A stretch of 64,000 bases of DNA from a virus. How positions within the stretch are numbered: position 1 is the stretch's first letter; each line of letters begins with the position of its first letter. The stretch lies in IMG/VR virus record IMGVR_UViG_3300034108_000503, positions 8,272-72,271 of that record, one strand, 5' to 3'. Below, piece by piece: positions 1 through 64,000 of this stretch. Below the pieces are notes generated by a model. That model searched no databases and was not told where the DNA came from. It was given only the letters and a program-made list of their open reading frames with translations. The translations under genes were made by a program, and so were the position numbers.

Positions 1-1
1 T

Positions 2-874
2 GCGAAGTACAGGTCCGAGTACGACGACATACAGACACGGATGGCGCAGAATGAAATGGAGCGGGCAAGAGCGGCAAGCGCTGGCAGGATTCTTCCGTTC
101 TCCGAGGCGGCGGCTATCGCTCAGGCTCAACTGAATGCAGAGCAGTATGGTGCCAGTCGTGGTCTCGTTCCTCTTCAGACGCAATCCTCTGCGAGCGCAT
201 TAAAGCTGGAGGGAGCGCAGGCAGAAGCCAGCATGGCGGATCTTCCGGCAAGGATGGAAGCAGAGCAGCAGCAGCGGATCCGTGACCAGCAGCGGTACGA
301 GTCAGGTGTTGACTCAAATTTCATGGCAAGGCTCGGTGACAACCCAGCCGCCATGTCTGTGTTTCAGGCGTATCAGGACGGTGGTCCTCAGTCTGCAATG
401 CTCACGCCGGAAGGAAGGCGCAAGCAGGCAATGATGAACGCCCTGAGCGTTTCGCAGTCGGCTCCGTACATTGAAGCTCTGGACTGGATGTCTCAGTCGA
501 AGCCCGGTATCCGGGAGCAGTTCGTCGAACAGATCGCTGACCCGGCTACAGGTCTTCCGATTGCTGAACGGCTCAAGCAGAACCTGACTCCTGCCCAGCG
601 GGCGCAAATGGCATCCGCGTTCAGTCAGTACAAAAGTCAGCGCACAAGGTTTGCCGAAGAGAAGGAGCAGCGGATTGCGAAGAGTCAGCAGGACGCAGAA
701 AAGCTGCGTGCATTCTACAGGTTCTACGAAGATGCCTCCAACAGGTACAAGGATGACCAGGACCCAGAGGCGAAGAAGGAGATGGACATGTACAAGAAGC
801 GCATTGAATCCATGATCGGTGACGGAGGATCCGGCGGAATGCCTTCCGGTGGTGGTGCCGAAGACTCGTTCTGA
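2..874 (+). CDS. Probable internal virion (ejection) protein, 5'-truncated at window edge
   Basis: Frame is open from base 2 (AKYRSEYDDIQTRM...). Q/A/E-rich helical composition; lies directly upstream of the giant virion gene. Confidence 0.55.
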   Translation, partial: AKYRSEYDDIQTRMAQNEMERARAASAGRILPFSEAAAIAQAQLNAEQYGASRGLVPLQTQSSASALKLEGAQAEASMADLPARMEAEQQQRIRDQQRYESGVDSNFMARLGDNPAAMSVFQAYQDGGPQSAMLTPEGRRKQAMMNALSVSQSAPYIEALDWMSQSKPGIREQFVEQIADPATGLPIAERLKQNLTPAQRAQMASAFSQYKSQRTRFAEEKEQRIAKSQQDAEKLRAFYRFYEDASNRYKDDQDPEAKKEMDMYKKRIESMIGDGGSGGMPSGGGAEDSF

Positions 875-921
875 TCAATTCATACTTGATCTATTCCTAC
901 TCTGACGGTAAGCCGTGAGGC

Positions 922-3900
922 ATGGAATCGATTGATGGAACTGGTCTTCCTTCCCAACCGCAGACGCAGCCGCAGGCTCCAAAGAAGTGGAGCGAGATTG
1001 AACAGGAGAGCCTGATCTACTCGCTTCCGCCTGAGCAGCGGATGCCGATCTTCGACCAGTGGGTCAAGGACACCCAGAACTATCAGCTTCAGGCTGGAGG
1101 ATTCGACAATCCGGAGTCCTTTCAGAAGTTCAAACTCAAGGAACTTCAGACCCGTCGCCGCCTCTCTTCCGAGATCGGTGCCGATCCGACTCCCGAGGAA
1201 GTCAATGCTGACTACGACAACTACGTCAACATCATCAGCAGCGAGCAGCAGAGGCTTGCTGCGAAGGCACCGGATGAGAAGGCGTACAAGGATGTCATCG
1301 ACGGAAACCGTGGCGCTGCCTTCGTGGGTGGTCAGATTGTATTCAATCCAAAGGTCACCAAGGATCCTACCGCTTATCGTAAAGCACTTGCAGAATCGGA
1401 TGCTCCTGATGACATCAAGCTGATCTACGCCGGGAAGCGTGACGAGGAGGACAAGAAGTCTGTCGTCACAAGACGCAATGAACTTGCATCAAGGGTCATC
1501 ACTCCGAAGGTTGCCGACAAGGTTGTCTCTGCAATCCAAGAAGGGAACGAGATCCTCGGCTTTGATGTCGGCACTCCTCAGTCACCTGCCATCGTCAAGG
1601 ACAAGGCTGGAACATGGTCTGTGGTTGATCCTGATTATGTGAACTGGGATGAATCCATTGTCGGTGGAATTGCCACCAAGGTTCTCCCTGCTGCCAATGC
1701 CCAGTACAAACCGATGCCGGAACTCAACGAGTTCCAGAAGAAGTACGGACTGACGGACGAAGAGATCCAGACCGACTACCTTGAAGCGCTCAAGCGAAGC
1801 GCACCGACATCCATTTCCCGCTGGGTCACCAATGCTGACTCGCTGGAGGACTACGTCCCCGTTCTCAACTCCAAAGTCAGGGTTCTTGATCCTGACGTAA
1901 AGCCGAAGGTCTTCGTGCCGAATGCGGATCTTGCCTTCGACAAGGAGGCTTACGATGCCGTCGTGGACAAGGCGAAGGCTCCGGATGAAGCAAAGGCTCT
2001 CGCCAAGGAAACCAGAACACAGATCGCTGAATCCATTGCGGCTCCGACATTCGACCTTCTCCTCCGCAACCGAGACGACTTTGCCCCGTATGCCAAGGAC
2101 GCAAAGGATCCCCAGGCGAAGGTCGCTGCTGTGTCCAGGTACTACAAGGACAAGAAGGATCAGGCGTGGTACAATGACATCGGTGAGTTCTTCAGCCAGG
2201 GCATCGGCGGAATCGGGACCGGACTGACCAGACTGGTGAATCTTGCGAACGTGGTGCCTGCAATGTTTGGAGACGTGGAAGCTGCTGAACGTGCTGCCGC
2301 AGTCCAGAAAGCCGAAAACGAAAAGGCGCAGGCCGCTGAGATGGTTGGCAGCAGGATGGGTGCGCCAACTACCATCAAGCTGACCCGTGACGTTGCTGCC
2401 GTCCTTCCGGATCTCGCGGCTCAGATTGTGATCTCGATGGCTACCGGAGGTCTCGGTGCTTCCGCTGCTGCCGGATCTCTTGCAGCCAGGACCGGGGTTT
2501 CATACACCGCTGCCCGTGGAGCGATCAGTGCTGCCATGGCAAACGCCGAACGAGGTGCCGTCAGGGCTGCGGTTTCAAGGATCCCCAGCATCGCCGCTGG
2601 TTCCGTGGATGATCTTGCTGACGCAGCGATTGCTACGGCAAAGCAGATGTCGTCGAAGAATCCTCTCAAGGGAGGACTTGGTCTTCAGCAGGCAGTTTCT
2701 GCCGCCACTGCCGGGATGAGCAGCATGGGAGGAACATTCCCCGAGGTGTACAGCCAGCTTCGGAATGAAGGCATGGCTCCAGCAAAAGCGCTGGATGCAG
2801 CAAGGAATGCTGCCGCAATCTCCGGTGCCATCACCGGGTTGATCACATACGGATTCTCTGCCGCTGGTGCTGGTGGTGCCGAAGACATTGGCACGATGAG
2901 CCAGCGCAAGGCCGGGGACTTTACTGTTCGCGACTTGGTTGCTGCCGGACTTCCTGATGTACTCAGATCTGAATACGGAAAGCAGGCAGTCATCAAAACT
3001 GCGAGGGGAATCCTCGGAAAGGCTGGATCGGAAGGATTGGAAGAAGGCCTTGATCAGTTCATCGGCGGAATTTCCCAGTACCTCACTAACCCGTCAGCAG
3101 AAGCGCAGGACAAAAAGGTTTCGGACATCATCCAGGAGTCGCTCTACGCTGGCGCACTTGGATTCATTGTCGGTGGTGGTGCTGCTGTCGGTGGACAGAT
3201 CAGGCAGACTGCCGGGGGTCTTACTGCCGCTCAGATTGAAGCGGAGATGGCTGGACTCACTGGTGCGCCACCCGCGCCACCTGCACCTGCAACGCCGCCG
3301 CCACCAGTTGCTCCTGCTGCCGCACCTCCTGCTGCTGGTTCAACTCCACCTGCGCCTGCCGCTCCCGGTGCTGCTGCCGTTCCGCCAAGCCCAGCGCCAC
3401 CACCAGCAGGTGCCGCCACTGTTGTCTCGCCAACCGGAACGACGACGGTATCCACTGCCGCGCCAAGTACCGTTGTGTCGGCTCAACCTCCGGGTGCAAC
3501 AAGGCTTGCCACTCGTCTCGCGTCTCAGTTTGGAGTGGACATCACAACCGTCACTCCGTCCGGGGCAAACAACACCGTCACGCCGAATGACATCCGTAAT
3601 GCTGCTCGGCAAAAGCAATTGGCAGAGGCAGAACAGAATGGCGTTGCGCCTCCTGAAGAACTTCCGCTTCCTCCACCTCCACCGAATCCGCTGCTCAGTG
3701 AAGCTGTCGGCATGCAGATTCAGTACGAAGGCTACGAAGGCACGCTGATTGATGACGAAGGCAGGCCCGCCTTGCAGACACCGGATGGAACGGTCATTGA
3801 CATTCCGGCCACGTTTCTTGCTGACGAGGCAGTGAATGCCCTCGGCATTACAGTCACCGGAGATGCAGCGCAGGATAGAGCAGAAGTGCTTCGCATGTAC

Positions 3901-6900
3901 GGCGAAACGGAAGGCGAGGCATTGCAGATTATCTTTGGCGGCATCACGACGGACACTGATTCCGTTGTCGATATGGCTGAACTCGGCGTCTCACTGCTGC
4001 AACGCAAGGGACGCAAGACAATCAGGGTGCAGAACACACCAGAGTTCGCACGCATGGCGAGGGGAATCACGGACGAACAGATCCTCCTTGCCGAAGAGCA
4101 GATCACTCAGGCAATTGAAACCACTAGAACCCAGACGGGAATCCCAGATGACCTCAAACAGAAAATCACAGCCAAACTTGAGGGAGACCTCAACATCCTC
4201 TCCCTCTTCATCGAGTCCCGCGACTCTTGGCAGAACGGACTCGTTCCTCGCGACATTGGCGTACCTTCGGAAACAAGGCAAGCCACAGCCGCAAGCCAAG
4301 CCCCAGCCCAGCAGACAAACCCCGCCGCAGTAAACGCAGCGTCAGTTGCTGCTGCCGTATCACAAGTTCCCGGCGCATCAATCACTGGTGCCGCGCTCCA
4401 ACAGGCAGCGAATACTGCTCCTCCGGTTCCTGTTGAGGTACCTCCTGCTCCTGCTCAACAGCCAGTTGAAGCTGCTCCCGCTGCGACACCTGCCGCCCCG
4501 ACCGTGGTCGAAGAGCCTGCTGCGGAAGCGAAGGCAGTCACCCGCGATGCGACGAAGCCGGAACAGATGACGAAAGATGAACTTTCGGCATTCAGAAAAT
4601 CTGAGGCAATAAAAACAGCTAAAGATGATCTTTCAAAAGCAAAAGACGGAACAGATAATCCGTATGCGTTTGGATTCAAAAGCAAAGCGGCGCTAGTAAG
4701 GGCAAGAGAAGATGCTTTACAAAAAGCAACATCGGAAGATCAAGACCCTGATGTTTTCGGAACTGTCATTGAGGCGGCAAATCAAAAGCGCCCAATATTT
4801 GCCGGATTGATTGACTCTCTGAGTGATGTAGACCGGACAATTTCTCCCGGTCCAATGGGAGAACCAGGCGGTGTTGTGCGATCTGCAAGGAAGCAATTGA
4901 TCGACAGTATTGAAGAAAAAGGATACGTCAAAGAAGGTGACCTGTATGTTTTCAAAGGAGAAAGCGAAACCGCTTCCGTAAAAGCAACAGAAGAGCCTGC
5001 CGTGGAAGCTCCGGTTGAAGCGACCGTGGAAACCAAACCAACAGAAGCACCAGTCGCTCCGGTTGAAGCTGCTACTGAACCTGTAGTCGAGCCTGCCGCT
5101 CCGAAGGAAGAAGCCCCAGCCACTGCCCCGAAGGCAGAGGCACCAGTCGAAGAGCCGAAGGCGGCGGTTGATATTGAGTTCGTAGAGGGAGACGCAGCGG
5201 AAGACGCTGATATTGTCTTTATGGTTTACAGCGCAAATAACTATTACACCCTTTGGTTCAAGCAGAAATCCAAGGACAAGACAGCAAGACCAGTTTATGT
5301 AAAGAACCTACCATCAAACGAGAAGGATGCTTTCTCTGAAGCAAAGCAATACGCATCAAAAATTGCATCAACAGGCAAAATTCCGCAGGCTTTTGTCGGG
5401 AAAATTGATGTATACAAATTCAATACTGTCGGTCTCATCGACAAAGTTGTTGAAAGAGAAAAGCTCTCAACTCCAGTTTCACGGAATCTTGGTGATTCAG
5501 AAATCAGGTACGGCGAGTACGCTGGCAAAACAATCAATCAACTTTTGTCCGGCGAAGAAAAGGAATTCGATTACGTTTTTTCCAATCTGATCAAAACCAA
5601 CTTCTTTTCCAGCTACATTGCATCTCTGCCTGAGTTTGAGATCTTCAAGCAGAAACAAAAAGAGAAAGCCAAGCAAGTAGTCACAAGCGAAAGCAAGGCG
5701 GCTCTCAAAAAAGTTGGATTGAATGTATCAATCAACGAGGAAAGCGGGGAGATTCAGATCTCAGGCAAGACATTCGCATGGAGAGAAAAGCTCTCTTCCG
5801 TAAAAGGAAAATTCAACTATGAAGACAAATTCTACTCAGTCACCCCAGAAGGATACAGACAACTTGCAGAAGAGATTGGAGGAATTAAGGTTTCTGATGG
5901 CGGATACGAGCGAGGCATCCCGGCTTATGTCACAGATGAAAGATATCGAAGACTTCGCAGAGAACGAGAACAGGATCCTGACAGAAGCGGACTACCTTCC
6001 GCTCCTGGACAGTATGTCTCGGTAGGAACACAAGATCTTCTCCGCAAAGGAGAGGAGTCCGGAATGCCTTCGTTTGTTATTGAGGAACAGATTGAAGATG
6101 TTGCCTTGATCAAAAGGGCATACACCGAAGGCAAACCTTTGTTCCTTCTTTCAAGCGAGCCGGGTTCAGGAAAAACCTACGTTCTTGGTGCAGCGATCAG
6201 GGAATTGATTGCCGCTGGCGCAAAGAAGATCAATTACATTACTCTTAACGAAAACCTGATTGAGCAAATCAAAGCGGATCTTGCTGAGTATGGAATTCAG
6301 GATGTTTCGTTCTACACATACGACAGCATCAAAAAGAAAGATGTTGGCGAAAGTGATGTTTTGATTTTTGATGAAGGTCACGCAATCAAGAATATCGGGA
6401 AAGGAACCGGGAGGGCAAAGAAAGGCGAGAACTTGATTCGCAGATCAAAGTTCACATTGGTTTCTTCCGCTACGCCATTTGAGAACCCGCTTGAGGTGGA
6501 GTATCTTGATGCGGCAGGTGTCTTTGATGACAAGAACGAATTCCCGGAGGGGTTTGATGACTTCGTCTTGGCTTTTGGTGGATACGTTTTTTCAGTGACT
6601 GACTCAAGAGGAAACACGGTAAGTAAACTGGAGTTTGCAAGAAGCAAAGGATCAAACGAGGATCTCATGCAGGCCCGCGAGTTCTTCAGAAAGCGAGGAA
6701 TGCTTACTACAAGAAGAACCAAGCTCGACAGCAGCATGGTTGATGTTCAGCAAAAGAAAGTCCCTGCCGACAAATATTACGTTGATATTTTCAACGCCAT
6801 CAACAAAGCCAAGGAAGACAAACAACTTACCGTTTACGCGAGGCAGTGGTTCGTCAACTTCCAGAAACGACTTCTTGAAGCGTCAAAGATTGACTCTGCG

Positions 6901-9900
6901 ATAGGTGAGGCGAGGAACGCAATCGACGAAGGAAGATACCCAATCATTTTTGTAGAAACGAAACAAGCAAAGGATTTCGATATCGACAAACTCGTAAAAG
7001 ATGAGTTTGAGTACCAAAGGACAGTCGCAAGAGCGAAGATGATGGATGACTCCCCTCCTCCTCGTTCAGCATTTGATCTTCCTCCTGAAGGTGTTGTTGA
7101 TGTTTTTGAAGAGGCAGTAAAGTCCTTCAAGATCAAGAATATTTCAATTCCTTCAATCAACGACAAGATCATATCGGCTTTTGGGAAGGAAACTGTTGCG
7201 TTCTTTACTGGAGATTTCACGGACCTTCAGGCGAAGAAGAATCTTTCCGAGTGGAGGAAGGGAACCAAGAAGCTGCTCGTCGCCACAATGGCAAAGGGTG
7301 GAACTGGTCTCTCATTGCATGACAAATCCGGTGATCATCCAACAACGCAGATCAATGTAAATCTTCCATGGTCGGCAACTCAATTCACACAGGTGGCCCA
7401 AAGATCCGCTAGGTACGGATTGAGATCGAAAGCCAAAATGATGTGGCTTTTCACCGACGAGATCGATTTCGACAGGAAGCTCGCAAATCTTGTTGGTGGA
7501 AGAATTCAAAGCATGAGCGCTTTGGTTGGCGGAAAAGAAAGCAAGATCGGAGAGACTCTTGAAGAGTGGAATATTGCAGACACGACTGACTCTGAGCGCA
7601 AGGACGTTAAGCCGACAGAGAAGCCAGCAGAGACAGCAGATGGATCGCCGGATCCAAATGCCACCGATGATCTGAGTGTTTCGCGAAGCACTGGTCTTCC
7701 GTACACTCCCGGAGAAGCACGCAAGGCAGGTGTCACCCGAATCGCCAGCGACCTTGGGTTGGTCAACGGGAACCAGGAATCTGTCTTCAGCGCTCTGGAG
7801 AAGATCTCTAAGTCCGGCAACCGCAGGCACAGGAAGGTAGCCAAGGATCTGCTCAAGGTTCTGCAAGGCACTGATGTGACCGTCCAGATGATCTCAGTGG
7901 ATCCATCCAAGAACGGATGGTTCGACCCGGCAACCGGAACGGTCTACCTCAACCTCGATGGGCCGCATGAAACTGGCATCGTCGAGACGCTGCTGCATGA
8001 ACTGGTTCACGCCGGAACCGAGAGGGCAATCAGCAATCCGGTCACCCCGGCGCAGAAAGCATTGGTGGATTCGCTCCAGAAGCAGATGGATTCCGCAAGG
8101 AAGGCGGCAGCGGATCTGATCAAGTCCAAGCTAGGCAAGGACGTGGATCTGACCAACTGGCGAGGACTGGTCAATGCGGCGAGGATGCTCAATGACTACG
8201 ACTTCTTCGACGTGGTCTACGGTCTCTCCAGCCTGAGCGAGTTCGCAACCCATGCGACCACCAGCAAGGCGTTCCAGAAGTTCCTGAGCGGAGTCGGCAA
8301 GGATGGCAAACCGCTGGGTCTGTTTGATCGCTTTGTCCGTGTGATTGCCAAGTACTTCACCGGGCAAACAGACATTGCCACTGATGTCTACAACGACATC
8401 ATCAGCCTCATTGGATCTGCCGACAAGGGATCGGTGCGGATGCCGAACATCAACCGTGAGAAGTTTGGCGGGTTGGTTGGAAAGCCTGCGTCCGAATCCA
8501 GAGGTGTCACTCCTCAGATGGATGCGGAGTATATGTCCGCCGTTGAAGGCGGCGACACCAAGACCGCACAGAGATTGGTGGATCAGGCTGCGAAGGCGGC
8601 TGGGTATAATGGTGATCTTTGGCATGGAACAAAATCTGAAAAAATAGGTGAGCTTTCCTTTGATGAATCAAATGAAGGATTTCATATCGGAACCAAAAAG
8701 GCCGCCGCAGAAAGACTGAAGTACATAAATAAAACGCTTCCAGAAATGCGGCAGTCTAAGGATAACCTAATCAAAGTTTCAATAAAAGGAAACTACTTGA
8801 CTGTTCCTGATGTCGGATACGGATATCTTGTTGACTGGATTGGAGCCGCTCAGGATGCGTTGCCAGTTGAAGGCCAGGAGATTGATGATCCATTCGATGT
8901 TACGCAGGAGCAATTCACTGAGTGGCTCATGAAGAATGGGTACTCTGGGTTGAGATATGTAAACGAAATAGAAAATGCAGGAAGTACTAGTTATGCTGTA
9001 TTTGATTTTGGTAGCGTGAAATCAACTGAGCCGATCATTAAGGACGACGCTGGTAACGTCATCCCGCTCTCCCAGCGCTTCAATCCTCAGTCTCCAGATA
9101 TTCGCTTCTCCGAATCCAGAGGCATCATTGACCAGCAGCTTGCGCTCTACGCTCCGGACCTCAAGGTCTTCGTCGAGCCTGGGGTCAAAGATCCGATTGC
9201 GTACAATGGCATCGGCCTTGTGATCAACGAGGAAGCGGTCAGCGAGATGGACGAAGACGACGTGCGCCTCCAGACCCAGCGTGCCGCTCTTGCGTCGAGG
9301 TTTGCCGCTGACAACCCGCTGGCTGCGGATGTGATCCAGAAGCCTGACCTGCTGTTCCCTGCGCTCATGGGTGATTCTGTGCGTGCTGGAGTGGCGAGAT
9401 CGCTGATGGATGCCAGTCGCTTTGCTGCCGACAATGGGATGCAGCCTCTTGCGATGGATCTTGGGACCAAGGCTGATGCCTTTGGAGCCACCGGGATCAT
9501 GCTGTCCGAGGCGAGAGGAGTGCCACCTGATGGAGTCAGAAGGTTTGATCTTGTGGATGCTGTCCGCGCAGCAAAGGCTGGCGAAGCGTCCACTCCATTT
9601 GTTGCCCTGAACGAGGCGATCAACGCAAACACCGAACTCACGCGACGGATCAGGGCTGAGAGTGAGCGGAGGAAAGCACCATACGCCAGAGGCAAAGGAG
9701 CGATCCTCCAGCAGATCATCACAGCAGGTAATTCCGGGCGTCTTCCAAAAGAGGCAATCAAGCCAATCACCGACTTTGTGAACTCGGTATCGGAGAAGGC
9801 TCTGGAGGATACGAGAATCTCACTGTCCGTAAAGCCAAAGAGCAGCACATTCGATTTCACGGAGTCCCTTGTGACTTTGGCTCTGAACGGTCTCGGTTCT

Positions 9901-12900
9901 TCTCCGAATGAGATTGACCGGACTGCTGTTCATGAATTCTGGCATGGTCTCTCCCGCTTTATTCCCGATGAGGAAATCGAGAAGATGCGCGTTGATTACG
10001 TCAAGTTCGTCAAGAAATACATCGCCAAGAATCCGTGGTTCGTTCCGTTCATTGGAAGGACGCACTTGAATGAGGATCAGTACGACGATTTCTCCAGGAT
10101 GCTGTCCAAAGAGGAGATGGACTCAATCCCGTGGAAAGAATGGGAGACTCTTGATAACGGGAAGCGGGTGCGCGGAATCAAGTGGGACAAGGAGAACTAC
10201 CGTCTCTTCCGCCTTGATGAGTGGGTGGTTGAAACCATGGCGGATCTGGTGCGCCGAAAGCAGGAAAGACCAACGACTGTCCTTGGTAAGATGGCTCGCC
10301 TGATCCGGGACTTCATTGACACGCTGAAGCAGGCTCTCGGTGATCCGTACCTGCGTGCGCTGGATGCGATGACCATTCCGGACGAGGCGTTCAATGCCGT
10401 TATCGAAAGGGATGGTCCAATTGAAAACAATCCTCCCGTGATGTACGGAGGCGTAGCCGAAGGGATGAACAATCAGTTCGTCCTCGGAATGTACGCTGGC
10501 GAGAAGTCGCTGGAGAATATGCCAGAAGAACGCAGGGCGTTCATGCAGGATTCCCTGAATTCAGCAAGAGCAATGGCTGCGGCTGGCAAGACAAGCGAGG
10601 AGATCCGTGCTGTGACCGGATGGTTCCCCGGAAAGTACGACGGCAAGATGCGGTGGGAAGTGCCGGATAATGAAGCGGAACTTAGGCTTTCTGAATACAG
10701 ACAGAAAAGAAAGGACGGAAGCTCACAGGAGGATATTGTCCGTGAATTTTTTCAGGCAAAACAGCAATCCGCAATGGAGCTTGCATTAAAAAAAGCATAC
10801 AATCTTAAAGGCAAAGACTTGATTGATTTTAGCCGTAGGTTTGATTCTGAAAAGAAAAAAGAAAATCTCGGGGTTTATTCGTTTTATCTAAATGAGGAGA
10901 ATAGAAGCCGAGGAAGAATTCCTCTCAGCTATATTCTTAAGCATGATCAATTGTTTGATCTGTACCCAGAACTTAGGTTTATGCCAGTGTCGTTTAATGC
11001 AGACGACATGGAGGCAAGTCCATTTGCCATTGGCGCATTCAACAGTAGTTTTAATGGAATTTCACTAAATCCAATATATGCTTTTGAAAATGAACAGGAT
11101 GCTTTATCGACTGTTCTACATGAAATTCAGCACGCAATTCAAAAAACGGAGGATTTCGCAAAAGGAGCATCTCCGGATTCATATTTGTTTGCTGATGTTG
11201 CATATAAGGATTGGCTTCTCAGGGCAGAGCTTGTCCAGCTTTCAGATGAAATGAACAAGCCGCTATCTGAGGCTGTTGAAATGTATAAACCATTCCCTCA
11301 AGATTACGAATCATTGCAATCAGCACTCAAGGCTTATAATTCAGATAATGATTTCAAGGATTCCGTTTCAGTAAATATTAAATACTGGAAACCAAGGGGT
11401 TCTGTAAACATGTTTGATGCGTACACAAACACCGCAGGCGAAATCGAAGCCCGTGATGTTCAGGCAAGGCAAGCATTGACACCCGAGCAGCGTGCCGCTG
11501 TTGCACCATACAGCAGCGAGAACATCGCTCCGGAAGATGCGATTGTCAGCTACTCAACCGCCAGAGGCTACACCCCGGCACCCGGCACATATGTTGCGGT
11601 CCCATCCAGCGGATGGATGGCGGCGACCGGATGGATTGCGTCGAAGTTCAGATCCAGAGGCAACCTCACTCAGGCTGGGCTTGAGGTCACGATCATGAAC
11701 GAGCAGGAGAAGAAGGCGGCAGCAAACGCGGCACGCTTCCTTGGCAATAATCTCGGCAAGCAGATTGAGAAGGTCTTCGGAAGGACCGAGAAGGACACCA
11801 AGAACTTCCGGGTGTTCACGACTGATGCCAGCGGCAAGCCCTCGTTTACCAGACCGTATGCGTCTCGGGCCGAGGCCGATGCCTTTGCTGCGAAGATGGG
11901 GTACACCGACTTCATGGTAGCCACCCCGGAGGAACTGATGAACATCGCCCTCGGGAACAGCATGCCGTCGCTGACTCCGAAGCAGGAGGAGGAGCTTGAA
12001 GCTATTCGCGAGCGCGGGATTGCTGCCGTTCAGGCGAAGACCGACAAGCTCACCGAGCAGTACCTCCGCGATAACGCTGCCCTGATTGAGAAGATTCGCA
12101 AGTCCGGCGGAACTGCTGCGGAACTCGACAAGCTCAAGGACAATCGTGAGATCTTCCAGAAGGAGATGCTCAAGTACAACGATTCCCTGAAGGCTCTCTT
12201 TGAGGAAAAGTACAAGGAAGTGAACCGCAAGTTCATGCTGGAGAACAAGGAGAAGTTCCTTTCGCTTCAGGCGAACGCCAAGATGTTCCTGCCGGATTCC
12301 ATCCTCAATGAAATCGAAGAAGCCAGGGCGGCTATCGACGGCAGGTCCAGGGAGATTGCCGGGATCGACTACCTGATGAAGGACGGCATGATGCGGATCG
12401 TGTTCTCAGCACAGGAGGGAATCTACGTCACCCGTGCATACGAGGCGTTTGAGGCGAAGAATCGTGAGGACTACGTTAACTTCCTGAACGAAGCGTACCG
12501 CTCCACGGTCGAAGGCGAGATGGTTGGCGGTAAACCGCTGAAGTACCGCGAGGTTGCGCGTGAGCGGATCACTCCGCTGGTGAACGTCCTCACCGGGAAG
12601 ATCATTGAGAAGCGGGCAAAGGACATCATTGCGGAGCAGAATGCTGACATGGTCAGCGATCTCCGTGATGAGATGAGGATCATGGATGAGAAGTCCATGT
12701 ACAAGAAGGACAGGAAGGACAAGGAGATGGACATGTACTTGTACCTGAGCGACGAGTACATTCTGGTCAGGGCAAAGAATGAAGTGAAGCGCAGGCGGGC
12801 GCAGTACCGCAGGGAGTTCATCCGAGGGATTGCCAACTACCTCGTCAGTAATCCCGCCCTTCTCAGCCTTCCTGCTGGTGCAGGGAAGAAGGAGATCCGT

Positions 12901-15645
12901 GCTGCTGCCATGAAGATGGGGCGGGATGCCTACAATGACCCTGATTCGTTTGATAAACTGATCACCGACTCCGCAATCGACCGGATCAAGCTGCTGAAGT
13001 ACAAGCTGATGCCGCTGGGTGATGCGCTCATTCAGGCTCAGAATGAATACCAGATTGCCGAGAAACTCCGGAGGGCTGGCAAGCCGGACACATCTGGAAT
13101 CAAATGGCGCACGTCCATCGGGAACAATCAGAAGCAGAGCTTCATTGAAGCGCTCAACTCGGACTTCCAGAAGAACCTGGACTTCATCCTCGGTGCGCCA
13201 GTCAGCGGATCCGGCGGCAAGGGAGTAGCCGATAGCTGGCAGAAGCTGAACGATGAGATCCTGATGCATCGCGACAACATTCCGGCGTACATGCGGAAGT
13301 TTTGGGGAGAGACTGAGTCTCCGATTCAGCGGATCACCCAGACGATCACGAAGCAGGCATCGCTGATTGCCGACTCGGTGTTCCGCGAAAGGATCGCCAG
13401 CCTCGGACTGGAAGAGGGGTGGGCCGTGAAGAAGGAGGACTACGACAGTAACCCAAACAAGTACCCAGGCTACAAGCGAATCATCGAGGGCGACGAAGGC
13501 TACGAGGACAATCCTCTGGCTGACCTCTACGTTGACGGCAACATCTACAACTCGCTGGAGATCCGCAGGTCCGGCAATCAACCATCCAACGATGCATTCA
13601 AGTTCATCGGATACTGGGTTGGTGCTGCTCTCTGGAATGCGACATCCGGTTTGATGCGTGGTGCTGTCCGGAACCTTGCGTCCTTCCCGGCATGGGGAAT
13701 GAACTCTGGTCAGAACCTTGCCAACCCGATCACCATGGCGCGTGTGATGTCCAACTTCGGTATCGCATCCGGAGCAATCGCTGAACACCTTGCCACCGTG
13801 CCAAGAGTGAAGGGTGGAACCGAAGGCGAATTTGTCGGTTTGAGGTGGAGCAAGAACCTGATCGGCACTGCGCTTCAGGCATACTCATTCACTGGTCCTG
13901 GGTCGAAGATCTTCGGAGGAATCTCCGGTATCCTCGGATCAATCTCCAATGTGACTGGCAGGGCGGAAAAGGAATCAGACCGCAAGGCGTTCCAGGATCT
14001 GTACACCAGGGCAGTCAATGTCGGTGTTGCTGACAACAACATTGAACGGAACGACATGGCAAGACTCCTCGGGTACGAGGACGAACTCACCCGCAGACCA
14101 ATCACTGGAGGCAAACTTGCCCGCTTCCTGCCATCGTGGATGCGCCCTGATGACATGCAGGGTGCATTGGATTACCTCGTACAGACAGCCAAGTCCACGG
14201 CAGGGAACCGTACCGAGTACTACTCATCGATGGACTCGCTGACCAAGATCACGTTCTGGCTCAGTGAGATGGAGGAGCAGGCGAAGATCCACGCCAAGGA
14301 CAAGGCTCAGTTCAATGAGTGGCGCGGAGAGAACGGCATGTTCCAGAACCTTCCGAAGGAGCTTCAGATCAAGGCCGCGAACAACATCAATGACACCATC
14401 CAGTCTGACTCTCGGGTTCTGGAAGGCGTGAACCAGTTCCGTAAAGCCGGATGGGGTAAGATCCTCTCTCCGTTCCTTGCGTCGAAGACCGAATTCATCC
14501 GCACTGCCCAGAATTCCTACCGGATTGCGCTGGATGAAATGAAGAACGGTGTGAACAAGAAGGAGAAAGCCAGGGGCGCAAGGCGTCTGGTTGCTGCGCT
14601 GACTGGTCACATCGGATACTCTGCTGTCGCATCGTTCCTTGCGGTCACCGTCATGCGGATGGTTGGTGGCGGGGACGATGAGGAGAAGGAAGGCGTGACG
14701 CTCGACGGTTCGCAGATTGATTCGCTCCGGAAACTGCTGCCAGAGTGGGCGCAGAATAAGGTGCTGGCTGGACGAGCATACGCCAATGGCGAGATCGACT
14801 GGGCTGACGTTTCCTTCCAGCTTCCGTTTGGATGGATGAACGAAATCTTCATCTCCGGACAGAAGGCAATCGACAAGAGCAACGCGGAAGACATCCTCGC
14901 TGCCGAGGTCACGATGCAGATCGTGTCTGACTTCATCGGCAACTTTGCCTCCAGGCAGATTGCAGTTGAGGCTGCATCCAATGCTCTTTCTGGCTTCGAC
15001 CGGATCCGGAACAAGACGATCTGGGAAAAGGACGACAGTGTCTACGTCAAGATCGCTAAGGGGATCAAGTACTACTTGAATTCCGCAGGGTATCCCGGTG
15101 ACGTTCGTGATGCCATCAAGATGTACAAGGCTGCATACGGGATCGAGGAGAATGGCAGCAAGTACAAGATGGATGCAGTCCTCCTGTCCATGCTCACTGG
15201 TCAGAGCATCCGCACCCAGAAGATCGACGAGATGTACCTCTCTCAGATGCGGCAAGCCCAGGATGATCTGCGTATCGTGAACCGATCCCTCTACCAGTCG
15301 GCTCTCCGGGATGCCAACAACGTGGAGCCTGAAGATGTCGCAGCCGACACGAAACTCGCCATGACCCGCCACGCCGAAACCATGCGTGAACTCGGGCAGA
15401 TGTTCTCCTCGGCAACAAGCCTGCTGGAGACTGGCGGCATGGCTCCAATGGATGCCAGAAAGAAGATCCTTGCGATCATGCGAAGCGAGAAGGTCAAACT
15501 CAGCCAGCGTGATGAGCGGGCAATCGCCAACCAGTACATCCCGCCATGGCGAGGATCAGATGTCACCGAGAGGGAAATCCGCAGGCTCGACCGCAAGCAT
15601 AACGACGGTCGCTTTGAGGCTTACCTTGACGCGATCCGCAGGTAA
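922..15645 (+). CDS. Giant 4907-aa polyvalent virion/ejection protein (DarB-like architecture): PSBD-like domain, SF2 helicase, zincin peptidases, ART-like domain, LPD23
   Basis: Walker A SSEPGSGKT (~6151-6177), DEGH (~6370), SATP, ATMAKGGTGLSLHD and QRSARYG helicase motifs; HELVH (7996), HEFWH (9931), HEIQH (11119); DAEYMSAVEGGD...WHGT...VIPLSQRFNPQSPDIRFS ART-associated module; EEIRAVTGWFPGKYDGKMRWEVPD (LPD23-like); Gly/Ala-rich hydrophobic N-terminal helices. Confidence 0.85.
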   Translation: MESIDGTGLPSQPQTQPQAPKKWSEIEQESLIYSLPPEQRMPIFDQWVKDTQNYQLQAGGFDNPESFQKFKLKELQTRRRLSSEIGADPTPEEVNADYDNYVNIISSEQQRLAAKAPDEKAYKDVIDGNRGAAFVGGQIVFNPKVTKDPTAYRKALAESDAPDDIKLIYAGKRDEEDKKSVVTRRNELASRVITPKVADKVVSAIQEGNEILGFDVGTPQSPAIVKDKAGTWSVVDPDYVNWDESIVGGIATKVLPAANAQYKPMPELNEFQKKYGLTDEEIQTDYLEALKRSAPTSISRWVTNADSLEDYVPVLNSKVRVLDPDVKPKVFVPNADLAFDKEAYDAVVDKAKAPDEAKALAKETRTQIAESIAAPTFDLLLRNRDDFAPYAKDAKDPQAKVAAVSRYYKDKKDQAWYNDIGEFFSQGIGGIGTGLTRLVNLANVVPAMFGDVEAAERAAAVQKAENEKAQAAEMVGSRMGAPTTIKLTRDVAAVLPDLAAQIVISMATGGLGASAAAGSLAARTGVSYTAARGAISAAMANAERGAVRAAVSRIPSIAAGSVDDLADAAIATAKQMSSKNPLKGGLGLQQAVSAATAGMSSMGGTFPEVYSQLRNEGMAPAKALDAARNAAAISGAITGLITYGFSAAGAGGAEDIGTMSQRKAGDFTVRDLVAAGLPDVLRSEYGKQAVIKTARGILGKAGSEGLEEGLDQFIGGISQYLTNPSAEAQDKKVSDIIQESLYAGALGFIVGGGAAVGGQIRQTAGGLTAAQIEAEMAGLTGAPPAPPAPATPPPPVAPAAAPPAAGSTPPAPAAPGAAAVPPSPAPPPAGAATVVSPTGTTTVSTAAPSTVVSAQPPGATRLATRLASQFGVDITTVTPSGANNTVTPNDIRNAARQKQLAEAEQNGVAPPEELPLPPPPPNPLLSEAVGMQIQYEGYEGTLIDDEGRPALQTPDGTVIDIPATFLADEAVNALGITVTGDAAQDRAEVLRMYGETEGEALQIIFGGITTDTDSVVDMAELGVSLLQRKGRKTIRVQNTPEFARMARGITDEQILLAEEQITQAIETTRTQTGIPDDLKQKITAKLEGDLNILSLFIESRDSWQNGLVPRDIGVPSETRQATAASQAPAQQTNPAAVNAASVAAAVSQVPGASITGAALQQAANTAPPVPVEVPPAPAQQPVEAAPAATPAAPTVVEEPAAEAKAVTRDATKPEQMTKDELSAFRKSEAIKTAKDDLSKAKDGTDNPYAFGFKSKAALVRAREDALQKATSEDQDPDVFGTVIEAANQKRPIFAGLIDSLSDVDRTISPGPMGEPGGVVRSARKQLIDSIEEKGYVKEGDLYVFKGESETASVKATEEPAVEAPVEATVETKPTEAPVAPVEAATEPVVEPAAPKEEAPATAPKAEAPVEEPKAAVDIEFVEGDAAEDADIVFMVYSANNYYTLWFKQKSKDKTARPVYVKNLPSNEKDAFSEAKQYASKIASTGKIPQAFVGKIDVYKFNTVGLIDKVVEREKLSTPVSRNLGDSEIRYGEYAGKTINQLLSGEEKEFDYVFSNLIKTNFFSSYIASLPEFEIFKQKQKEKAKQVVTSESKAALKKVGLNVSINEESGEIQISGKTFAWREKLSSVKGKFNYEDKFYSVTPEGYRQLAEEIGGIKVSDGGYERGIPAYVTDERYRRLRREREQDPDRSGLPSAPGQYVSVGTQDLLRKGEESGMPSFVIEEQIEDVALIKRAYTEGKPLFLLSSEPGSGKTYVLGAAIRELIAAGAKKINYITLNENLIEQIKADLAEYGIQDVSFYTYDSIKKKDVGESDVLIFDEGHAIKNIGKGTGRAKKGENLIRRSKFTLVSSATPFENPLEVEYLDAAGVFDDKNEFPEGFDDFVLAFGGYVFSVTDSRGNTVSKLEFARSKGSNEDLMQAREFFRKRGMLTTRRTKLDSSMVDVQQKKVPADKYYVDIFNAINKAKEDKQLTVYARQWFVNFQKRLLEASKIDSAIGEARNAIDEGRYPIIFVETKQAKDFDIDKLVKDEFEYQRTVARAKMMDDSPPPRSAFDLPPEGVVDVFEEAVKSFKIKNISIPSINDKIISAFGKETVAFFTGDFTDLQAKKNLSEWRKGTKKLLVATMAKGGTGLSLHDKSGDHPTTQINVNLPWSATQFTQVAQRSARYGLRSKAKMMWLFTDEIDFDRKLANLVGGRIQSMSALVGGKESKIGETLEEWNIADTTDSERKDVKPTEKPAETADGSPDPNATDDLSVSRSTGLPYTPGEARKAGVTRIASDLGLVNGNQESVFSALEKISKSGNRRHRKVAKDLLKVLQGTDVTVQMISVDPSKNGWFDPATGTVYLNLDGPHETGIVETLLHELVHAGTERAISNPVTPAQKALVDSLQKQMDSARKAAADLIKSKLGKDVDLTNWRGLVNAARMLNDYDFFDVVYGLSSLSEFATHATTSKAFQKFLSGVGKDGKPLGLFDRFVRVIAKYFTGQTDIATDVYNDIISLIGSADKGSVRMPNINREKFGGLVGKPASESRGVTPQMDAEYMSAVEGGDTKTAQRLVDQAAKAAGYNGDLWHGTKSEKIGELSFDESNEGFHIGTKKAAAERLKYINKTLPEMRQSKDNLIKVSIKGNYLTVPDVGYGYLVDWIGAAQDALPVEGQEIDDPFDVTQEQFTEWLMKNGYSGLRYVNEIENAGSTSYAVFDFGSVKSTEPIIKDDAGNVIPLSQRFNPQSPDIRFSESRGIIDQQLALYAPDLKVFVEPGVKDPIAYNGIGLVINEEAVSEMDEDDVRLQTQRAALASRFAADNPLAADVIQKPDLLFPALMGDSVRAGVARSLMDASRFAADNGMQPLAMDLGTKADAFGATGIMLSEARGVPPDGVRRFDLVDAVRAAKAGEASTPFVALNEAINANTELTRRIRAESERRKAPYARGKGAILQQIITAGNSGRLPKEAIKPITDFVNSVSEKALEDTRISLSVKPKSSTFDFTESLVTLALNGLGSSPNEIDRTAVHEFWHGLSRFIPDEEIEKMRVDYVKFVKKYIAKNPWFVPFIGRTHLNEDQYDDFSRMLSKEEMDSIPWKEWETLDNGKRVRGIKWDKENYRLFRLDEWVVETMADLVRRKQERPTTVLGKMARLIRDFIDTLKQALGDPYLRALDAMTIPDEAFNAVIERDGPIENNPPVMYGGVAEGMNNQFVLGMYAGEKSLENMPEERRAFMQDSLNSARAMAAAGKTSEEIRAVTGWFPGKYDGKMRWEVPDNEAELRLSEYRQKRKDGSSQEDIVREFFQAKQQSAMELALKKAYNLKGKDLIDFSRRFDSEKKKENLGVYSFYLNEENRSRGRIPLSYILKHDQLFDLYPELRFMPVSFNADDMEASPFAIGAFNSSFNGISLNPIYAFENEQDALSTVLHEIQHAIQKTEDFAKGASPDSYLFADVAYKDWLLRAELVQLSDEMNKPLSEAVEMYKPFPQDYESLQSALKAYNSDNDFKDSVSVNIKYWKPRGSVNMFDAYTNTAGEIEARDVQARQALTPEQRAAVAPYSSENIAPEDAIVSYSTARGYTPAPGTYVAVPSSGWMAATGWIASKFRSRGNLTQAGLEVTIMNEQEKKAAANAARFLGNNLGKQIEKVFGRTEKDTKNFRVFTTDASGKPSFTRPYASRAEADAFAAKMGYTDFMVATPEELMNIALGNSMPSLTPKQEEELEAIRERGIAAVQAKTDKLTEQYLRDNAALIEKIRKSGGTAAELDKLKDNREIFQKEMLKYNDSLKALFEEKYKEVNRKFMLENKEKFLSLQANAKMFLPDSILNEIEEARAAIDGRSREIAGIDYLMKDGMMRIVFSAQEGIYVTRAYEAFEAKNREDYVNFLNEAYRSTVEGEMVGGKPLKYREVARERITPLVNVLTGKIIEKRAKDIIAEQNADMVSDLRDEMRIMDEKSMYKKDRKDKEMDMYLYLSDEYILVRAKNEVKRRRAQYRREFIRGIANYLVSNPALLSLPAGAGKKEIRAAAMKMGRDAYNDPDSFDKLITDSAIDRIKLLKYKLMPLGDALIQAQNEYQIAEKLRRAGKPDTSGIKWRTSIGNNQKQSFIEALNSDFQKNLDFILGAPVSGSGGKGVADSWQKLNDEILMHRDNIPAYMRKFWGETESPIQRITQTITKQASLIADSVFRERIASLGLEEGWAVKKEDYDSNPNKYPGYKRIIEGDEGYEDNPLADLYVDGNIYNSLEIRRSGNQPSNDAFKFIGYWVGAALWNATSGLMRGAVRNLASFPAWGMNSGQNLANPITMARVMSNFGIASGAIAEHLATVPRVKGGTEGEFVGLRWSKNLIGTALQAYSFTGPGSKIFGGISGILGSISNVTGRAEKESDRKAFQDLYTRAVNVGVADNNIERNDMARLLGYEDELTRRPITGGKLARFLPSWMRPDDMQGALDYLVQTAKSTAGNRTEYYSSMDSLTKITFWLSEMEEQAKIHAKDKAQFNEWRGENGMFQNLPKELQIKAANNINDTIQSDSRVLEGVNQFRKAGWGKILSPFLASKTEFIRTAQNSYRIALDEMKNGVNKKEKARGARRLVAALTGHIGYSAVASFLAVTVMRMVGGGDDEEKEGVTLDGSQIDSLRKLLPEWAQNKVLAGRAYANGEIDWADVSFQLPFGWMNEIFISGQKAIDKSNAEDILAAEVTMQIVSDFIGNFASRQIAVEAASNALSGFDRIRNKTIWEKDDSVYVKIAKGIKYYLNSAGYPGDVRDAIKMYKAAYGIEENGSKYKMDAVLLSMLTGQSIRTQKIDEMYLSQMRQAQDDLRIVNRSLYQSALRDANNVEPEDVAADTKLAMTRHAETMRELGQMFSSATSLLETGGMAPMDARKKILAIMRSEKVKLSQRDERAIANQYIPPWRGSDVTEREIRRLDRKHNDGRFEAYLDAIRR
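8491..9122 (+). repeat. Exact 14-bp direct repeat TCCGAATCCAGAGG (8491-8504, 9109-9122) flanking the ART-like domain
   Basis: Read directly; both copies encode SESRG in frame. Confidence 0.85.
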
Positions 15646-15660
15646 TTGTAATCCGGATTC

Positions 15661-16170
15661 ATGACCACCATCGACATCACAAAAGATACGCCAGAGATGG
15701 CGATCATCAACGCAACCATCACTGCCGTGGCGCAGTACGTTGGAACCAAGCACCAGATCCCGCTGACCTCAGTGGTATCCGGCATGAGCATGGGGAACCA
15801 TATCATCCCGGCAGTGCAGGTTTCTCTGGCTGCACACCAGGATCGCATGCTTCAAGCCGCCAAGGCTGCGTCTGACGCTGCTCAGTACATTGCGCCTCCG
15901 GTTACTCAGCCACCACCGCAGCCTGCTCCTGCGCCAATTCCTGCGCGTCCTGAGCCTGTTCAGGAACTTCCGCCGCATCCGGTGTATGGAATGGCTGGAG
16001 CCACACTGGTCACCACTGGCAGGCCGGAAGCTATCCCCTCGGCGTTCACCCCGGCACCGGAGTATTCGCCGCCACCCCCTGCTCCAGCGCAACCAGCGCC
16101 AGTTCCGGTCGCGGAAGAGCAGGCTCCCGCTCCAGCGAAGAAGCGTGGCAGACCGAAGAAGACAGCCTGA
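15661..16170 (+). CDS. Pro-rich hypothetical protein with C-terminal AT-hook-like motif (KKRGRPKK)
   Basis: ORF follows the giant gene in the same orientation; RGRP core at the C-terminus. Confidence 0.65.
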   Translation: MTTIDITKDTPEMAIINATITAVAQYVGTKHQIPLTSVVSGMSMGNHIIPAVQVSLAAHQDRMLQAAKAASDAAQYIAPPVTQPPPQPAPAPIPARPEPVQELPPHPVYGMAGATLVTTGRPEAIPSAFTPAPEYSPPPPAPAQPAPVPVAEEQAPAPAKKRGRPKKTA

Positions 16171-16190
16171 ACCACCAGAAACACCAAAGG

Positions 16191-16231
16191 CAAACCCCCA
16201 GCCGACCGAGATGGTTGACTGGGGGTTTGTT
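16191..16231. terminator. Hairpin terminator at the convergence of the + and - gene blocks
   Basis: CAAACCCCCAG (16191-16201) pairs with CTGGGGGTTTG (16219-16229). Confidence 0.7.
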
Positions 16232-16324
16232 GCTGAATCCGTGGATTGCGGACCATTCAGCGGTGATCCTATGAACAAACAGCACTGGGAACCAAATACA
16301 AAACCCAGCACATCTCGCAAGCTC

Positions 16325-16597
16325 TCACGGTTTACTTCTGTCCGACCATTCTTCTGACTTCTTCTTTCTCTTTTTCTTCTTACGCTTCTTCGCTGGTCCT
16401 GTCGAGAGATTTCTTTTCACTCTCGCACAGGCGCACCAGGGAACCAGTTTCACTGATTTGTCATCCAGCATTACCAGTCTGACCTCATGAGGTTCAGCAG
16501 GATACTGGACTTTGTCGGTGACTCCGAGCCTCCCGGATTCGCCATCAACAGCGACAAGGACATGAACCACGACCCCTGTGTCCGGTCGCCTGTCCAT
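16325..16597 (-). CDS. Hypothetical protein with Lys-rich C-terminus (start uncertain)
   Basis: Last ORF of the minus-strand operon; KKRKKKKRKKK tail. Confidence 0.45.
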   Translation of the reverse strand: MDRRPDTGVVVHVLVAVDGESGRLGVTDKVQYPAEPHEVRLVMLDDKSVKLVPWCACARVKRNLSTGPAKKRKKKKRKKKSEEWSDRSKP

Positions 16598-16616
16598 GCA
16601 CCTTGCCAGTTCTTCT

Positions 16617-16889
16617 TTACGTCTCACGGGATGCAGCTTCCCCGGCGAGCGCAAAATACGCTGCACCGTCCTCGTAGTTGTCCGCCTTGAATTGACCCTG
16701 GCGGGACCGGACCATCTTCAGTATGCCCATGAACAACCATCCGTCTTCGTGGGTGAGGGAGTGTCCTGTCAGCGTATTGAACATATCAACAGTCTTTTCA
16801 ATGGACCGCTCGCCATCTGGAGCGTCGTACTGTTCCGCCCGGTCCTTCATGTGACCAACGGCATTCTCAAGAATCTCAATTGCATTCAT
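16617..16889 (-). CDS. DUF6378-like phage protein
   Basis: DRAEQY...GWLFMGILKMVRSRQG...DNYEDGAAYFAL pattern. Confidence 0.7.
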   Translation of the reverse strand: MNAIEILENAVGHMKDRAEQYDAPDGERSIEKTVDMFNTLTGHSLTHEDGWLFMGILKMVRSRQGQFKADNYEDGAAYFALAGEAASRET

Positions 16890-16897
16890 AGTTTTGA

Positions 16898-17290
16898 TCA
16901 GAATTCGATTTCATCTTCATCGCCACGGCCCGGTGACCAGTCCCCGGAAGGCTGCGGACCACGGCTCTTTTGCGGAAGCGGTTTCTGGTGGCGCTGCTTC
17001 TGCTTCGGCGCACCAGTGTCGATGCGCCACGCTGTCAGATTGTTGTAGACCACTCCGGTATTTGCGTTCCGATGTCCGCGAACATTGAAGTGAACCGTGA
17101 CTTCGTCCCCGGCTTCAAGGTTCTCAAGCTGCGACACACGGTCGCCAATCAACTCAAACCGAAGGGTCTGGTCGTACTTTCCGTCATTGAAGTCGATGAC
17201 GAAGTCCTGCTTGGTGAGCTTTCCGAATTGCTTCTCAGGGTGAATCTCAGCGATCTTGCCGCTGACTTGGAATCCATTTGATGTAGCCAT
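16898..17290 (-). CDS. DUF3127-family OB-fold protein (SSB-like)
   Basis: KQDFVI...YDQTLRFEL...GDEVTVHFNVRG...YNNLTAWRI and an acidic tail DEDEIEF; start placed at MATSN. Confidence 0.75.
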   Translation of the reverse strand: MATSNGFQVSGKIAEIHPEKQFGKLTKQDFVIDFNDGKYDQTLRFELIGDRVSQLENLEAGDEVTVHFNVRGHRNANTGVVYNNLTAWRIDTGAPKQKQRHQKPLPQKSRGPQPSGDWSPGRGDEDEIEF

Positions 17291-17318
17291 GTTGTTTTTT
17301 ATGTGTGATCTTTTTTGG

Positions 17319-17528
17319 TTACGCGCACCACCTGCAAAATTCAATATCAAATGCTTTGAGTACGGCTTTGGCTTTTGCTGCCAATGATTTATCGGTGACG
17401 GCACAGAGATGTTTCACGAAATCCTTAAGCAATTCGTCCTCAAGAAAATGAGCCATCTCATCATCCACTTTACTTGATGCATATTGTTTGATTTCTTTGA
17501 CGCGATTTCTGATTTCTTCAATGGTCAT
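17319..17528 (-). CDS. Hypothetical protein (AT-rich)
   Basis: ORF packed in the operon; DDEMAHFLED motif. Confidence 0.6.
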   Translation of the reverse strand: MTIEEIRNRVKEIKQYASSKVDDEMAHFLEDELLKDFVKHLCAVTDKSLAAKAKAVLKAFDIEFCRWCA

Positions 17529-17532
17529 ATTT

Positions 17533-17760
17533 TTATTTCAGGTGATCTTTGACGGTAGTAACCGCTCCATGCAGAGCAAGTTCAATATCCTTGAATGGTC
17601 TCTGTAGTTTTCTGTTTTCGTAGAACATGACGAAGAAGTCTTCGATGACTTCCATGTCCGAGGTGAATTCATCAATCACTTCTTTGTCCCACTGCTTATG
17701 CTTGCATGTGGGATCATTAAGGATTTTCTCGGCAATGGCGATGAATTCGTGAACTTCCAT
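17533..17760 (-). CDS. Hypothetical protein
   Basis: ORF packed in the operon. Confidence 0.55.
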   Translation of the reverse strand: MEVHEFIAIAEKILNDPTCKHKQWDKEVIDEFTSDMEVIEDFFVMFYENRKLQRPFKDIELALHGAVTTVKDHLK

Positions 17761-17766
17761 GGTATG

Positions 17767-17886
17767 TTACTGGCAGCTTTCGCAGTCTGGGTTGTCCATT
17801 GAGCAGGCAGGTCCAAGGGTGATGTCCCCGAAGTCGTCTTCGGGATCTGACTCAGGCTGATTATCGGTCTGTTGGTTTGGTTCCAT
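17767..17886 (-). CDS. 39-aa acidic peptide resembling the ribonucleotide reductase alpha C-terminal tail
   Basis: MEPNQQTDNQPESDPEDDFGDITLGPACSMDNPDCESCQ*; fills the gap between neighbouring genes. Confidence 0.6.
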   Translation of the reverse strand: MEPNQQTDNQPESDPEDDFGDITLGPACSMDNPDCESCQ

Positions 17887-18076
17887 CTTCTTTGTGGGTG
17901 ATAACGAAAATCGGTTCGCCGTTCTCATCGGCCCGGTACTCGGCAATGCCATTGCGAATCAGGACGGCCCTGTAGTGCTTCAGTTGGTCGTTCTGGGGGC
18001 TTGTGGCTGTGCAGAGAAAACCACCAACAAAGCCAATACCAGAGAAAAACAATCCAATAAGAAACTTATCATTCAT
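17861..18076 (-). CDS. Small membrane-anchored hypothetical protein
   Basis: N-terminal hydrophobic helix FLIGLFFSGIGFVGGFLC; ATGA overlap with the upstream gene. Confidence 0.6.
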   Translation of the reverse strand: MNDKFLIGLFFSGIGFVGGFLCTATSPQNDQLKHYRAVLIRNGIAEYRADENGEPIFVITHKEDGTKPTDR

Positions 18077-18312
18077 GGTCTTGATTTCTGTCCTTTCACT
18101 CGCTTCCCGCCCCACTGAGGCTGGCACTTGTACAGCTTCCGCATTTTACGGATCGCGTGATAGCCCCACTCAAGCTCCCCGAACTCAGGATCCTTGACCA
18201 TCTCAGCGATCACTTCGTTGTGGGTCTTCTCGCCGCAGAGCAGCACGAACTTCTTCCGAAGATCCTCCCTGTGCTTGAGGTGATGACCGAGTGTGTCCTT
18301 GGTGAGTTCCAT
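18073..18312 (-). CDS. Hypothetical protein
   Basis: ORF with A/C-rich leader; coupled to the next gene. Confidence 0.55.
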   Translation of the reverse strand: MELTKDTLGHHLKHREDLRKKFVLLCGEKTHNEVIAEMVKDPEFGELEWGYHAIRKMRKLYKCQPQWGGKRVKGQKSRP

Positions 18313-18352
18313 TGTTGCTGGTGGTTATGATTGATGTGGATTCAACGCAACA

Positions 18353-18366
18353 TACGCAATCATGTA
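18353..18366. promoter_or_regulatory. Conserved box TACGCAA-N4-GTA (TACGCAATCATGTA)
   Basis: One of six exact copies found in the window; intergenic. Confidence 0.65.
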
Positions 18367-18379
18367 CAAAGCGCCATGA

Positions 18380-19729
18380 CTATTTGCGCCATGCCTTCTG
18401 GGGTTTCTCCTGCTTCCTCCTTGGCGGATCGTCGTCATCCTCGAAACGCTGGAGCGCACCATTCCGGCGGACTGCAACGCTGCGGTTGGATGCACCGAAG
18501 CGGTTCTTGAGGATCTTTATCCTCCCGGTATCGGCAGTCTCCTCGTTTCCGTCCTCGCTTTCGTGGACATCCATGTCGATCCGAAGGAACACCTGCGGAG
18601 CATCAAGGATTGCCCTCGCGTCACGGATCATGCCGTCGTCATTCAGTTGGACCGGAGCGATGAGCGTGCATCCCAGTTCCTTCCGCAACCTCTCTGCCGT
18701 CTCGGAGATTGTCTTGAGCATCTGATCCGCCCGCTCGCCGGAACGCTGGGCAACAGGCACAAGCTGAAGGTAGTCGATCACAATGAAGTCCAAGGGCTTC
18801 TTTCGGTGGAGGTTCCTGGCGTGGGAAGCAACGCCTTCCAGCGAGATGTACGGTGATTCGGTGTAGTGCAGATCCCATCTTCCGAGGGACTCAATGGCTT
18901 TCTGGATTCTGGTGAAGTCACCCTGTTCCCGCAGCGGGGTGCGGCCCATCACCTTGTCGAGAGGGATACCCGACTCCCGTGCCAGATCCCGCATCACGAT
19001 CTGGATTGCTGACATCTCGTAGCCAACCACGAACCCGCGCCTTCCAGCGCACGATAGTCTGCCAGCCATCTGCATCGCCAGCAGAGTCTTCCCGTGTCCC
19101 TGCTTTCCTCCGATCAGGATGTACTCCCGACGGATCCCTCCAGCCAGCAATTCGTCCAGTCCTTTGATCCCGGTCGCGATGGCAGGATCAACGTCAGTCT
19201 CCACTCCCTGCTCGATGATGTCGATGTAGCGAAAGAGGACATCCTTGATTGGAATCAGGTTCGCGCTCCTGCTCTGGACGGTGGCGGTATCCAGTTCCCG
19301 GATCATTACTCCAACCTTTTCTCTCCAGTCATCCGGCCCATCGTAGGCGACAGCCTCCAGCCGGGACGCTATCTTTGCAACGCTACGGCGTCTGGATGCG
19401 CTCCTGACGGCTTCGCAGTATGATCGTACCGCAGACGGCGCAGACGCTGCTGTGGCGATTTCCGAGATGGTTCCCGCGCCCCCCACGGAATCCAGCTTCT
19501 GAGCGTCAATCAGGTGGGCCGTAAGCGAGACAGCATCCACCGGGTTTCCGTCAGCGTGGCGGGAGATGATCAGGTCGAACAGGTAGGCGCAGTGTCCGGT
19601 GACGAAGTCCGAGGACTTGATGATCTCAATCGCCTGGTCGATGGCGTACTCCGGTGCCTGCATCAGGCAGGAGATGACTGCTCTGTCCATTTCCTCCGAC
19701 CCCGGAGGCTTCTTCAGTTCATGGTTCAT
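18380..19729 (-). CDS. dnaB: Replicative DnaB-like helicase
   Basis: N-terminal PPGSEEMDRAVISCLM...VDAVSL domain; TGIKGLDELLAGG; Walker A GGKQGHGKT; YEMS; VIDYLQL; KNRFG. Confidence 0.9.
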   Translation of the reverse strand: MNHELKKPPGSEEMDRAVISCLMQAPEYAIDQAIEIIKSSDFVTGHCAYLFDLIISRHADGNPVDAVSLTAHLIDAQKLDSVGGAGTISEIATAASAPSAVRSYCEAVRSASRRRSVAKIASRLEAVAYDGPDDWREKVGVMIRELDTATVQSRSANLIPIKDVLFRYIDIIEQGVETDVDPAIATGIKGLDELLAGGIRREYILIGGKQGHGKTLLAMQMAGRLSCAGRRGFVVGYEMSAIQIVMRDLARESGIPLDKVMGRTPLREQGDFTRIQKAIESLGRWDLHYTESPYISLEGVASHARNLHRKKPLDFIVIDYLQLVPVAQRSGERADQMLKTISETAERLRKELGCTLIAPVQLNDDGMIRDARAILDAPQVFLRIDMDVHESEDGNEETADTGRIKILKNRFGASNRSVAVRRNGALQRFEDDDDPPRRKQEKPQKAWRK

Positions 19730-19741
19730 TTATTGATGTTG

Positions 19742-20668
19742 TCAGAATGGTGCCTTGATCCGCTGACGCTTCTCGTTGATCTCCACCCTCATCGTGGCAG
19801 CGACAACCTCCGCGTAGTTGAGGCAGAAGAACGACGGGTCGTGAGCTTTCGTCAAGCACCCTGGGGCATACGGTTTCGTGGATGCCTGCATCGCATCGTG
19901 GTACGCATCAAGAAATTCATCGGCAGTCCCGTTCCACCCGGCAAGGAAACGCTGGAGGACTTTGGCGAACTTTGGCGAGAACGGAAATGGTTTGCCTGTG
20001 ACGTGGGTGTACGGCTGGGCGATCTGGGAAGTGATCTCATGGTGCCGGGGATCCTTGGTCTCGACCGGAGCAGTTGCTGGTCTTGCTGGTTCCTTCCGTG
20101 GAACGGAAACCTTCGCCACCACCTCGGTATGTCCGTCAGGACCGAAGAGGAAATCTCCTTCCTCGGACTCCTTCCTCTTGTAGTTGTCTTTACTATTATC
20201 CTTATCCTTATCCTTACCTTTACTATTACTATTACTATTACGTTGAAGGACTCCTTCAGGGACTCCTTCAAGGACTCCTTCAAGGACTCCTTCAAGGACT
20301 CCTTCAAGGACTCCTTCAAGGACTCCTTTGGATTGCACCTTGGATTTCCCACGAAGAAGACCACCCTTCTTTCCGCCTTCCCGTTTAGCCTTAACGACTT
20401 GCTCGCTCTCAATCGGGTAGCGCCACACAATCAGGTCTCCATTCTCCCCCCAGGACCAGAGTGGGCATTGCTGGTCAACCTCGGATCGAGTCAGACCAAG
20501 AGCCAGCCACTGCCGATCAGTCCAAGAACGTGCGTTACTGATAACTCCACCGTTCTCGTGGGTGCAGCAGTACTTCAAAAGATATAGCCAGGTCGCCCGT
20601 TGGACGGGTTCCGCGCCGATCATTTCCGGCTCTTCAAGCTGCGTGATCTTGATGTTGATCCAATTCAT
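19742..20668 (-). CDS. Phage replication initiator (lambda O-like arrangement) with internal repeats
   Basis: Directly upstream of dnaB; central (GVLE)n and NSNSNS/KDKDKD low-complexity tract typical of initiators that carry their origin. Confidence 0.7.
   Translation of the reverse strand: MNWINIKITQLEEPEMIGAEPVQRATWLYLLKYCCTHENGGVISNARSWTDRQWLALGLTRSEVDQQCPLWSWGENGDLIVWRYPIESEQVVKAKREGGKKGGLLRGKSKVQSKGVLEGVLEGVLEGVLEGVLEGVPEGVLQRNSNSNSKGKDKDKDNSKDNYKRKESEEGDFLFGPDGHTEVVAKVSVPRKEPARPATAPVETKDPRHHEITSQIAQPYTHVTGKPFPFSPKFAKVLQRFLAGWNGTADEFLDAYHDAMQASTKPYAPGCLTKAHDPSFFCLNYAEVVAATMRVEINEKRQRIKAPF
20191..20329. repeat. Putative origin: seven tandem 12-bp units (AAGGACTCCTTC, 20246-20329) next to AT-rich hexamer repeats (20191-20240)
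   Basis: Repeats read directly; each consensus unit contains the palindrome AAGGA-C-TCCTT. Confidence 0.75.
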
Positions 20669-20866
20669 GAAAGTAAAAAACAGTAATCATTGAGTCACTG
20701 TACACGGCAACCATCAACTGCAAAGACTAAGAGAATTTCCCCTGCACCCTCTCCGGGGTGATTTTTCGACACTCCTGCCTTTCTATTTGGTGAAGGAGAA
20801 CCCGGCCCACACAACAGGTGCGGGAGCGAGTGACGCAGGGGTGATCTATTCCGCAGTCTGATCGGC

Positions 20867-21703
20867 TCAGACCCCGCACATTCCTGTGCATTCGTTTCCG
20901 AACAGCGAAAGCTGCCCGCGGTCTTCCTCACTGGAGAAATCCACGGTTTCGATGGGCTGGCAGGATTTGTGAAGAAATGGAATGCCTCGCATTGTGGTTG
21001 TCTGCTGCTTGGCTGCTTGGAATTGCTTTTCAAACGCCACGGCTGCCGCAAACGCTTCTGGCTCTTCGGTTTTAAGCCTGCGCCATTCGGCGTCGGAATG
21101 GTACGGGCAAAACACGCACGACGACCGCGGTGGCTTTGGGTATCCATTCCGCTCCATCCATGCGATGCAATCTCCGCGACGCATGCCAAGGTCAACGAGC
21201 GGCCATTTTGATTCCGTCCACGGGTCGCGGGATGGCTTCATTCTGTGGACTTCATCCAGCGAGATCCCAATCCACTGAACAACGCCCACGGTTTTCTGAC
21301 CTCGTTTGATTCCGCCGAGTTCCCGAGCCTTTCGCAGAATTGGCGCAATCTTGAAGTCGTAGGTACAGGCGCGGGATGGCATCATGCCAATCTGGCCGCC
21401 CTGCCTGACGTGGCATGGGATGTTCCCGCCTGATATGATGTTGCCCGTTTTGCCAGTGTAAACCTTTGTCAGCTTATCGCTCAACCTGCCAGCCGTCACC
21501 CGGTGAATCGGGAACGGATGCGGGCTGCGCTGGATCTCTGCCTCTAGCCAGTCAAGCCAGCGGTAAACGGATGCAGGCTCATCTTGTGTGTCAGCGAAAA
21601 TTGCGCCATCCAAGTGTGGATATCCGGGAACTTCACCCCGTGCTGCCATGATAGCAAGAGTGCTGGATTGAACTCCAGCACCAAGAGAAAGAATATGTTT
21701 CAT
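20867..21703 (-). CDS. PAPS-reductase-like / adenine nucleotide alpha-hydrolase family protein
   Basis: LSLGAGVQSS PP-loop, IFADT, WIGISLDE, PPRSSCVFCPY. Confidence 0.75.
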   Translation of the reverse strand: MKHILSLGAGVQSSTLAIMAARGEVPGYPHLDGAIFADTQDEPASVYRWLDWLEAEIQRSPHPFPIHRVTAGRLSDKLTKVYTGKTGNIISGGNIPCHVRQGGQIGMMPSRACTYDFKIAPILRKARELGGIKRGQKTVGVVQWIGISLDEVHRMKPSRDPWTESKWPLVDLGMRRGDCIAWMERNGYPKPPRSSCVFCPYHSDAEWRRLKTEEPEAFAAAVAFEKQFQAAKQQTTTMRGIPFLHKSCQPIETVDFSSEEDRGQLSLFGNECTGMCGV

Positions 21704-21750
21704 TGAATTTATTTGCGTGATGACGTATACGCAACCCACGTTTGTCTGTT

Positions 21751-22050
21751 TTACGCCGCAACCTCTTTCTTCCTGGCAGGCTTGTGCTGGCAAGTCTCCG
21801 GAGCGAACTTCTTGCGGGCCATGCTGACCGTTGTCGGCTTGATACCAAGCTGGGCGGCAATGTCAATGGTCCGCAGGGACCAATCAACAGTACTCCAGAT
21901 GTGCTTCCGTGGAGGCTTCGGACCTCCGCTCTTTTTCCATCGCTGGTAGGCACCCATGTACTGCATGCCAGTTTCCTTGGCGGCAGTGGCGATGCTGGTC
22001 TTGGTCCAGTCGATTGTGGCGAAGTACTCGTCTCGTTCTTTCTTTGTCAT
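21751..22050 (-). CDS. Small protein with duplicated DW/HTH-like motif
   Basis: TIDWTKTSIATAAKETG and TVDWSLRTIDIAAQLGIKPTTVSMAR. Confidence 0.55.
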   Translation of the reverse strand: MTKKERDEYFATIDWTKTSIATAAKETGMQYMGAYQRWKKSGGPKPPRKHIWSTVDWSLRTIDIAAQLGIKPTTVSMARKKFAPETCQHKPARKKEVAA

Positions 22051-22514
22051 GGGGTTGGTGGTTTGGGTGATTCTTTCTTGAGAGACGCCAGATAAATCCA
22101 GTGGTTCCTCACTCTGTCCGCCACGAGGTCAGTCGCTTCTGCCAGCTTCTTCTCTGCTTCTTCTGCGGCCCATGGTTTCCATTTCTCAAGTGCCTCCTCT
22201 AAGTTGTTCCTGATGTCGTACTGCGGATACAGCATTTTCTCCGCATCAATCAGCATGAATGGACCCTTTAGGTTCCGAGTCCTGCGAATGAAATCCAAGT
22301 CTGCGCAGGATGCTTGAAACCCGGTGGTTCCTAGCTTTGATGCGACGTACTGAAAAGCCGCAACGGCAGCAAGGCTCATTGCGTAAGCGCAGGAACCATA
22401 ATCGTGCGGGCGCTCAACGAGTGAATTGATGTACTGCTGGAGTTGATCTAGCGAATCAAACCAAGGTGCTTCTTGGTTTTTTATTTCTTGTTCTGGTGTG
22501 GTTTCTTGTTCCAT
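22047..22514 (-). CDS. Hypothetical protein flanked by 21-bp direct repeats
   Basis: ORF; TTGGTGGTTTGGGTGATTCTT at 22055-22075 and 22519-22539. Confidence 0.65.
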   Translation of the reverse strand: MEQETTPEQEIKNQEAPWFDSLDQLQQYINSLVERPHDYGSCAYAMSLAAVAAFQYVASKLGTTGFQASCADLDFIRRTRNLKGPFMLIDAEKMLYPQYDIRNNLEEALEKWKPWAAEEAEKKLAEATDLVADRVRNHWIYLASLKKESPKPPTP

Positions 22515-22538
22515 ATATTTGGTGGTTTGGGTGATTCT

Positions 22539-22820
22539 TCAGACGACCTCCAGCCACTCGGTGACGCTTAGTCCTTGGGCTTTCCACTCGGCTGCTTGTT
22601 TTTCGTCATGGGTTGGATGACCACACGTCTGCCACATCCTGCGCGGCTCTGGCTTGATGCGAAATGTATCTGGATCGCTACCGCTACCCATGTCAGGGCC
22701 AATAAGCTCGGCTACTGGTATGTCCTGCCATTTTTGTTGGAAGAATTCCTGCGCGGTCTTTCCTGCCGCCACAGCGCCGTAAAACTCGGCGAGCCATTTC
22801 GCTTTTTCGATTGGTGTCAT
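22539..22820 (-). CDS. Hypothetical phage protein
   Basis: AVAAGKTAQ...FRIKPEPR pattern common in small phage proteins. Confidence 0.6.
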   Translation of the reverse strand: MTPIEKAKWLAEFYGAVAAGKTAQEFFQQKWQDIPVAELIGPDMGSGSDPDTFRIKPEPRRMWQTCGHPTHDEKQAAEWKAQGLSVTEWLEVV

Positions 22821-22844
22821 GTCTTTGGTTTTGGTTTGTGTGAT

Positions 22845-23273
22845 TCAGATGTATGTCCTTCGATTGTACTCAGCAATAAGCAAAGCATCCGCGATTGCGT
22901 GTGTCACCTTGATGTCCGGGAACAACCGCTGTGCCGCCGCCTTGGAGACGTTTTTGTCCCCCTTGGTCATGCAGCCGAGGAACTTCTGCCACTTCGCCGG
23001 GGTGATGAATTGGTACGGGATCTTCGCCGCGCACAGTGCCATCTGGAGCTTCCCGAAGCCCTCGCCAAAGGTGAAGGTCGATGTCACTCCCTGCCCCGGC
23101 ATGGCGTGAACCTTCTCAAGCAGGGCGAATCTTGGACTTCCGAGTGGACAGATGCTGTTGAGTAAATCCAGCAAGTCAGCGTCATCCGCTGGCATCTTGA
23201 ACGCCTTGGCTCCGGATGGACTGATCACTGCGATGCCTCCGCTTTTCCCTGGGTCGATTCCGATGTAGTTCAT
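22845..23273 (-). CDS. RuvC-like Holliday junction resolvase
   Basis: YIGIDPGKSGGIA, LLEKVHAMPGQGVTSTFTFGEGFG, ADALLIA. Confidence 0.85.
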   Translation of the reverse strand: MNYIGIDPGKSGGIAVISPSGAKAFKMPADDADLLDLLNSICPLGSPRFALLEKVHAMPGQGVTSTFTFGEGFGKLQMALCAAKIPYQFITPAKWQKFLGCMTKGDKNVSKAAAQRLFPDIKVTHAIADALLIAEYNRRTYI

Positions 23274-23491
23274 TCTGGTATTTCTTCCGATTGTGATTTG
23301 TTTACAATGACAAATTTCCCATTCGCTGCCTTCGTGATCATGTCGTTCCGGTCAGGGTCGTACCCATCCTGATCCGGAGCGATGGAGATGAACTGCACCA
23401 CGGCACCCTGCCGCAGCACGGTCGTCGCACTCGGATCTCCGATGCTCGCCCATAGCGGGTAGTGTCCAGTCTCAAGGATTTTCAGGCGCAT
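23270..23491 (-). CDS. Hypothetical protein
   Basis: MRLKILETG... ORF; overlaps the start of the resolvase gene. Confidence 0.5.
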   Translation of the reverse strand: MRLKILETGHYPLWASIGDPSATTVLRQGAVVQFISIAPDQDGYDPDRNDMITKAANGKFVIVNKSQSEEIPE

Positions 23492-23495
23492 GGAT

Positions 23496-24290
23496 TCAGT
23501 CCTTCCACTTCGGCCATAGGAGGTTCTCAGGAGCGGCAGGATATCCCGGCCATACGCCTGTCTCGGTGCATTGCTTGTGCAGATCAATGATCTTGTCCAT
23601 CTGCCGCTGCCCCTCCTCAATTGCCTCATCAGGGAAGACGTATGGCTTCACTAGATACGGCTTGGCTGACTCAACCGCCAGCAGCATGTAGACTGGTTCC
23701 TCCTCCAGTCCTTCAGCCAGAGAGACTGCCTGCGTGTACCACTGACGCTGGATGTGATATCCCAGCTTCCGGCACTTCCGGGAAAACTCAGTAGGCGATG
23801 CGTCACCCGTGGTCTTCAGGTCGATGATCATCCTTCGGCCTTGGGAATCATATCCCAGCATGTCCGGCAAAGCCTTGATTGGAACGCCACGGTACTCAGT
23901 CAGCACCGGAGTCTCGCGAACCGGGCAGAGTTGCATGACAGCCTGGAAGATCGGATCATCCTCCAGTGCCAGCCTCATGCCCATCACGTTGTCGTATTCC
24001 TCTTGGGAGAAGATCGGCAGAGTCTGTGCTGCCGTCCATTCCTTGCACCACTTCTTGGATCCATGCCATGCGTCTGCGGGGTCATCCTCCCGATGCGCTG
24101 GCTTGATTGCAAAGTCCCTGCTGATGCCTTGCAGCAGATCGTGGACTGCGGTTCCCATGCGGATGGCAATGGAGTCCAGTTCCTCTGGTTCCTCCTTCGC
24201 CTGCTGGAAATGCGCAGGGGTCTTGAATGCCAGCAACTTCGCGAGGCTGAAGTTCAGGGCGGGATGCGCCCGGTATTCATCAATTGTCAT
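23496..24290 (-). CDS. PD-(D/E)XK exonuclease, RecE/ExoVIII (DUF3799)-like
   Basis: EYRAHPALNFS, MGTAVH, KALPD, IIDLKTT, GYHIQ..WY, WPGY. Confidence 0.85.
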   Translation of the reverse strand: MTIDEYRAHPALNFSLAKLLAFKTPAHFQQAKEEPEELDSIAIRMGTAVHDLLQGISRDFAIKPAHREDDPADAWHGSKKWCKEWTAAQTLPIFSQEEYDNVMGMRLALEDDPIFQAVMQLCPVRETPVLTEYRGVPIKALPDMLGYDSQGRRMIIDLKTTGDASPTEFSRKCRKLGYHIQRQWYTQAVSLAEGLEEEPVYMLLAVESAKPYLVKPYVFPDEAIEEGQRQMDKIIDLHKQCTETGVWPGYPAAPENLLWPKWKD

Positions 24291-24295
24291 GCCGT

Positions 24296-24643
24296 TCAGT
24301 ATGTCTTGGCTTCTGCGTGTCCGGACTCAATGAGATAGGCATTCAGCGTCTCATCCCCGTAGTGGATTACGCCGATGCTGCGTCCGTACTTGTCCAGATC
24401 CTTGGAATCCAGAACCAGACCACCCAGCTTCCGTGCGCCCAGCCACAGGCGTGTCGCTTCCTTCGCGGCCTTTGCCTTCTGCCGCAGTTCCTTGTCCTTG
24501 CTGTTTACCTCGGGGCAGTCCAATCCTGCCAGCCTGACGGTGACTTTCCTGTATGTGTGGTGACCTAGATCCAGTTCGCACTCAATTGTGTCGCCGTCCA
24601 CGACCCGGAAGTCCCTGATCTCATTGATATACTGCACCTTCAT
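24296..24643 (-). CDS. Thermonuclease (SNase) family protein
   Basis: VVDGDTI, VRLAGLDCPE, DKYGRSIG, LIESGHA. Confidence 0.85.
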   Translation of the reverse strand: MKVQYINEIRDFRVVDGDTIECELDLGHHTYRKVTVRLAGLDCPEVNSKDKELRQKAKAAKEATRLWLGARKLGGLVLDSKDLDKYGRSIGVIHYGDETLNAYLIESGHAEAKTY

Positions 24644-24831
24644 TAGTTTGATTCTTGTGTTTTGGTTTTCTTGTTATTGATCCACTCGACTGCGCTGCGG
24701 ATTTCATGTGCAATCTTCAGCGCAACATCCACGGTGACCGACTGACCCCCAGGAAGGATGACGTAGCTGCATACCGGGCTGTATACTGCATACACTTTCG
24801 TGGCTTGGATTTCCTCTGGTTCGTCACTCAC
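24643..24831 (-). CDS. Hypothetical protein
   Basis: Coupled small ORF. Confidence 0.45.
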   Translation of the reverse strand: MSDEPEEIQATKVYAVYSPVCSYVILPGGQSVTVDVALKIAHEIRSAVEWINNKKTKTQESN

Positions 24832-25301
24832 TCAGCACCTCCTTTCGCCTTCGCGATGGCAGCGCGGGCTTGATCCCATGCATCAAGACTTGCAATCCCT
24901 GCCTTTCGTTCCACAACCAACCTTTCCAACGCCTCCAGTAAATCCTGATCGGCCTGCCCAATGATCTTCGGTAGCGGCTCTTTGCTACTTTGCATCGGGT
25001 CATCGAAGTGGACATGCATCGGATTCCGCAGCCCTCCATTGCGCCGGATGGCAAGATCCTGCCGGATCACCTGCTGGATATCCCATGCCACCTTGGCATC
25101 TTGCGGAACGTCACCGAAGATCCCGTGCGCTGTGGGGACAATGGCTTTGAACGCAGTGGCTACCAATTCACGCGCCTCCGGTTCTGTCTTCCAGAACATC
25201 TCCAGAAGGACGATTTCCATCTGCCCCATGTAAAGCCGCGAGAGGACATCGCATGCCTTGCAGATCACGTCTGCGTGCTTGTCGCTGATTTCAATTTTCA
25301 T
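24828..25301 (-). CDS. Hypothetical protein with LLEALE...ARAAIAKAK tail
   Basis: Start placed at MKIEISD; shares its C-terminal motif with the neighbouring gene. Confidence 0.6.
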   Translation of the reverse strand: MKIEISDKHADVICKACDVLSRLYMGQMEIVLLEMFWKTEPEARELVATAFKAIVPTAHGIFGDVPQDAKVAWDIQQVIRQDLAIRRNGGLRNPMHVHFDDPMQSSKEPLPKIIGQADQDLLEALERLVVERKAGIASLDAWDQARAAIAKAKGGAE

Positions 25302-25312
25302 GGCGGTACTCG

Positions 25313-25630
25313 TTAGGGTTTCGCTTTCGCGATGGCGGCGCGGGCGATGCACCGCATATCATAAGCACGAAATGTCAGGTCATGCATTGATGTTGGCTCG
25401 GGATCTTCATAAATACGCGCAATCTTTTCCAACGCCTCCAGTAGCCTCGGCGCAGCGGCCATTAGTACGGCGTTGGCTTCGCTGGGTTGTCCTGTCTCTG
25501 GGTCAGTGATGTCGCTGGCAATGGCGACAGCATCGCCGTCCCGCCTGACGAACCACTCAAAGTACCCGCCTGCGCCTTGTGACCGCTCGGCCTGCCAGTC
25601 TCCATCAGTGTGTTTCCGGTTTTCGCTCAT
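25313..25630 (-). CDS. Hypothetical protein (KHTxGxW...ANAxLxAAAPxLLEALE type)
   Basis: Motif widespread in small phage proteins. Confidence 0.65.
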   Translation of the reverse strand: MSENRKHTDGDWQAERSQGAGGYFEWFVRRDGDAVAIASDITDPETGQPSEANAVLMAAAPRLLEALEKIARIYEDPEPTSMHDLTFRAYDMRCIARAAIAKAKP

Positions 25631-25757
25631 ATCTCAATTCAAAAGAAAAAGGTATCCCGGCAGCGTCTCTGGGGTGCATCTAAACCACCAATTTTGTTGT
25701 TGGTTGTTTCCAGTTGATGCCAACACGACATCAAGCGACCACTGCCGGGAAATCGTT

Positions 25758-26762
25758 TCAGCCAAGCAGCACCGTCTCCATGTCCTCCTGCTGCTCGCCA
25801 GTAATCGTATCAGGAGTCAGGTCATGATCCTTTAGGTAGGTAGTCACTTCCTCGACGGTCAGGCCCATCTCCCCGCTTCTGCGCCAGAACGCCTGCTCCT
25901 TCTCGCTCTGCTCGGACTGCGCTGCCTTCTTGGCAGCAGGCTTCTTGGCAGGGACCGCTGACGCTGACACCTCGATGACTGGTGCCGTGGCGGTATTCGG
26001 TGAGTCAAAGAAGTCGGAAGGCTTACCGATCCCGTCACGGAGAGAGGCGAGGATCTTTCGCAGACTCACGACCTGGGCTGGCGTGATGGCATCAATCCGT
26101 CGCTGGATCCGCTTCTCGATTTGCTCCTGGGTGACACCCTCCTTGCCGAAGGCGGCGATGATCTTCTTCTGAGCATCCGGGGATGTGTCAGCTTTTGCGT
26201 GAAGCGTTTCCTGAACCTGATTCACAGCCATCTCAACTACATGACCAGGGATGATCGCAAGGATCAGCGCACGGAGCCGCCGTTGCGCCATGTTTGCAAT
26301 CAATTCATAGATATCACGCTCGTCAGCCAAGGGCTTTCCGCCAGTCTTCGTGTCACGCCAGTGACGCACCTGAAACTGAACGACCTTGCGGGAGTTGCGT
26401 TGTTGATCCCACGCCGAGGCTTCGACCTGACTCACGGGGACTCCATCCTCTCCTTTGTGGACAGCGATGATTTTCCACCCGGTCACGATGTTGCCCCAGT
26501 ACTGCGAGAGGCACTCAGCCAACCGGATCGACGGTCCCTCAATGTCTGTCCCGCCCCTGGCGAACTGATACAACGCTTGTTCCGCGAGGCTCTGGTTCTG
26601 ACAGGCATTCAGGATCTCATCAATCGCTAGCTTCTCGTCGCGAGGGAAAGACTTGGCAATGACCAGTGCCGCCTGCACTTCCTGGATCGCCCGAGACTGT
26701 TCAGCCTGAGCGAGTGCCGTGATTTGTTGTGGTGATTTGATTGGCTGGATATCAAGTTGCAT
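25758..26762 (-). CDS. Conserved phage protein, probable recombination / single-strand annealing partner of the exonuclease
   Basis: EQSRAIQEVQAALVIAKSFPRDE...GPSIRLAE...WGN; function inferred from context only. Confidence 0.55.
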   Translation of the reverse strand: MQLDIQPIKSPQQITALAQAEQSRAIQEVQAALVIAKSFPRDEKLAIDEILNACQNQSLAEQALYQFARGGTDIEGPSIRLAECLSQYWGNIVTGWKIIAVHKGEDGVPVSQVEASAWDQQRNSRKVVQFQVRHWRDTKTGGKPLADERDIYELIANMAQRRLRALILAIIPGHVVEMAVNQVQETLHAKADTSPDAQKKIIAAFGKEGVTQEQIEKRIQRRIDAITPAQVVSLRKILASLRDGIGKPSDFFDSPNTATAPVIEVSASAVPAKKPAAKKAAQSEQSEKEQAFWRRSGEMGLTVEEVTTYLKDHDLTPDTITGEQQEDMETVLLG

Positions 26763-26774
26763 ATGCTCTGAGGA

Positions 26775-27221
26775 TTATTGCTGGCTTTGCTTTTCGCCAC
26801 TGGTTTCGTTGTACGCATTTACGGTAGCCTTTACTGGAGCGACCTTCGCAGCGGCAGCGGCTACCATTTGCGATGCATTCTCGCTCACGTCTTCATGCTC
26901 AATCATCCGCACCTTCGCGGCAGGCTTGAGCGCACCGGGGATCACGGCAGCACCAGCACCCGGACCCTCCAGTCCAGGCTCAATCGGTCGCCGCTGACCA
27001 GGCGTTCCCATGGTCTGTTCGACAAGGAGTTCCAGCACCCTCAGCCGGGTGTAGTTGTCCGGTTCCTGGATCGGAGTGCCATCCCGACCGATGGTGATCT
27101 TCTTGGCCCCAAGAAGTTCGACCGTCGTCTTCGTGATCAGTTCAATCGGGATCTCATTCAGAGCATCTGCCAATGCGGCAGCACGGTCAGAGAGCTTCGT
27201 TGCGGTTTTATCCTTCTTCAT
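26775..27221 (-). CDS. Hypothetical protein
   Basis: ORF in the operon with genome-typical codon usage. Confidence 0.55.
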   Translation of the reverse strand: MKKDKTATKLSDRAAALADALNEIPIELITKTTVELLGAKKITIGRDGTPIQEPDNYTRLRVLELLVEQTMGTPGQRRPIEPGLEGPGAGAAVIPGALKPAAKVRMIEHEDVSENASQMVAAAAAKVAPVKATVNAYNETSGEKQSQQ

Positions 27222-27230
27222 AAAAGAAAA

Positions 27231-27869
27231 TTATTTCTTATTTAATGTCACCAATTTACACAACTCAATGAACCGATCAATACTCAATGGTCCTCGCATC
27301 ATGTTTATGTCTTTATGAACCCATTGTATGTTTTTAGGCTCGTAACCTTTGTTGTTATCAATTCTATCAAGGCTTGCCGTTTGATCAGAATAATATAAAC
27401 TTATAGGCAAGCCAGTCATTGAGCATGCATTATTAAAAGATTCGTACATTTCTTCTTGGGTTAAATTCCATGTCAATCCTCTTGATATGGCTGACTTTTT
27501 GAACTTATTGAAAGTTCTTGCATTCGGTCCTGTTGGATTGTTTTCAGAAAAGTATTTCAGCTTTGAGGCGCAAGGCTTGCACTTCCATTTCCCTCTGCTG
27601 CTTGATTCTGCGTGAGATTTTCGCGTGTACGCTTGCTCTGCTCCGCAAGAATGACAATTAGAACACCATTTCCCATCGCTTCTTTTGTATACACCATGAA
27701 TTTCTACTAGTTTTTTTCTGTAGTCTATTTTACATGATTTACATGATCCACGGTAAACCATTTTAAGAGCAGAGCTTTTATTCCTAAAATCATTAAACGA
27801 TCCGCATATACATGCAGCGGTGAATCCGTCTTTGGTTTTAGTGATTCTGTCGCTTATTATTGGTCTCAT
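27231..27869 (-). mobile_element. Free-standing HNH-type homing endonuclease gene (AT-rich)
   Basis: CxxC pairs; CSMTG...ASLDRIDNNKGYEPKNIQWVHKDINMMR; GC clearly lower than the flanks. Confidence 0.75.
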
Positions 27870-27905
27870 GTGACTTGTTTTACCATTTAACCACAAGCCA
27901 GTCAA

Positions 27906-28184
27906 TCACCATTTATATCTATTAGACCACCAAGCCGCAGAAAGTTTGCCCTTTGCGATATTCTTTGCATGCCTCGCCTTGAAGGAAAGCCTCCGCTTGC
28001 GATACGATTCCGACTCGCCCTCCTTCTTCGGTGATCCACTGACCCCCTGCTGCCCGAAGCGGATGGTCTTCACCGTATCGCCGGACTTCGCCACTACGAC
28101 ATGGCTTTTCGTTGGATGATTCGGGGTCCGCTTCGGCTTGTTGTAAGCCGTCACGCCGATGCGCTGAAGGATCGAGTCTCTCAT
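27906..28184 (-). CDS. Conserved small basic phage protein
   Basis: YNKPKRTPNHPTKSHVVVAK...IRFGQQG...SFKARH...AAWWS. Confidence 0.7.
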   Translation of the reverse strand: MRDSILQRIGVTAYNKPKRTPNHPTKSHVVVAKSGDTVKTIRFGQQGVSGSPKKEGESESYRKRRLSFKARHAKNIAKGKLSAAWWSNRYKW

Positions 28185-28199
28185 TCGGCAGAGATTACA

Positions 28200-28421
28200 T
28201 CAGGCATTCTGATTCTCAACACGGAAGATCCGCAGTCTGTACTGCGATCCGGTTTCCGGGTCAGGCGACTCCAGATGACAGATGGATGCCGCCAGTCTGG
28301 CGCTGTACCGGGAGACCACTTCCTCCCCGGTGACAGGAATCCTTGGGACCAGGAATGCTTTCGCAAACCTCTCGGCATCGGAGCGCGATGCAATTCTGGA
28401 TGACAGATCCTTGCCGTTCAT
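28200..28421 (-). CDS. Hypothetical protein
   Basis: Coupled ORF. Confidence 0.45.
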   Translation of the reverse strand: MNGKDLSSRIASRSDAERFAKAFLVPRIPVTGEEVVSRYSARLAASICHLESPDPETGSQYRLRIFRVENQNA

Positions 28422-28582
28422 GATTCCTCCTTCCGGCTCATGTGGATCACCATCTCATCCTCCCGGAGATGCTGCTCTTGGACGATCACCATGGCGTGAT
28501 CAATCGTGATCCCGCGCACCTCAACCGTGCGATTCAGTCCCGATGCAAGGATCGGGCCGATGACTGCAATGAACGTGAGCAT
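28418..28582 (-). CDS. Hypothetical protein
   Basis: MLTFIAVIG... fills the gap between neighbours. Confidence 0.4.
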   Translation of the reverse strand: MLTFIAVIGPILASGLNRTVEVRGITIDHAMVIVQEQHLREDEMVIHMSRKEES

Positions 28583-28584
28583 GA

Positions 28585-28818
28585 TCAGCGGGCGGTTGAG
28601 TGAAGTTGCAGGACCGTGACGTGATACGATGGTTCGCCCTCGCCGTCGAAGATGATCTCGTTCACCTGCCAGGAGCATCCTTTGTTCTCCGGTTTCTCGC
28701 GATGCATCTCCCAGACGCTGTGAGCGTATGCGACGGCGGAATCCAGATTGTGGAATCCGTGGAGTCCTGCGATAAAACTGGTTTTATTACAGAGATCTAC
28801 ATGATATCGATGTTTCAT
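28585..28818 (-). CDS. Hypothetical early protein
   Basis: ORF with A/C-rich leader. Confidence 0.55.
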   Translation of the reverse strand: MKHRYHVDLCNKTSFIAGLHGFHNLDSAVAYAHSVWEMHREKPENKGCSWQVNEIIFDGEGEPSYHVTVLQLHSTAR

Positions 28819-28928
28819 ATTTGTGCGATGCGTTTGCGGTTTGATTTAGCGGGTGCCTCTCTGGCACTCCCTGCTGCCCCCGTGCGGCGTCTGAGCCACT
28901 CCAGAGGCAGTGTGGGAGGGTCATTTGG

Positions 28929-29441
28929 TCACCCCCGCCCAGAAAGCCCGCTAAGGGCATCCTGGACGGTTTCGTAGCTTCCCAGTACCTCGGACAACGG
29001 GAACTGGGTGGCGAGCGGGTCGAAGGCGTACACAAGCACGACTGGCTCAACCGTCTTCGTGGTTGGTGCCAGCAGATAGATGGTGCCGTCCTCCCTCGAC
29101 CGGACTGTCCGGTACGACGTGATGTTGATTCCGACCAACTGCATGAAGTCTCGATGGAACTGCACCGGGCGGAACGGACGTGCGATGCGTTTGACGGTCG
29201 CAGCAGAGGGTGGCGCGATCCTGCCCCAGTCCGGCCCGCCATGCGCCTCGACCAGTCTCTGGATCTCCCCATCCGCCATCGGCCCGCAGGAGGTAGCAAG
29301 TACCTCCCACGGACCAGTGGATCCCGCTGGGATTGCACCATCGTAATCCCCAGCCCAGACCCGGATCCAGGTGCCATCCCGCATGATGATGCGTGGCGGT
29401 TTCGCCGGGTAAAACTCCCGCAGGAATCGGTGGAGGTTCAT
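28929..29441 (-). CDS. Hypothetical early protein
   Basis: MNLHRFLREF... ORF; ATGA coupling. Confidence 0.5.
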   Translation of the reverse strand: MNLHRFLREFYPAKPPRIIMRDGTWIRVWAGDYDGAIPAGSTGPWEVLATSCGPMADGEIQRLVEAHGGPDWGRIAPPSAATVKRIARPFRPVQFHRDFMQLVGINITSYRTVRSREDGTIYLLAPTTKTVEPVVLVYAFDPLATQFPLSEVLGSYETVQDALSGLSGRG

Positions 29442-29692
29442 ACTTGGACTTGCGTGATGCTGATCACCTTCGGGCATGAGATGATGAATTCACTGTTCTC
29501 ACGATCCAGACCGTCCATTATTGCCTGCACGGCTTTCATTACGCGGGCCTCGTCAACCACCTCTCCATCCGCGTATGTAATCGCATACCTTTGCGTGATG
29601 CCGTAGTTGGGAATTCCCAGATCGGCGGCTGCGATGAGTTTTGAGATGCCACGAAACCCGACTAGCCACTCGACGATTGCAATAGTTTTCAT
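29438..29692 (-). CDS. Hypothetical early protein
   Basis: ATGA-coupled ORF. Confidence 0.55.
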   Translation of the reverse strand: MKTIAIVEWLVGFRGISKLIAAADLGIPNYGITQRYAITYADGEVVDEARVMKAVQAIMDGLDRENSEFIISCPKVISITQVQV

Positions 29693-29934
29693 TCTGCGAT
29701 TTTGTAGAGTCCCATGATGACCAATTCCGGGATGCCGTAAACCTTATGCGCGTCGCAGGAATCGCAACGGTATCTTCTGGCGTTTGGCTCAACGTTGTCG
29801 CCGGACATCTCCCCGCAGGCTAAACAGAATCCTTCGCCGGATGAGTCTGTCATGTAGCCAGCCATTTCATCATCGGTCAGAACTGGCATGTATTGCTCTG
29901 CGCCGCCTCTGGATTTGTATTTTTGCGTTCTCAT
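29689..29934 (-). CDS. Small Zn-ribbon early protein
   Basis: GFCLACGE...VEPNARRYRCDSC..KVYG. Confidence 0.65.
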   Translation of the reverse strand: MRTQKYKSRGGAEQYMPVLTDDEMAGYMTDSSGEGFCLACGEMSGDNVEPNARRYRCDSCDAHKVYGIPELVIMGLYKIAE

Positions 29935-29958
29935 GTTTTGAGTTTTTGGTTTTGAGGT

Positions 29959-30153
29959 TCAGGATCCCGTCCCGGTTTGGTGAATGCAGTGCGGTGATAC
30001 GCCAGATGACGACTTCCAGACTTCGCAGTAGACGCCTGGCTTCTTTAGCCGATTGGCTATGAAGATTGCGAGGCGTTTATTTTTCAGGTCAACGCCGTAT
30101 TGCCTGCGCTTCCCCGTGTGGATGTCGTGGATTATGATGGTGTACAGGTTCAT
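29959..30153 (-). CDS. Hypothetical early protein
   Basis: MNLYTIII... with A/C-rich leader. Confidence 0.5.
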   Translation of the reverse strand: MNLYTIIIHDIHTGKRRQYGVDLKNKRLAIFIANRLKKPGVYCEVWKSSSGVSPHCIHQTGTGS

Positions 30154-30179
30154 TTGATTGCGATTCGGTTTGGGTTGAG

Positions 30180-30443
30180 TTACTTGCCTTCGACCCACCA
30201 CTGAACGCACTCCCCGAGTTCCGGTGCGCCGTTCCAGAACTCCAGATTACTGCCGTCGCCGTCCTCCCATGTCGGGTCAATGTAGAGACCGAACGAGTCC
30301 GGAGAGCCTGCCACGCGGCAGCGCTCTACGATGCACGCAGAGGTGCTGTCGGCATCGTGGGTGGCGTAGCTGTACTCGACCATCTGCCCTTGGCATTCGG
30401 GCGGGGTGACAAATTTGAGACTGGAGGTATCGATGGATGTCAT
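30180..30443 (-). CDS. Hypothetical early protein
   Basis: MTSIDTSS... with A/C-rich leader. Confidence 0.5.
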   Translation of the reverse strand: MTSIDTSSLKFVTPPECQGQMVEYSYATHDADSTSACIVERCRVAGSPDSFGLYIDPTWEDGDGSNLEFWNGAPELGECVQWWVEGK

Positions 30444-30487
30444 GGTTTGCGGGGGGTTGGGGTTGCTGGTGAGGTAGTGGCGCATGG

Positions 30488-30688
30488 TTAGCGGGAGTAA
30501 ATAACTGTTTGCACCATACAGACGCTGACGGACGGGTCTGCGTCGTATTCCGCGCAGCCGCGCTCAAACATGCGCTGGATTCCACGCTCCGACAGGCGTC
30601 GCGAGCGAGTCAGTGACCGTGTAAATTGGACGTGTGCGCCGTATGCGTCCGAGTAGCGGGAACAGGTGATGGTGTGCAGGATTTTCAT
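30488..30688 (-). CDS. Hypothetical early protein
   Basis: ORF in the array of small genes. Confidence 0.5.
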   Translation of the reverse strand: MKILHTITCSRYSDAYGAHVQFTRSLTRSRRLSERGIQRMFERGCAEYDADPSVSVCMVQTVIYSR

Positions 30689-30772
30689 ATTGCGATTCAG
30701 TTTGAGTTTATTGCGGAGTCGTCATGACTCCCCGCTGCCCATCCGGCGATTGACCAGATGGGCAGACGGGAA

Positions 30773-31138
30773 TCATGGGATCGAGTAGATGATTGGATTG
30801 TGCTCCTGATATGCTTCTGCGGTTTCCTGCGCCTCCTCGGCAGTGTCGCATGGTTCGTACTTGTAGCGAATCTCCGGATCCTCAGCCTCCCAGTCAGTCC
30901 ATTCGACGGCCCATAGGAGGCGGGTCTGGTTGCGATCCGATACCGCGACGGTGACCCATTCCTGATCCCCATCCCCCTCATCGACTGCTTCCAGGATGAC
31001 ATCCGTGTAATACTTGAAATCCTCCAGTCTCGCAGTCTGGACTGCCATAACGTACTCCATGTATGCCTCGCCACGACGAGGGCCGAAATATGCTTCGGTG
31101 TCCCCGCTTAGGGATTTTAGTGCAACTCTGTAGATCAT
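30773..31138 (-). CDS. Acidic hypothetical early protein
   Basis: D/E-rich ORF. Confidence 0.55.
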   Translation of the reverse strand: MIYRVALKSLSGDTEAYFGPRRGEAYMEYVMAVQTARLEDFKYYTDVILEAVDEGDGDQEWVTVAVSDRNQTRLLWAVEWTDWEAEDPEIRYKYEPCDTAEEAQETAEAYQEHNPIIYSIP

Positions 31139-31141
31139 GGC

Positions 31142-31531
31142 TCAGGCTTCAAAATTGGAGATGCTGGTGATAACACAGGTGACATCGCTCTCGGGAACCT
31201 CGGTATTCTCGCCATCGGCGAATACCTCGACAGCTTTGGCGACCCATTCGCAGTGGCGGAAATCGGGATGATCCCGGTTCTGGCGAGCGTCGAACTGCAT
31301 GCGGGCGATGCATTCCTCGCGAGACTCGTAGGTTCCGAGTTCGATGATGTTTGCGTGCTGGTGCAGTTCCAGGGAATAGATAATCCCGGTGGCAGGCACC
31401 TGTTCGACGGTGTACTCGGTTTCCGCGCAGATGGCGGAAACGATCTCCTCATGTGAGGAGCATGGAGTCTGCTCCCCGTCTGGGTGCGTGAGCAGAAAGA
31501 GGCTGGCTTTCGGAAGGACGAATTGTTTCAT
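31142..31531 (-). CDS. Acidic hypothetical early protein
   Basis: MKQFVLPK... with A/C-rich leader. Confidence 0.55.
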   Translation of the reverse strand: MKQFVLPKASLFLLTHPDGEQTPCSSHEEIVSAICAETEYTVEQVPATGIIYSLELHQHANIIELGTYESREECIARMQFDARQNRDHPDFRHCEWVAKAVEVFADGENTEVPESDVTCVITSISNFEA

Positions 31532-31565
31532 TGGTTTGTGTTTGGTTTGGGGTTTGGGGATTTGA

Positions 31566-31796
31566 TCAGCATGCGAGGCAGTTCCGGGGAATAGAGAGAC
31601 CCATGCGGAGGGCGTGAAACACGTCACCAGAGTGACGAATCGGGATACTGATTGGACCAACCTCGCCGTTGCGGGGATACTCAACCACTCCGGTTGAGTG
31701 CCGATCATTGGGATATGTGGTGAGAGCGACTCCGCTCGGGAACGTGTGCGTGACTTGCCCCCGTTCATCGGTGGTGGTAATGATTGAGTCTTCCAT
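31566..31796 (-). CDS. Hypothetical early protein
   Basis: ORF with A/C-rich leader. Confidence 0.5.
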   Translation of the reverse strand: MEDSIITTTDERGQVTHTFPSGVALTTYPNDRHSTGVVEYPRNGEVGPISIPIRHSGDVFHALRMGLSIPRNCLAC

Positions 31797-32130
31797 GTTT
31801 TGAGTTTGGTTTGTGTTTGGTTTGCCCTGTGGCGTGTGAAGTAAACGCGATACCGTTCCACACGTCTACGTTTTTTTATGTACGCAAACACGGATGCCAT
31901 GCGATGCCATGCAGTTGCGGCGATGCCATGCAGTTAAGTACCGGCACCGGCTCCATGCCGGCTCTCCCCGGTGGTGCCTCCCCTGCCCCCCCTCCCCGGC
32001 GGGGTCTGCCTCTGCCTCTGCCCTCTCACGCTCCACGCTCCACGCTCCACGCCTCCCCGGCATCTATGCATTGCCACGCTTCCCGCGCCTCCCTCCCGAT
32101 GCTGCCGCTTCTCCCCGGCACGCTGGCACG

Positions 32131-32162
32131 AAAAAGGGGAGAGGCTCGCGCCCCTCCCCTTC
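32131..32162 (-). terminator. Rho-independent terminator after the GP88-like gene
   Basis: Minus strand AAGGGGAGGGG-CGCGAG-CCTCTCCCCTT followed by a T tract. Confidence 0.6.
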
Positions 32163-32181
32163 CGCATCGCTGGCGCTTGTG

Positions 32182-32940
32182 TCAGACTCTGATCACAAAC
32201 CCGCTTTTATCCGCTTTCGCTTTTCCTTTTGTCAGCAACCCGAACACCGTGCCGCCTGGTCGCAGAAACGTCAGGTCTTCCTTGTCGCCATCGATGACCG
32301 GACAACCCGCCCAACGCTCCGGGAGGCGCGGAGCAAAAACCGCAGCGACGCATCCCCCTGATTGCAGGAATGAACGGGAGAGCCTGTCACTCTCGGGCGT
32401 CTCAGAGCGTGACCAGGTCAGATGGTAATTCGCCGGAAAATCCCCGATGAGAAAACGGCTCATCCGGCCTTTTACTTTTGTGTAGTCGTAAAACTGAACG
32501 CCCTTAAACCGTTCCGGCAGCGTCTCACCGTTTGCCGTTTTGATTGATTCCCAGGATTGATCGCTTGTCAGATTCAAGCGGATGGCGGGGCGGAGGCGGT
32601 GACGGTCTGCGAGCCTAAGAAACGCCTCTAGTTCCCTCACCAGTTGATCCATGAATTGCGCTCTGTCTCGAAGGAAATAGAGCGTTCTGGCAAGGCGTGC
32701 TATTTGCACCTGAGGAAACGCACCATGCCCGGCAGTGACCAAGCAGACTTCCCGGCAACCCTCAGACGACCCAGGGCAGACGTTTTTCCCTGACAGGCTA
32801 GCCGGGGAAAAATGAATTCCAGTGGTAATCCATCCGACAGCATGCCCCTTTTCTAGTTTTGGGTTGTTCGCAGTGAGTATGGCGCGGAGTTGCGCCTTAT
32901 AGGCAGCGTAAGCGGCTTCGATTTCTTGAGAGAATTTCAT
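32182..32940 (-). CDS. GP88-like / radical-SAM-like Cys-cluster protein
   Basis: NVCPGSSEGCREVCL (CX6CX3C), IRLNLTSD, QFYDYTK, NYHLTWSRSE, IDGDKEDLTF. Confidence 0.65.
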   Translation of the reverse strand: MKFSQEIEAAYAAYKAQLRAILTANNPKLEKGHAVGWITTGIHFSPASLSGKNVCPGSSEGCREVCLVTAGHGAFPQVQIARLARTLYFLRDRAQFMDQLVRELEAFLRLADRHRLRPAIRLNLTSDQSWESIKTANGETLPERFKGVQFYDYTKVKGRMSRFLIGDFPANYHLTWSRSETPESDRLSRSFLQSGGCVAAVFAPRLPERWAGCPVIDGDKEDLTFLRPGGTVFGLLTKGKAKADKSGFVIRV

Positions 32941-33039
32941 TTCTTGAGTAGGTGGGGATTTAGTAGGGGCGCGAGAGTGCGAGCATGAAGCAAATCACGA
33001 CAAGCACAAGGAGGAGGGAGATCAGGAAGTCGGGGATTC

Positions 33040-33468
33040 TCATGCCCGCACCTCCTTGAATCCTTCAAGGGTTGCGATATCAGCCCGGACGCGTTCCAGG
33101 CAAACGGCGACGGAACCGTTCCCGCGCCCTTCTTCGATCTCCTTTTCCAGGCTTGCAGCCGACTCCCTCAATTCCTCAATTGAGGAAGCAAGGGCCGAGC
33201 GGACGCAATGCGGGAGAGGATCCCGGACTAGGTAGGAATTGCCAGTGGCGTTTCTTCCGTCTTCCGGAAGCCTGACTTCCTCGAGGGTGCAGCCGGGGAA
33301 GTACTCGGCGAGGAATTGAGCGGCGGCGGAATCATGGGCGCGCCCCGCGTAGTCGTAGGAATAGACGCGGCGGATAATCCCGCGACCGGGGACAAATCCC
33401 CGAACGGAGATCCGGGAGCCTTTGCAGTCGGTTGGGCCGTGGTATTTGGTGACCAATATCGTTTTCAT
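33040..33468 (-). CDS. Conserved early protein
   Basis: TKYHGPTDCKGSRI...YDY...HDSAA pattern. Confidence 0.6.
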   Translation of the reverse strand: MKTILVTKYHGPTDCKGSRISVRGFVPGRGIIRRVYSYDYAGRAHDSAAAQFLAEYFPGCTLEEVRLPEDGRNATGNSYLVRDPLPHCVRSALASSIEELRESAASLEKEIEEGRGNGSVAVCLERVRADIATLEGFKEVRA

Positions 33469-33554
33469 ATTTTCGGTTTTTCGGTTTGGGTTTAGGAGCG
33501 GCACCGCTCCCCGCTCCCCACTCCGAAGAATGGAGAGACGGGAACGGGGGTGGC

Positions 33555-33821
33555 TTAGAGGGTGGTGAAATACGGATCAATTTCTCCCCGGCGGATCAAT
33601 TCCTCCCGAAGCAAATCCCGAGCGCCAGATTTAGCGGCTGCATACTCGGGGAAGGTCGGTCCGCCTACTTCATCGTACTCTTCCCACAGTCTTTCAGATG
33701 GGAGCGCCAGCATGGCCGCCAGCCTTTCCCGGCTGCCGTACCAGTCGACTGCTTGGGAGAGAATCACGCCAGCCTGGCCGACTGTTGCAAGGAGAAGGGG
33801 ATTTGTTTTTTTGGTTTTCAT
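33555..33821 (-). CDS. Hypothetical early protein
   Basis: MKTKKTNP... with (AACC)n leader. Confidence 0.5.
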   Translation of the reverse strand: MKTKKTNPLLLATVGQAGVILSQAVDWYGSRERLAAMLALPSERLWEEYDEVGGPTFPEYAAAKSGARDLLREELIRRGEIDPYFTTL

Positions 33822-33847
33822 GGTTGGTTGGTTGGTTTTTTGGGTGA

Positions 33848-34018
33848 TTACTTGGAGGAAATGCAGAATGAGAACCGGAGTTTCCCGCAGCGGATGAACC
33901 AGATTCCTCCCACGCGCCGCCATGAGAGCGACCGGAGAAGAAACCAGCACGGAATCCCGGAGAGGAATGCACCTGCTGACATACAGCAGGCGAGGGAGAG
34001 GAGGTCGGGGGCGTTCAT
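33848..34018 (-). CDS. Small hypothetical protein (56 aa, not in the ORF track)
   Basis: MNAPDLLSLACCMSAGAFL...RRVGGIWFIRCGKLRFSFCISSK; fills the gap between neighbours. Confidence 0.45.
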   Translation of the reverse strand: MNAPDLLSLACCMSAGAFLSGIPCWFLLRSLSWRRVGGIWFIRCGKLRFSFCISSK

Positions 34019-34020
34019 GG

Positions 34021-34359
34021 TTAATCCTCATAGCCTTCAAATGCTGAAAAGCAGGATTGAAAGTATGCCAGCGATTCCGGCTCGAAGCAATTCTCTCTCA
34101 CGGAGTCGTCCGCGTTGCACTCCGCATTGCATGCGGCGTGGAAATCCCGCAGCCGATCAGGCTGATCCCATCCCTCCCCGGTAGCGGAATCGTAAACCTC
34201 CCGCCACCGTTTCCGCGTCCGGTCGAAGATATCCCCGAGAATGCTGATTTTCTCCAGATCAGTCTCCTGATCAGGATCAAACCCATAAGGGTATGCCTTC
34301 CGGCTGGCGGCATAGAATTCGTCTGAGCGAATCCACCGTTCTGCTTGTCTTTTAGTCAT
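34021..34359 (-). CDS. Hypothetical early protein
   Basis: MTKRQAERW...; first gene after the promoter region. Confidence 0.55.
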   Translation of the reverse strand: MTKRQAERWIRSDEFYAASRKAYPYGFDPDQETDLEKISILGDIFDRTRKRWREVYDSATGEGWDQPDRLRDFHAACNAECNADDSVRENCFEPESLAYFQSCFSAFEGYED

Positions 34360-34413
34360 TTGCTTGTCGTGAGTAGGTTTTACGGTTCCGCGCATCATGC
34401 GCTTCCCCGGTGC

Positions 34414-34550
34414 AAGGTATCGGTGAAAGTCTGATTTATGTCAAGCCTACGCAATCACGTAGAACAGTGTAATGCGTTGTATTTCAACGGTTGAGAGATG
34501 TTCTTTTTCTTTCTAGTACAAGTAATATACGCGAATGCGGGTTTTGTCAA
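34414..34550 (-). promoter_or_regulatory. Tandem sigma70-like promoters for the early block, with a TACGCAATCACGTA box (34448-34461)
   Basis: TTGACA on the minus strand at 34550-34545 (followed by TATATTAC) and at 34444-34439; -10 spacing is imperfect. Confidence 0.55.
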
Positions 34551-35222
34551 TGGCAAAGGTAAATCAGTCGCAACCCGTTGAAACAGAAGAGCCTGACAAA
34601 GAGTGAAACCGCGAAATGGCACGGAAAAGCGGAGGCGAGAAAATGAACCGATGGACGGCAGAACCCGCAGAACCGTGATTCACTGAGTCCACTCACTGAT
34701 TCCACTCAATTCCCGCGCAATTGACGGACAGGAGGAAACCCCGGAACCCCAGCCCGAAGCGGCAACCTGAGCAACCCGGAGCGGACACGGTGCCGGAAGC
34801 AGAGAAGCGGAAGGACAGAAGCGGAAGCGGACAGAAGAACGGATGGAAACGCTTCCCCGGAATGACGCTGGCGAGGTTCTGAAACCATCCCGCCCAGCTA
34901 CCCTCCTATGGTCTCGCCTCCCCCGGCCCAGCATCGCGCTCCTGGTCTGCATCAGATCGATTCCCCAGCCCTCGCCATGACAGTCCCGCGCCGCATCGGC
35001 TGATCATTCCCCGGCATGATCAAGAGCCGGAAACGGAAAGATTACGGGGTGGATTTTGCATGACGGTTATTAAATCAAGTTATGACCTCACCGGAAAAGC
35101 CCGATTTCCCCCAGTGCGAGCGGCAGCGGATCGGGATTCTGACGGGCAGGCAAGCCCCGCAGATGACAGGCCTAGACGCTGGCAAGGAGGGGGTGGGAGA
35201 GAGTGCAGGCCCGCGCAGAGGT

Positions 35223-35300
35223 GGGGAGGGACCACCAGGGGTGGGGGAGGGGAGGGGCGCTGCGCCGTGATCATTTATATATACCCCCCTCTTCAAAAAA
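35223..35300 (+). other. G-quadruplex-capable tract plus TATATA/C-tract; candidate terminus or packaging signal
   Basis: GGGG-T-GGGGG-A-GGGG-A-GGGG at 35238-35257, then TTTATATATACCCCCC. Confidence 0.4.
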
Positions 35301-35486
35301 TTCTCATCACTGGATCTCTGGTGTTACTACAGTCCATTTGAAAAAATTCCTCCTTCGCTGACACCCTCCTTTTGGTCCCTCTCTTTGGACTCCTTTTTGT
35401 TTTGATCCCTGTGACAGTGGGAAGAGCCACGGGAGTTGTTGATTCTCCGGTGGCTCTTTGGGGTGGTGGTTGGTGTGGGTGTCTTC

Positions 35487-36014
35487 TTACGCCTGCGGTG
35501 GTTCTCCTGTACCTCCGTGATTGGATTCGGCTACTGGTTTCGGTGGTTGCGGCTGATGTGCTGCTGTGGTGATTGCGTGGAGGGCGTCTGAGAGGTTGAG
35601 GATGGCGAGGGTGTCTTCCTGTTTTGGGATGGTGAGTTCCTCACTGGATGCCGTGTAGAACTCCTTGTCTGCGATGTTCCTGATGAGATTGAGCTTTGCG
35701 AGGAGTGCGCCGATGATGGTGGTGACTTCTGTCTGTGGGAGTTCGATGAAGCTGTCAAAGCCTGCTTCGATTCTCTGAGTGACGGTGAAGAATCCGAGGA
35801 TGGACTCTGTGATTTCTGTGGTTCGTGCTGTGTTTCTGGAGATTGTCTGTTCCAGGAACTGGATATGTGGATCCTGGCTATCGATTGACTTGCGGATCCT
35901 GATTTCGTTTTGGGTTTGCTGGCTGTCGTAGTCCTTCTGGTTTCTGAGGTCCAGGAGGGTATCTGTGATTGTTTTTGCCTGTGCTGCTGTGAATTGGATG
36001 GTGTATGTATTCAT
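35487..36014 (-). CDS. Hypothetical protein
   Basis: 175-aa ORF; A/C-skewed codons. Confidence 0.6.
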   Translation of the reverse strand: MNTYTIQFTAAQAKTITDTLLDLRNQKDYDSQQTQNEIRIRKSIDSQDPHIQFLEQTISRNTARTTEITESILGFFTVTQRIEAGFDSFIELPQTEVTTIIGALLAKLNLIRNIADKEFYTASSEELTIPKQEDTLAILNLSDALHAITTAAHQPQPPKPVAESNHGGTGEPPQA

Positions 36015-36020
36015 GGTGAT

Positions 36021-36266
36021 TTACTCTTGGTCCTTCTTGAGTTCGACTGCTGCTTCGTTGATGATCTTGAGCAGGTCTTTGTCTTCACGGTTGAAGATCC
36101 TCCTGAAGATGTCCCAGTCATCGGATTCGATGTAGTGCTTTCCGAAGAAGTTGTACGCTTCCTCTGCGATTGGCCCTGAGAATTCGTATTCTACTTCTGC
36201 CCAGAGGACGTTGTTCCTCAGCCAGAATCTGACTTCCTTTCCGTCGATGATCTTTGTGATGTGCAT
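36021..36266 (-). CDS. Hypothetical protein
   Basis: ORF in the operon. Confidence 0.55.
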   Translation of the reverse strand: MHITKIIDGKEVRFWLRNNVLWAEVEYEFSGPIAEEAYNFFGKHYIESDDWDIFRRIFNREDKDLLKIINEAAVELKKDQE

Positions 36267-36271
36267 ACTGG

Positions 36272-36712
36272 TTACTCCCATGCGCCGCTGATCTGTTCTG
36301 GGGTGATCTTTGGGAAGTCCGTTGTGAGCCTGAAGAAGATGAGGTCCGAGAGGGATCCGATTTCGTCTTGGATTGCTTTTATGGAGTTTGCTCCTGCGGT
36401 GTGTGAGTTTCCTACATAGAAGCAGAACTTGTCCTTGTGCTGGATGTACCAGTACGGGGCTTTCGTTTCGCTTCTTGGTTCTGTGTCGAAGTGGAGGACT
36501 CGGACCGTGCGGTCTTCCGGGGTTTGGTTTGCTGCCAGTTGCTGGACTGAGCCTTTTGGTGAGACCCTTCTTGGGATATCCAGGATGAAGAGGTACAGCT
36601 TTGTGAATGCCTCACGGATTGGGATCACCTCTTCCCTGCCCTGGAAGTCTCTGGCGATGATGTTGTTGTCCTCCTTGGTGGCGGTGAGCCATGGGTGGTG
36701 TTGGGTGTTCAT
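36272..36712 (-). CDS. Hypothetical protein
   Basis: MNTQHHPWL... ORF. Confidence 0.55.
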   Translation of the reverse strand: MNTQHHPWLTATKEDNNIIARDFQGREEVIPIREAFTKLYLFILDIPRRVSPKGSVQQLAANQTPEDRTVRVLHFDTEPRSETKAPYWYIQHKDKFCFYVGNSHTAGANSIKAIQDEIGSLSDLIFFRLTTDFPKITPEQISGAWE

Positions 36713-36720
36713 GATTTGAG

Positions 36721-37101
36721 TTATGAGAAGATTTGGTTGAATGCGTGGCGGGTGAGATCCTTGAATGTTCCGTAAAAGATGGTGAGTTTTCCGTCTTCGG
36801 TTGTGACCCATGGGCCGATTTTTGATTTGGCTGTGGCTCTGACTTGGGATCCTTTCTGGACTTCCTTGATCCACTGTAGTGGTGTGTGTTCAGATTCATC
36901 TGGGATCAGGGGGTGGAGCTTGTCTGCGAGTCTTTCGACCATATCGTCGATGAGCGAATCCCTGTGCTTTGAATATGCTACTTCGGCAGGGTCGAACCTG
37001 ACCTCGACCCCGCTTCTCTGGATTCTGATCCCGAAAACCCGAGACGGTTCGCACAAATCAGCCCAGGTGTAGAATGTGATTTCTAGTGGTTGCTGGGTCA
37101 T
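36721..37101 (-). CDS. Hypothetical protein
   Basis: ORF in the operon. Confidence 0.55.
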   Translation of the reverse strand: MTQQPLEITFYTWADLCEPSRVFGIRIQRSGVEVRFDPAEVAYSKHRDSLIDDMVERLADKLHPLIPDESEHTPLQWIKEVQKGSQVRATAKSKIGPWVTTEDGKLTIFYGTFKDLTRHAFNQIFS

Positions 37102-37277
37102 GATATGATCTGCGGATGTACCTTCGGGACGAGTGCTTCCCGGATGTGTTGGTTATTTGAGATGAAGTCTTCGATGTCGTTGAGGGCGTCTTTGACGTGT
37201 TCGATTGAGCGTTCAGCCTCTTCGATGGATTCCTTGGCCTTACTGATGAGCCTGAGGATGTATGGGATATCGTTCAT
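37098..37277 (-). CDS. Small coiled-coil protein (59 aa, not in the ORF track)
   Basis: MNDIPYILRLISKAKESIEEAERSIEHVKDAL...; ATGA-coupled on both sides. Confidence 0.5.
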   Translation of the reverse strand: MNDIPYILRLISKAKESIEEAERSIEHVKDALNDIEDFISNNQHIREALVPKVHPQIIS

Positions 37278-37633
37278 TTTCCGGTCTCCTTCTGCTTCTG
37301 GTATGCGTGCTTGATCTCAATGAAGGTTTCGACAGCCTTTTGCTGCGCTTGTCTGGCGTATTCCGCTCCCTGCGGGTGGTGGACCGGGAGTTCGCTGGCG
37401 TAGCACAGCAGCTTGAGAACCTCAAACATCTTGTCTGTGGCGGCTCTTTTTGGGCATCCGATCCCTGCTGCAATCAGGAATTGATCAGCGAGCATGAATG
37501 CGTATTGGGACAGCCAGCGTGCCTCCGTTATTGTGGTATCATTCACGAATCTGGAATCATTGTTCGCCGGAAGCAGCGCGGCCATGAACTGGGCGGCGAT
37601 CTGGATGCGGTCTGGTGGTGCTTCCTGGTTCAT
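37274..37633 (-). CDS. Hypothetical protein
   Basis: MNQEAPPDRIQIAAQFMAALL...AFMLAD pattern. Confidence 0.55.
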   Translation of the reverse strand: MNQEAPPDRIQIAAQFMAALLPANNDSRFVNDTTITEARWLSQYAFMLADQFLIAAGIGCPKRAATDKMFEVLKLLCYASELPVHHPQGAEYARQAQQKAVETFIEIKHAYQKQKETGK

Positions 37634-37637
37634 GGTA

Positions 37638-37850
37638 TTACTCTGGAACGAGTCTGAACCTCCGCCATTCGGCTCCGGGGACGAGTTCAACCAGTTCGTC
37701 GTCGAACGGTTCAATGTTCAGCATATCGACATTCCCTGTCTTGGTATTTACGGCAGCCCAGACGAAGAGATCCGGCGTCTTTGTTTCGACTATCTTCCCA
37801 TCGACAACTGGGTACTGGGTCCGGAATAGTGGTGGTGTTTCCTGGTTCAT
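37638..37850 (-). CDS. Hypothetical protein
   Basis: MNQETPPLFR...; N-terminus nearly identical to the next gene's. Confidence 0.5.
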   Translation of the reverse strand: MNQETPPLFRTQYPVVDGKIVETKTPDLFVWAAVNTKTGNVDMLNIEPFDDELVELVPGAEWRRFRLVPE

Positions 37851-38050
37851 TTCCTCACTTGTTTTGGTTTGGTTTCTTCTTCTTCGATTCTGCCAAGGCC
37901 CATGCATTCTGGGCAGTGTGATCCTGCGGCTTTGAGTCCGCCTTCCTGTTCGCCGAAGTGACCTTGGCCTGACCATAGCCAGCCTTGGCCGTGGCAGGTT
38001 TTGCAGATTGCCGCCTGTGGTTTCCTGGGGTGCTTCTTCTTTGCTTTCAT
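37847..38050 (-). CDS. Small Zn-finger protein (DnaJ-type CxxCxGxG repeats)
   Basis: CKTCHGQG and CPECMGLG. Confidence 0.55.
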   Translation of the reverse strand: MKAKKKHPRKPQAAICKTCHGQGWLWSGQGHFGEQEGGLKAAGSHCPECMGLGRIEEEETKPKQVRK

Positions 38051-38661
38051 TCATGCCCTCCTTCCACCACGCGGAACTCGACCACCCAGACCCATGGGTT
38101 TTCGTGCCATAGGTCTCCCCATAGTTGGGCGATTTCGTCGCGCCTATCTGGACGCGGGTTCTTGCATCCGCATGGCTCAGGCATCCCGCAGCTAAGGCAT
38201 CCTCCGTCCGTGATTCCTTCTGCGGTGGCGTCCTCCTCGGTAATGTCCTGCAACCGCTCAACGCGGACGCTTTGGATCTCCAGCAGGATGCGGGAAAGTT
38301 CCCGAGGCATCTGAGTTGAGGATCTCCATTTCGTCCCTTTACCGCCACACTGCACATCGGCCCGATACACCGTTGAGGCTTCACGGTACGGCTTAATGGA
38401 CAAAGCGTGATCGTACTCGGCGGCCTCATGCAGGAATGTCTCCCTCGCCCACAGGCGATCTCCCGGTTGTCCGTATGGGCAAGCCCATCTTCCGCTTGCC
38501 CCGGCGGGGTATGAAAACGTGCCGAATGAATCCAGCTTCGGTGGACCATCATAGCTCCGACAGTCTGGCTGCGGCTTGATGATCCTCCGGAACTGCGTCT
38601 TGCGACCGTCGCGGATGGCGCGGACTTCCAGCGCATTGAATGTGATGGGGCGTTCTTTCAT
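38047..38661 (-). CDS. ASCH/PUA-like conserved phage protein
   Basis: MKERPITFN..VRAIRDGRKTQFRR, CPYGQPGDRLWARET, VRVERLQDITEEDA.AEG, NPWVWVVEF. Confidence 0.75.
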   Translation of the reverse strand: MKERPITFNALEVRAIRDGRKTQFRRIIKPQPDCRSYDGPPKLDSFGTFSYPAGASGRWACPYGQPGDRLWARETFLHEAAEYDHALSIKPYREASTVYRADVQCGGKGTKWRSSTQMPRELSRILLEIQSVRVERLQDITEEDATAEGITDGGCLSCGMPEPCGCKNPRPDRRDEIAQLWGDLWHENPWVWVVEFRVVEGGHE

Positions 38662-38849
38662 GGTTTTTCCTCCTCGGGCTCAATTAGGAACTCGCATTCA
38701 AAGACGATGATCGGCGGCGGTTCAATTGTGGGACCGATGCCTTCTCTGGGAGCAGTCCTGCGCAGGCATGTCTCACACCCTTCGCGCCATCCCTCGGCAT
38801 CGCTGCCGTATCCAACGCAGCGCTCCTTGTCGTTTGGGAGCCAGTTCAT
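38658..38849 (-). CDS. Small Cys-rich protein
   Basis: LPNDKERCVG...CETCLRR. Confidence 0.5.
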   Translation of the reverse strand: MNWLPNDKERCVGYGSDAEGWREGCETCLRRTAPREGIGPTIEPPPIIVFECEFLIEPEEEKP

Positions 38850-38958
38850 TCCGCCCTCCTTTCTTGGCTTCGGCTTCCGTGTCGTAATGATTTCATTGCA
38901 AAAACCTATGAAAATAAGAAATACTTGTCCGCGGTAAGAAAAATCTGGCGGCGTGGCT

Positions 38959-39204
38959 TCATTCAACCAGTTCCCAGTCGGTGGCGAGCATTGCCTTGCC
39001 GTGGATGATGGCGGCGCGGAATCGTGTGCCGGGGTAGCTTGCGAGATTCTCGACGACTTCAGCCCCGTCCTTCAGTCGCAGCTTTTCCTCCTTGGTTGAC
39101 ACCGTCTCATGGACTGTGCCGAGCCTGTAGATGCGGTCGGGCGATGACTCGCGCCGGATCGTCCTGCCTGCCATTAGGTATCGGAGTGCGGTGGGAAAGT
39201 CCAT
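38959..39204 (-). CDS. DUF2829/Tad2-like protein
   Basis: MDFPTALRYLMAGRTIRR...MLATDWELVE matches both ends of the family pattern. Confidence 0.5.
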   Translation of the reverse strand: MDFPTALRYLMAGRTIRRESSPDRIYRLGTVHETVSTKEEKLRLKDGAEVVENLASYPGTRFRAAIIHGKAMLATDWELVE

Positions 39205-39410
39205 TAGTCGGAAGCGTGGGGGTAGTCGCGGACGAATTCCGGCGGGGCGGCAGGCACCTTGGCTGAGTGCTGCTTGAGGATGGCAATGGCCTGCTTGAGT
39301 TCGGCGATCTGAGCCTTGATGTGTTCGTTCATGTGCGCCGCTGACGGCTCCTCAAGCAGGTCTTCTCGGCTTGTCAGTTCGTAATCAAGATAGCTAATTG
39401 CTAGGTCCAT
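39204..39410 (-). CDS. Hypothetical protein
   Basis: MDLAISYL... helical ORF. Confidence 0.45.
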   Translation of the reverse strand: MDLAISYLDYELTSREDLLEEPSAAHMNEHIKAQIAELKQAIAILKQHSAKVPAAPPEFVRDYPHASD

Positions 39411-39537
39411 CTCAAAACTCCTTTCCATGCATGGGTGGGCAACCCGCGTTGTACTGGATCTTCGCGAGCAATGCGCCCGCAATGTCCTGGACGACGAGCG
39501 CTTCAATGCCTGTTGGTGTAGTTGGTTCTGTCATAAT

Positions 39538-39768
39538 TCAATCGGTCGGTAGTTTCGGGATCGCATCAGCATCCCACTGGACCGTCGTCCTGATGTCGCA
39601 AATTGTAAATCCTGCGCTTGGGTGGTAGGTTGTCCATCCGGTTATCCCTGGCAGCATGCTGGATTTTGGGTTTCCGGTACGCAGCGCATCTGGGAATCCT
39701 GATAAATCAACGGCCCTGACAAAAACAGGGCGGTCTTTCGGCGCCGTCTTAATGGGTTGCCAGTTCAT
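39538..39768 (-). CDS. DUF551-like protein
   Basis: MNWQPIKTAPKD start. Confidence 0.55.
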   Translation of the reverse strand: MNWQPIKTAPKDRPVFVRAVDLSGFPDALRTGNPKSSMLPGITGWTTYHPSAGFTICDIRTTVQWDADAIPKLPTD

Positions 39769-39917
39769 GAGTCCCCCCTTTCCCGGTCAAGGTCGCAGCC
39801 GTCCTGATCTTCCGCAGCGCATCCGATGTGCATTCGTTCCCCAGCGTCCCCCCATTGGTCCGGGACCGTTGGTTGCCCTGCTGTGATCTCCTCTCCGCAA
39901 TAGGCGCAGACGCTCAT
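39765..39917 (-). CDS. Small Zn-binding protein
   Basis: CAYCGEEI...MHIGC. Confidence 0.45.
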   Translation of the reverse strand: MSVCAYCGEEITAGQPTVPDQWGDAGERMHIGCAAEDQDGCDLDRERGDS

Positions 39918-40141
39918 GGCTGCACCTCCTGTTTGATCGGGCATCCGCTGCATGGGCGCAGATACCCGTCAGATAGTTCCACCAGTTGCTGCTGAGTGCG
40001 GTTGCAGAAATAGTCTAGTTGCGACCTGTAGCGACCCCATTTCAGGAATGGACATGTGTCTGTGATCCGTTTCCCGGCGCAGGTGTGCCTTCCTTCCGGA
40101 GTCCGGTAAACCGGGATTTCAATCGTGGCGGTTTCAGTCAT
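39914..40141 (-). CDS. Small Cys-rich protein
   Basis: HTCA...CPFL...FC...PCSGCPI. Confidence 0.5.
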   Translation of the reverse strand: MTETATIEIPVYRTPEGRHTCAGKRITDTCPFLKWGRYRSQLDYFCNRTQQQLVELSDGYLRPCSGCPIKQEVQP

Positions 40142-40148
40142 TGTTGAT

Positions 40149-40511
40149 TTATTTTCGTTTTGCATATGCGCGTGTGGTTCTGTGGAACTGGTGCTGACTG
40201 GTCCAGCCTTTCTTCTCGACGGCTTCGATGAACGCCTTGAGCGGACAGAAGAAGAGCGCTGGTGGGACGGCAAGGGCTTCAGCGATACGCAAGACTGTAT
40301 CCACCCTGGTGTTCACGGCCCCTCGTTCTGCGGATGAGAGGGTGTTGATGTGGATTCCTGCTTTCTCGCAGATGGTTTCCGGGGTGACCGGGAACTTCGT
40401 GCCGTCCTTTGAGGACGTTGCCATTCTGATCCAGCGGATCCTTTGGTTCCACGTCTCGGCATCCTTGGCTGGGAAGGAGTAGTCCTTCGGCGGTTTTGGT
40501 TTGCGTGGCAT
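40149..40511 (-). CDS. XRE-family helix-turn-helix transcriptional regulator
   Basis: TPETICEKAGIHINTLSSAERGAVNTRVDTVLRIAEALAV. Confidence 0.8.
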   Translation of the reverse strand: MPRKPKPPKDYSFPAKDAETWNQRIRWIRMATSSKDGTKFPVTPETICEKAGIHINTLSSAERGAVNTRVDTVLRIAEALAVPPALFFCPLKAFIEAVEKKGWTSQHQFHRTTRAYAKRK

Positions 40512-40512
40512 A

Positions 40513-40965
40513 TCAGGAAACAAGATCGTCCTCGGTGTTTCGGCGGAAGTCCAAGACCGGGAAGTTTGCGATAAGTTCCACGATCTTTGGGCAATCTGCC
40601 GGAAACAGCTTCCTCCTTATGATTTCAACAAGGTTCATGATATGGAGTTGATCCAGACGTGGAATGTGCGTTCTGTTCTCCATTCCGTTCCAGTTGAGCC
40701 TCCAGAGGTAGCCATCGGAATCCTGCTCAATAAGGAACACCTCGACGATATTCGGATCTGAATGTTCCCAAGGAGTATTCTCGCCTTGGTTATCAAAATT
40801 CAATATGTCTTTGGACAGAATCTCCGGGAACTCAAAAGCCACCCACCCGCGACGGTTGAAGGATTTTGGAACGCCGGGGATTCCGTATGGCACTTCGGTC
40901 ACATAGGTCTCAAATTTTGATGTGACTGTGATTTTGTCTTTTTCTCTTTTGATGATTAGTTTCAT
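40513..40965 (-). CDS. Hypothetical protein
   Basis: 150-aa ORF in the operon. Confidence 0.55.
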   Translation of the reverse strand: MKLIIKREKDKITVTSKFETYVTEVPYGIPGVPKSFNRRGWVAFEFPEILSKDILNFDNQGENTPWEHSDPNIVEVFLIEQDSDGYLWRLNWNGMENRTHIPRLDQLHIMNLVEIIRRKLFPADCPKIVELIANFPVLDFRRNTEDDLVS

Positions 40966-41099
40966 GATTTACTGAAGTGATCAACTACGATGAAGGAGAG
41001 TGCTGAGATATAGATTATGTACATCAGGCAGTAGAACGGGTGGTCGAGATACCACCTGAGTTCCTCTTTCAGGTGATTGATGAGTGACGGTTTCATGGC

Positions 41100-41537
41100 T
41101 CAACTGATTTCCCGGTATCCAGTGAGTCCATCATAGTATCCGTTTGAATCGTTGATGTGCCGGATCAGCGCCATTCCTGTTGTGGTTCTTAGGACGACAT
41201 TCCAGATTGAAAGGCAATACGGATCCTCAAACTTACTGACGCTGATGTTTTCTTGCCGGACCCTTTTCAGTGCGGTTTCCTCATCGTCTGCGGTGGTTGC
41301 CGACAGCAGGTTTTTCGGGTATCCGCCTTCGACGATATCAAGCAGTTCGCCGCCGATTGCGTCTCCGGGATCAATTGCGTAGAACACTGAGTACGAGCAG
41401 CAGTCCCCCTCGACGCTTACGGTCCATGCCGTTCCGTCTGTGAACCGAATGTCTACTTCGCAGTCAGATCTGCGGGTCAGCGACTCAAGCGTTTTGCCGA
41501 GCATTTTTCTTTTCGTGGAATCAAGGTGGTGTCTCAT
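41100..41537 (-). CDS. Conserved phage protein
   Basis: VEGDCCSYS...SNGYYDG motifs. Confidence 0.6.
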   Translation of the reverse strand: MRHHLDSTKRKMLGKTLESLTRRSDCEVDIRFTDGTAWTVSVEGDCCSYSVFYAIDPGDAIGGELLDIVEGGYPKNLLSATTADDEETALKRVRQENISVSKFEDPYCLSIWNVVLRTTTGMALIRHINDSNGYYDGLTGYREIS

Positions 41538-41804
41538 ATTGTTTATTCTAGTGCTGCTTTGATGACACATCCACGCTCATCCACGCCAGTATCCCGGCAA
41601 GGAGATTCAGTTTACGCAAACAGGTAGACGGTCAGAGCCTGCGCCTTGGAGAGAGCATGGTGTCCGACCTCTTGTTGAGTGCATTGCCAACAGCGGCAAA
41701 CATGGCTCCGATTCCGGCGAAGAAGACAGCGAAGAGCCACATAGGGATGGCACACAGACCGATGACTCCTCCGAGGATCACTTCGGCCCAGCCGAGGATG
41801 CTCT

Positions 41805-42050
41805 TCACGATTCCTCTCCTTCTTCCAGTTCCATCTGTCCTTCAGCCTCCATGTCCTCGTCTTCCCCCTCTTTGTCCTCCATCTCCTCGTCGAGGAAGGC
41901 ATCGTGCTTCCGCTTGAGGCGTTCGACACCGAAGGAGGCGTACTCACGTTCGTTCTTGTCTGAGATCGTGACGTAGAAGTCCATCCCAGGGTAGCTATCC
42001 TTGAGGTACTGGGTGATGGAATCCTTGGACTGCTGGAGTTTCGGGGACAT
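41805..42050 (-). CDS. Small protein with highly acidic C-terminus
   Basis: DEEMEDKEGEDEDMEAEGQMELEEGEES tail. Confidence 0.5.
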   Translation of the reverse strand: MSPKLQQSKDSITQYLKDSYPGMDFYVTISDKNEREYASFGVERLKRKHDAFLDEEMEDKEGEDEDMEAEGQMELEEGEES

Positions 42051-42218
42051 GATCTCTGGATTATCTGCTGACGTTGTTCTCGCTGCAACTGGTTCCTCGT
42101 TTTCTGGATACCACGAACAGCATCCAGATGAAGATCAGTCCGGTGGTGAGCATGGATACAAAGAACGAGGGAGCCATGAGCATGGCTGAGATGAATGCGA
42201 TGGTGGCGATTTTCATGT

Positions 42219-42422
42219 TTATCTGAACAGTTCCGGGGTTTGTTCTTCGTGCGTCCGCCTTGTCTGGTCCCGGAGCCAGAGAAGGCAGGATTTGAGATCC
42301 TCGATAATAATTTCGGCCTGATGCGGTCTGATCAGATCTGGGTTTGATGTCGGGCAGACGATGAGCGTTTCGTTCTCCGAGGTGAAAACGGCCCGGTAGT
42401 TACCAAATGTCTTTTCCTTCAT
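42219..42422 (-). CDS. Hypothetical protein
   Basis: Coupled ORF. Confidence 0.5.
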   Translation of the reverse strand: MKEKTFGNYRAVFTSENETLIVCPTSNPDLIRPHQAEIIIEDLKSCLLWLRDQTRRTHEEQTPELFR

Positions 42423-42733
42423 TTGAGTTTCAGCGTAATCATCCAGAACCAGTTGCTGCCGATCTGAGCCGGGGTTGCTGCGACCACCTCAACGACGGTC
42501 CTGCGTGTGCCTTCGGCTTTGACCTTCAGGCTGTCTCCTGGTTTCCCGATCTCGCACTCCCACTTCTCGACGTGGATTCCTCCGACTTCTCTCCATGGGT
42601 ACTGCTCAGGTGTGCCGTCATCGGATTCAACGCAGAACGACTTCGGTTCCGGGTTCATGCTCCGGGTGATCGTGATCTGCCCGGATGATTCAAGGTACTG
42701 GACCTGCGGAATATTGAGTTCGATGGATTTCAT
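42419..42733 (-). CDS. Hypothetical protein (degenerate ASCH-like)
   Basis: TITRSMNPEP...CEIGKPGDSL resembles the 38047-38661 protein. Confidence 0.45.
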   Translation of the reverse strand: MKSIELNIPQVQYLESSGQITITRSMNPEPKSFCVESDDGTPEQYPWREVGGIHVEKWECEIGKPGDSLKVKAEGTRRTVVEVVAATPAQIGSNWFWMITLKLK

Positions 42734-42890
42734 TTGTGTCATGCACAGTATGTACAGATCACTCCGAAGGTTCTCCCTGGCGAGATTGAGCTTGGCATCT
42801 GGTAGATCCCGGTGCCTTTGCATTTCTCGCAGAGAGCCTTCTTCTTTGCCAGTTTCCGCTGGGTCTTTGTGTTCTGTATCTTATTCATTA

Positions 42891-43457
42891 TCAGGGTTTT
42901 GTAGCCTGCGAATGCATGGCATCCCTTCCCCAGAAAGCCCCGGCGGAAAGCCAGCCTTCCTGAGCAAACATCTCCATGACTTCAAGCGGCATGCTGGCGC
43001 GGACGGGCCATGACGTGGCATTGCCGTTGCTTCCAGCCATGAAGTCGATAGCTGCACCCCTGGCATGAAGCGATGGTAGCGATCCTCCGCGCATGTTCCG
43101 GTTGTTGTAGCACCCATTGAAGTCCCGCAGGACATAGCTGAATGGACTTCTTGCGATTGAGCGAAGAACCCGCTCCAATGACTTTGCGGTCTTTGCGTGG
43201 CATTGAATGATTCGGACGGGCTTGCCTTCGTACTGAATATAAAGTCCAGATACATTGAGGTTTACCAGTTTCGACTTGTCACCAGGTGAACCGTAGAATC
43301 GCTGGAGGCTGCGCTGGTCCTGTGCGGGCCATGGGTTGGGTGTTGGCATCATCCGCAGCAAGTGAGTCTTGCATGCGGCGATTGATCGTGGACCCCAGAA
43401 GCCATCGGCGACGACACCGATGCGGGCCTGCATTGCTTTGATTTGGGACTGATTCAT
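42891..43457 (-). CDS. Peptidase M15-family endolysin with short peptidoglycan-binding N-terminus
   Basis: IGVVADGFWGPRS; YNNRNMRGGSLPSLHARGAAIDF; DAMH. Confidence 0.85.
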   Translation of the reverse strand: MNQSQIKAMQARIGVVADGFWGPRSIAACKTHLLRMMPTPNPWPAQDQRSLQRFYGSPGDKSKLVNLNVSGLYIQYEGKPVRIIQCHAKTAKSLERVLRSIARSPFSYVLRDFNGCYNNRNMRGGSLPSLHARGAAIDFMAGSNGNATSWPVRASMPLEVMEMFAQEGWLSAGAFWGRDAMHSQATKP

Positions 43458-43642
43458 TTCTGTCCGATTGGGAAGAGGGTTGAGTCTGGCTGTGGATCGG
43501 CTGTCCAGCGGGGGAGATCGGTGCTGATCTCGATCACGCCTTTCCCTCCGGGGAGCAGGTACTTGGCGGACAACTGCACCGGAGGCATCGTGATGCAGGA
43601 CGGGATGAAGGCAGCGACTGCCAGAAGGATTGCGGTTTTCAT
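43454..43642 (-). CDS. Small putative lipoprotein
   Basis: MKTAILLAVAAFIPS-C signal/lipobox-like sequence. Confidence 0.55.
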   Translation of the reverse strand: MKTAILLAVAAFIPSCITMPPVQLSAKYLLPGGKGVIEISTDLPRWTADPQPDSTLFPIGQK

Positions 43643-43854
43643 GCGGTTCTCCATACCCGGAACTCTTTATCGCCAATCCGGCGGGGTTCAATCTCAATCC
43701 CGGAATGTTTGGCGCAGCGCATCATGATGCTGATGTCGTCCAGTCCGATTGCGACCGAGTCACCAACATTCATCAAAAGGAATGTTGCGGTGAGTTCCTG
43801 CTGGCGATCCGAGTACTGGATCGGAGGAATGATGGTGTCTGTGCTGATTTCCAT
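43639..43854 (-). CDS. Small hypothetical DNA-binding-type protein
   Basis: MNVGDSV...RVWRTA pattern. Confidence 0.55.
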   Translation of the reverse strand: MEISTDTIIPPIQYSDRQQELTATFLLMNVGDSVAIGLDDISIMMRCAKHSGIEIEPRRIGDKEFRVWRTA

Positions 43855-43873
43855 GGTGTCTGTTGGGTTGTGA

Positions 43874-44356
43874 TTAGGAAGTGAAGTGACGGGACCAGAA
43901 TGCGTCATCCGTCCTCATGATGATTTCACGGCTCGGGAACTTGTCTTCAATCTCAGGAAAGAACGCATCCGTGTAATTTACGTCGTAATTCAGCATCGTC
44001 AGGTACAGTTCGTCGAGATTTGATTCAAGCAGCGTCCAGATCTCCACACCTCCGATCACCCAGATGCTGCCTGGGTATTCCGGCTTATCAATGGCAGTGA
44101 GCGCAGAAAGCTCATCCATGTCTCTCGCAATCTCAATCCCGTCGCACGGCTTCATCGTTCTGCTCATCACGATGTTCCTCCTGCCTTTCAGAACGGACGG
44201 TAGAGATTCCCAGGTCTTCCGGCCCATGATGACGGTTCCCCCCATGGTCATCCTCCTGAAGAACCTGAGGTCTTCCGGTAGATACCAAGGGATGGTTCCG
44301 TTCAGTCCGACTGCCCGGTTCTGCGCCATGGCGGCGATTCCAATCCACTTCTTCAT
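43874..44356 (-). CDS. folA: Dihydrofolate reductase
   Basis: IAAMAQNRAVG.NGTIPWYLPEDLRFFR, VIMGRKTWES, GRRNIVMS, VIGG, DAFFP. Confidence 0.95.
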   Translation of the reverse strand: MKKWIGIAAMAQNRAVGLNGTIPWYLPEDLRFFRRMTMGGTVIMGRKTWESLPSVLKGRRNIVMSRTMKPCDGIEIARDMDELSALTAIDKPEYPGSIWVIGGVEIWTLLESNLDELYLTMLNYDVNYTDAFFPEIEDKFPSREIIMRTDDAFWSRHFTS

Positions 44357-45165
44357 ACGGCTACCTTTCCTTTGATTGCTGGATGCGGATCGTACCCGAC
44401 AAGGTCGAAGTCCTCAAACTCAAAGCTGTCGATGTCCCAGTGGCGACCGTGGATCGCAAGAATCGGGGGAGCCTTGATTGGTCGCGAGATCTGCTCCCTG
44501 ACTTGGTCGTAGTGGTTGCTGTAGATGTGGGCATCTCCCACGCTGATCGTAAGGATCCCCGGTGTCAGTCCGGTGATGTGAGCCACCATGTGCGTCAGCA
44601 GGGCGTAGCTGGCAATGTTGAACGGCATCCCGAGGAACATGTCGGCAGACCGCTGCGTCAGCATGCAGTCCAGACGATTGCCTGAGCGCACCGAGAACTG
44701 GTAGAGCATGTGGCATGGAGGCAGTGCCATCTTTGGGATATCGACTGGATTCCATGCGCTCACAATGATCCGGCGGGAATACCGATCCTGCTCAATGAGG
44801 CGGATTGCTTCCTTCAACTGGTCGATCCCCTCCTTGCCCCAGTTCCTCCACTGCTTGCCGTACACCGGGCCGAGTTCTCCATCGGTCGATGCCCACTCGT
44901 CCCATATGGAGACTCCGTGCTTCTGTAGATCCACGATGTTGGTGCTTCCGGAGATGAACCACAGGAGTTCGTGGACCACGGACTTCATGTGGACTTTCTT
45001 CGTGGTGAGGAGCGGGAATCCTTTGGAAAGATCAAACTTCATCATTTCCCCAAAGATGCTGGACGTTCCCGTGCCAGTGCGGTCATATCGTTTTTCTCCG
45101 TAATTCAGGATATTACTGATTGCGTTGATGTACTCTTCTTCGTTCGATGTATCAAGTCTGTTCAT
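44353..45165 (-). CDS. thyA: Thymidylate synthase
   Basis: DRTGTGT, FPLLTTKK, ELLWF, GPVYGKQWR, ALPPCH, QRSADMFLGMPFNIASY, DAHIYSNH. Confidence 0.97.
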   Translation of the reverse strand: MNRLDTSNEEEYINAISNILNYGEKRYDRTGTGTSSIFGEMMKFDLSKGFPLLTTKKVHMKSVVHELLWFISGSTNIVDLQKHGVSIWDEWASTDGELGPVYGKQWRNWGKEGIDQLKEAIRLIEQDRYSRRIIVSAWNPVDIPKMALPPCHMLYQFSVRSGNRLDCMLTQRSADMFLGMPFNIASYALLTHMVAHITGLTPGILTISVGDAHIYSNHYDQVREQISRPIKAPPILAIHGRHWDIDSFEFEDFDLVGYDPHPAIKGKVAV

Positions 45166-45503
45166 TTTTTTGCTGAGTTGAATCCAGCGACATACGCACG
45201 AATCATGTCGTTCATGTGCTTTTTGTCTGCTGGTTTCATGATTACCATCGGAGGAAGCACGTTCTCCCGATACCAGATCTCTGCCTCGGCTTCGATGTTT
45301 CCATCAGCAGCTTCGCTTCCAAGTCTCTCCATCAGGAGATCCTCGTCTTGGTTCCCGCACCGTTCGCAGCACTCCACGGGATGTGCTTCGGTGTTCCAGC
45401 ACACGTCGCACTGGTAGAGAACTCCCGAGTCGCATCCGCATGGTCCTTCCATGTACTTCCCTGGACCCTGGGAGCAGACATGGCATTTCACTAGGTGATT
45501 CAT
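45162..45503 (-). CDS. Cys-rich hypothetical protein
   Basis: Multiple CxxC motifs. Confidence 0.55.
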   Translation of the reverse strand: MNHLVKCHVCSQGPGKYMEGPCGCDSGVLYQCDVCWNTEAHPVECCERCGNQDEDLLMERLGSEAADGNIEAEAEIWYRENVLPPMVIMKPADKKHMNDMIRAYVAGFNSAKK

Positions 45504-45706
45504 GCGATTCGCGTGAGGTGTGCGTACTTGGTATTCCTGCCGCCATTGTAGACCTGATTGCAGCGCATGCAGCGTTCACGCTTCTGCCACTCCTTCCAGC
45601 TACAGTGCTTCGTGGGCCATATCTTCTCCCGGCAGTCAATGCAGTGATGGATCGCGTGATCCCTCCAGCCGACTGGCGGTTTCTCCAGTGATCGGTCGAT
45701 CTTCAT
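45500..45706 (-). CDS. Small Zn-finger protein
   Basis: CIDC...CMRC; resembles the 48324-48515 protein. Confidence 0.5.
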   Translation of the reverse strand: MKIDRSLEKPPVGWRDHAIHHCIDCREKIWPTKHCSWKEWQKRERCMRCNQVYNGGRNTKYAHLTRIA

Positions 45707-46263
45707 TCGGCTCCAGTGGCTGAGTTCTTCTTCCAGTCCCGCTTCGACACGATGGACTCCCAGGTCTCAATGATCGTGGCAGTCAGATCAACGCCAACCT
45801 TGTTCGCTACCCGGTAGACCAGCGCCATGAAGTCGGTGATCTGATACCGGACGGCATCCACGAAGACCGCATCCTCAATGCTCATCAGGTACGCAACCTG
45901 AAGGTGCTTTACCCCGCAGGTCAGCCGGATCAGTTCCGTCTCGGTCGAGTGTTCGCTGACGTAGCTGTTCTCAGCACGCAGAAGGACATCCACGAACCGG
46001 ACCCCTGCCTTCGTGCAGAAGTGCATAAGGTAGATGGACACGTCAGCCAGAGCATCGCGCATGTTCGCCTGATGTTCCTCCGGGGTGCCACGGATTCCCT
46101 GCTTCCGCTTCAGGAATGAGTGGGAGAACTCACCGATCTCCTCAATCACTCCGAGGACCGGGTCGATCTGGTTCTCGGCAGTATTCGCGCCGAAGTTCTG
46201 GAAAGCCCACTCCTTGTGCTGGTCCTGGACTTCGTTGATTTTCGCAATGGTTTCCGATGTCAT
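45703..46263 (-). CDS. MazG-like nucleotide pyrophosphohydrolase
   Basis: EWAFQNF...LGVIEEIGE...DALADVSIYL...VSKRDW. Confidence 0.75.
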   Translation of the reverse strand: MTSETIAKINEVQDQHKEWAFQNFGANTAENQIDPVLGVIEEIGEFSHSFLKRKQGIRGTPEEHQANMRDALADVSIYLMHFCTKAGVRFVDVLLRAENSYVSEHSTETELIRLTCGVKHLQVAYLMSIEDAVFVDAVRYQITDFMALVYRVANKVGVDLTATIIETWESIVSKRDWKKNSATGAE

Positions 46264-46268
46264 ATTCT

Positions 46269-46403
46269 TCAGTCTCTGATGTAACTGCTTTGCGCTTCGG
46301 CCCGCATGATTGCGGAACTGAGCTTCATTCCGAAGTAGAACACAATGGACATCAGTATCACAAGGATGCCAATCACGACTTTTTCAATAGGAGTCATTTT
46401 CAT
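46269..46403 (-). CDS. Small membrane protein; first gene of the leftward block
   Basis: VVIGILVILMSIVFYFGM transmembrane helix. Confidence 0.45.
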   Translation of the reverse strand: MKMTPIEKVVIGILVILMSIVFYFGMKLSSAIMRAEAQSSYIRD

Positions 46404-46419
46404 GAGGAGGCACCAGTCC

Positions 46420-46494
46420 GGCAGGATGAAGAAAAATGCAATGTACGGTTTTGCGTATTTGCGCTGAAAGTGGAATCGTTTACTTGTACGGCCT
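46420..46494. promoter_or_regulatory. Divergent promoter region with a TACGCAAAACCGTA box (minus strand, 46444-46457)
   Basis: Strand switch between gene blocks plus a copy of the conserved box. Confidence 0.6.
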
Positions 46495-46878
46495 ATGCAA
46501 GATACACCAAAACCTGATCGTGAGTCCGTTCTGAAAGAAGCCGAGAAGGCACTTCTGGCAATCAATGATGCCGGATACCACGCTGCCATCGTCGTCGTGG
46601 ACAATGACAAGAAGGCGGCATGCCTGATTGGCATGTCCGAGATGAGTGGCACCCGTGCCGATTACATCGGCAAATGCTTTGAGATTCTGATCCGCATGGG
46701 GGAAACCATCAACGACAAGATCCCCGATACGATGGACGAGATCTTCCTGCAAGCCTGCGATGGTGACAAGGAGAAAGCCGCAGAAGCCCAGCAGATCTTC
46801 AAGGAGTGCATTGCCGAAACCCTCGCCGAGATGGCAATCGGCAATGTTGAGCAGACCGAGAACCAAACCAATAACTGA
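46495..46878 (+). CDS. Hypothetical protein
   Basis: First ORF of the rightward block. Confidence 0.6.
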   Translation: MQDTPKPDRESVLKEAEKALLAINDAGYHAAIVVVDNDKKAACLIGMSEMSGTRADYIGKCFEILIRMGETINDKIPDTMDEIFLQACDGDKEKAAEAQQIFKECIAETLAEMAIGNVEQTENQTNN

Positions 46879-46888
46879 TTTAGAACCA

Positions 46889-47389
46889 ATGAAAAAAGGA
46901 AGAAAGACAACTGAAGAGAAGCTCAAGAAAGGGCAGGATGCATGGATCCGCGAGAACCTCATCGAGGTTGGCGGGGTCATCTACAAGAAAGCATGCGTCA
47001 TCGGAGGGAAATACCCATCCGTGCGTATCCCAGGAAAAACAGTCCGGGTTTCAAAACTCGTCTGGGCGATCCACAATGAAGGCAAGGTTCCCGATGCCCA
47101 CGTCTGGCACAAGGACGGCGATGTCGAGAACAACATCATCAGCAATCTGGACATCGGAACCAAGCCGATCAGCAGAAATCTGATGGTTGAATACAAGAAG
47201 CGGATCGCTGAAGGCAAGGACTACCCAGGGGTCACATGGCACAAGTCGCATGAAAAGTGGATGGCATGGTGGCGCGGACCAAACAAGACCACCATCTACA
47301 TCGGTCACCACGCCACCGAGAGGGATGCAGCAGATGCCGTGAAGGAATACTGCGAGAAGAACTGCCCGCAGGACAACCCATACGCCTGA
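46889..47389 (+). CDS. HNH endonuclease-like protein with AP2-like C-terminal domain
   Basis: KLVWAIHN...VWHKDGDVENNIISNL; YPGVTWHKSHEKWMA...IYIG...ERDAA. Confidence 0.7.
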   Translation: MKKGRKTTEEKLKKGQDAWIRENLIEVGGVIYKKACVIGGKYPSVRIPGKTVRVSKLVWAIHNEGKVPDAHVWHKDGDVENNIISNLDIGTKPISRNLMVEYKKRIAEGKDYPGVTWHKSHEKWMAWWRGPNKTTIYIGHHATERDAADAVKEYCEKNCPQDNPYA

Positions 47390-47402
47390 CCATCAACCCG
47401 CT

Positions 47403-48164
47403 ATGGCATACATCGAAACATCCATCCCTCCCATGAAGGTCTTCGTCCGGAGATCCTTCCTTAATGGGAACATTGACGACAAGTCCTACGAACAGGCAGT
47501 CCTGATCTCAGTCCGCTGCCTTGAAGGTTCCGCTGCCCTTTTCCAGATCCTCACGGAGACCGGGAGAATGCGGGACAAGCTGCCACTCTCGGCGTTCTGC
47601 TGGAAGATCCCTGACTCCGAGGATGTCTGGGAGAAGTATCCATTTCACAGTCTCCAGCTTTGGGACTGCTTCAGCCGGGACTTCTCAATCGTCCAGTTGT
47701 CCTACGTCTACAACTGCCGCACCACCATCCTCATGAAGGACAGGTCTCAACTTGAGGGGCAGTACCAGTGGACCATCCAGTGGGCCGGAAACACCAACCT
47801 CGGAGGCGCAGACATCACGCTGGCTGAAGATGGATCTGAGCATAAGTGCCACCACTTCATCCGGCTGGACAACGGTCTGTTCGCTCTCCAGCCAAACAAC
47901 CGGATCCTGAAGTGGAATGAGCCTTCCTTCTGCACCAAGCCCATCGGCAAGGATGAAGCCCCATGGGTGGTCAACGAAGCCGAGTATTGCTGCGAACAGC
48001 ACGAAAAGTGGACGACCGAGGACTCAAGGTCGTACTTCTACGAACTCGCAAAGAAGATGGAAGAAGAAGGACCGCTTCCTGAGATCCCTGAGACTGTTTC
48101 GTTTGTTTCGTTTGAGCGTGACATCAGCAAACCAGAAGAGCTGAAAGAAGCGGCAGGCATCTGA
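47403..48164 (+). CDS. Conserved phage protein of unknown function
   Basis: IPP..VFVRRSFL, DKLPLSAF, LQLWDCFS, EHK.HHFIRLDNG.FALQPNNR. Confidence 0.7.
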   Translation: MAYIETSIPPMKVFVRRSFLNGNIDDKSYEQAVLISVRCLEGSAALFQILTETGRMRDKLPLSAFCWKIPDSEDVWEKYPFHSLQLWDCFSRDFSIVQLSYVYNCRTTILMKDRSQLEGQYQWTIQWAGNTNLGGADITLAEDGSEHKCHHFIRLDNGLFALQPNNRILKWNEPSFCTKPIGKDEAPWVVNEAEYCCEQHEKWTTEDSRSYFYELAKKMEEEGPLPEIPETVSFVSFERDISKPEELKEAAGI

Positions 48165-48323
48165 ATGAATGATCAGGGTGAGATCGTGCCTCCTCCGTAT
48201 CCCAAAGGGGAATTCTGACCACCACCAGAAACAACGCAGGGCCGCTCCTCGGGATCACCTCTCAGGGAGCGGTCTTTTCACGTTTGATAATCATCCGCCC
48301 CCGCAGTACAGCCATGCCCCACG

Positions 48324-48515
48324 ATGCCGAAGGGGTTCAAAGTATGTCCGCCAAACTGGAAAGAGGAAGCAGTCAAAGTCTGCATCTTCTGCGGCGAGAA
48401 CTTCTGGCCCAGCACCCACAGCCACTACCTCTCCTGGATCAAACGCCAGCACTGCGACCAGAAATGCTCGAAACGCCACGAACAGGCAATCAAGACTGGT
48501 TCACGGAAACCTTGA
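48324..48515 (+). CDS. Small Zn-finger protein
   Basis: CIFCGENFWP...HCDQKCS. Confidence 0.5.
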   Translation: MPKGFKVCPPNWKEEAVKVCIFCGENFWPSTHSHYLSWIKRQHCDQKCSKRHEQAIKTGSRKP

Positions 48516-48857
48516 GATCAGGATCCACGCAGGCACAGGCTTCATCCTGAAGATACCTCCCGAGTCCGTACCAGCACCGAGGACATGCGTTGTGCGGACA
48601 TGCCGCACTCCCTCTCCGGTTTCTGTCTTTCGTCTCAGTCTTCGGTTTCGTTGAGGTCTCTGGATCCATTCAAGCGACCTACGATTCCCGTTGACGATCC
48701 GCAAGCACTTCGCATTGTTCCGTCGATTGCATCTGAACAGTAACCGAAGCCGGGTTCATTCCGCGTGTTGCTGTGGAGGCAAACATAACGCTCGCCCTAG
48801 TGCCATACGGGGCGAAGCCAAAAGCAAGACGGTGAGCAGTAATGATCACCCGAAGCG

Positions 48858-48899
48858 GAAACCCCCGGATGTCTTCATGACAGCGGGGGTTTCTTTTGT
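48858..48899 (+). terminator. Rho-independent terminator
   Basis: GAAACCCCCG / CGGGGGTTTC followed by TTTT. Confidence 0.7.
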
Positions 48900-49307
48900 T
48901 CTTGGATCTCTCGCTCTTCATTCTCTGATTCCTACAGGGAGAGGCAAACTTCCGACAACGCGAGCGAGGATCGAAGGCACGATGATCCCTGCGAAGGGAA
49001 TCATCATGCTCAGAGAGGAGACTTCCGCATAACGGTCGCTCGGATCCTGAGTCACGCCGGAAACAAATCCGGACCAGGATTCTCGCCAGCAGGCACGCTC
49101 ATCGGACTGGCTCAAGTGAATCCCGGCATTGACCCCAGCATTGCTGCTGGCGCGTCTTACGTCACACTGATTCATCTGTCCATGTGACTGCCTGGAACCC
49201 CACCGATCACTCCCCAGTTCTCAGGCTGGGCTTTTCGGCTGTCAGCAGGAGGGTCTGCCGAACGTCCGGAATCTTTTCCCTTCGCCACTCGCTTAACGGT
49301 ATCAGCG

Positions 49308-49413
49308 CAAAGAAAAACCCCGGCGGGTAAGAGGACCACCGGGGTTTTCGTTGAGACTTGCCTTTCGGCTAATCACGAAGAAATCTCTCAGCGTTGCCTC
49401 TTACACAACGTCG
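49308..49413 (-). ncRNA. Candidate ~105-nt structured RNA with kissing loops and intrinsic terminator
   Basis: Loops GUAAGAGG and CCUCUUAC are complementary; a GAAA tetraloop, a G-U pair and a U-tail fit the minus strand; TTGACT upstream at 49447-49442. Confidence 0.55.
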
Positions 49414-49504
49414 GTCGTACCGTTATGCACAGGAGGCAGCGAGTCAAGAGTTTTCTGTCGCGCTCCTTCAATCGTCCAGCATCACATCGAATCAATGTAT
49501 TCCT

Positions 49505-49552
49505 GATACGCAAAAACGTATCGCTTGACACGGAAAGGCTCTCACCAGAACA
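49505..49552 (+). promoter_or_regulatory. Promoter of the structural block: box GATACGCAAAAACGTATC immediately upstream of TTGACA
   Basis: Box core at 49507-49520; TTGACA at 49525-49530; -10 is weak. Confidence 0.55.
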
Positions 49553-49578
49553 TCGCCGCAGATTCACAAAACAACATC

Positions 49579-50046
49579 ATGGATACCAGTCTCTTCATCG
49601 CAGGTGGCAACCCACTTGAATTCGTCACTTCCGGTCCAACCAAGCTGGCTCTTCCGCAGAGCGGAGGTCTTGAAGTGTACGAAATCGCATCAACCGCAAC
49701 GACTGTCACCTCCGCTGATTTCGGCAAGACGTATCTTCTGTCTGCCGCTGCTGGTTTTACCGTGACCCTTCCTGCTCCCACGTTTGGGGCGCGAGTTTCG
49801 TTCATTGTGCGGACAAGCCCGACATCCAACGGTTACATCATTGCTGGCACGGCTTTCCGTGGAAGCGTCTCGACCGCTGACGTTGACGGTGCCGATGCCG
49901 CAGTCGCAAACAACAACAACCGTGCGACCCTCGTTGCGAACGCTGCGCTCGCCGGGGACAAGTTGATGTTTGAAAGCGATGGCTCCAGTTGGTTCGTCAC
50001 CGGACAGTGTACTGCCCGTACTGGAATCACTTTCGCGAGCGTGTAA
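49579..50046 (+). CDS. Probable small virion structural/decoration protein
   Basis: Beta-rich, T/A/G-rich (FTVTLPAP..G..FIV; GDKL.F.SDGSSWFV). Confidence 0.55.
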   Translation: MDTSLFIAGGNPLEFVTSGPTKLALPQSGGLEVYEIASTATTVTSADFGKTYLLSAAAGFTVTLPAPTFGARVSFIVRTSPTSNGYIIAGTAFRGSVSTADVDGADAAVANNNNRATLVANAALAGDKLMFESDGSSWFVTGQCTARTGITFASV

Positions 50047-50071
50047 TCCCCTCCCGAACCACCACCCCAAG

Positions 50072-50106
50072 AAAGCCAGCGACCCTGAAAGTTGCTGGCT
50101 TTTTTG
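50072..50106 (+). terminator. Rho-independent terminator
   Basis: AAAGCCAGCGAC / GTTGCTGGCTTT followed by a T tract. Confidence 0.75.
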
Positions 50107-50131
50107 TGCCTGTTGATATATACCCGGAAAG

Positions 50132-51982
50132 ATGGAAGAAATCATCATCACACGAATGCCTGGGGATTCACCGAATCCTCCGATTTTCGACTACGATGCG
50201 TGGGGGCAGGATAACGAAGGCAACATATATCATGAGCTTTACGGCAGATGGTGGTCCCGTGAAGTCAATGCCACCAGAGACGACATCGAACTCTGGGCAT
50301 TCAAGGAAGAACTCGGTCCGGAAGACGGAGGGCTTGGCAAGTACCAGCACCTGCGGGAATTCATCGACCTGACGTGGAACGCTGACGGCAAGACGATTGT
50401 CGAATGGAATCCATGGCTGGAGAAACTGCTGGAGGAAGCATGCTCCAATGAATTCCTCGCAGTCGGTGGGTGTTCGTCATCAGGCAAGTCCTGGGGTGGC
50501 GCACTCTACGGCATCGTGTCATTCCTCGCAGACCCGGAAGGCACGCTTGTGCTGGTGACATCCACATCAATCTCGGCAGCAAAGAAGCGGATCTGGAAAG
50601 GTGTCATTCAACTCTGGAATTCCCTCCCGGAGAAGTACAAGAAGCTGGGCCGGATCAAGCCGTCAGTGAACATGATTCACTACCAGCCACCGGATGGAAC
50701 GGTCGCATCTGACGCATCCTCAATCAACCTAGTGGCAGCAGAGCAGAAGCAGGAAGCATCTGCCGTGGCGAAACTGGTTGGTCTCAAGAACAGTACGGTC
50801 ATCCTGATTGCGGACGAATTGTGCGAACTCTCACCAGCCGTCATCGCAGCAACGGACAACCTGATCTCCAATCCTAGATTCCAGATGATTGCCATGAGCA
50901 ATCCAAAGGATCCCGAGGATCCATTCGGAATCATGTTCAAACCGAAGGCTGGCTGGAGTACCATCGACGAGACCTGCTACGAATGGGAGACTGACTACGG
51001 CAAGGCGATCAGGTTCGACGTTCTCCAGTCCCCGAACTACCTTGAGCAGGAGTGCATCTACAAGTACATGCTCACCTACGAGAAGATCGAGGCGAAGCGC
51101 AAGCAGCTTGGGGATAACTCCTCGGCGTTCTACCGATTCTACCGTGGATTCATTCCGCTTCAGGGATCCGAGAACAATCTCTACACCACGACGGACTTCA
51201 ATGCCTACATGGCGGACGACGTTGAGTGGAAGAATCCGCCGAAGAAGGTCGTCGGAATCGACTTGTCGTTCACATCATCCGGTGACCGCACAATCCTTGC
51301 CGTCTGCCTCTTCGGTGAAAGCAAGGAAGGCAAGAAGTGCCTGAAGTTTGAAAGGTACTATTCCATCAAGGAGAATGCCCAGGACAAGGTAAACCCGAGA
51401 ACTGAACAGATCGTCGATGAGGTGAAGCGCATCCTGGACCGGGAAGGCGTGACCTACGACAACGTCGCAATCGACAACTCCGGTGGCGGCATCTCGGCAG
51501 TGGACCGATTCACGCAGAAGCTCTCAAGGGATCTCCTGCGTGTGAACTTCGGCGGGAAGGCATCAGACAAACCAGTCTCGGCAAACGAGCGGATTCCGTC
51601 TTGGAAGAAGTACACCAACAGAGTCTCGGAACTCTGGGGGGTTGGCGTGGAATTCATGCGAGGCGGACAGTTCGCCGGATTCAACACATGCACGGAGCTT
51701 ATCGGTGAGATGAAAGCCAGACGCTATGAGATCGTCAAAGGAGGCGACGGTGAGCGGATTATGGTTGAGCCGAAACCGAAGATGAAGGCAAGAACTGGAA
51801 GATCGCCTGACATCAGTGATGCCGTCATGCTCGCCATTGAATTGTGCAGAGCCAAGCACCACTGGGTATCAGAGGAGCGCGGAGAACACGTTCTGTCTAA
51901 ATCAGATTACCTACAGAAAATAAGAAGGTTTGATATCAATACCCTTTCCGGTGGTGGTCATGACTGGCAACCATCCTTTTGA
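50132..51982 (+). CDS. terL: Terminase large subunit
   Basis: Walker A GCSSSGKS, Walker B ILIADE, MSNP, nuclease VGIDLS...GDRT, RSPDISDA. Confidence 0.85.
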   Translation: MEEIIITRMPGDSPNPPIFDYDAWGQDNEGNIYHELYGRWWSREVNATRDDIELWAFKEELGPEDGGLGKYQHLREFIDLTWNADGKTIVEWNPWLEKLLEEACSNEFLAVGGCSSSGKSWGGALYGIVSFLADPEGTLVLVTSTSISAAKKRIWKGVIQLWNSLPEKYKKLGRIKPSVNMIHYQPPDGTVASDASSINLVAAEQKQEASAVAKLVGLKNSTVILIADELCELSPAVIAATDNLISNPRFQMIAMSNPKDPEDPFGIMFKPKAGWSTIDETCYEWETDYGKAIRFDVLQSPNYLEQECIYKYMLTYEKIEAKRKQLGDNSSAFYRFYRGFIPLQGSENNLYTTTDFNAYMADDVEWKNPPKKVVGIDLSFTSSGDRTILAVCLFGESKEGKKCLKFERYYSIKENAQDKVNPRTEQIVDEVKRILDREGVTYDNVAIDNSGGGISAVDRFTQKLSRDLLRVNFGGKASDKPVSANERIPSWKKYTNRVSELWGVGVEFMRGGQFAGFNTCTELIGEMKARRYEIVKGGDGERIMVEPKPKMKARTGRSPDISDAVMLAIELCRAKHHWVSEERGEHVLSKSDYLQKIRRFDINTLSGGGHDWQPSF

Positions 51983-52029
51983 ACAGGTCATTGACTTACA
52001 TCAACACTGATGTTACGACCACAATCCAA

Positions 52030-54372
52030 ATGACCTCGTCCATCGCAGATCTGCTGCTCGAAAATATTGAGCCGGATGAAAAGTCCGCACCGGAACAACG
52101 CATCAAAGATGCATCAACCGGACGTGAACTGTTCCGTTCCATGCTCAATGCAGACCGGGCATCTGCGGAGCAGCGAGTAAGGCAGCAGGCAATGCTGGAC
52201 GGTCAACCACCTTGGGATCAGGCTGCACTCATTGCTTCAGGTCAGGGATCGCTCACAAACCTCAACTGGGGTGACGCTGAGAATATCGTAGAGTTTACAA
52301 AAGCAGGGATGATCGACCTGATCAACTCAGTGGAAAGACTGGTCAAGATTCCACTGCAATCTCAATTCTTTGAAGATCAGGAAACCCGCCGGGAGATGGA
52401 GGAAATCCTCTCAGATGAAGTCTCCAAAGCATTCCGCCGATGGGAAGGATTTGATTTCAACTACCTCAACCTGATCCATCACTGGCTCTGTTTCGGTGTC
52501 GGCATCACATACTGGGAAGATGCCATCGACTGGAGGTGGAAGACATCCGGTCTCTCCGACTTCTGCATTCCACGCCAGACACTTGCCTCGGAGGAAAGGA
52601 TCACGATTGCCGGGTGCAGGCGCAGGTACGAACTACACGAACTCTACGCCAAGATCCGGGACGAGGAGAAGGCAACAAAGCTGGGATGGAACGTGCCTGC
52701 CGTGAAGCAGGCAATGATGCGTGCGGACAGTGTGTACGCTACAGGAAACGGATGGAGCGACACCCAATGGGAACGCCTCCAGGCTCAATTCAAGAACAAC
52801 GATCTCGGAACCGGAGCATCCGGCAAAACGCAGACCGTGGAGATCATTCACCTCTGGGTGCAGGAATTCGACGGCACTATCTCGATGTACCTCGTCTCCG
52901 ACAATGCCCTGGTGGACGACGGAAAAGGAGACCCGTGGCTGTTTGAAAGGCGGCACGAATACAAGGAAGTCCGCTCCGCGTTCAACTTCTTTTGCTACGG
53001 CATCGGAACCAACGGAACCTACCACTCAATCTCCGGGATTCTCCGCAAGATCTTCCCTCAGGTCCAGGTCTCCAACAGGCTCCGGTCGAAGATGGTGGAC
53101 TCTGCCGCCATTTCCGCTGGCATCATGATCCAGCCTTTGTCCGAGACGGCATACGACCGGATGCAGCTCACCACGCTCGGGCCGTATACGATGCTGCCAT
53201 CCGCAGATGTTGCTACGTTTGTTCAGCAGCAGTCACCAAACATCGGAAACAACGTCACCCCGATCCTTGCCGACATGGAGCGGGCGATCAATCAGAGGGC
53301 TGGGCAATTCCAGGGAACCTCTCCGTTTGGTCAGCAGGCAGAGAAGACAAGGTTCCAAGTTCAGGCCGAAATCGAAAGCCTGAGCCGGGTTGGTGCATCG
53401 CAACTCAACCTGTTCTACCCGGCATGGGGACGGCACCTCAAAGAAGCTGTCCGGCGAATCTGCCGCGAGAACTACTCCGATGCCGCACCGGGAGGAAGGG
53501 AAGCACAGGACTTCCGCAGACGCCTTGAGATGCGTGGATTCCCACTGGAAGCACTGAAGTACATCGACTTCGACATGGTCACATGCGAGAAGGCAGTCGG
53601 CTCCGGTTCGTTCGCCCAGCGGACGGCAATGCTACTGGAACTGACAGAGGTCTCTGGCGCATACGACGAAGTGGGTCGCCACAATCTTATGCGGGACAGA
53701 ACCGCTGCTGCGCTCAAGTCATACGATCTGGCAGACCGATACATTCCGAGGATGCCGGGAGATGTCCGCCCGCCGATGGACAAGAAGATCGCAGAACTGG
53801 AGAACGCCTCCATGAAGGACGGCAACCAGATCAACGTCGAGATGAACGAGAAGCACGTCGTTCACTTGGACGCACACCTGCCGTATATGGCGACGATCCT
53901 GCAAGCCGTCGAGCAGGGGCAGATGGATCTGATGCAGGCTCTGCCGATCACGCAGATCATCTACGAACACTGCAACATGCATCTGGAGCAGATCGCTCCG
54001 GACATCATGATCCAGGAACGTGTCGCATCGTACAGGCAGGCTTTGCAGCAGGCCGGGGAAATCATCTGGAATGGGCAGAAGAAGCTCATGAAGATGCAGC
54101 GTGATGGTGAACAGCAGGCAATGGAAGGCGCAGAAGGTCAGCCTCCGCAGCAGCAGGACACCGTTGATGACGACATGAGAAGGAAGCTCATTGAGTTCCA
54201 GACGAAACTCCAGATGCGCCAGGAGGAGTCGGCAGTGAAACGCCAGATCATGCTTGAAGACGCCGCAGCCAAGAGGCAGATTGAAATGGCGAAGGCGCAG
54301 CAGAATGCGGCTCTCACTGATGCCAAGACCGCTGCCGGAATCCTCGCTCAAACACAGCAACGTCTTCAATGA
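52030..54372 (+). CDS. Portal protein with helical C-terminal extension
   Basis: Position after terL, ~780 aa, Q-rich coiled-coil tail as in P22-type portals. Confidence 0.7.
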   Translation: MTSSIADLLLENIEPDEKSAPEQRIKDASTGRELFRSMLNADRASAEQRVRQQAMLDGQPPWDQAALIASGQGSLTNLNWGDAENIVEFTKAGMIDLINSVERLVKIPLQSQFFEDQETRREMEEILSDEVSKAFRRWEGFDFNYLNLIHHWLCFGVGITYWEDAIDWRWKTSGLSDFCIPRQTLASEERITIAGCRRRYELHELYAKIRDEEKATKLGWNVPAVKQAMMRADSVYATGNGWSDTQWERLQAQFKNNDLGTGASGKTQTVEIIHLWVQEFDGTISMYLVSDNALVDDGKGDPWLFERRHEYKEVRSAFNFFCYGIGTNGTYHSISGILRKIFPQVQVSNRLRSKMVDSAAISAGIMIQPLSETAYDRMQLTTLGPYTMLPSADVATFVQQQSPNIGNNVTPILADMERAINQRAGQFQGTSPFGQQAEKTRFQVQAEIESLSRVGASQLNLFYPAWGRHLKEAVRRICRENYSDAAPGGREAQDFRRRLEMRGFPLEALKYIDFDMVTCEKAVGSGSFAQRTAMLLELTEVSGAYDEVGRHNLMRDRTAAALKSYDLADRYIPRMPGDVRPPMDKKIAELENASMKDGNQINVEMNEKHVVHLDAHLPYMATILQAVEQGQMDLMQALPITQIIYEHCNMHLEQIAPDIMIQERVASYRQALQQAGEIIWNGQKKLMKMQRDGEQQAMEGAEGQPPQQQDTVDDDMRRKLIEFQTKLQMRQEESAVKRQIMLEDAAAKRQIEMAKAQQNAALTDAKTAAGILAQTQQRLQ

Positions 54373-54695
54373 ATATTCAAACCAGAATCAACAGAATCAA
54401 AGATGAGTTCAAAAGCAACGCCGCGCTCCGGTCCGAGTGGGAAACTGTCGTCCAGAGCGAATCGTATTCTAAAATATGTGAACTCGTATATCTTGAGGCT
54501 ACAGTCAAAGCGGCACAATCATCTCAGATTGCAGAACACGACGCCATGGCAGCAAGGAAACTTTTCAAACTCCAAGCCGTTCAGGAAACCCTGAAGAGCC
54601 TTTCCGAAGCACACTACCCGCAGGCGACCGTCAGTGAACTCCCGGATGGATGGGATCACTACAAGCCAGAGAACACTGACTCCACGGAGTCCTGA
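54369..54695 (+). CDS. Hypothetical protein between portal and scaffold
   Basis: ATGA-coupled helical ORF. Confidence 0.6.
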   Translation: MNIQTRINRIKDEFKSNAALRSEWETVVQSESYSKICELVYLEATVKAAQSSQIAEHDAMAARKLFKLQAVQETLKSLSEAHYPQATVSELPDGWDHYKPENTDSTES

Positions 54696-54719
54696 TCATT
54701 TCCCAGAACCACAACCACC

Positions 54720-55898
54720 ATGCCAGACACACCATCAGAATCAGTAGGATCATCGGAAGGCAGCTTTCTTTCCGTGATGAGCGGAGTCATCGACTCCATG
54801 AGTCAGTCGCCGGGAGCAATTAGTATCCCGGTTCCACAACAGCAGGAAGAGGCTCCGCAGGAAGCACCGAAGGAGACGCCAGTCGAAGAAACCAAGCAGA
54901 CGGAATCCAAGCCAGTCAAGAAAGGCGTTGATGCCCTTCTGGATGACGCTCCGGATCAGGAGCAGGATCAGCAGAAGACTGAAGCCACCGAAGACGCCGA
55001 GGAGATCCCGGAGAACATTAAGGACAATCCAAAGGCCGTTGCCAAGTGGGGTGAGATCCGAGCCGAGAAGAAGGCTCTCGAAAAGAAACTCGCCCAAGCC
55101 GAAGCCCAGCTTGCCGAGAAGTCCAAGCTCCAGGACGCAGATCCTCTCCGCAAGGAAGCGGAAGAGTACAAGCAGAAGTACGAAGAACTGGAGAAGGAAG
55201 CGGCAACGTGGCGGATTGAAAAGACATCCGCGTACCGTACCGAAATCACTGAGCCTCTGCTTCAGATTGAAGACGAGGTAACCGAGATCGCCAAGAAGCA
55301 CGACATTGATGCCGACAAACTCCTCGCTGCGTTCAATGAGTCAGACCCTGCATCCAGAGAAAAGATGCTGGAGGAACTCACCGAGTTCATGTCCCAGTCC
55401 TCGCGCTACGAGACATTCGCCCTCAATAAGAAGTGCCTGAGTGTATTCAAGCGTGCCGGGGAACTTCAGGCGAACGCACAGGCTGCGATGAAGGAGATCA
55501 TGGAGCGGGAGCAGGTGATGAGCCAGCAATCCAAGACCGAAGCGAAAGCCCAGGAGATGCGTGCGATTGAAGCGAATCTCGAAAAGATCAAGAAGGTCGC
55601 CGCAGACTTTGTCGCCAAGGATCAGTCTCCAGAGAAGTTCATTGAGGAATTGAAAAACGAGGCAAGCGAAACGTCGTTCGACGACCTCTCCCCGGAAGAC
55701 AAAGCATTCGCTGTGATTGCATCCACAAGCCTGCCAAAGGTGAGGAAGACAATCGTCGCCCTTCGGAAGGAGATCGCAAAGCTGCGTGATGAGATCTCTG
55801 GGTATGGATCCGCAATGCCGCGTTCCTCCACCGGGCAGACCGGATTCCAGAAGGCATCAGGCGACGCCAGCTTCCTTGAGTCTGTTGGTATCAAATAA
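54720..55898 (+). CDS. Probable capsid scaffolding protein
   Basis: Acidic disordered N-terminus, long coiled coil, directly upstream of the major capsid gene. Confidence 0.65.
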   Translation: MPDTPSESVGSSEGSFLSVMSGVIDSMSQSPGAISIPVPQQQEEAPQEAPKETPVEETKQTESKPVKKGVDALLDDAPDQEQDQQKTEATEDAEEIPENIKDNPKAVAKWGEIRAEKKALEKKLAQAEAQLAEKSKLQDADPLRKEAEEYKQKYEELEKEAATWRIEKTSAYRTEITEPLLQIEDEVTEIAKKHDIDADKLLAAFNESDPASREKMLEELTEFMSQSSRYETFALNKKCLSVFKRAGELQANAQAAMKEIMEREQVMSQQSKTEAKAQEMRAIEANLEKIKKVAADFVAKDQSPEKFIEELKNEASETSFDDLSPEDKAFAVIASTSLPKVRKTIVALRKEIAKLRDEISGYGSAMPRSSTGQTGFQKASGDASFLESVGIK

Positions 55899-55921
55899 AC
55901 ACAGAATTACACAAAGGATTC

Positions 55922-55967
55922 AAATCTCCCACACTTTGCGTAATTGCAGGGTGTGGGAGATTTTTTT
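55922..55967 (+). terminator. Terminator followed by a TTGACT promoter candidate for the capsid gene
   Basis: AAATCTCCCACAC / GTGTGGGAGATTT followed by a T tract; TTGACT at 55970. Confidence 0.7.
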
Positions 55968-56148
55968 GTTTGACTTCAGAAGCATGTGACCAAACACATC
56001 ACTCGCGCCACCCGTAAGGCGACACAAAAACACGGACACAAAACATCGAGCTAAAATCCTCTGCCCCAAAAAAGCAGAGAGGCTTTCCCCGGCTCAAGGA
56101 GAGTAAGGAAACAGCAAACACAATCCAACCTCCTAATAAAACAGGCTT

Positions 56149-57738
56149 ATGCCAGCTACATTTGTTCCATCCCCTACTACTGGTAGCACGACTATCCAGC
56201 AGCAGTTCATCAACGAATCCGGTCGAATCGGCACCGATATCTTCCGCTACGCATACGACACGTCCCCTTGGGCGCGTGTCATCAAGCGGGGTCTTTGGCC
56301 GGACGGCATGGGTGACTCCATCTCCATTCTGAACTACGAGCGTGCGCTCGCCGGAACCACGAACGGTAAAGGTTCCTGGAGCAACCATCGCGCCCTCGGG
56401 TTTTCCAGCGCTGATCCTTCTGCTATCGCTGTTGGACGTGGTCTTCCGAGTGCTACCGTGGTTCAGATGACGCAGCGTCTGCGGACCTACAATCTTGCCT
56501 GGACTGCTGTTGAGTCCATGCGAATTGACGTTCGCGATTCCGCCTTCTCGTTCCAGTTCAAGGAACAGATGAAGCAACTCTTTGACGGTCTGACAGATGC
56601 CGCTATGCGCGTCTGGTCGTACCGGACCCGTGAAGAGTACTTCCGTCTCAGCGGAAATAAAGTCATTATCGGGACTCCGGAATCCGGAACGCCAACCGTT
56701 GCGCTTGCCGATCTTTCGGTAACTGCTCCAGTGGACTTCTCCACCCTTACCGGGTACAGCCTGGCTCAACTGAACATGACTGGCGCTGCTCCTTCCGGTG
56801 GGTTCAGCACGAAGCACTCAGTGCTGACTGGTGGTGTTCTCCGCGACATTTACGCTCGGCTGAGCCGCAACGGTGCTGGTCGCAACTCCGGTGGTCTTGC
56901 TGATGGTGCGCCTGTCTACAATCTGGTTTGCTCGCCTGAAACGAGCGACTACCTGATTCGCGAGGCTGGCACTCGCAACGACCTTCGCTGGGCTGACGCT
57001 GGGCAACTCCTCAAGCCACTCGGTGTCACCCGGTCGCTTGCTGGATTCGCCCACGTTCTCGACCACGAAGTTCCGCGTTTCACGCTGGCTCTGAACAGTA
57101 CGGTCTACGACTTCACTGAAGTCACTCCGTGGACGTATCAGGCCGGAAGCATCAGCACGGCATTTACTGGTGCCGCTACATACTCCGGAGGAACAGCCAC
57201 GATCCTGACGGTTACTACGTCGAACGGAATTGTCCCTGGGCAAGTTGTCACGCTCCAGCCAACAACAGCCTCCGATGATGAGTACTCTAATAGTTTCCGA
57301 GTACTCTCAATTCCTTCTTCGACCCAAGTGGTTATTGAGAAGGCGTGGAGTGACGATGCTACCGGAACGCTGATCACCAACAACAACGGCCAAGCTGGCT
57401 GGGTTGAGAATCTGTCGTACCACACGGCTCCATACGAGATGTCCTTTATCCTCCATCCGGACGTGATGGAGGCTCTGACGCGCAACTCGCAGACGACCCT
57501 CGGAAGCGGCACCCAGTTCGACCCGACCACCAAGATCGGGGACTTCAACTGGAACAACATCAAGAACGAAGTCTCCAACCCGGATGGCACCTTCGGATAC
57601 TTCCGAGGCATTCTTGAGTTCGCCTCCAAGCCAGTGAAGACCCAGTACGGCTGGGCAATCATCCATCGTCGCCCAGACCCAACTGTCCTCGCTGCTCCGT
57701 CCATCAGCGTGACGAGCGGACTCGGTCTGACTGCGTAA
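56149..57738 (+). CDS. Major capsid protein with an inserted beta domain
   Basis: Position after the scaffold, own promoter and leader, strongly biased codons, downstream hairpin. Confidence 0.7.
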   Translation: MPATFVPSPTTGSTTIQQQFINESGRIGTDIFRYAYDTSPWARVIKRGLWPDGMGDSISILNYERALAGTTNGKGSWSNHRALGFSSADPSAIAVGRGLPSATVVQMTQRLRTYNLAWTAVESMRIDVRDSAFSFQFKEQMKQLFDGLTDAAMRVWSYRTREEYFRLSGNKVIIGTPESGTPTVALADLSVTAPVDFSTLTGYSLAQLNMTGAAPSGGFSTKHSVLTGGVLRDIYARLSRNGAGRNSGGLADGAPVYNLVCSPETSDYLIREAGTRNDLRWADAGQLLKPLGVTRSLAGFAHVLDHEVPRFTLALNSTVYDFTEVTPWTYQAGSISTAFTGAATYSGGTATILTVTTSNGIVPGQVVTLQPTTASDDEYSNSFRVLSIPSSTQVVIEKAWSDDATGTLITNNNGQAGWVENLSYHTAPYEMSFILHPDVMEALTRNSQTTLGSGTQFDPTTKIGDFNWNNIKNEVSNPDGTFGYFRGILEFASKPVKTQYGWAIIHRRPDPTVLAAPSISVTSGLGLTA

Positions 57739-57748
57739 TTCTGGTGGT

Positions 57749-57802
57749 GGTTCACCGTGAGGGAGGAGTGGTCCTGAAGAGGATCGCTCCTCCCTCTGAA
57801 CC
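57749..57802 (+). terminator. Long hairpin after the capsid gene (terminator or processing site)
   Basis: GAGGGAGGAG / CTCCTCCCTC closed by GGTTCA / TGAACC. Confidence 0.55.
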
Positions 57803-57832
57803 GGGAAATTTTCAATTCACACGATACATCCA

Positions 57833-58147
57833 ATGCCTGTTCCATTCTCCGCTCCTCACGATCAGATCACAGCAAATGCTCTGGCTCAATTCATGGGCAA
57901 GACAGGCGTTCCAGTTTTCCTTGCCGCTGGAGGCACGACTACCGCTCCTGCTGGCACTTACTGTGCAATCTACTTCCTTGCCGACACGGTGTTCTCGGCA
58001 CTCACATTCCGAAGAGACGGGACCGCTTCTGTACTCCCAACCGGAACTGCAATCGCCAGCATGACATGGCCGAAAGGAATGTACTTCGCCGCAAACATCG
58101 ACTCAGCGGTACTGACTTCAGGTCAGTGCGTTCTCATCCCAGCCTGA
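57833..58147 (+). CDS. Small virion protein
   Basis: Beta-rich ORF after the capsid gene. Confidence 0.55.
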   Translation: MPVPFSAPHDQITANALAQFMGKTGVPVFLAAGGTTTAPAGTYCAIYFLADTVFSALTFRRDGTASVLPTGTAIASMTWPKGMYFAANIDSAVLTSGQCVLIPA

Positions 58148-58159
58148 TCCAATACCAGC

Positions 58160-60364
58160 ATGCCTCGCAGACTTGATCCAGTAACGGGACTGATGGTTTG
58201 GGATGGTGAAGCCGTCCCGGCCCAAAGCCGTGAAACGATCAGGAGCGAGATCGCAGCGCTGAAGGAACAGATCGAAAGACTGTTCTTTGTGGATGACGAA
58301 GTCCCTGGTGATCCTTTGGTTCCTTCGCTCTGGTGGAACTCATCTGATGGGGATCTGTACGTCAGGTACAACGACGGCAGCAGCACTCAATGGGTCTCGG
58401 CTACATATTCAGCAGGAGCAAGGATCAACGCATTCAGCAACGTCTTCCATGTGGATGACTTTGGTGCTGTCGGTGACGGCGTGGCAGATGACCGTGCCGC
58501 GATCCAAGCTGCGCTCGACGCATGCGAGGATGCCAACGGAGGTATTGTTCTGCTCGGAGCTAGGACGTACAGGGTTGAAGCGCTGACAGTCACTCCGGTT
58601 GGCACTCAGTCATCTGGATGCACTGGCATTGAGATTCCATCAAACACGATCCTACGGGGTCATGGGAAGTCGTCTGTGCTGCAAGGGACATCGGCAACAT
58701 TCCGTGGAACTGGAGGGGTTGTGAACCTAAAGGGATACCAGACTGCATCCACGGCATACGGAGCAGCGAACAATGTCATCATTGAGAACCTGACTATCGA
58801 AGCTCCTTTGTCCAATCCGGTGATCGACAATGCTGCGAACGATCCAGAGAAGTCATGCGGGAACCTTCTGAACCTAGTTCACGGCAGGTACATCATGTGC
58901 CGGAATATCTGGATCAACGAAAGCAGGTATCACGCAATTGAGATTAATCAGTGTTCAGATCTGGTGTTTGAAGACATCCAGATCCGTGGAAGTCACACTT
59001 CCACCATTCAGTTTGACTGCGGCGACGCTGGGCCGAAGAGCAACCTTATCTCTGGAATCGCAATCAGAAGGGCTGTATTCAATAGGGTTCACCTGTACGC
59101 AAGACCAGCGACCGATACAGCCCAGCAGGACGTTGATGTGGCGCACGCATCAAATCAAGAGATCTCAGACATCATCTGGAATGACTGCCTGTTTGAAACG
59201 AACTCCGCTGCGACTGTCCAGAACTCATTTGCTCCATCCGGTGGATTGACTGGAGTGGTTCTTGCAAGATGGAAGATTGAGAACTGCAAGTTCTATGTTA
59301 ACTCGCTTGTTGGAAAAGCGCTGAATCTTCAATACGGATCAGGCATCACTCTCAATGGATTCAACTTTGAAAACAATTACATCTATAGTTACAATGGTTC
59401 CCCTGTGTATATTGGCGGATCATCGGCTGTTTTCAATGAATGGCAGTACAGGAATGGGATCATTGTAAACAGAAACACAATCATCCTTGATAAATCCCAG
59501 TACGCATCTGGGCATAACGTATTTGGTATTACCTTCTCGAATTGCAACAATGTTGAGTTTATTGGCAATCGCGTTGAGATGGTTGGAAATTCAAGTGTTG
59601 ATCTTGCAAATACAGTAAACGCAATTGTATGGGCTGGAGCAAACCGGAATATTGATATCAGGGATAACTTCATTCAGAACTCCGGAGTAAGCACTGGCGT
59701 CACAAAGCCACTTCACGGCATCAATGTAATTCAAGCGTCATGGACAGACGGTCAAGTAAAGCCAGTCGCAAGAGTGATATCCAATACCGTATACGACAAC
59801 GGCGCACTTCTATCGACATTGATCTGGCTTGAAGGAAAAAAATCATCAACCAGTACGAATATAGCCAACATCTTTGCCGCTGAGAATACCACCGATACAT
59901 CATCAAGAAGGTCTGGAGCGTATGAGTACGTTTTCTGGGGAGTGGTAACTGATGGTACAAACGATGTCCGGGTTATTGATTGGTCACAGGCATCGCTTTC
60001 TGGCGGCGCTTCAATTGTTGCAAACACAGGAAACGCATTCTTGAATATTACATCGGCAAGCCGTGCTACTGGTCTCTCTACTGGAAAGTCGGTATATGGA
60101 AACTTCAATCAACCAATTCTAAATGTAAAGCTCATACAGGGTTCGTATAACGCAAGCACCTTTTTCAACACCACAAACATCACCCCGGTCAACTCCCTGT
60201 CCGGAGCATCAAATGCAATTGGGGTCTTCCTTGATGGGTACAATCCATTCACGGGAGCATTCAGTATTCAGTGCGGAAACTCAGGTATCGGCTTTACTCT
60301 GAACACTTCTGGTGTACCTACTGCTATCACGGAAGGTTTTATCCAGGCAACAATCGGAATCTAA
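58160..60364 (+). CDS. Tailspike with pectate-lyase-like beta-helix (depolymerase)
   Basis: FHVDDFGAVGDGVADDRAAIQAALDA, IPSNTILRGHG, N/I-rich beta-helix rungs. Confidence 0.8.
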   Translation: MPRRLDPVTGLMVWDGEAVPAQSRETIRSEIAALKEQIERLFFVDDEVPGDPLVPSLWWNSSDGDLYVRYNDGSSTQWVSATYSAGARINAFSNVFHVDDFGAVGDGVADDRAAIQAALDACEDANGGIVLLGARTYRVEALTVTPVGTQSSGCTGIEIPSNTILRGHGKSSVLQGTSATFRGTGGVVNLKGYQTASTAYGAANNVIIENLTIEAPLSNPVIDNAANDPEKSCGNLLNLVHGRYIMCRNIWINESRYHAIEINQCSDLVFEDIQIRGSHTSTIQFDCGDAGPKSNLISGIAIRRAVFNRVHLYARPATDTAQQDVDVAHASNQEISDIIWNDCLFETNSAATVQNSFAPSGGLTGVVLARWKIENCKFYVNSLVGKALNLQYGSGITLNGFNFENNYIYSYNGSPVYIGGSSAVFNEWQYRNGIIVNRNTIILDKSQYASGHNVFGITFSNCNNVEFIGNRVEMVGNSSVDLANTVNAIVWAGANRNIDIRDNFIQNSGVSTGVTKPLHGINVIQASWTDGQVKPVARVISNTVYDNGALLSTLIWLEGKKSSTSTNIANIFAAENTTDTSSRRSGAYEYVFWGVVTDGTNDVRVIDWSQASLSGGASIVANTGNAFLNITSASRATGLSTGKSVYGNFNQPILNVKLIQGSYNASTFFNTTNITPVNSLSGASNAIGVFLDGYNPFTGAFSIQCGNSGIGFTLNTSGVPTAITEGFIQATIGI

Positions 60365-60367
60365 TCA

Positions 60368-63300
60368 ATGGCTCAAATCGACTTCCCAACAGATCCGGCG
60401 GTAGGGCAAACATATACCGCCAATGGAAGGACGTGGGTATGGAACGGAACTGCGTGGGTAAGGAACTCTCCACTGGTTCCAAGCAATCCGATGTCGGCAG
60501 TCGGAGATATTATTGTCGGAGGAACTGGCGGAACACCAACAAGGCTCGGCATCGGACCTGGCGGAACCGTACTCACAAGCAACGGGGCGACTGCTGAGTG
60601 GGGTACTAGTGATCTCAGCGGCAAGGTAGACAAGGCTGGCGATACAATGACCGGGACGCTGGTGATTGATGAAGCCGTTCCACTTCAGTTCGTGAACGGA
60701 AGTAGTGTTGTTGATGTTTCTGCTTCTGCAATTACAGCAAACAGGACCATTACTGTCCCTGATGCAACTGGATATATTTCACTTACACTGAACAGCAATG
60801 GAATCCCAGACAGGCTCGGCACTCTCGCAAAATGCGGAGTCACAGCCGGGGTCGCAAAAGGGGAGGTGGTTTACATCACCGGGGCATCCGGAAACAATCC
60901 CGTCTTCGGAAAAGCCGATGCAGACACAGAGGCGACATCGTCGAAGACATACGGGTTCATCGACAGGAGCTGTGCGCTGAACGGATTTGGAGCCATCATC
61001 ACGAACGGGATCCTTGATGGTCTTTCGCTTGCGGTTCCAAACACACAGGAGGGCGCATCACTCTGGCTTTCGACCACGGCAGGGGCAGTCGTTTCCGGAT
61101 CTCCTCCAGCAAAGCCAGCACACAGTGTCTACCTCGGTATTGCCACCAAGGTCTCCAGCAGTGGCGGAATCAACGCAACGATCCAGACAATTGAGGTCAA
61201 GGTTCAGAACGGCTACGAGATTGGCGAATTGCATGATGTAAAGATATCATCACCAGCAAACGGTCAGCTTATTGTTGTTGACTCGGATGGATTCTGGGTA
61301 AATCAATCAACCGCCGGACTCTCGTCTGGCTGGCCCGACGTGTTTTTCCGCGGGGTCACACCTACTAGCGGAAACAATTTCCTCGGTCGAAATCGCTGGT
61401 ATGTTGGTAGTGGCGTCTCACTGTTCCAAGGATGGTCATTGGTGCCATCCACGCTTTTCACTGGTCGCGCACTCAAACGTGATGCCACAGCAACCACAGG
61501 CATCAATGGGCCTGCCATCTGGTATGATGACCTCGGTCTGTCTGTAGGGGATCAGGTCACAATCTGCGCTCTTGTGACAGGTAACGGTGCGACGACCAGA
61601 ATTTTCGCGCGGACATTCAGTGGATTAACCGTCCCCGGCCAGACATTCGTATCCAGCCAGCTAAACGTCAGCACGCTATCCAATAACGATTCTTTCGTCG
61701 CTTCCTCCACTCCGACACTGGTCCGCCTTACTCTGACAGTAGCATCGACTGAAACCGGAGTGGTCATCTATTCCACCCACTCCAATTCTGGGTTTTCATA
61801 TCAGATTGAGGCACTCTGGGTCTACAAAGGCAGCTTCGAGAACGGGCCGCAATGGCCGAACATCGAAGACGGATCGCGGCTGGCAGCAAACCACGCCATC
61901 AGGTCGGTAGACTATGCGACAGGAGGAACTAACTACACGCTTCTTGGAACCACTCTCGTATCATCCACAAGTCAGACAACGACCCTTGACGGGTCATCGT
62001 TTTCAACGTCTGCGCGGGATCTGACATTTTCCGGATGGGGCGAGCGATACTCGCCTGCCGGGGTGTCGTTCAACGCCATCGAGGTAGTTATTGTCTCCCG
62101 TACTGCCGCGCTTGAAACATCCAAATGGCGGACAATCCATTGCGTCGTTCGGGCATCCTCAACCAATGCAGCAGCAAGCGGCGCAACAGTGGTGGCGGTT
62201 GGCAGCGTAACGGTAAACCCACAATCAGACTCTTTGTCGAATTTGGTAATCCCGCTAAAGGATCCAATTACCGGGCAATATAAGACGCTGACAAACGCTG
62301 ATCTCAGCTCAGAATACTTCGTCGGGATTTATGCCCGAAACTCGTCCGGGACATTTGCCTCATGCGGAGAGCCACGCGGAACAATGCCGAACGCTCTTGG
62401 TACGCCTCAGAGCTACTACCTGACAACTTCGGATCCTCTGTCAGCTAGCTGGAGTAACTATTCCGCGAACCTGCGGATGGGATTCCGGCATCTCCTGCTA
62501 GTCAATCCAGCCGAGTCGTTTTCCTACACTCCAACCCCGACCTTTGCTGCGGCGCTTGCTCCGCTTTTGGAGCCAGCGCTAGTGCCGGAATTCGTGACTC
62601 CACCCACATTTTACGGTGTGCAAGGCCGCGAGGCAAACCTCTATTTCGACAACCTCATAAACTGCGACTGGAGGGATTATTCATGGGATGTTGCCTCTGC
62701 CAGCAGTGTCGGTTTGCAGCAAAATGAGCGATGGACATGGACGCCAGCGGGAGCCGTCACCTCGGGCAATCTCACGGTTTCTCTTATCAGCAAAACGACC
62801 GGGACCGTGCTGGCAACACGCACGGCAGCACAACGTGCAGCGGCATCATCGGCTGGCAGTGGATTGACGAAAAAATGCCTGTTTCTGGGCGATTCGCTAA
62901 CTGCTGCCGGAACCATGACGCAGACCATTCTGGACATCGCTGGCCCTGATGTGATGGACATTGAGCTTTACGGGACGCAGGGCACGGCACCGAACAAGCA
63001 CGAAGGCCGCGGTGGCTGGTCCTGCACTAGCTTTACCTCTGCCACGCATGTGGGGACTGCAAATCCGCTATGGGATGGGACCGCCGTAAACTTCGGCTGG
63101 TATCTGTCGCAAAACTCCATCCCTGCACTCGACTGGGTTTTCATCCAGCTCGGCACAAACGACGTTTTCAGCGCCACAACAGACGCGGCGGCGCTGACAA
63201 CCACCAATGACCAGCAGAACAAGCTGGACATCATAATCGCCAGCATCAAGGCGAGCAATGCCAGCACGAAGGTCGGCCTTCTGATCTCGCCTCCTCCATC

Positions 63301-63610
63301 ATTCGATCAGGACTCATTCGGCGATGACTACGGAGTCGGGCAAACCCGCCTGCGGTTTAAGCGGAATATCCTGATCTGGGCGAAACAGATGGTTTCCAAG
63401 TATTCCGGGCAGGAGGCATCAAGAGTTTTTCTGCTGTCCACCAATACCGCACTGGACACGATCAACAACATGGAGCGCGCCGCATCAGCTCCAGTAAACA
63501 GCAGGTCATCGGTCAACGTGCAAAGGCAGAGCAACGGAGTTCACCCTGCAACCTCCGGATACCAGCAGCTAGGTGACGCGGTCTGGGCATTTCTGAAATA
63601 CAACGCATGA
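60368..63610 (+). CDS. Tail fibre/spike with C-terminal SGNH esterase domain
   Basis: FPTDPAVGQTY...WVWNGTAW, KVDKAGDTMTGTL; FLGDSLT, HEGRGGW, IQLGTND, NGVHP. Confidence 0.8.
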   Translation: MAQIDFPTDPAVGQTYTANGRTWVWNGTAWVRNSPLVPSNPMSAVGDIIVGGTGGTPTRLGIGPGGTVLTSNGATAEWGTSDLSGKVDKAGDTMTGTLVIDEAVPLQFVNGSSVVDVSASAITANRTITVPDATGYISLTLNSNGIPDRLGTLAKCGVTAGVAKGEVVYITGASGNNPVFGKADADTEATSSKTYGFIDRSCALNGFGAIITNGILDGLSLAVPNTQEGASLWLSTTAGAVVSGSPPAKPAHSVYLGIATKVSSSGGINATIQTIEVKVQNGYEIGELHDVKISSPANGQLIVVDSDGFWVNQSTAGLSSGWPDVFFRGVTPTSGNNFLGRNRWYVGSGVSLFQGWSLVPSTLFTGRALKRDATATTGINGPAIWYDDLGLSVGDQVTICALVTGNGATTRIFARTFSGLTVPGQTFVSSQLNVSTLSNNDSFVASSTPTLVRLTLTVASTETGVVIYSTHSNSGFSYQIEALWVYKGSFENGPQWPNIEDGSRLAANHAIRSVDYATGGTNYTLLGTTLVSSTSQTTTLDGSSFSTSARDLTFSGWGERYSPAGVSFNAIEVVIVSRTAALETSKWRTIHCVVRASSTNAAASGATVVAVGSVTVNPQSDSLSNLVIPLKDPITGQYKTLTNADLSSEYFVGIYARNSSGTFASCGEPRGTMPNALGTPQSYYLTTSDPLSASWSNYSANLRMGFRHLLLVNPAESFSYTPTPTFAAALAPLLEPALVPEFVTPPTFYGVQGREANLYFDNLINCDWRDYSWDVASASSVGLQQNERWTWTPAGAVTSGNLTVSLISKTTGTVLATRTAAQRAAASSAGSGLTKKCLFLGDSLTAAGTMTQTILDIAGPDVMDIELYGTQGTAPNKHEGRGGWSCTSFTSATHVGTANPLWDGTAVNFGWYLSQNSIPALDWVFIQLGTNDVFSATTDAAALTTTNDQQNKLDIIIASIKASNASTKVGLLISPPPSFDQDSFGDDYGVGQTRLRFKRNILIWAKQMVSKYSGQEASRVFLLSTNTALDTINNMERAASAPVNSRSSVNVQRQSNGVHPATSGYQQLGDAVWAFLKYNA

Positions 63611-63789
63611 TCCGCATCCTTCTCCTCGCCATCTGCGCCGCGCTGAGCAGCTGCGCCACCACCGCCGGGCTCAACATCGCATACTCCGGCGACGTCGCCG
63701 GCGTGCCCGTCTCCGTCCGGTACGCCGCCGGCATGACATCCATCCTCGTCGACAGCCACGGCCGGCCTCAACCAATAGCCCAAAAGTAA
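63607..63789 (+). CDS. Small putative lipoprotein
   Basis: MIRILLLAICAALSS-C lipobox. Confidence 0.6.
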   Translation: MIRILLLAICAALSSCATTAGLNIAYSGDVAGVPVSVRYAAGMTSILVDSHGRPQPIAQK

Positions 63790-63792
63790 CCA

Positions 63793-64000
63793 GTGCCCTC
63801 CGTCATCGCAAAACCATCCCTCGGCGCAGCCCTCGCAGCCATCGCGGCCAAAGACGTCAACAAACTCGAGGCGACCAGAAACCGCGCGCCATGGATCCAG
63901 AAGTACTGGCCGGCCACGGACTATCCGGAGGGCCACACGAATCGCGAGCCGTACTGCGCAGCGGCTGTCGCGTACTGGATCTCCGAGTGGCTCAAGTCCC
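63793..64000 (+). CDS. CHAP-like peptidoglycan hydrolase, truncated by the window end
   Basis: GTG start; ...NRAPWIQKYW...REPYCAAAVAYW resembles the CHAP PWCAAFV catalytic-Cys motif. Confidence 0.6.
   Translation, partial: MPSVIAKPSLGAALAAIAAKDVNKLEATRNRAPWIQKYWPATDYPEGHTNREPYCAAAVAYWISEWLKS

Follow-up and report, generated by a model that had tools for sequence, protein, structure and literature searches.

Whether the giant polyvalent proteins of phages work as a single chain or are divided into separate enzymes is a question dating from 2017, when it was proposed that embedded MPTase zincins release the domains of these proteins, with an explicit analogy to RNA-virus polyproteins (Iyer et al. 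2017, PMC5512222). Zincin processing, which was also put forward in a sequence-only reading of the locus described here, and the polyprotein analogy are prior proposals of those authors. Polyvalent proteins are thought to supply the earliest anti-defence enzymes to enter the host and are very common, with 3,174 library proteins matching, at E<=0.001, aa 2232-2900 alone of the example considered here. This example is encoded in a window of 64,000 nucleotides, part of the 72.3-kb record of an uncultured lake phage (IMG/VR record IMGVR_UViG_3300034108_000503), in which one reading frame stays open throughout a gene for 4,907 aa (P0001, Table 1). The gene closes the virion gene module, the virion structural genes preceding it on the same strand, and its product is a phage polyvalent protein. 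A short peptide, S-x-[SA]-R-G, recurs between its modules, and the question that it raises is what this joint is for.

Architecture of the giant protein

The protein is made up of eight homology blocks, each distributed differently among relatives, and its layout is that of a conserved N-terminal domain, variable linkers with a helicase, an M1-type zincin, an interchangeable effector array and a conserved C-terminal body. A moderately hydrophobic stretch is found in the N-terminal domain (aa 491-520) and a hydrophobic one in the C-terminal body (aa 4557-4582). Pfam scans of P0001 return ResIII above its cut-off (28.3 bits, cut-off 22.5) and LPD23 (44.4 bits, cut-off 27, E 1.4e-11, aa 3191-3254), the latter rising to 47.9 bits when its module is scanned alone, while Helicase_C stays under the cut-off (17.1 bits, cut-off 23.5) and neither a methyltransferase nor LPD38/LPD3 is returned. 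Searches with nt 7500-12000 (megablast against phages) and with the C-terminal body (tblastn against a phage collection) gave no match, and the best E for aa 2232-3559 in a sequence search of solved structures was not below 0.39.

Table 1. Positions of the giant gene, its domains and its joints in the window
Feature	Position	Strand	Remarks
Giant gene P0001, polyvalent protein	922..15645	+	4,907 aa
Conserved N-terminal domain, aa 1-779	922..3258	+	47-98% identity across six relatives compared
SF2 helicase region	6085..7419	+	ResIII aa 1722-1796, Helicase_C aa 2089-2166
M1 zincin, aa 2232-2523	7615..8490	+	HExxH nt 7996-8010; Pfam DUF6782 below cut-off
Junction 1, PA-SESRG, TCCGAATCCAGAGGT	8491..8505	+	aa 2524
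M2 ART-like domain, aa 2529-2729	8506..9108	+	widely conserved tail PLSQRFNPQSPDIRF
Junction 2, RF-SESRG, TCCGAATCCAGAGGC	9109..9123	+	aa 2730
M3 of unknown family, aa 2735-2861	9124..9504	+	homology block
Junction 3, ML-SEARG	9505..9519	+	aa 2862
M4 second HExxH domain, aa 2867-3186	9520..10479	+	HExxH nt 9931-9945
M5 LPD23 + zincin, aa 3187-3544	10480..11553	+	HExxH nt 11119-11133; conserved tail IAPEDAIVSY
Junction 4, SY-STARG	11554..11568	+	aa 3545
Second Arg-Gly site FRSRG, after short variable spacer	11647..11661	+	near C-terminal body
Conserved C-terminal body	11662..15645	+	32-92% identity in six relatives

The three HExxH motifs of P0001 (aa 2359, 3004 and 3400) are invariant in the homologues aligned at each site (28/28, 10/10 and 147/147, respectively). 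MPTase-PolyVal, DUF6782 and SprT-like all remain under their Pfam cut-offs, M4 has no Pfam match, and the fold matches to zincins are weak (the VgrG2b effector with Z 5.5, PprI with Z 5.3 and SPRTN with Z 4.6); Foldseek of the M5 model gave ArdC at E 1.7 and no match at E<=0.001. For the ART allele carried by P0001 Pfam gives no match even at E<=1; the allele can be aligned with 83 of the 119 giant homologues, of which many have a precomputed PF18760, and the M2 model gives middling matches to two chains of the ADP-ribosyltransferase fold, 7ri3_A (Z 7.2, rmsd 4.0, 133 aligned) and 1xk9_A (Z 7.0, rmsd 3.8, 141 aligned). As modelled, M2 has an ART-like fold. The sequence-only reading had listed, between the sites, an HExxH domain, an ART-like domain, a second HExxH domain and LPD23 with a third HExxH; all of these are found, and a 132-aa module that it omitted (aa 2730-2861) has to be added.

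With its LPD23, SF2 helicase, ART-like module, three HExxH domains and virion context, P0001 resembles the polyvalent proteins of Iyer et al. (2017), and differs from their description in that its clade has defined pentapeptide joints, with a single kind of zincin heading the array. In the part of that text (PMC5512222) drawn on here, no motif is named for junctions or for cleavage (the text has 0 occurrences of 'linker' and 2 of 'junction', one of which refers to Holliday junctions), and no junction motif for polyvalent proteins was found in the literature searched, supplementary files excepted.

Giants analogous to P0001 have been found in the virions of JC1 (PMC9144972) and phi24B. JC1 gp69, a 4,515-aa 'DarB-like antirestriction protein' of Bcep22-like podoviruses, was detected in purified virions by mass spectrometry with 51 unique peptides (PMC9144972). 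P0001 is like it in size and genome share (about 20-22%), in being the last virion morphogenesis gene and in having helicase and LPD domains, and a PAPS reductase gene, also present in the JC1 genome, is counted as a further likeness. The part of PMC9144972 drawn on describes neither a junction motif nor processing of gp69. When aa 2200-3700 and aa 3545-4907, which leave out the helicase part, were compared by tblastn with 50,697 phage records, no Bcep22-like or P1 record was among the listed matches. Unlike the DarB-like antirestriction proteins (P1 DarB, Bcep22 gp75), P0001 has no Pfam-detectable methyltransferase, and a helicase is present; from these comparisons it does not appear to belong among them.

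A recurring pentapeptide at the module edges

The four S-x-x-R-G sites that had been read from the sequence at 8491, 9109, 9505 and 11554 are exactly there, all within the one reading frame, and the whole protein has no S..RG match beyond these four. A weaker site proposed alongside them, LSVSRSTG (aa 2252), does not hold as a junction: relatives have SVSAY (L004) or SVNSS (P0005) instead, while P0004, P0171 and P0172 lack the site altogether.

The loose pattern S..RG is observed 4 times in P0001 against 1.27 expected, a count that 71 of 2,000 shuffles reach, and S.[SA]RG 4 times against 0.24 expected, which 0 of 5,000 shuffles reach; the latter pattern was chosen post hoc, and independent support for it is drawn from the relatives. 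Six of them (the L004 ORF, P0003, P0004, P0005, P0171 and P0172) have 3-5 sites each, with 0-10 of 5,000 shuffles matching the count, and across the seven motif-bearing giants, P0001 included, S-x-[SA]-R-G occurs 3-5 times each against 0.19-0.27 expected. The 207 other giant homologues together show it 28 times where 36.4 would be expected, and at most twice in any one of them. Judged from these sequences, S-x-[SA]-R-G is a clade-specific, enriched junction peptide, and the residue after it is usually V, I or Y. All module-module joints of the clade array have it, with the exception of the M4-M5 boundary, which has no S-x-x-R-G. A related site, [FL]-R-[SG]-R-G, stands just ahead of the conserved C-terminal body in 7/7 clade proteins.

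The sites fall where homology stops. Among 167 internal BLASTP alignment ends, which are mutually dependent, 42 lie at most 12 aa from a site, such zones making up 2.2-3.1% of sequence length. For most of the 150 proteins listed among the 3,174 matches to aa 2232-2900, the best stretch is only query 290-505, an envelope that begins just past the first SESRG and stops at the Ser of the second. Five stand-alone LPD23-zincins among 50 homologues (P0167, P0139, P0147, P0156 and P0168) end at most 2 aa from the residue preceding STARG, and the C-terminus of P0246 is exactly the aromatic residue of the ART tail. AlphaFold gives a confident ART fold at about aa 2529-2731 with pLDDT below 50 on both outer sides, and is confident on M5 up to its tail, with pLDDT below 50 following at aa 3546-3592; confidence is low for M1 and M3, and hence for 3 of 8 junction flanks (that of M1 at junction 1 and those on either side of M3). 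On the homology envelopes, the ends of the stand-alone homologues and two AlphaFold models, the junction sites are placed between modules and outside the confidently folded parts, in agreement with the domain boundaries that the sequence-only reading had assigned to them.

Contigs from 4 lake-water runs (4 studies) on nt 7600-11700 are in all their pieces identical to the P0001 gene, with no skipped cassettes, and those from 2 of the 4 runs span junction 2 unchanged; because depth was low and contigs lose rare variants, this comparison is uninformative on polymorphism.

Internal and ejection proteins that large phages pack in the head are processed by a head protease at short motifs, either ahead of packaging or after it, as in SPN3US gp245 (PMC10052503) and P1 DdrB (PMC5512222). 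S[ETQA][SA]RG is also found upstream in two ORFs of the virion module (SQSRG and SEARG). That the motif serves as a cleavage site in virion proteins generally is rejected, since the Arg and Gly are not kept in 14 homologues of the 401-aa ORF (SEAKAAG, SEAQQAG, RDAKKVG), where SEARG is a chance occurrence; among these homologues are proteins whose longest contig equals in length the contigs of P0003, P0004 and P0005. The 313-aa ORF was compared only with a relative of 87-94% identity and is uninformative on conservation of the motif. P0001 differs from proteins processed by a head protease in that its motif is not retained in the neighbouring virion protein compared, and neither PHROGs nor Pfam detected a prohead protease in 39 proteins (P0001 and 38 larger ORFs of the record).

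Mosaic relatives and drifting codons

Module order varies between relatives, with M3 ahead of the ART module in P0005 and P0171, and two independent whole-module indels are bounded by copies of the motif. At the position of junction 3, L004 has an extra module of 247 aa with a copy of the joint on each side, the two being identical over all 15 nt; the P0001 gene has a single copy there. In the second cassette indel (L009 against P0172) the DNA repeats are imperfect. Alignment of homologues with mapping of breakpoints, as the sequence-only reading had suggested, finds modules gained, lost, replaced and reordered at the motif boundaries. Its proposal that the motif is a recombination joint stands as a description, in that what changes is a cassette together with one joint. 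As to the DNA mechanism it stands only in part, with perfect repeats at one indel and not at the other, and with breakpoints inside modules for the ART-core and M5-internal replacements between P0001 and L004, so that not every mosaic change can be put down to recombination at the motif itself. Since every module comes with the same joint, a module and one joint could be inserted, lost or moved in frame, which would give rise to the mosaic relatives.

The motif follows unrelated module types (M1, the ART module, M3, the LPD23-zincin, the extra cassette of L004 and the last module of P0005), and P0172 has five S-x-A-R-G sites despite a module identity of only 28-47%. Position 2 of the motif varies freely. 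The joint Arg is encoded by AGA in the P0001 gene, by AGA or CGA in L004 and by CGA or CGG in L009, so that the peptide is kept while its Arg codons drift, which argues for constraint at the level of the protein.

Across the wider family the residue behind the ART tail is Ser at 183 of 304 sites, whatever comes next, and 17 of the 20 members with both conserved tails have different peptides behind the two, so a single junction code is not universal. Other lineages have repeated joints of their own, namely ILK-ASGAVP 9 times in P0058, DIRFQ 5 times in P0015, L-x-AAPL 6 times in P0043, and FSIG in P0026, SNINY in P0059 and RFQKVD in P0051, these being the strongest cases from a noisy scan for exact-letter over-representation in the first 60 proteins. 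The peptides RARN, [AGS][FY]MP, [FY]MA[ED]K, GQ.SP and FKP, looked for in the 229 homologues longer than 2,000 aa, reach 4 copies in none of them. Lineage-specific repeated joints are the pattern expected of co-evolution between a site and its protease, as in viral polyproteins.

What the joint may be for

The likeliest explanation in our view, which we hold tentatively, is that S-x-[SA]-R-G is recognised and cleaved by the embedded M1 zincin, as well as being the cassette boundary. M1 is present in 7/7 motif-bearing proteins, always directly before the first junction, and is the sole HExxH domain in P0005, P0171 and P0172. It would cut at its own C-terminus first and then at the remaining joints, and the modules would be freed as separate enzymes after packaging or after host entry; the cleavage, its timing, the peptidase responsible and the delivery into the host are what we infer from sequence comparison. 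The placement of sites at domain edges, their enrichment in one clade, the unrelated modules that they follow, the constraint at protein level and the position of M1 would all be consistent with cutting by M1, as would the failure to find a prohead protease and, by analogy, the lineage-specific joints and the proposal of Iyer et al. (2017). Against it, M1-type zincins also occur in the motif-less giants P0173, P0183, P0206 and P0273, the M4-M5 boundary is without the motif, and the peptides behind the two tails differ in most members that have both. The joint also measures only about 5 residues from the predicted ART tail to the first helix of the next module, which would be tight for a protease acting on a folded chain, and the zincin-bearing N4 virion RNA polymerase, ArdC and TraC1 are packaged or transferred uncut (Iyer et al. 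2017, PMC5512222).

A quite plausible alternative, if not a probable one, is that the protein remains one uncut chain in which the pentapeptide is a favourable short linker or cap (Ser capping a helix or strand, Gly as breaker), spread by intragenic recombination or gene conversion and persisting because in-frame module exchange works only there. Within a genome the joints are alike in their codons, which fits spread by recombination with no protease too: the two SESRG copies around the ART module have 14/15 nt in common and the copies flanking the extra cassette of L004 15/15, and all four joints of the P0001 gene use AGA, a codon that accounts for 19% of its Arg codons. That some zincin-bearing polyvalent proteins stay uncut points the same way, and the family-wide Ser after the ART tail suggests a structural preference. 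A passive linker is harder to reconcile with S, [SA], R and G being kept at five sites in P0172 and three in L009, where codons differ and flanks have diverged, while the ordinary linkers of the same protein (Pro/Ala-rich stretches, joint-flanking residues) are not kept. The cassette indel between L009 and P0172, with its imperfect repeats, also speaks against it, and an invariant Arg would be unusual for a mere spacer.

The protein-level constraint and the invariant Arg would also suit a non-proteolytic signal, which we consider improbable, with the joint bound or modified by a partner. Such a partner might be a factor for packaging or unfolding by which the chain is threaded one module at a time, or a modifying enzyme, for instance the ART-like module of P0001 itself with the joint Arg as its target. 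BLASTP with the P0001 allele finds an ART-like module in 6/7 clade proteins (P0005 gave no match), and a second conserved R-G site lies ahead of the C-terminal body, but no chaperone annotation was found among the neighbour genes of P0001, and P0005 retains 5 joints with no BLASTP-detectable homologue of the P0001 ART allele. A signal in the nucleotides, GAGG within AGA-GGN acting as an internal Shine-Dalgarno-like pause or restart at module boundaries, is very unlikely: (A/C)GA-GG is indeed found in all 9 joints of the P0001 gene and L004, but the L009 joints read CGG-GGG and CGG-GGT, with GAGG absent, and within 45 nt of 2 of the 4 P0001 joints there is no ATG, GTG or TTG in frame, the rest being poorly spaced, so that internal translation starts and pausing are both rejected. 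That a short motif recurs by chance in so long a protein, for which the mild enrichment of the loose pattern in P0001 alone and the SEARG of the neighbouring virion gene might be cited, is refuted by an enrichment that repeats across seven proteins and by the alignment ends that gather near the sites.

Polyproteins of eukaryotic RNA viruses are cut at conserved junction sites by embedded Cys or Ser proteases. The P0001 family shares with them a short boundary peptide, an embedded candidate peptidase and lineage-specific sites, and is unlike them in being from a dsDNA phage, in having a zincin, in carrying accessory interchangeable modules rather than a fixed replication set, and in that the cleavage of P0001 is only presumed. 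As in polymorphic toxin cassettes, so far as the part of PMC5512222 drawn on describes them, effector modules are exchanged by recombination; polymorphic toxins do so only at the C-terminus, with silent cassettes downstream, whereas the cassettes of P0001 are serial in one ORF and each set off by the same peptide. With cutting by M1 as the favoured reading, we suggest, as possible rather than probable, that giant phage polyvalent proteins are true polyproteins with a lineage-specific cleavage code that co-evolves with the zincin heading the effector array (here S-x-[SA]-R-G and M1).

With the joint peptide defined and a candidate peptidase named, the matter can be put directly to the test with small constructs, and the joints give exact module boundaries that aid both the assignment of functions to orphan modules and the reading of mosaic evolution. 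If these giants are true polyproteins, new anti-host effectors would be plugged in through code-bearing cassettes and freed as separate enzymes in the infected cell, and dsDNA phages would have a counterpart to the polyprotein processing of RNA viruses.

The giant gene and its setting

The window covers bases 8272-72271 of a virus record of 72,271 bases with a completeness rating of 100%. Its ORF at 922..15645 (+) is open across 4,907 aa and encodes P0001, a new member of the polyvalent proteins. The parts consulted of the paper defining these proteins, Iyer et al. 2017 (PMC5512222), already draw the polyprotein analogy and propose autoproteolytic release by MPTase zincins; their text uses 'linker' 0 times and 'junction' 2 times, one of them on Holliday junctions. 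A junction or cleavage motif for polyvalent proteins was not found in the literature searched, supplementary files being outside its scope.

Pfam matches to LPD23 and ResIII in P0001 exceed their cut-offs, with Helicase_C, DUF6782, SprT-like and E3_binding below them; the last (a peripheral subunit-binding domain, 18.8-21.6 bits, cut-off 23.7) is preceded by a long Pro/Ala linker. The large terminase, tail spike and a virion structural protein all lie close to the record end, and further virion structural proteins, encoded throughout on the + strand, occupy its first 8.3 kb and lead into the giant gene, after which the opposite strand carries replication and nucleotide-metabolism genes. Because it ends this run of virion genes, the giant gene appears to occupy the place used in podovirus-like phages for internal or ejection proteins. 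PHROGs and Pfam recognised no prohead protease in P0001 and 38 larger ORFs. The 313-aa upstream virion-module ORF is reported as two pieces in one relative (G001:C1:25685-26149), the second with two in-frame TGA codons.

Analogous giants have been detected in virions, according to the portions of the reports consulted, namely phi24B gp47 and the 4,515-aa JC1 gp69 (51 unique peptides; PMC9144972). The window has a PAPS-reductase-like gene, and Bcep22-like podoviruses with a comparable giant virion protein have one too (JC1 gp65; PMC9144972, in part).

Coordinates of the modules, joints and neighbouring genes (homologues counted among 119 giant homologues)
Feature	Window nt	P0001 aa	Assignment	Homologues
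E3_binding match	3505-3594	862-891	Pfam, below cut-off	
M1		2232-2523	zincin	15/119
Joint 1	8491	2524		
M2	8506-9108 (model)	2524-2729	ART-like	83/119
Joint 2	9109	2730		
M3		2730-2861	family unknown	4/119
Joint 3	9505	2862		
M4		2862-3186	second HExxH	9/119
M5		3187-3544	LPD23 + zincin	97/119
LPD23		3191-3254	Pfam	
Joint 4	11554	3545		
C-terminal body		from 3545	conserved	4/119 (first 256 aa)
[FL]-R-[SG]-R-G	11647-11661	3576-3580	second Arg-Gly site	
PAPS-reductase-like	20867-21793 (-)		phrog_424, E 4e-47	
Large terminase	50132-51982		PHROGs	
Tail spike	58160-60364		PHROGs	
Virion structural protein	60368-63610		PHROGs	

A repeated joint between folded modules

The sequence-only reading had placed four S-x-x-R-G peptides at domain boundaries; all four are present, with no fifth match in P0001. 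The loose pattern is modestly enriched (4 observed, 1.27 expected; 71/2,000 shuffles reach 4) and the tighter S.[SA]RG strongly so (4 against 0.24; 0/5,000 shuffles), but the latter was picked after looking, so that the proper test lies in relatives. Six of these carry the motif and form a clade with P0001: P0002 (the truncated form of a 5,147-aa ORF of locus L004), P0003, P0004, P0005, P0171 and P0172. Each of the seven has 3-5 copies against 0.19-0.27 expected, and 207 other giants of >2,500 aa have 28 in total against 36.4 expected, none with three or more. P0172 shares just 28-47% identity with P0001 in the shared modules and has five sites (SLARG, SRARG, SKARG, SMARG, SRARG). In a second IMG/VR relative (L003:588-15029) three overlapping ORFs of 964, 2,292 and 1,671 aa take the place of a single giant gene, which may reflect frameshifts or assembly errors; the junction motifs are intact.

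The consensus of 28 distinct contexts, which include a few non-junctions such as SVSRS and SVARG inside M3, is S, a variable residue, A or S (R once), R, G, then mostly V, I or Y, the Gly being replaced by S at three joints preceding M3. SVSRS, earlier offered as a weaker junction, is not one. In 7/7 clade proteins the last joint is followed at 13-24 residues by another Arg-Gly site, [FL]-R-[SG]-R-G, which comes after a short variable spacer and immediately N-terminal to the conserved C-terminal body, and could be an additional processing site. Within 7600-11700, pieces identical to the window occur in contigs of four further runs labelled lake water metagenome (four studies, 2020 and 2024), which span joints 2, 3 and 4 unchanged; this supports the assembly and has no bearing on variants. 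The source phage recurs in lake-water samples.

Four lines of evidence from sequence comparison and predicted structure concur in placing the motif between folds, and the boundary position claimed for it is borne out by homology envelopes, ends of stand-alone homologues and AlphaFold2 models. Module borders were drawn by BLASTP against the 119 giant homologues and against close relatives. HExxH motifs at aa 2359, 3004 and 3400 are invariant across aligned homologues (28/28, 10/10 and 147/147). With aa 2232-2900 as query, full HMMER retrieved 3,174 proteins at E<=0.001, and in most of the 150 matches listed the best stretch is query 290-505 only. This segment corresponds to the ART module, beginning just past SESRG no. 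1 and reaching the Ser of SESRG no. 2. Of 50 shorter M5 homologues, five stop <=2 residues from the aromatic before STARG (P0167 exactly; P0139, P0147, P0156, P0168) and three others within 14 residues; one protein stops exactly at the ART tail aromatic. The AlphaFold2 model of aa 3150-3640 (41-row alignment, mean pLDDT 70) is confident for M5 up to its tail, with pLDDT <50 over aa 3546-3592, and that of aa 2232-2900 (25 rows, mean pLDDT 57) is confident for the ART at ~aa 2529-2731 with low-confidence outer sides; models of M1 and M3 are poor and hence uninformative. Alignments are shallow for M1, M3 and M4. At middling Z, the ART model resembles chains of the ADP-ribosyltransferase fold (7ri3_A 7.2, 6fkg_B 7.1, 1xk9_A 7.0). 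It also matches the cyanophage A4 pre-ejectosome chain 9k3a_B (Z 6.6, rmsd 4.5, 122 aligned), which hints weakly that packaged ejection proteins may contain ART-like folds; the consulted part of the pre-ejectosome paper does not mention ADP-ribosylation.

In the family at large, P-L-S-x-R-F-(5-9 residues)-aromatic closes the ART module at 305 sites from 316 proteins, and the residue after it is Ser in 183/304. Other lineages repeat boundary peptides of their own: (I/L)L(K/R)-AS-x-A-x-P in P0058 (9 copies), SP-DIRFQ-P in P0015 (5, also following the LPD23-zincin tail), L-x-AAPL in P0043 (6), FSIG in P0026 (5 matches, two overlapping), SNINY in P0059 (3) and RFQKVD in P0051 (3). The residues directly after the ART and LPD23-zincin tails differ in 17/20 proteins with both, so one code per protein is common, not universal.

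Exchange at the joints

Module order varies within the clade, M4 standing ahead of M3 and M2 in P0004, and M3 ahead of the ART module in P0005 and P0171. When five clade proteins were compared all-vs-all by BLASTP, 42 of the 167 internal alignment ends fell <=12 aa from a site, a zone that takes up 2.2-3.1% of the length, these ends not being independent because three of the five proteins are closely related. The window and L004 share 95-98% nucleotide identity across M1, M3, M4 and the C-terminal body and differ in three ways: the ART core is swapped for a divergent allele, a segment inside M5 is replaced, and L004 has an extra 247-aa module between two perfect 15-nt SEARG joint copies where the window has a single copy. 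This cassette (L004:9260-10000) has weak methyltransferase-like Pfam matches, both below cut-off (TehB E 0.012, Methyltransf_23 E 0.028). An independent second case is found in L009, a relative of P0172, where an extra module of ~258 aa lies between NTDVVQ-SRARG and TMGEQY-SLARG-VTTEMD, the same place in P0172 reading NTDVVQ-SLARG-VTVEMD. The proposed recombination joint therefore holds in part: a module plus one joint is a unit of gain or loss, as in L004 and L009, but the ART-core swap breaks inside its module, in the conserved first helix and tail, which indicates that the joint is not used in every recombination event.

What the joint may do

The main rival to cleavage is a passive joint, retained because in-frame exchange is possible there. 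Recombination by itself could spread a joint, and copies inside a single genome are nearly identical (the window SESRG copies match at 14/15 nt, and the joint Arg is AGA in 4/4 window copies against 19% usage in the gene), which shows that joints are copied or homogenised in this way. Joint Arg codons are AGA or CGA in L004, and the three L009 joints (TCTCGGGCGCGAGGG, TCCCTGGCGCGGGGG and TCTCGGGCGCGGGGT) do not retain the GAGG of the window joints. As codons change and GAGG is lost with the peptide retained, a constraint acting on the protein is favoured.

Against cleavage by M1 stand the very short joint, the M1-type zincins of motif-less P0173, P0183, P0206 and P0273, and the uncut packaging or transfer of some zincin-bearing polyvalent proteins, described in the consulted parts of Iyer et al. 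2017 (PMC5512222). In its favour, an M1-type zincin is directly N-terminal to the first joint in 7/7 motif-bearing proteins and is the sole HExxH of P0005, P0171 and P0172. If the cut follows the Gly, the residue after it, mostly V, I or Y, would suit a zincin S1' pocket. No published description was found of a defined joint code coupled to a candidate peptidase. The best reading of these sequences is that M1 is a candidate peptidase for the joints, which would first cut its own C-terminus, then the remaining joints, setting the effectors free.

Follow-up and report, generated by a model that had tools for sequence, protein, structure and literature searches.

To our knowledge, the peripheral subunit-binding domain (PSBD) has been described almost exclusively as the element that holds the pyruvate, 2-oxoglutarate and branched-chain dehydrogenase complexes together, and we know of no function of its fold other than docking E3 (dihydrolipoamide dehydrogenase) or E1. 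In the PSBD of Geobacillus stearothermophilus, Arg135, Arg139 and Arg156 form salt bridges to E3 and E1. The workings of the giant polyvalent proteins of phages, on the other side of the comparison made here, are so far almost wholly inferred. We analysed a window of 64,000 nucleotides (positions 8,272 to 72,271) from a 72,271-base virus record, IMGVR_UViG_3300034108_000503, in which a PSBD-fold module is embedded in such a giant protein; coordinates below are those of the window.

The giant open reading frame, P0001 (922..15645, + strand, 4907 aa), was recognized as a phage polyvalent protein from the reading frame, Pfam and its relatives. Compared with the relatives P0002–P0004, the N-terminal ~790 aa and the C-terminal parts are conserved and the middle is variable, with modules shuffled among the four proteins. 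An SNF2/ResIII-type helicase module covers residues about 1722–2166 (6085..7419, +) and was found with both Pfam (ResIII 28.3 and 33.5 bits, cut-off 22.5; also AAA_34 27.0 bits and Helicase_C 21.8 bits) and PHROG (phrog_16 and phrog_62, DNA helicase). The Pfam domain LPD23 (large polyvalent protein associated domain 23) spans residues 3191–3254 (10492..10683, +; 44.4 and 47.2 bits, cut-off 27). Three HExxH motifs, all on the + strand, lie at residue 2359 (7996..8010), residue 3004 (9931..9945) and residue 3400 (11119..11133). The first stands in a DUF6782-like putative metallopeptidase region whose match falls below cut-off (20.9 bits), and the third coincides with a weak SprT-like match that also falls below cut-off (14.9 bits). 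P0001 thus combines, in a single giant phage polypeptide, effector or LPD domains of several unrelated kinds.

The P0001 gene is the last of a rightward structural (virion) module, and a C-terminal stretch (13255..13740, +) matches PHROG 22602, "virion structural protein" (E 3.6e-8, 32 bits; E 1e-5 in a second comparison). Given the gene position and this one weak PHROG match, the label "virion protein" is plausible for P0001. The record also encodes a terminase, a tail spike and DnaB. A search for a membrane anchor in P0001 gave two stretches only at Kyte-Doolittle 1.4 over 19 residues (491–520 and 4557–4582), and these were rejected as too weak. As for the host, no phage tRNA genes were found, alignment of the N-terminal domain against 185,579 species genomes returned no relative, and the phage ThyA is uninformative, being 52–60% identical to ThyA of many phyla.

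The PSBD-fold module occupies residues 856–905 of P0001 (3487..3636, +), as delimited by PF02817, an AF2 model, and structure and reciprocal searches. The sequence-only reading had noticed a 33-residue PSBD-like string at 3496–3594 behind a long Ala/Pro linker, and had proposed an E2-like arrangement. The string is indeed in frame +1, as residues 859–891 of the open reading frame 922..15645, and the proposal of a PSBD-type domain following an Ala/Pro linker is backed by sequence, reciprocal search and predicted fold. By composition, linker 1 (residues 773–855; 3238..3486, +) is Ala/Pro-rich and then Thr/Ser/Val-rich, with Ala and Pro together making up at least 60% of 20-residue windows across residues 773–838. 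On the other side, a Pro-rich linker 2 (residues 906–925; 3637..3696, +) leads into a region of unknown fold that is conserved in the relatives (residues 926–1100; 3697..4221, +). This region had no Pfam or PHROG match, and the AF2 prediction for residues 920–1110 was uninformative (mean pLDDT 51).

In a search with PF02817 (E3_binding, curated cut-off 23.7 bits), which the sequence-only reading had named as a check, the module passed when excised but not in longer context: a 47-aa excerpt reached 27.6 bits (E 3.5e-6) and one of 146 aa 25.1 bits, whereas embedding it in 540 aa lowered the score to 22.4 bits and scoring the whole of P0001 gave 18.8 bits (E 0.0019), so that the family match is a borderline one. 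The alignment is gapless over profile positions 6–36 of 36, and PF02817 was the only Pfam family at E <= 10 on the excised segment. When all six frames of the 72,271-base record were searched with this profile, exactly one match emerged, the module itself (26 bits, E 1.1e-6). Among PDB sequences (phmmer, E <= 10), 9 of 10 matches were PSBDs of E2, the best at E 0.009. We also used a home-made HMM, built from 120 PSBD domains picked by likeness to the module and biased in its favour for that reason. With this HMM the module scored 46.4 bits, whereas the runner-up among the six-frame pieces of the window (1256 pieces, 97,899 residues) reached 5.2 bits. When the excised module was compared with 2000 shuffled versions, it scored 56.9 bits and the best of them 10.0. 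No second PSBD copy was found in the giants P0001–P0004.

Searching 1.84 billion proteins with the module returned 59 at E <= 0.001, two of which are the phage's own family. E3_binding is carried by 54 of the 57 others; an E2 catalytic domain is present in 26 of the 57, and a lipoyl domain in 26. The sample of 120 domains is biased; E <= 0.001 could be reached only by proteins with at least two PSBD stretches. The nearest single domains are identical to the module at 20/38 and 19/38 positions and belong to E2-type chains. In the ESM Atlas, E3_binding clusters accounted for 19 of 30 feature matches. Named phages gave no match by megablast with the whole gene or by tblastn with the first 1500 aa. 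With the 47-aa module, tblastn against named phages (E <= 10) gave six weak matches in six records: two (H4, H6) lie on the strand opposite to the annotated gene, three (H1, H2, H3) fall in Arthrobacter-phage portal genes and one (H5) is in an unannotated record. The portal protein of H1 had no Pfam family at E <= 0.01. PHROGs held no family with a convincing E-value for the module or for nine non-E2 PSBD proteins, a word-indexed search among shorter proteins left 0 of 517 candidates at E <= 10, and a literature search found no paper tying PSBD or E3-binding domains to phage proteins.

The two-helix PSBD fold expected by the sequence-only reading was predicted by AF2: helix 1 (residues 861–870), a loop with two short 3-10 turns and helix 2 (residues 888–905), with a core pLDDT of 86–88, in a model that was built on a 3-row alignment and may merely echo solved PSBDs. 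In the model, the module is a compact two-helix domain of about 35–50 residues with a structured loop. All 25 rows listed by Foldseek, down to rank 28, were PSBD, E2 or E3BP entries, and the crystal structures among those listed superposed on the model with an rmsd of 0.8–1.4 Å. Foldseek E-values were weak (best 0.015, none <= 0.001). Against 48,161 chains, VIA-align placed PSBDs in its top 9 rows and in 8 of 8 chains at Z >= 5; for models that are small and helical, a Z near 6 is a middling value. Judged by sequence and model together, the identification of the fold is solid, and the module is a true, divergent homologue of the PSBD of E2/E3BP.

The module is present in five close relatives, with 86% identity in the most distant. 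Between P0001 and P0003, 37 of 43 residues are identical (86%), a level equal to that of the best-kept N-terminal part. The linkers change in length among these relatives while the module keeps its 86% identity (P0001 vs P0003): linker 1 varies through (AP)n expansion, with a long AP repeat in the relative L002 and 13 gap columns against P0003, and linker 2 is 70% identical between P0001 and P0003. In the module, the window and L002 differ by four synonymous codons and one non-synonymous codon, the latter outside the core. The neighbouring region 926–1100 is 57% identical to that of P0003 and always occurs alongside the module in P0002, P0003 and P0004. Two further relatives, with 48% identity in the N-terminal domain, lack the module and carry other sequence after their linker. 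The module is therefore dispensable for the basic role of the protein and could be a passenger.

Which residues of the PSBD are kept? The invariant structural residues (helix-1 Ala, G-[VI]-D, the Gly of the G-x-G loop and helix-2 Asp) are all found in the module, and its core residues are those common to the 120 PSBDs: D890 (shared by 120), A867 (119), G881 (117), D873 (109), G871 (104), A863 (102) and V872 (68). The residues that grip the partner, namely the basic residues of helix 1 and the loop G-R, are lost, with R865 in helix 1 (R in 72/120) alone kept. Position 864 is T in the module (R/K in 97/120 PSBDs, T in none), position 868 is S (S in 1/120), position 884 is N (G in 110/120) and position 885 is T (R in 60/120). 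The Arg of "GR" had been read as replaced by Thr, which holds (T885), and the preceding Gly is changed too (N884), leaving an Asn in place of the loop Gly and no Arg on either side. Aligned with 2eq8_C, a PSBD from a Thermus E3 complex, the module has T-R-L-A-S and N-T where that domain has R-R-L-A-R and G-R. The net charge of the core is +2, vs a mean of -0.6 in the 120 PSBDs. We take the three changed columns to be those of Arg135, Arg139 and Arg156 in G. stearothermophilus. Basic residues are likewise absent from all of 864, 868 and 885 in seven of the 120 PSBDs, which belong to E2-like or multi-PSBD proteins; thus, the loss of these residues alone does not prove a changed partner. Columns 864, 868 and 884–885 are tied to E3/E1 gripping in part by a passage of PMC10156792.

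What might the module do? The match could be fortuitous, a short stretch rich in Thr and Ala happening to resemble a profile of 36 positions; this would explain the short alignment and the scores below cut-off in long context. Moreover, 3 of the 57 outside matches (P0008, P0009 and P0026) are Thr-rich repeat proteins, and composition can therefore mimic part of the signal. However, E-values of 1.1e-6 to 3.5e-6 were obtained in independent settings, the excised module far outscored its shuffled versions, the module has the family's residue at each invariant core position and the fold is predicted with confidence, so that chance is close to refuted. A DNA-binding helix-extended-helix motif (SAP, Rho-N or LEM-like) that resembles a PSBD would suit the core charge of +2, and rare Rho-N/SAP domains of this type occur in polyvalent proteins according to the main text of PMC5512222. 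We nevertheless hold it to be very improbable: SAP, Rho_N, HeH and LEM were absent from the Pfam results at E <= 10 (a search in which HMMER filters drop many weak matches), and neither structure search listed any of them in its 50 rows, of which PSBDs fill the top ranks. The module could also lack a partner altogether and serve as a stable, fast-folding knot, either a spacer or a help in refolding once the protein has passed through the tail. PDB titles call PSBDs ultrafast folders, the positions of the E2 partner-binding surface are changed, and the 48% relatives do without the module, with other sequence in their arm. A spacer should tolerate change on its surface, yet the surface residues that set the phage module apart (R861, S868, Q869, F870, P879, N883, N884, T885, P888 and N889) are all identical in P0003, an unchanged surface next to a region (926–1100) at 57% identity, albeit in a small sample. 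We regard such a passive role as distinctly unlikely.

Alternatively, the module may act as PSBDs do in E2 and bind host E1 or the E3 dimer at the customary site on the two-fold axis. This would fasten the injected protein to the 2-oxoacid dehydrogenase complexes or make it compete with E2 for E3/E1, disturbing central metabolism. In favour of such mimicry, docking E3/E1 is the fold's only function known to us, the PSBDs closest to the module, 45–53% identical, belong to E2-type chains, the order linker–PSBD–linker copies E2 and R865 of helix 1 is kept. Four profile searches of the phage record gave 0 matches for the E3 dimerisation, E1-beta C-terminal, lipoyl and E2 catalytic domains, and any canonical partner would therefore be the host's. 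The changes at the basic gripping positions (T864, S868 and N884-T885) speak against it, and the idea put forward by the sequence-only reading, that the protein may tether to or sequester host dihydrolipoamide dehydrogenase, is weakened because more than one Arg is changed. A complex prediction for residues 855–899 (3-row alignment) with two E. coli Lpd chains standing in for the host's scored 0.00 in a run without controls, a score that carries no weight for or against docking. We consider canonical docking a real but minority possibility. It is likewise doubtful, though conceivable, that the knob latches onto host E3/E1 dimers on entry through a non-electrostatic variant of the interface. 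The latched knob would then park the string of effectors on the largest metabolic complexes of the host, or it would strip these complexes of E3/E1 and so restrict the flux of acetyl-CoA and through the TCA cycle as infection begins.

We favour the view that the module docks a partner from a tether and has changed its specificity, to which we give a probability of roughly 0.55 and which agrees with the reservation in the sequence-only reading that the binding partner may have changed. The basic residues that grip E3/E1 are replaced and the core of the fold is kept; therefore, the partner or the mode of grip has probably changed. As a tethered docking module, it would work as follows: P0001 would be a string of effector modules, probably carried in the virion and entering the cell with the DNA, and the module, on its flexible Pro/Ala arm, would be a tiny, independently folding docking knob, in the way PSBDs work. 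The knob would hold a protein partner, host-encoded or another phage protein, near the rest of the giant protein. If the partner were host E3/E1 after all, this would be a new route by which a phage seizes or disables central metabolism at the very outset of infection. If it were something else, the module, of about 50 residues, would offer a small and tractable handle for fishing out the interaction of the giant protein.

How does the module compare with known systems? It shares with the PSBDs of E2 acyltransferases and E3BP a length of about 40–50 residues and the same invariant core, the same predicted two-helix fold (rmsd about 1 Å to solved PSBDs) and Pro/Ala-rich flexible linkers on both sides. 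It differs in its place, at residue 856 of a 4907-aa phage protein rather than in an E2 chain (neither PF00364 nor PF00198 was found at E <= 0.1 in the 72,271-base record, and P0001 contains none), and in having T, S and N-T at the basic gripping positions.

A second likeness is to PSBD-repeat proteins other than E2, in which the PSBD is also a mobile module outside E2. An E2 catalytic domain was present in only 26 of the 54 E3_binding-bearing matches, some of the others possibly being fragments; P0005, P0006 and P0010 are coiled-coil proteins with three to four PSBDs, and P0011, P0025, P0030 and P0059 are small proteins with two. These proteins are small and repeat the domain, whereas the phage giant embeds a single copy, and none is close to the phage module (at most 53% identity).

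Finally, P0001 resembles the polyvalent proteins of Iyer et al. 2017 (PMC5512222), as portrayed in the main text of that paper, in being giant, in carrying LPD23, an SNF2-type helicase and zincin-like HExxH motifs, and in the shuffling of modules among close relatives, including ART-PolyVal PF18760 in P0002 and P0004 (from precomputed Pfam annotation). The main text of PMC5512222 contains none of the terms "E3-binding", "PSBD", "dehydrogenase" or "lipoamide", and that text therefore describes no PSBD module. What is known is thus the PSBD domain itself, and what is new is its context, a phage polyvalent protein. A conserved PSBD copy on a flexible phage arm, as modelled here, would suggest that the domain serves viruses too, as a portable docking module.

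The giant phage open reading frame P0001 (922..15645, + strand, 4907 aa) lies in a window covering bases 8272–72271 of a 72,271-base virus record that CheckV rates 100% complete. [quoted passage not shown] On its other side, residues 906–925 make up another Pro-rich linker. The segment (residues 856–905, nt 3487–3636, hereafter the module) is thus a discrete bead of ~50 residues set between two flexible linkers.

Does the module belong to the PSBD family? When scored against Pfam, excised segments of 47 and 146 aa matched E3_binding (PF02817, curated cut-off 23.7 bits) at 27.6 bits (E 3.5e-6) and 25.1 bits, respectively, and no other family at E ≤ 10. A six-frame PF02817 search of the whole record returned exactly one match, the module itself (26 bits, E 1.1e-6). 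In longer contexts the score fell below the cut-off, to 22.4 bits within 540 aa and 18.8 bits (E 0.0019) within the whole of P0001; the match is therefore borderline and context-dependent. A control HMM built from 120 PSBD domains, which were picked by likeness to the module and thus bias the comparison in its favour, gave the module 46.4 bits versus 5.2 for the next best among 1256 six-frame pieces of the window. Of ten PDB sequences matched by phmmer at E ≤ 10, nine were PSBDs of E2 chains (best E 0.009); the remaining one was an alpha/beta-hydrolase entry.

AlphaFold2, run on a three-row alignment, predicted two helices (861–870 and 888–905) joined by a loop that includes a pair of short helical turns (mean pLDDT 77, core 86–88), a model that may lean on solved PSBDs learned by the network. 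With Foldseek the best PDB match had an E-value of 0.015, above the 0.001 threshold; among the matches listed down to rank 28, 25 of 25 rows were PSBD, E2 or E3BP entries, the crystal structures among them showing an rmsd of 0.8–1.4 Å over 35–50 columns. When the model was compared with 48,161 representative chains by VIA-align, all eight chains with Z ≥ 5 were PSBDs, as were all of the top nine (Z 4.6–6.4, rmsd 1.1–2.2 Å, target covered nearly whole). The two-helix PSBD fold implied by the sequence-only reading is thus the one predicted, and sequence and model together support the identity of the module as a PSBD.

A reciprocal phmmer search with a 66-residue query against 1.84 billion representatives (E ≤ 0.001) retrieved 59 proteins, 2 in the phage's own family and 57 outside it. 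E3_binding (Pfam) was present in 54 of these 57, an E2 catalytic domain in 26 and a lipoyl domain in 26; three Thr-rich repeat proteins (P0008, P0009 and P0026) were false matches. All 57 contained at least two matched stretches because a single PSBD cannot reach this threshold in a library so large, and the sample therefore over-represents multi-PSBD proteins. The closest single domains (20/38 and 19/38 identical) both sit in E2-type chains, and in an ESM Atlas feature search E3_binding clusters made up 19 of 30 matches (top score 0.91). Three of the outside proteins, P0005, P0006 and P0010, form a non-enzymatic family with a conserved, coiled-coil-like N-terminus of ~100 aa followed by 3–4 PSBDs separated by long (A/G/Q)-rich repeats; P0005 has no E2 catalytic or lipoyl domain. 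Two others, P0011 and P0030, are small proteins of two PSBD copies whose loop, P-[ST]-G-K-N-[ND], recalls the P-S-G-A-N-N of the phage module; P0011 has a strongly acidic C-terminal tail of Ser/Asp/Glu, and a zinc-ribbon-like CxxC...CxxC motif opens P0030.

The module is carried by five relatives: the full-length giant proteins P0002 (4809 aa) and P0003 (4459 aa), the giant protein P0004 (4255 aa), which starts inside the module, and the viral contigs L002 and L003, where PF02817 matches of 26 bits in the records G001 and G002 confirm its presence. Between P0001 and P0003, identity is 86% (37/43) in the module, 77–86% in the N-terminal domain, 69–70% in the linkers, whose lengths differ, and 57% in region 926–1100. 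The first linker (window 3238–3486) varies in length among near-identical relatives through (AP)n expansion, as in the expanded run at L002:4100–4460; in the same region of L003 the reading frame is lost within the repeat, probably by an assembly error. Between the window and L002, module codons show 4 synonymous differences and 1 non-synonymous (44 and 8 in residues 401–778), a small sample but one in line with purifying selection. In two more distant relatives (L004/L008 and L009), whose N-terminal domain is 48% identical, a Pro-rich linker occupies the corresponding position but leads into other sequence, and their fragmentary records (45% and 73% complete) yielded no PF02817 match at E ≤ 0.1. 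The module is therefore an insert specific to one clade, placed in a flexible arm that already existed.

The terminal thirds of P0001–P0004 stay ~80–99% identical and the middle (residues ~1100–3100) is rebuilt in each, with extra modules: the helicase type differs in P0003 and P0004, and PF18760 ART-PolyVal occurs in P0002 and P0004 (precomputed Pfam column). This is a clear case of polyvalent-protein module shuffling. P0001 itself contains LPD23 (44–47 bits, cut-off 27), a ResIII/SNF2-type helicase (residues 1722–2166) and three HExxH motifs (residues 2359, 3004 and 3400). Towards the C-terminus it has a match to PHROG 22602 'virion structural protein' (E 3.6e-8). Its gene is the last in a rightward block with terminase, tail-spike and virion structural genes. 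Beyond it, a leftward early region encodes replication proteins, namely a DnaB-like helicase (window 18380–19729, − strand), a DUF3799/PD-(D/E)XK nuclease (23496–24290, −) and ThyA (44353–45165, −, 376 bits), as well as a GP88-family protein (32182–32940, −); the window has no tRNA genes. This domain set and gene position fit the polyvalent proteins described by Iyer et al. (PMC5512222), and P0001 is presumably packaged in the virion.

The region of the first HExxH motif (window 7816–8277, residues ~2298–2451) also matches positions 2036–2192 of the 3406-position profile of PHROG 2206 'virion RNA polymerase' (E 3.6e-8). Members of that family of giant proteins probably have this peptidase-like module in common with P0001, and the match is unlikely to mark P0001 as a polymerase. 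Only two stretches of P0001 reach a Kyte-Doolittle value of 1.4 in a 19-residue span: residues 491–520 and 4557–4582 (window 2392–2481 and 14590–14667). Both are hydrophobic and rich in Gly/Ala, one in the conserved N-terminal part and one in the conserved C-terminal part, and they could be segments of an ejection protein that act on membranes. Elsewhere, the record opens with 876 bases (G000:1–876, L005:1–876) that are 92.5% identical to window 62733–63608 (97% at the protein level over 292 aa), the 3' end of a virion-protein gene (1080 aa) close to the opposite end of the record. The likeness ends at the stop codon, and the duplicate is either a second fibre-like gene with a common C-terminal domain or a mixed-strain assembly wrap-around.

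In a gapless alignment of the module with 120 PSBD domains taken from phmmer matches, the near-invariant residues of the family are present: A863 (102/120), A867 (119/120), G871 (104/120), D873 (109/120), G881 (117/120) and D890 (120/120). The module differs from the family at surface positions: R at column 861 (3/120; usually P, 75/120), T at 864 (0/120; usually R/K, 97/120), S at 868 (1/120; mixed), N at 884 (5/120; usually G, 110/120), T at 885 (11/120; usually R, 60/120) and P at 888 (0/120; mixed). Just 7/120 domains have no basic residue at any of 864, 868 and 885. In the PSBD of G. stearothermophilus, E3 and E1 are bound through salt bridges from Arg135, Arg139 and Arg156, which we take to fall on exactly the changed columns. 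The Thermus PSBD crystallised with E3 (2eq8_C) has R-R-L-A-R and G-R where the HMMER alignment places T-R-L-A-S and N-T in the module. Eukaryotic E2/E3BP PSBDs universally preserve an Arg on one or other side of the conserved Gly, according to PMC10156792, whereas the module has none on either side of that position.

What is the module for? We favour, with a probability of roughly 55%, a tethered docking knob: a true PSBD homologue that has kept its fold and its place on the flexible arm, would hold a partner protein close to the polyvalent protein's string of effectors and would differ from E2 PSBDs in specificity. The sequence-only reading had proposed that it may tether to or sequester host E3 (dihydrolipoamide dehydrogenase), possibly with a changed binding partner. 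The whole record has no E3 dimerisation, E1-beta C-terminal, lipoyl or E2 catalytic domain at E ≤ 0.1, so the host would have to supply any canonical partner; canonical E3/E1 mimicry is weakened, and we consider it unlikely, because the module fails the basic gripping-residue feature of PSBDs. We are a little more doubtful of a partner-less, fast-folding spacer, since the surface residues peculiar to the phage module are the same in P0003 though the adjoining domain has drifted. A DNA-binding helix-extended-helix look-alike is improbable, as no SAP, LEM or Rho-N entry occurs among the best 50 rows of Foldseek or VIA-align, and chance resemblance deserves hardly any credence when the control HMM gives the excised module 56.9 bits and none of 2000 shuffles more than 10.0.

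How does the module compare with known PSBDs? By sequence and predicted structure it belongs to their family, but it lies outside any E2 chain and lacks the basic gripping residues that canonical PSBDs carry; we therefore do not claim E3 or E1 binding for it. A search for literature linking the PSBD or E3-binding domain with phage found nothing relevant, and the polyvalent-protein paper (PMC5512222) does not mention a PSBD-type domain in its main text. The non-E2 PSBD proteins and one phmmer match carrying Ribosomal_L20 besides E3_binding agree with the PSBD being a mobile module. A PSBD in a phage polyvalent protein places a known domain in a new context.

Follow-up and report, generated by a model that had tools for sequence, protein, structure and literature searches.

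The phage studied here encodes a 39-residue peptide that reproduces, as a separate gene product, the C-terminal redox tail of NrdA, the large (alpha) subunit of class Ia ribonucleotide reductase (RNR). The finding thus concerns a known element, the redox tail of RNR, which here occurs detached from the enzyme and on viral DNA. Judged by its profile matches, the peptide is one member of a large family of stand-alone tail modules and not a one-off. It very probably engages the host RNR/redoxin relay in some way, whether as an electron shuttle, as an inhibitor or through a redoxin. The reading preferred here, to which we give slightly less than an even chance, is that it could serve as a trans-acting redox tail on the host RNR/thioredoxin relay, that is, as a diffusible redox arm. 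The stretch of 64,000 nucleotides analysed is referred to as the window, and its features are listed in Table 1.

Table 1. Features of the window; positions count from its first letter.
Feature	Position	Strand	Remarks
Single 4,907-codon ORF	922-15645	(+)	
DUF3127 / single-strand DNA-binding-like protein	16898..17404	(-)	downstream of the peptide gene, same module; family matches
Downstream gene, 75 aa	17533..17760	(-)	no family
Free-standing NrdA-tail peptide gene	17767..17886	(-)	39 codons + TAA stop, TAA within coordinates
Core NrdA-like motif C-S-x-D-N-P-D-C-E-x-C-Q-stop	17767..17805	(-)	single window match
Tail module, codons 16-39 (EDDFGDITLGPACSMDNPDCESCQ)	17770..17841	(-)	acidic-aromatic motif, LG-x-AC, terminal C-x6-C-E-x-C-Q
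Upstream gene, ~71 aa	17861..18075	(-)	hydrophobic N-terminus, membrane-like; ATG at 18073-18075; no Pfam family
DnaB-like replicative helicase	18380..19729	(-)	upstream; Pfam DnaB_C 2.2e-31; phrog_19 2.1e-58
308-residue protein	19742-20668	(-)	no family; just upstream of DnaB
PAPS-reductase-like protein	20867-21793	(-)	phrog_424 E 4e-47; no Pfam match at E <= 0.1
folA	43874-44356	(-)	Pfam DHFR_1 6.1e-37
thyA	44353-45165	(-)	Pfam Thymidylat_synt 7.6e-113
MazG-like gene without tail module	45703-46263	(-)	phrog_715 E 8.7e-4; Pfam MazG-like

The 39-aa ORF with an NrdA-like ending that the earlier note had described is present at its position, on the minus strand. Its translation, MEPNQQTDNQPESDPEDDFGDITLGPACSMDNPDCESCQ, is a soluble, disordered 39-residue peptide with an acidic, proline-rich first half and the ending D-D-F-G-D-I-T-L-G-P-A-C-S-M-D-N-P-D-C-E-S-C-Q. 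The back-translated tail motif matched the window once and none of 100 dinucleotide-preserving shuffles, with two mismatches allowed. The frame extends back in the window to an ATG at 17952 (61 aa); in the related viral contigs L004, L009 and L020 it is open for 44 codons only before the stop, which leaves the start giving 39 codons as the one that is conserved. A 39-aa variant of the peptide (P0001) is present in a public protein collection and was the only protein returned by a word-based homologue search in near-length mode, the longer-protein mode giving no candidates. Since NrdAs with the same tail exist and none was returned, the word-based index is blind to the tail motif. A protein atlas yielded unnamed clusters of 39-43 aa only, with recognition below the mark.

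Passages of PMC9669993 and PMC11903788 describe how the NrdA tail, having received electrons from thioredoxin or glutaredoxin, moves into the active site and re-reduces the turnover disulfide, and the former also states that the RNR alpha tail is disordered and that most class I enzymes end in C-x-x-C. A flexible tail with a terminal C-x-x-C pair, a feature of class I RNR alpha subunits, is present in the peptide, as its alignments with 5im3_A and NF005544 show. The sole match in the PDB was 5im3_A (963 aa, ribonucleoside-diphosphate reductase; E 0.18), with which the last 15 residues of the peptide align end to end, 13/15 being identical; we take this chain to be Pseudomonas aeruginosa NrdA. 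In NCBIfam, NF005544 (RNR alpha) alone matched, weakly (E 0.054), at positions 946-965 of 965. Furthermore, tblastn with seven NrdA proteins against the window gave matches at 17770-17907 only (best E 1.9e-5 over 38 residues and 8e-5 over 33 residues), all remaining NrdA matches having E >= 0.27. These three sets of alignments bear out the view that the gene encodes, on its own, a copy of the C-terminal tail of class Ia NrdA, corresponding to about the last 24-38 residues of that subunit. The ten-stranded barrel domain with the catalytic cysteines (PF02867) was not matched anywhere in the 72-kb record (control positive in 12/14 genomes), and the peptide, which is without the barrel and copies the tail part only, is therefore not classed as an NrdA. 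An origin of the gene as a decayed nrdA remnant was considered and rejected, as the window matches NrdA over its last 33-38 residues only; the confinement of the tblastn matches to 17770-17907 means that no decayed nrdA surrounds the ORF.

The peptide and the tail of two-ATP-cone class Ia NrdAs (5im3 chain A, NF005544) have the terminal A-C-S-x-D-N-P-D-C-E-x-C-Q in common. Acinetobacter and Amycolatopsis NrdA tails additionally carry, like the peptide, an acidic-aromatic motif upstream of the cysteines, which in Acinetobacter-type tails is E-D-D-F about 10 residues before the first cysteine, as in the peptide; such a motif occurs in 9/119 sampled NrdA tails. Unlike NrdA, the peptide is without a catalytic body and is encoded alone by an RNR-less phage. 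It also has L-G-x-A-C before its first cysteine. None of the 119 bacterial NrdA tails sampled has this motif, or an L-G directly ahead of the cysteine; two NrdA clusters (P0018, P0062) do have the motif. The D-D-F motif may alternatively mimic the tail of NrdB, in which case the peptide would be a double mimic, and 7/10 phage NrdB-like ORFs adjoining NrdAs with this tail (recognised by eye) do end in D-D-F. However, the same motif occurs in the nine NrdA tails mentioned, and the stand-alone forms track NrdA tails; we read D-D-F as part of the NrdA tail. A complex prediction for the peptide with the core of Acinetobacter NrdA (residues 235-890, own alignments) gave a score of 0.02.

In bacterial genomes, the tail motif is almost always the end of an NrdA, and the stand-alone form is rare. 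A scan for a looser motif, with one genome per species, yielded at least 120 loci; among the matches listed, 114 lie in ORFs with the TTYY barrel end and three are cut by the locus end. The titles of 80 of the matches listed are mostly of Pseudomonadota, with some actinomycetes and single representatives of Planctomycetota, Acidobacteria and other phyla. Also among the matches listed, L047, L059 and L065 are frames of 153-464 codons without the barrel-end motif, which may represent nrdA genes of MAGs that carry a frameshift, or else additional stand-alone forms. In a profile search of 703 bacterial genomes (300 of the Pseudomonas class, 201 of the Amycolatopsis class, 201 of the phylum of a Planctomycetota MAG and one Acinetobacter), 61 matched; the matching frames are either as long as an NrdA or truncated where a contig ends, with one stand-alone gene as the exception. 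This exception is a 41-residue gene (L282:1498-1623) in a genome titled Amycolatopsis orientalis (G013, the genome of locus L100), whose NrdA retains its own, nearly identical tail; its neighbours, by eye, look like genes for a small heat-shock protein and a membrane protein.

The peptide gene, on whose conservation the earlier note had made its proposal depend, is retained with its 39 codons in the related viral contigs L004, L009, L020 and L018. Three haplotypes (window; L004/L009/L020; L018) differ by six synonymous and three non-synonymous changes, of which three synonymous and no non-synonymous ones fall in codons 24-39, and the stop codon varies from TAA to TGA; these counts are small, as the close relatives differ little. 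Evidence for selection on the module is stronger in the wider family than in the codon counts among close relatives. Contigs from four DNA runs contained the L018-like haplotype only and no new variants; the variants present in one metagenome run are those of L018. Near-identical DNA is present in lake-water metagenome runs: in addition to four runs flagged as possible sources, six runs of six further studies contained at least half of the sampled words; no RNA run was found among the 24 listed runs with matching DNA. In L004 (5733-6053), and likewise in L009 and L020, a 106-residue Cys-rich gene with no Pfam family starts on the stop of the peptide gene in an ATGA overlap. This gene is absent from the window between 17760 and 17767, having been lost there, and the N-terminal half of its product is homologous to the N-terminal half of a 77-residue tail fusion in L012 and L017.

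A search for the motif as a stand-alone gene, as suggested at the outset, did recover stand-alone forms, and these belong to the family that the profile search described below retrieved. Among 2.9 million viral contigs, the motif C-S-x-D-N-P-D-C-E-x-C-Q-stop was found at 22 loci, and at each of them it closes an ORF in the reading frame; 16 of these are RNR large subunits with the barrel-end K-T-T-Y-Y-L-R upstream and six are short ORFs. A second motif, L-G-x-A-C followed by C-E-x-C-Q-stop, was likewise found at 22 viral loci, all of them short ORFs and none an NrdA. As a side observation, the viral contig L002 (4404-6885) contains a tail-ending NrdA frame of 422 codons with a separate 403-codon frame before it, and its nrdA is possibly split or interrupted. 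Sixteen stand-alone proteins have ten invariant columns (D21, L24, G25, A27, C28, D31, C35, E36, C38 and Q39), all of which are present in the peptide, itself the sequence that seeded the profile. We define the family by a C-terminal acidic-hydrophobic motif, L-G-x-A-C and a C-x6-C-[ED]-x-C ending no more than 2 residues from the C-terminus, in a protein lacking an RNR barrel; the peptide shows all of these features.

The profile (A3), which covers the last 39 residues, was searched against 1.84 billion cluster representatives at E <= 0.001 and retrieved 81 protein clusters with less than 50% mutual identity. In 78 of them the proteins are 29-216 residues long and have unrelated N-terminal parts, the module forming the extreme C-terminus. 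By length, 37 clusters have up to 60 residues, 27 have 61-120 and 14 have 121-220; the three longer ones comprise two true NrdAs with L-G before the cysteine (P0018 and P0062) and one unrelated internal match. The ending C-x6-C-[ED]-x-C is present in 79/81 clusters and L-G in 70/81. Three stand-alone variants (P0044, P0045 and P0071) have 18-20 of their last 24 residues in common with the Amycolatopsis NrdA tail. Family members lie on viral contigs in every case with context examined. Neither Pfam nor NCBIfam contains a model for the family, PHROGs covers one branch with function unknown, and neither such peptides nor LUZ24 gp29 were described in any paper that a literature search, not extending to supplementary files, brought up.

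The L-G-x-A-C module loci show at least five unrelated N-terminal contexts. In addition to the 39-residue type, these include a 77-residue protein whose N-terminal part is Cys-rich (L012 and L017, in a phage with a syntenic DnaB and replication protein), the 53-54-residue Bruynoghevirus proteins of PHROG 9555 (PaP4 gp35 and LUZ24 gp29, encoded between primase/helicase and DNA polymerase genes), a 55-residue type (L035 and L038) and a type of about 120 residues with a conserved N-terminal domain of no known family. An alignment-based AlphaFold2 model of a 122-residue tail-bearing protein had a mean pLDDT of 51. PHROG 9555, a group of 53-residue hypothetical Bruynoghevirus proteins, has the same C-terminal module and likewise belongs to the replication module of an RNR-less phage. 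The peptide matches it at positions 29-53 of 53 only (E 0.0017), whereas the true member L037 matches over 1-53 (E 1.6e-36), and by this alignment the relationship of the peptide to PHROG 9555 is through the module only. The N-terminal 28 residues of PHROG 9555 are unrelated, its tail is more diverged (C-G/D-L-D-P-E-V-C) and its host is P. aeruginosa.

Because the module ends many unrelated small proteins, its possible roles widen to that of a docking or redox tag. As such it would tether cargo to host RNR or to reductants within a phage-run dNTP-making assembly, the bare 39-residue form being a regulator or a leftover of fusion. The five or more N-terminal contexts are consistent with this, as are three clusters of MazG-like pyrophosphatases with a C-terminal module (P0022, P0056 and P0075; phrog_715 E 1.7e-24 to 7.4e-19) and the Cys-rich domain that is fused to the module in L012 and encoded in L004 as the gene adjoining the 39-aa peptide. 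Further clusters have DUF551-like or zinc-ribbon-like N-terminal parts, as recognised by eye and with one weak DUF551 match. However, the 37 clusters of up to 60 residues have no room for cargo, four relatives retain the 39-codon form unchanged in length and the fusions may be neutral read-throughs of neighbouring small genes; we consider a tag improbable as the function of the peptide.

The three cysteines could also bind metal, and the peptide might be a metal-binding or cysteine-dependent peptide that is NrdA-like by descent only, or a non-functional fragment of a lost nrdA. We regard an unrelated role of this kind as very improbable: the window contains no other NrdA-like sequence, the module is under purifying selection and conserved across the 81 clusters, and the motif is otherwise confined to NrdA ends.

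The absence of an RNR gene from the window, as initially reported, holds for the whole 72,271-bp viral record, which CheckV rates as 100% complete and in which a PF02867 search found no RNR large subunit. NrdB, NrdD, thioredoxin and glutaredoxin were not found in the 72-kb phage either, and any partner of the peptide must thus be a host protein. The same pattern extends to other carriers of the stand-alone module: no RNR large subunit was found in 11 such viral records, seven of which are at least 93% complete, and no NrdB, NrdD, thioredoxin or glutaredoxin in five module-bearing viral records, the phage of the window among them. The genes for nucleotide metabolism noted at the start (thyA, folA and a MazG-like gene) were all recovered, the MazG-like match being weak (26.6 bits against a Pfam cut-off of 27). 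Together, folA and thyA (43874..45165) are the phage's own dTMP-synthesis genes, located 26 kb from the peptide gene.

The last 26 bases of the upstream gene overlap the start of the peptide gene in a different frame, and the downstream gene starts 7 bases after the peptide stop; with this overlap and gap, the three genes form one tightly packed block on the minus strand. The DnaB-like helicase nearby places the peptide gene in a replication module. No promoter-like sites were found in 16500-20800, and no terminator-like sites on the minus strand of that region. The best cultured relatives of the DnaB are at most 28% identical. Thirteen loci with DnaB relatives were found, eight of them not already seen with the tail module, and none of these eight, which are mostly fragments, has the module or an RNR. 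The 308-residue protein encoded just upstream of DnaB is syntenic in L012, and its sequence includes six G-V-L-E repeats in a row as well as a low-complexity N-S/K-D stretch; the DNA repeats beneath might be origin iterons. The 4,907-codon ORF shows, by eye, Ala/Pro-rich linkers, a helicase-like ATPase motif and zinc-protease-like H-E-x-x-H motifs, and resembles by eye the giant polyvalent proteins carried by some phages.

For the preferred role as a redox arm, we propose the following sequence of steps. The phage, which has no RNR or redoxin of its own, would express the peptide from its replication module, and host thioredoxin or glutaredoxin would reduce it. The reduced peptide would then act in trans on host NrdA as an extra diffusible redox arm, leading to more dNTP for phage DNA synthesis, while the acidic-aromatic and LG residues before the cysteines would supply docking in place of NrdA's covalent tether. 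The mimicry of the NrdA C-termini, of 5im3_A and of NF005544 points in this direction, as do the close tracking of the Amycolatopsis NrdA tail by P0044, P0045 and P0071 and the fact that the motif in bacteria is the NrdA end. Selection on codons 24-39 and across the 81 clusters, and the dependence on the host implied by 0/11 module-bearing records with an RNR large subunit, are further arguments for it. Against a redox arm, bacterial NrdAs of this type carry their tail tethered, so that it is not obvious what a free copy would add; fusions of the module with MazG-like enzymes and with other domains would suit a tag no less well than a shuttle. Furthermore, LG-x-AC is present in 16/16 stand-alone proteins and 70/81 clusters and in 0/119 NrdA tails, which places the module under a constraint of its own, perhaps set by a different partner.

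A natural precedent for action in trans, which likewise favours the redox arm, was found in metagenomes. The motif D-D-L-Q-C-E-S-C-Q-stop occurs at at least 120 metagenome loci, and none of the matches listed is fused to an NrdA. Among the matches listed, 50 ORFs with this ending lie 30-250 nt after an NrdA ORF with a cysteine-less post-barrel tail, 44 are without an upstream NrdA and 26 have too little upstream sequence. One such operon (L215:3055-6622) consists, according to Pfam, of nrdA (823 aa; ATP-cone, all-alpha and barrel domains), a 24-codon tail ORF and nrdB. Operons of this type mean that natural RNRs with the recharging tail as a separate micro-protein exist, and the free tail peptides adjoining cysteine-less nrdA genes make trans action of the peptide plausible. 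The detached tails are free peptides of 21-30 residues with an acidic-hydrophobic motif and C-E-S-C-Q-stop, presumably acting in trans on NrdA as is proposed for the window peptide. They differ from it in lying inside the RNR operon of an organism with a cysteine-less NrdA, in having two cysteines instead of three and in being non-phage in the 50 operon cases. Neither nrdA nor nrdB is present in the record of the window, where the neighbours of the peptide are a small membrane-like protein and a 75-aa ORF, and with no such gene nearby the peptide is not an operon-encoded detached tail. A literature search found no paper on such micro-ORFs between nrdA and nrdB.

Within the parts of PMC9669993 and the accompanying preprint on which this comparison draws, the nearest published case is the split class II RNR NrdJa/NrdJb, whose cysteine-bearing C-terminal part is made as a separate polypeptide. 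NrdJb is described there as folded, with domains of the IscU-like and zinc-finger types, and the two genes lie side by side in one genome; the pair belongs to a different RNR class and has no sequence likeness to the window tail.

Host RNR might also be inhibited. A passage of PMC11903788 describes the alpha tail and nucleotide as competing for the same pocket, and the re-reduction step as varying between lineages; because of this competition, a free tail could inhibit as easily as help. As an inhibitor or decoy, the peptide would fill the NrdA active-site pocket or docking surface and block turnover or re-reduction. This could stop host DNA synthesis or rebalance the pools while the phage lives on salvage and its own thyA and folA. 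LG-x-AC is an invariant feature of the stand-alone module and is absent from the 119 sampled NrdA tails, and the presence of thyA, folA and the MazG-like gene indicates that the phage reshapes nucleotide pools, both of which are compatible with inhibition. Short, disordered yeast RNR regulators of the Sml1 type are proposed to target the large subunit at the place where that subunit's C-terminal tail works, and offer a possible working analogy; they are eukaryotic and cellular, and are not copies of the tail. We nevertheless consider inhibition unlikely, since an RNR-less phage would cut its own de novo dNTP supply, the detached tails beside cysteine-less NrdAs must be functional, and the three cysteines are kept in 79/81 clusters, although pure binding would not obviously need them.

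The peptide might instead be aimed at thioredoxin or glutaredoxin, titrating or capturing reductant, diverting reducing power or recruiting a redoxin to phage replication proteins. The tail is by definition a redoxin substrate (PMC9669993, PMC5704485), the phages encode no redoxin, and the genes lie in replication modules, beside DnaB here and between the parts of the DNA polymerase in LUZ24 and PaP4. Yet nothing ties these polymerases to thioredoxin, and a decoy need not copy NrdA so exactly, down to lineage-specific residues before the cysteines, and we hold a redoxin target to be distinctly unlikely.

RNR sets dNTP supply and is a drug target. Re-reduction is described in part of PMC11903788 as the least understood half of the RNR cycle and as varying between organisms. 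A broader and more tentative reading, which we consider rather unlikely as a whole, is that phages turned the RNR alpha tail into a portable module. In its bare form this would be a diffusible recharging arm for the host reductase; fused to MazG-like pyrophosphatases, zinc-ribbon-like or other small domains, it would be a plug into the host RNR/thioredoxin relay, and RNR-less phages would thereby run a dNTP-making assembly around the host enzyme. If this were true, the module and the micro-ORFs found next to cysteine-less nrdA genes would jointly imply that re-reduction, one half of the class I RNR cycle, can be provided in trans and is a common control point used by viruses. Widespread natural free tail peptides, at 29-60 residues short enough to be synthesised, would be ready-made probes for the purified enzyme and could show how the tail docks, whether re-reduction is rate-limiting in vivo and whether an external agent can enhance or block it. 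In phage biology, they would add a type of auxiliary gene that is a copied piece of a host enzyme and not an enzyme, and conserved hypothetical genes such as LUZ24 gp29 would gain a first clue to their function.
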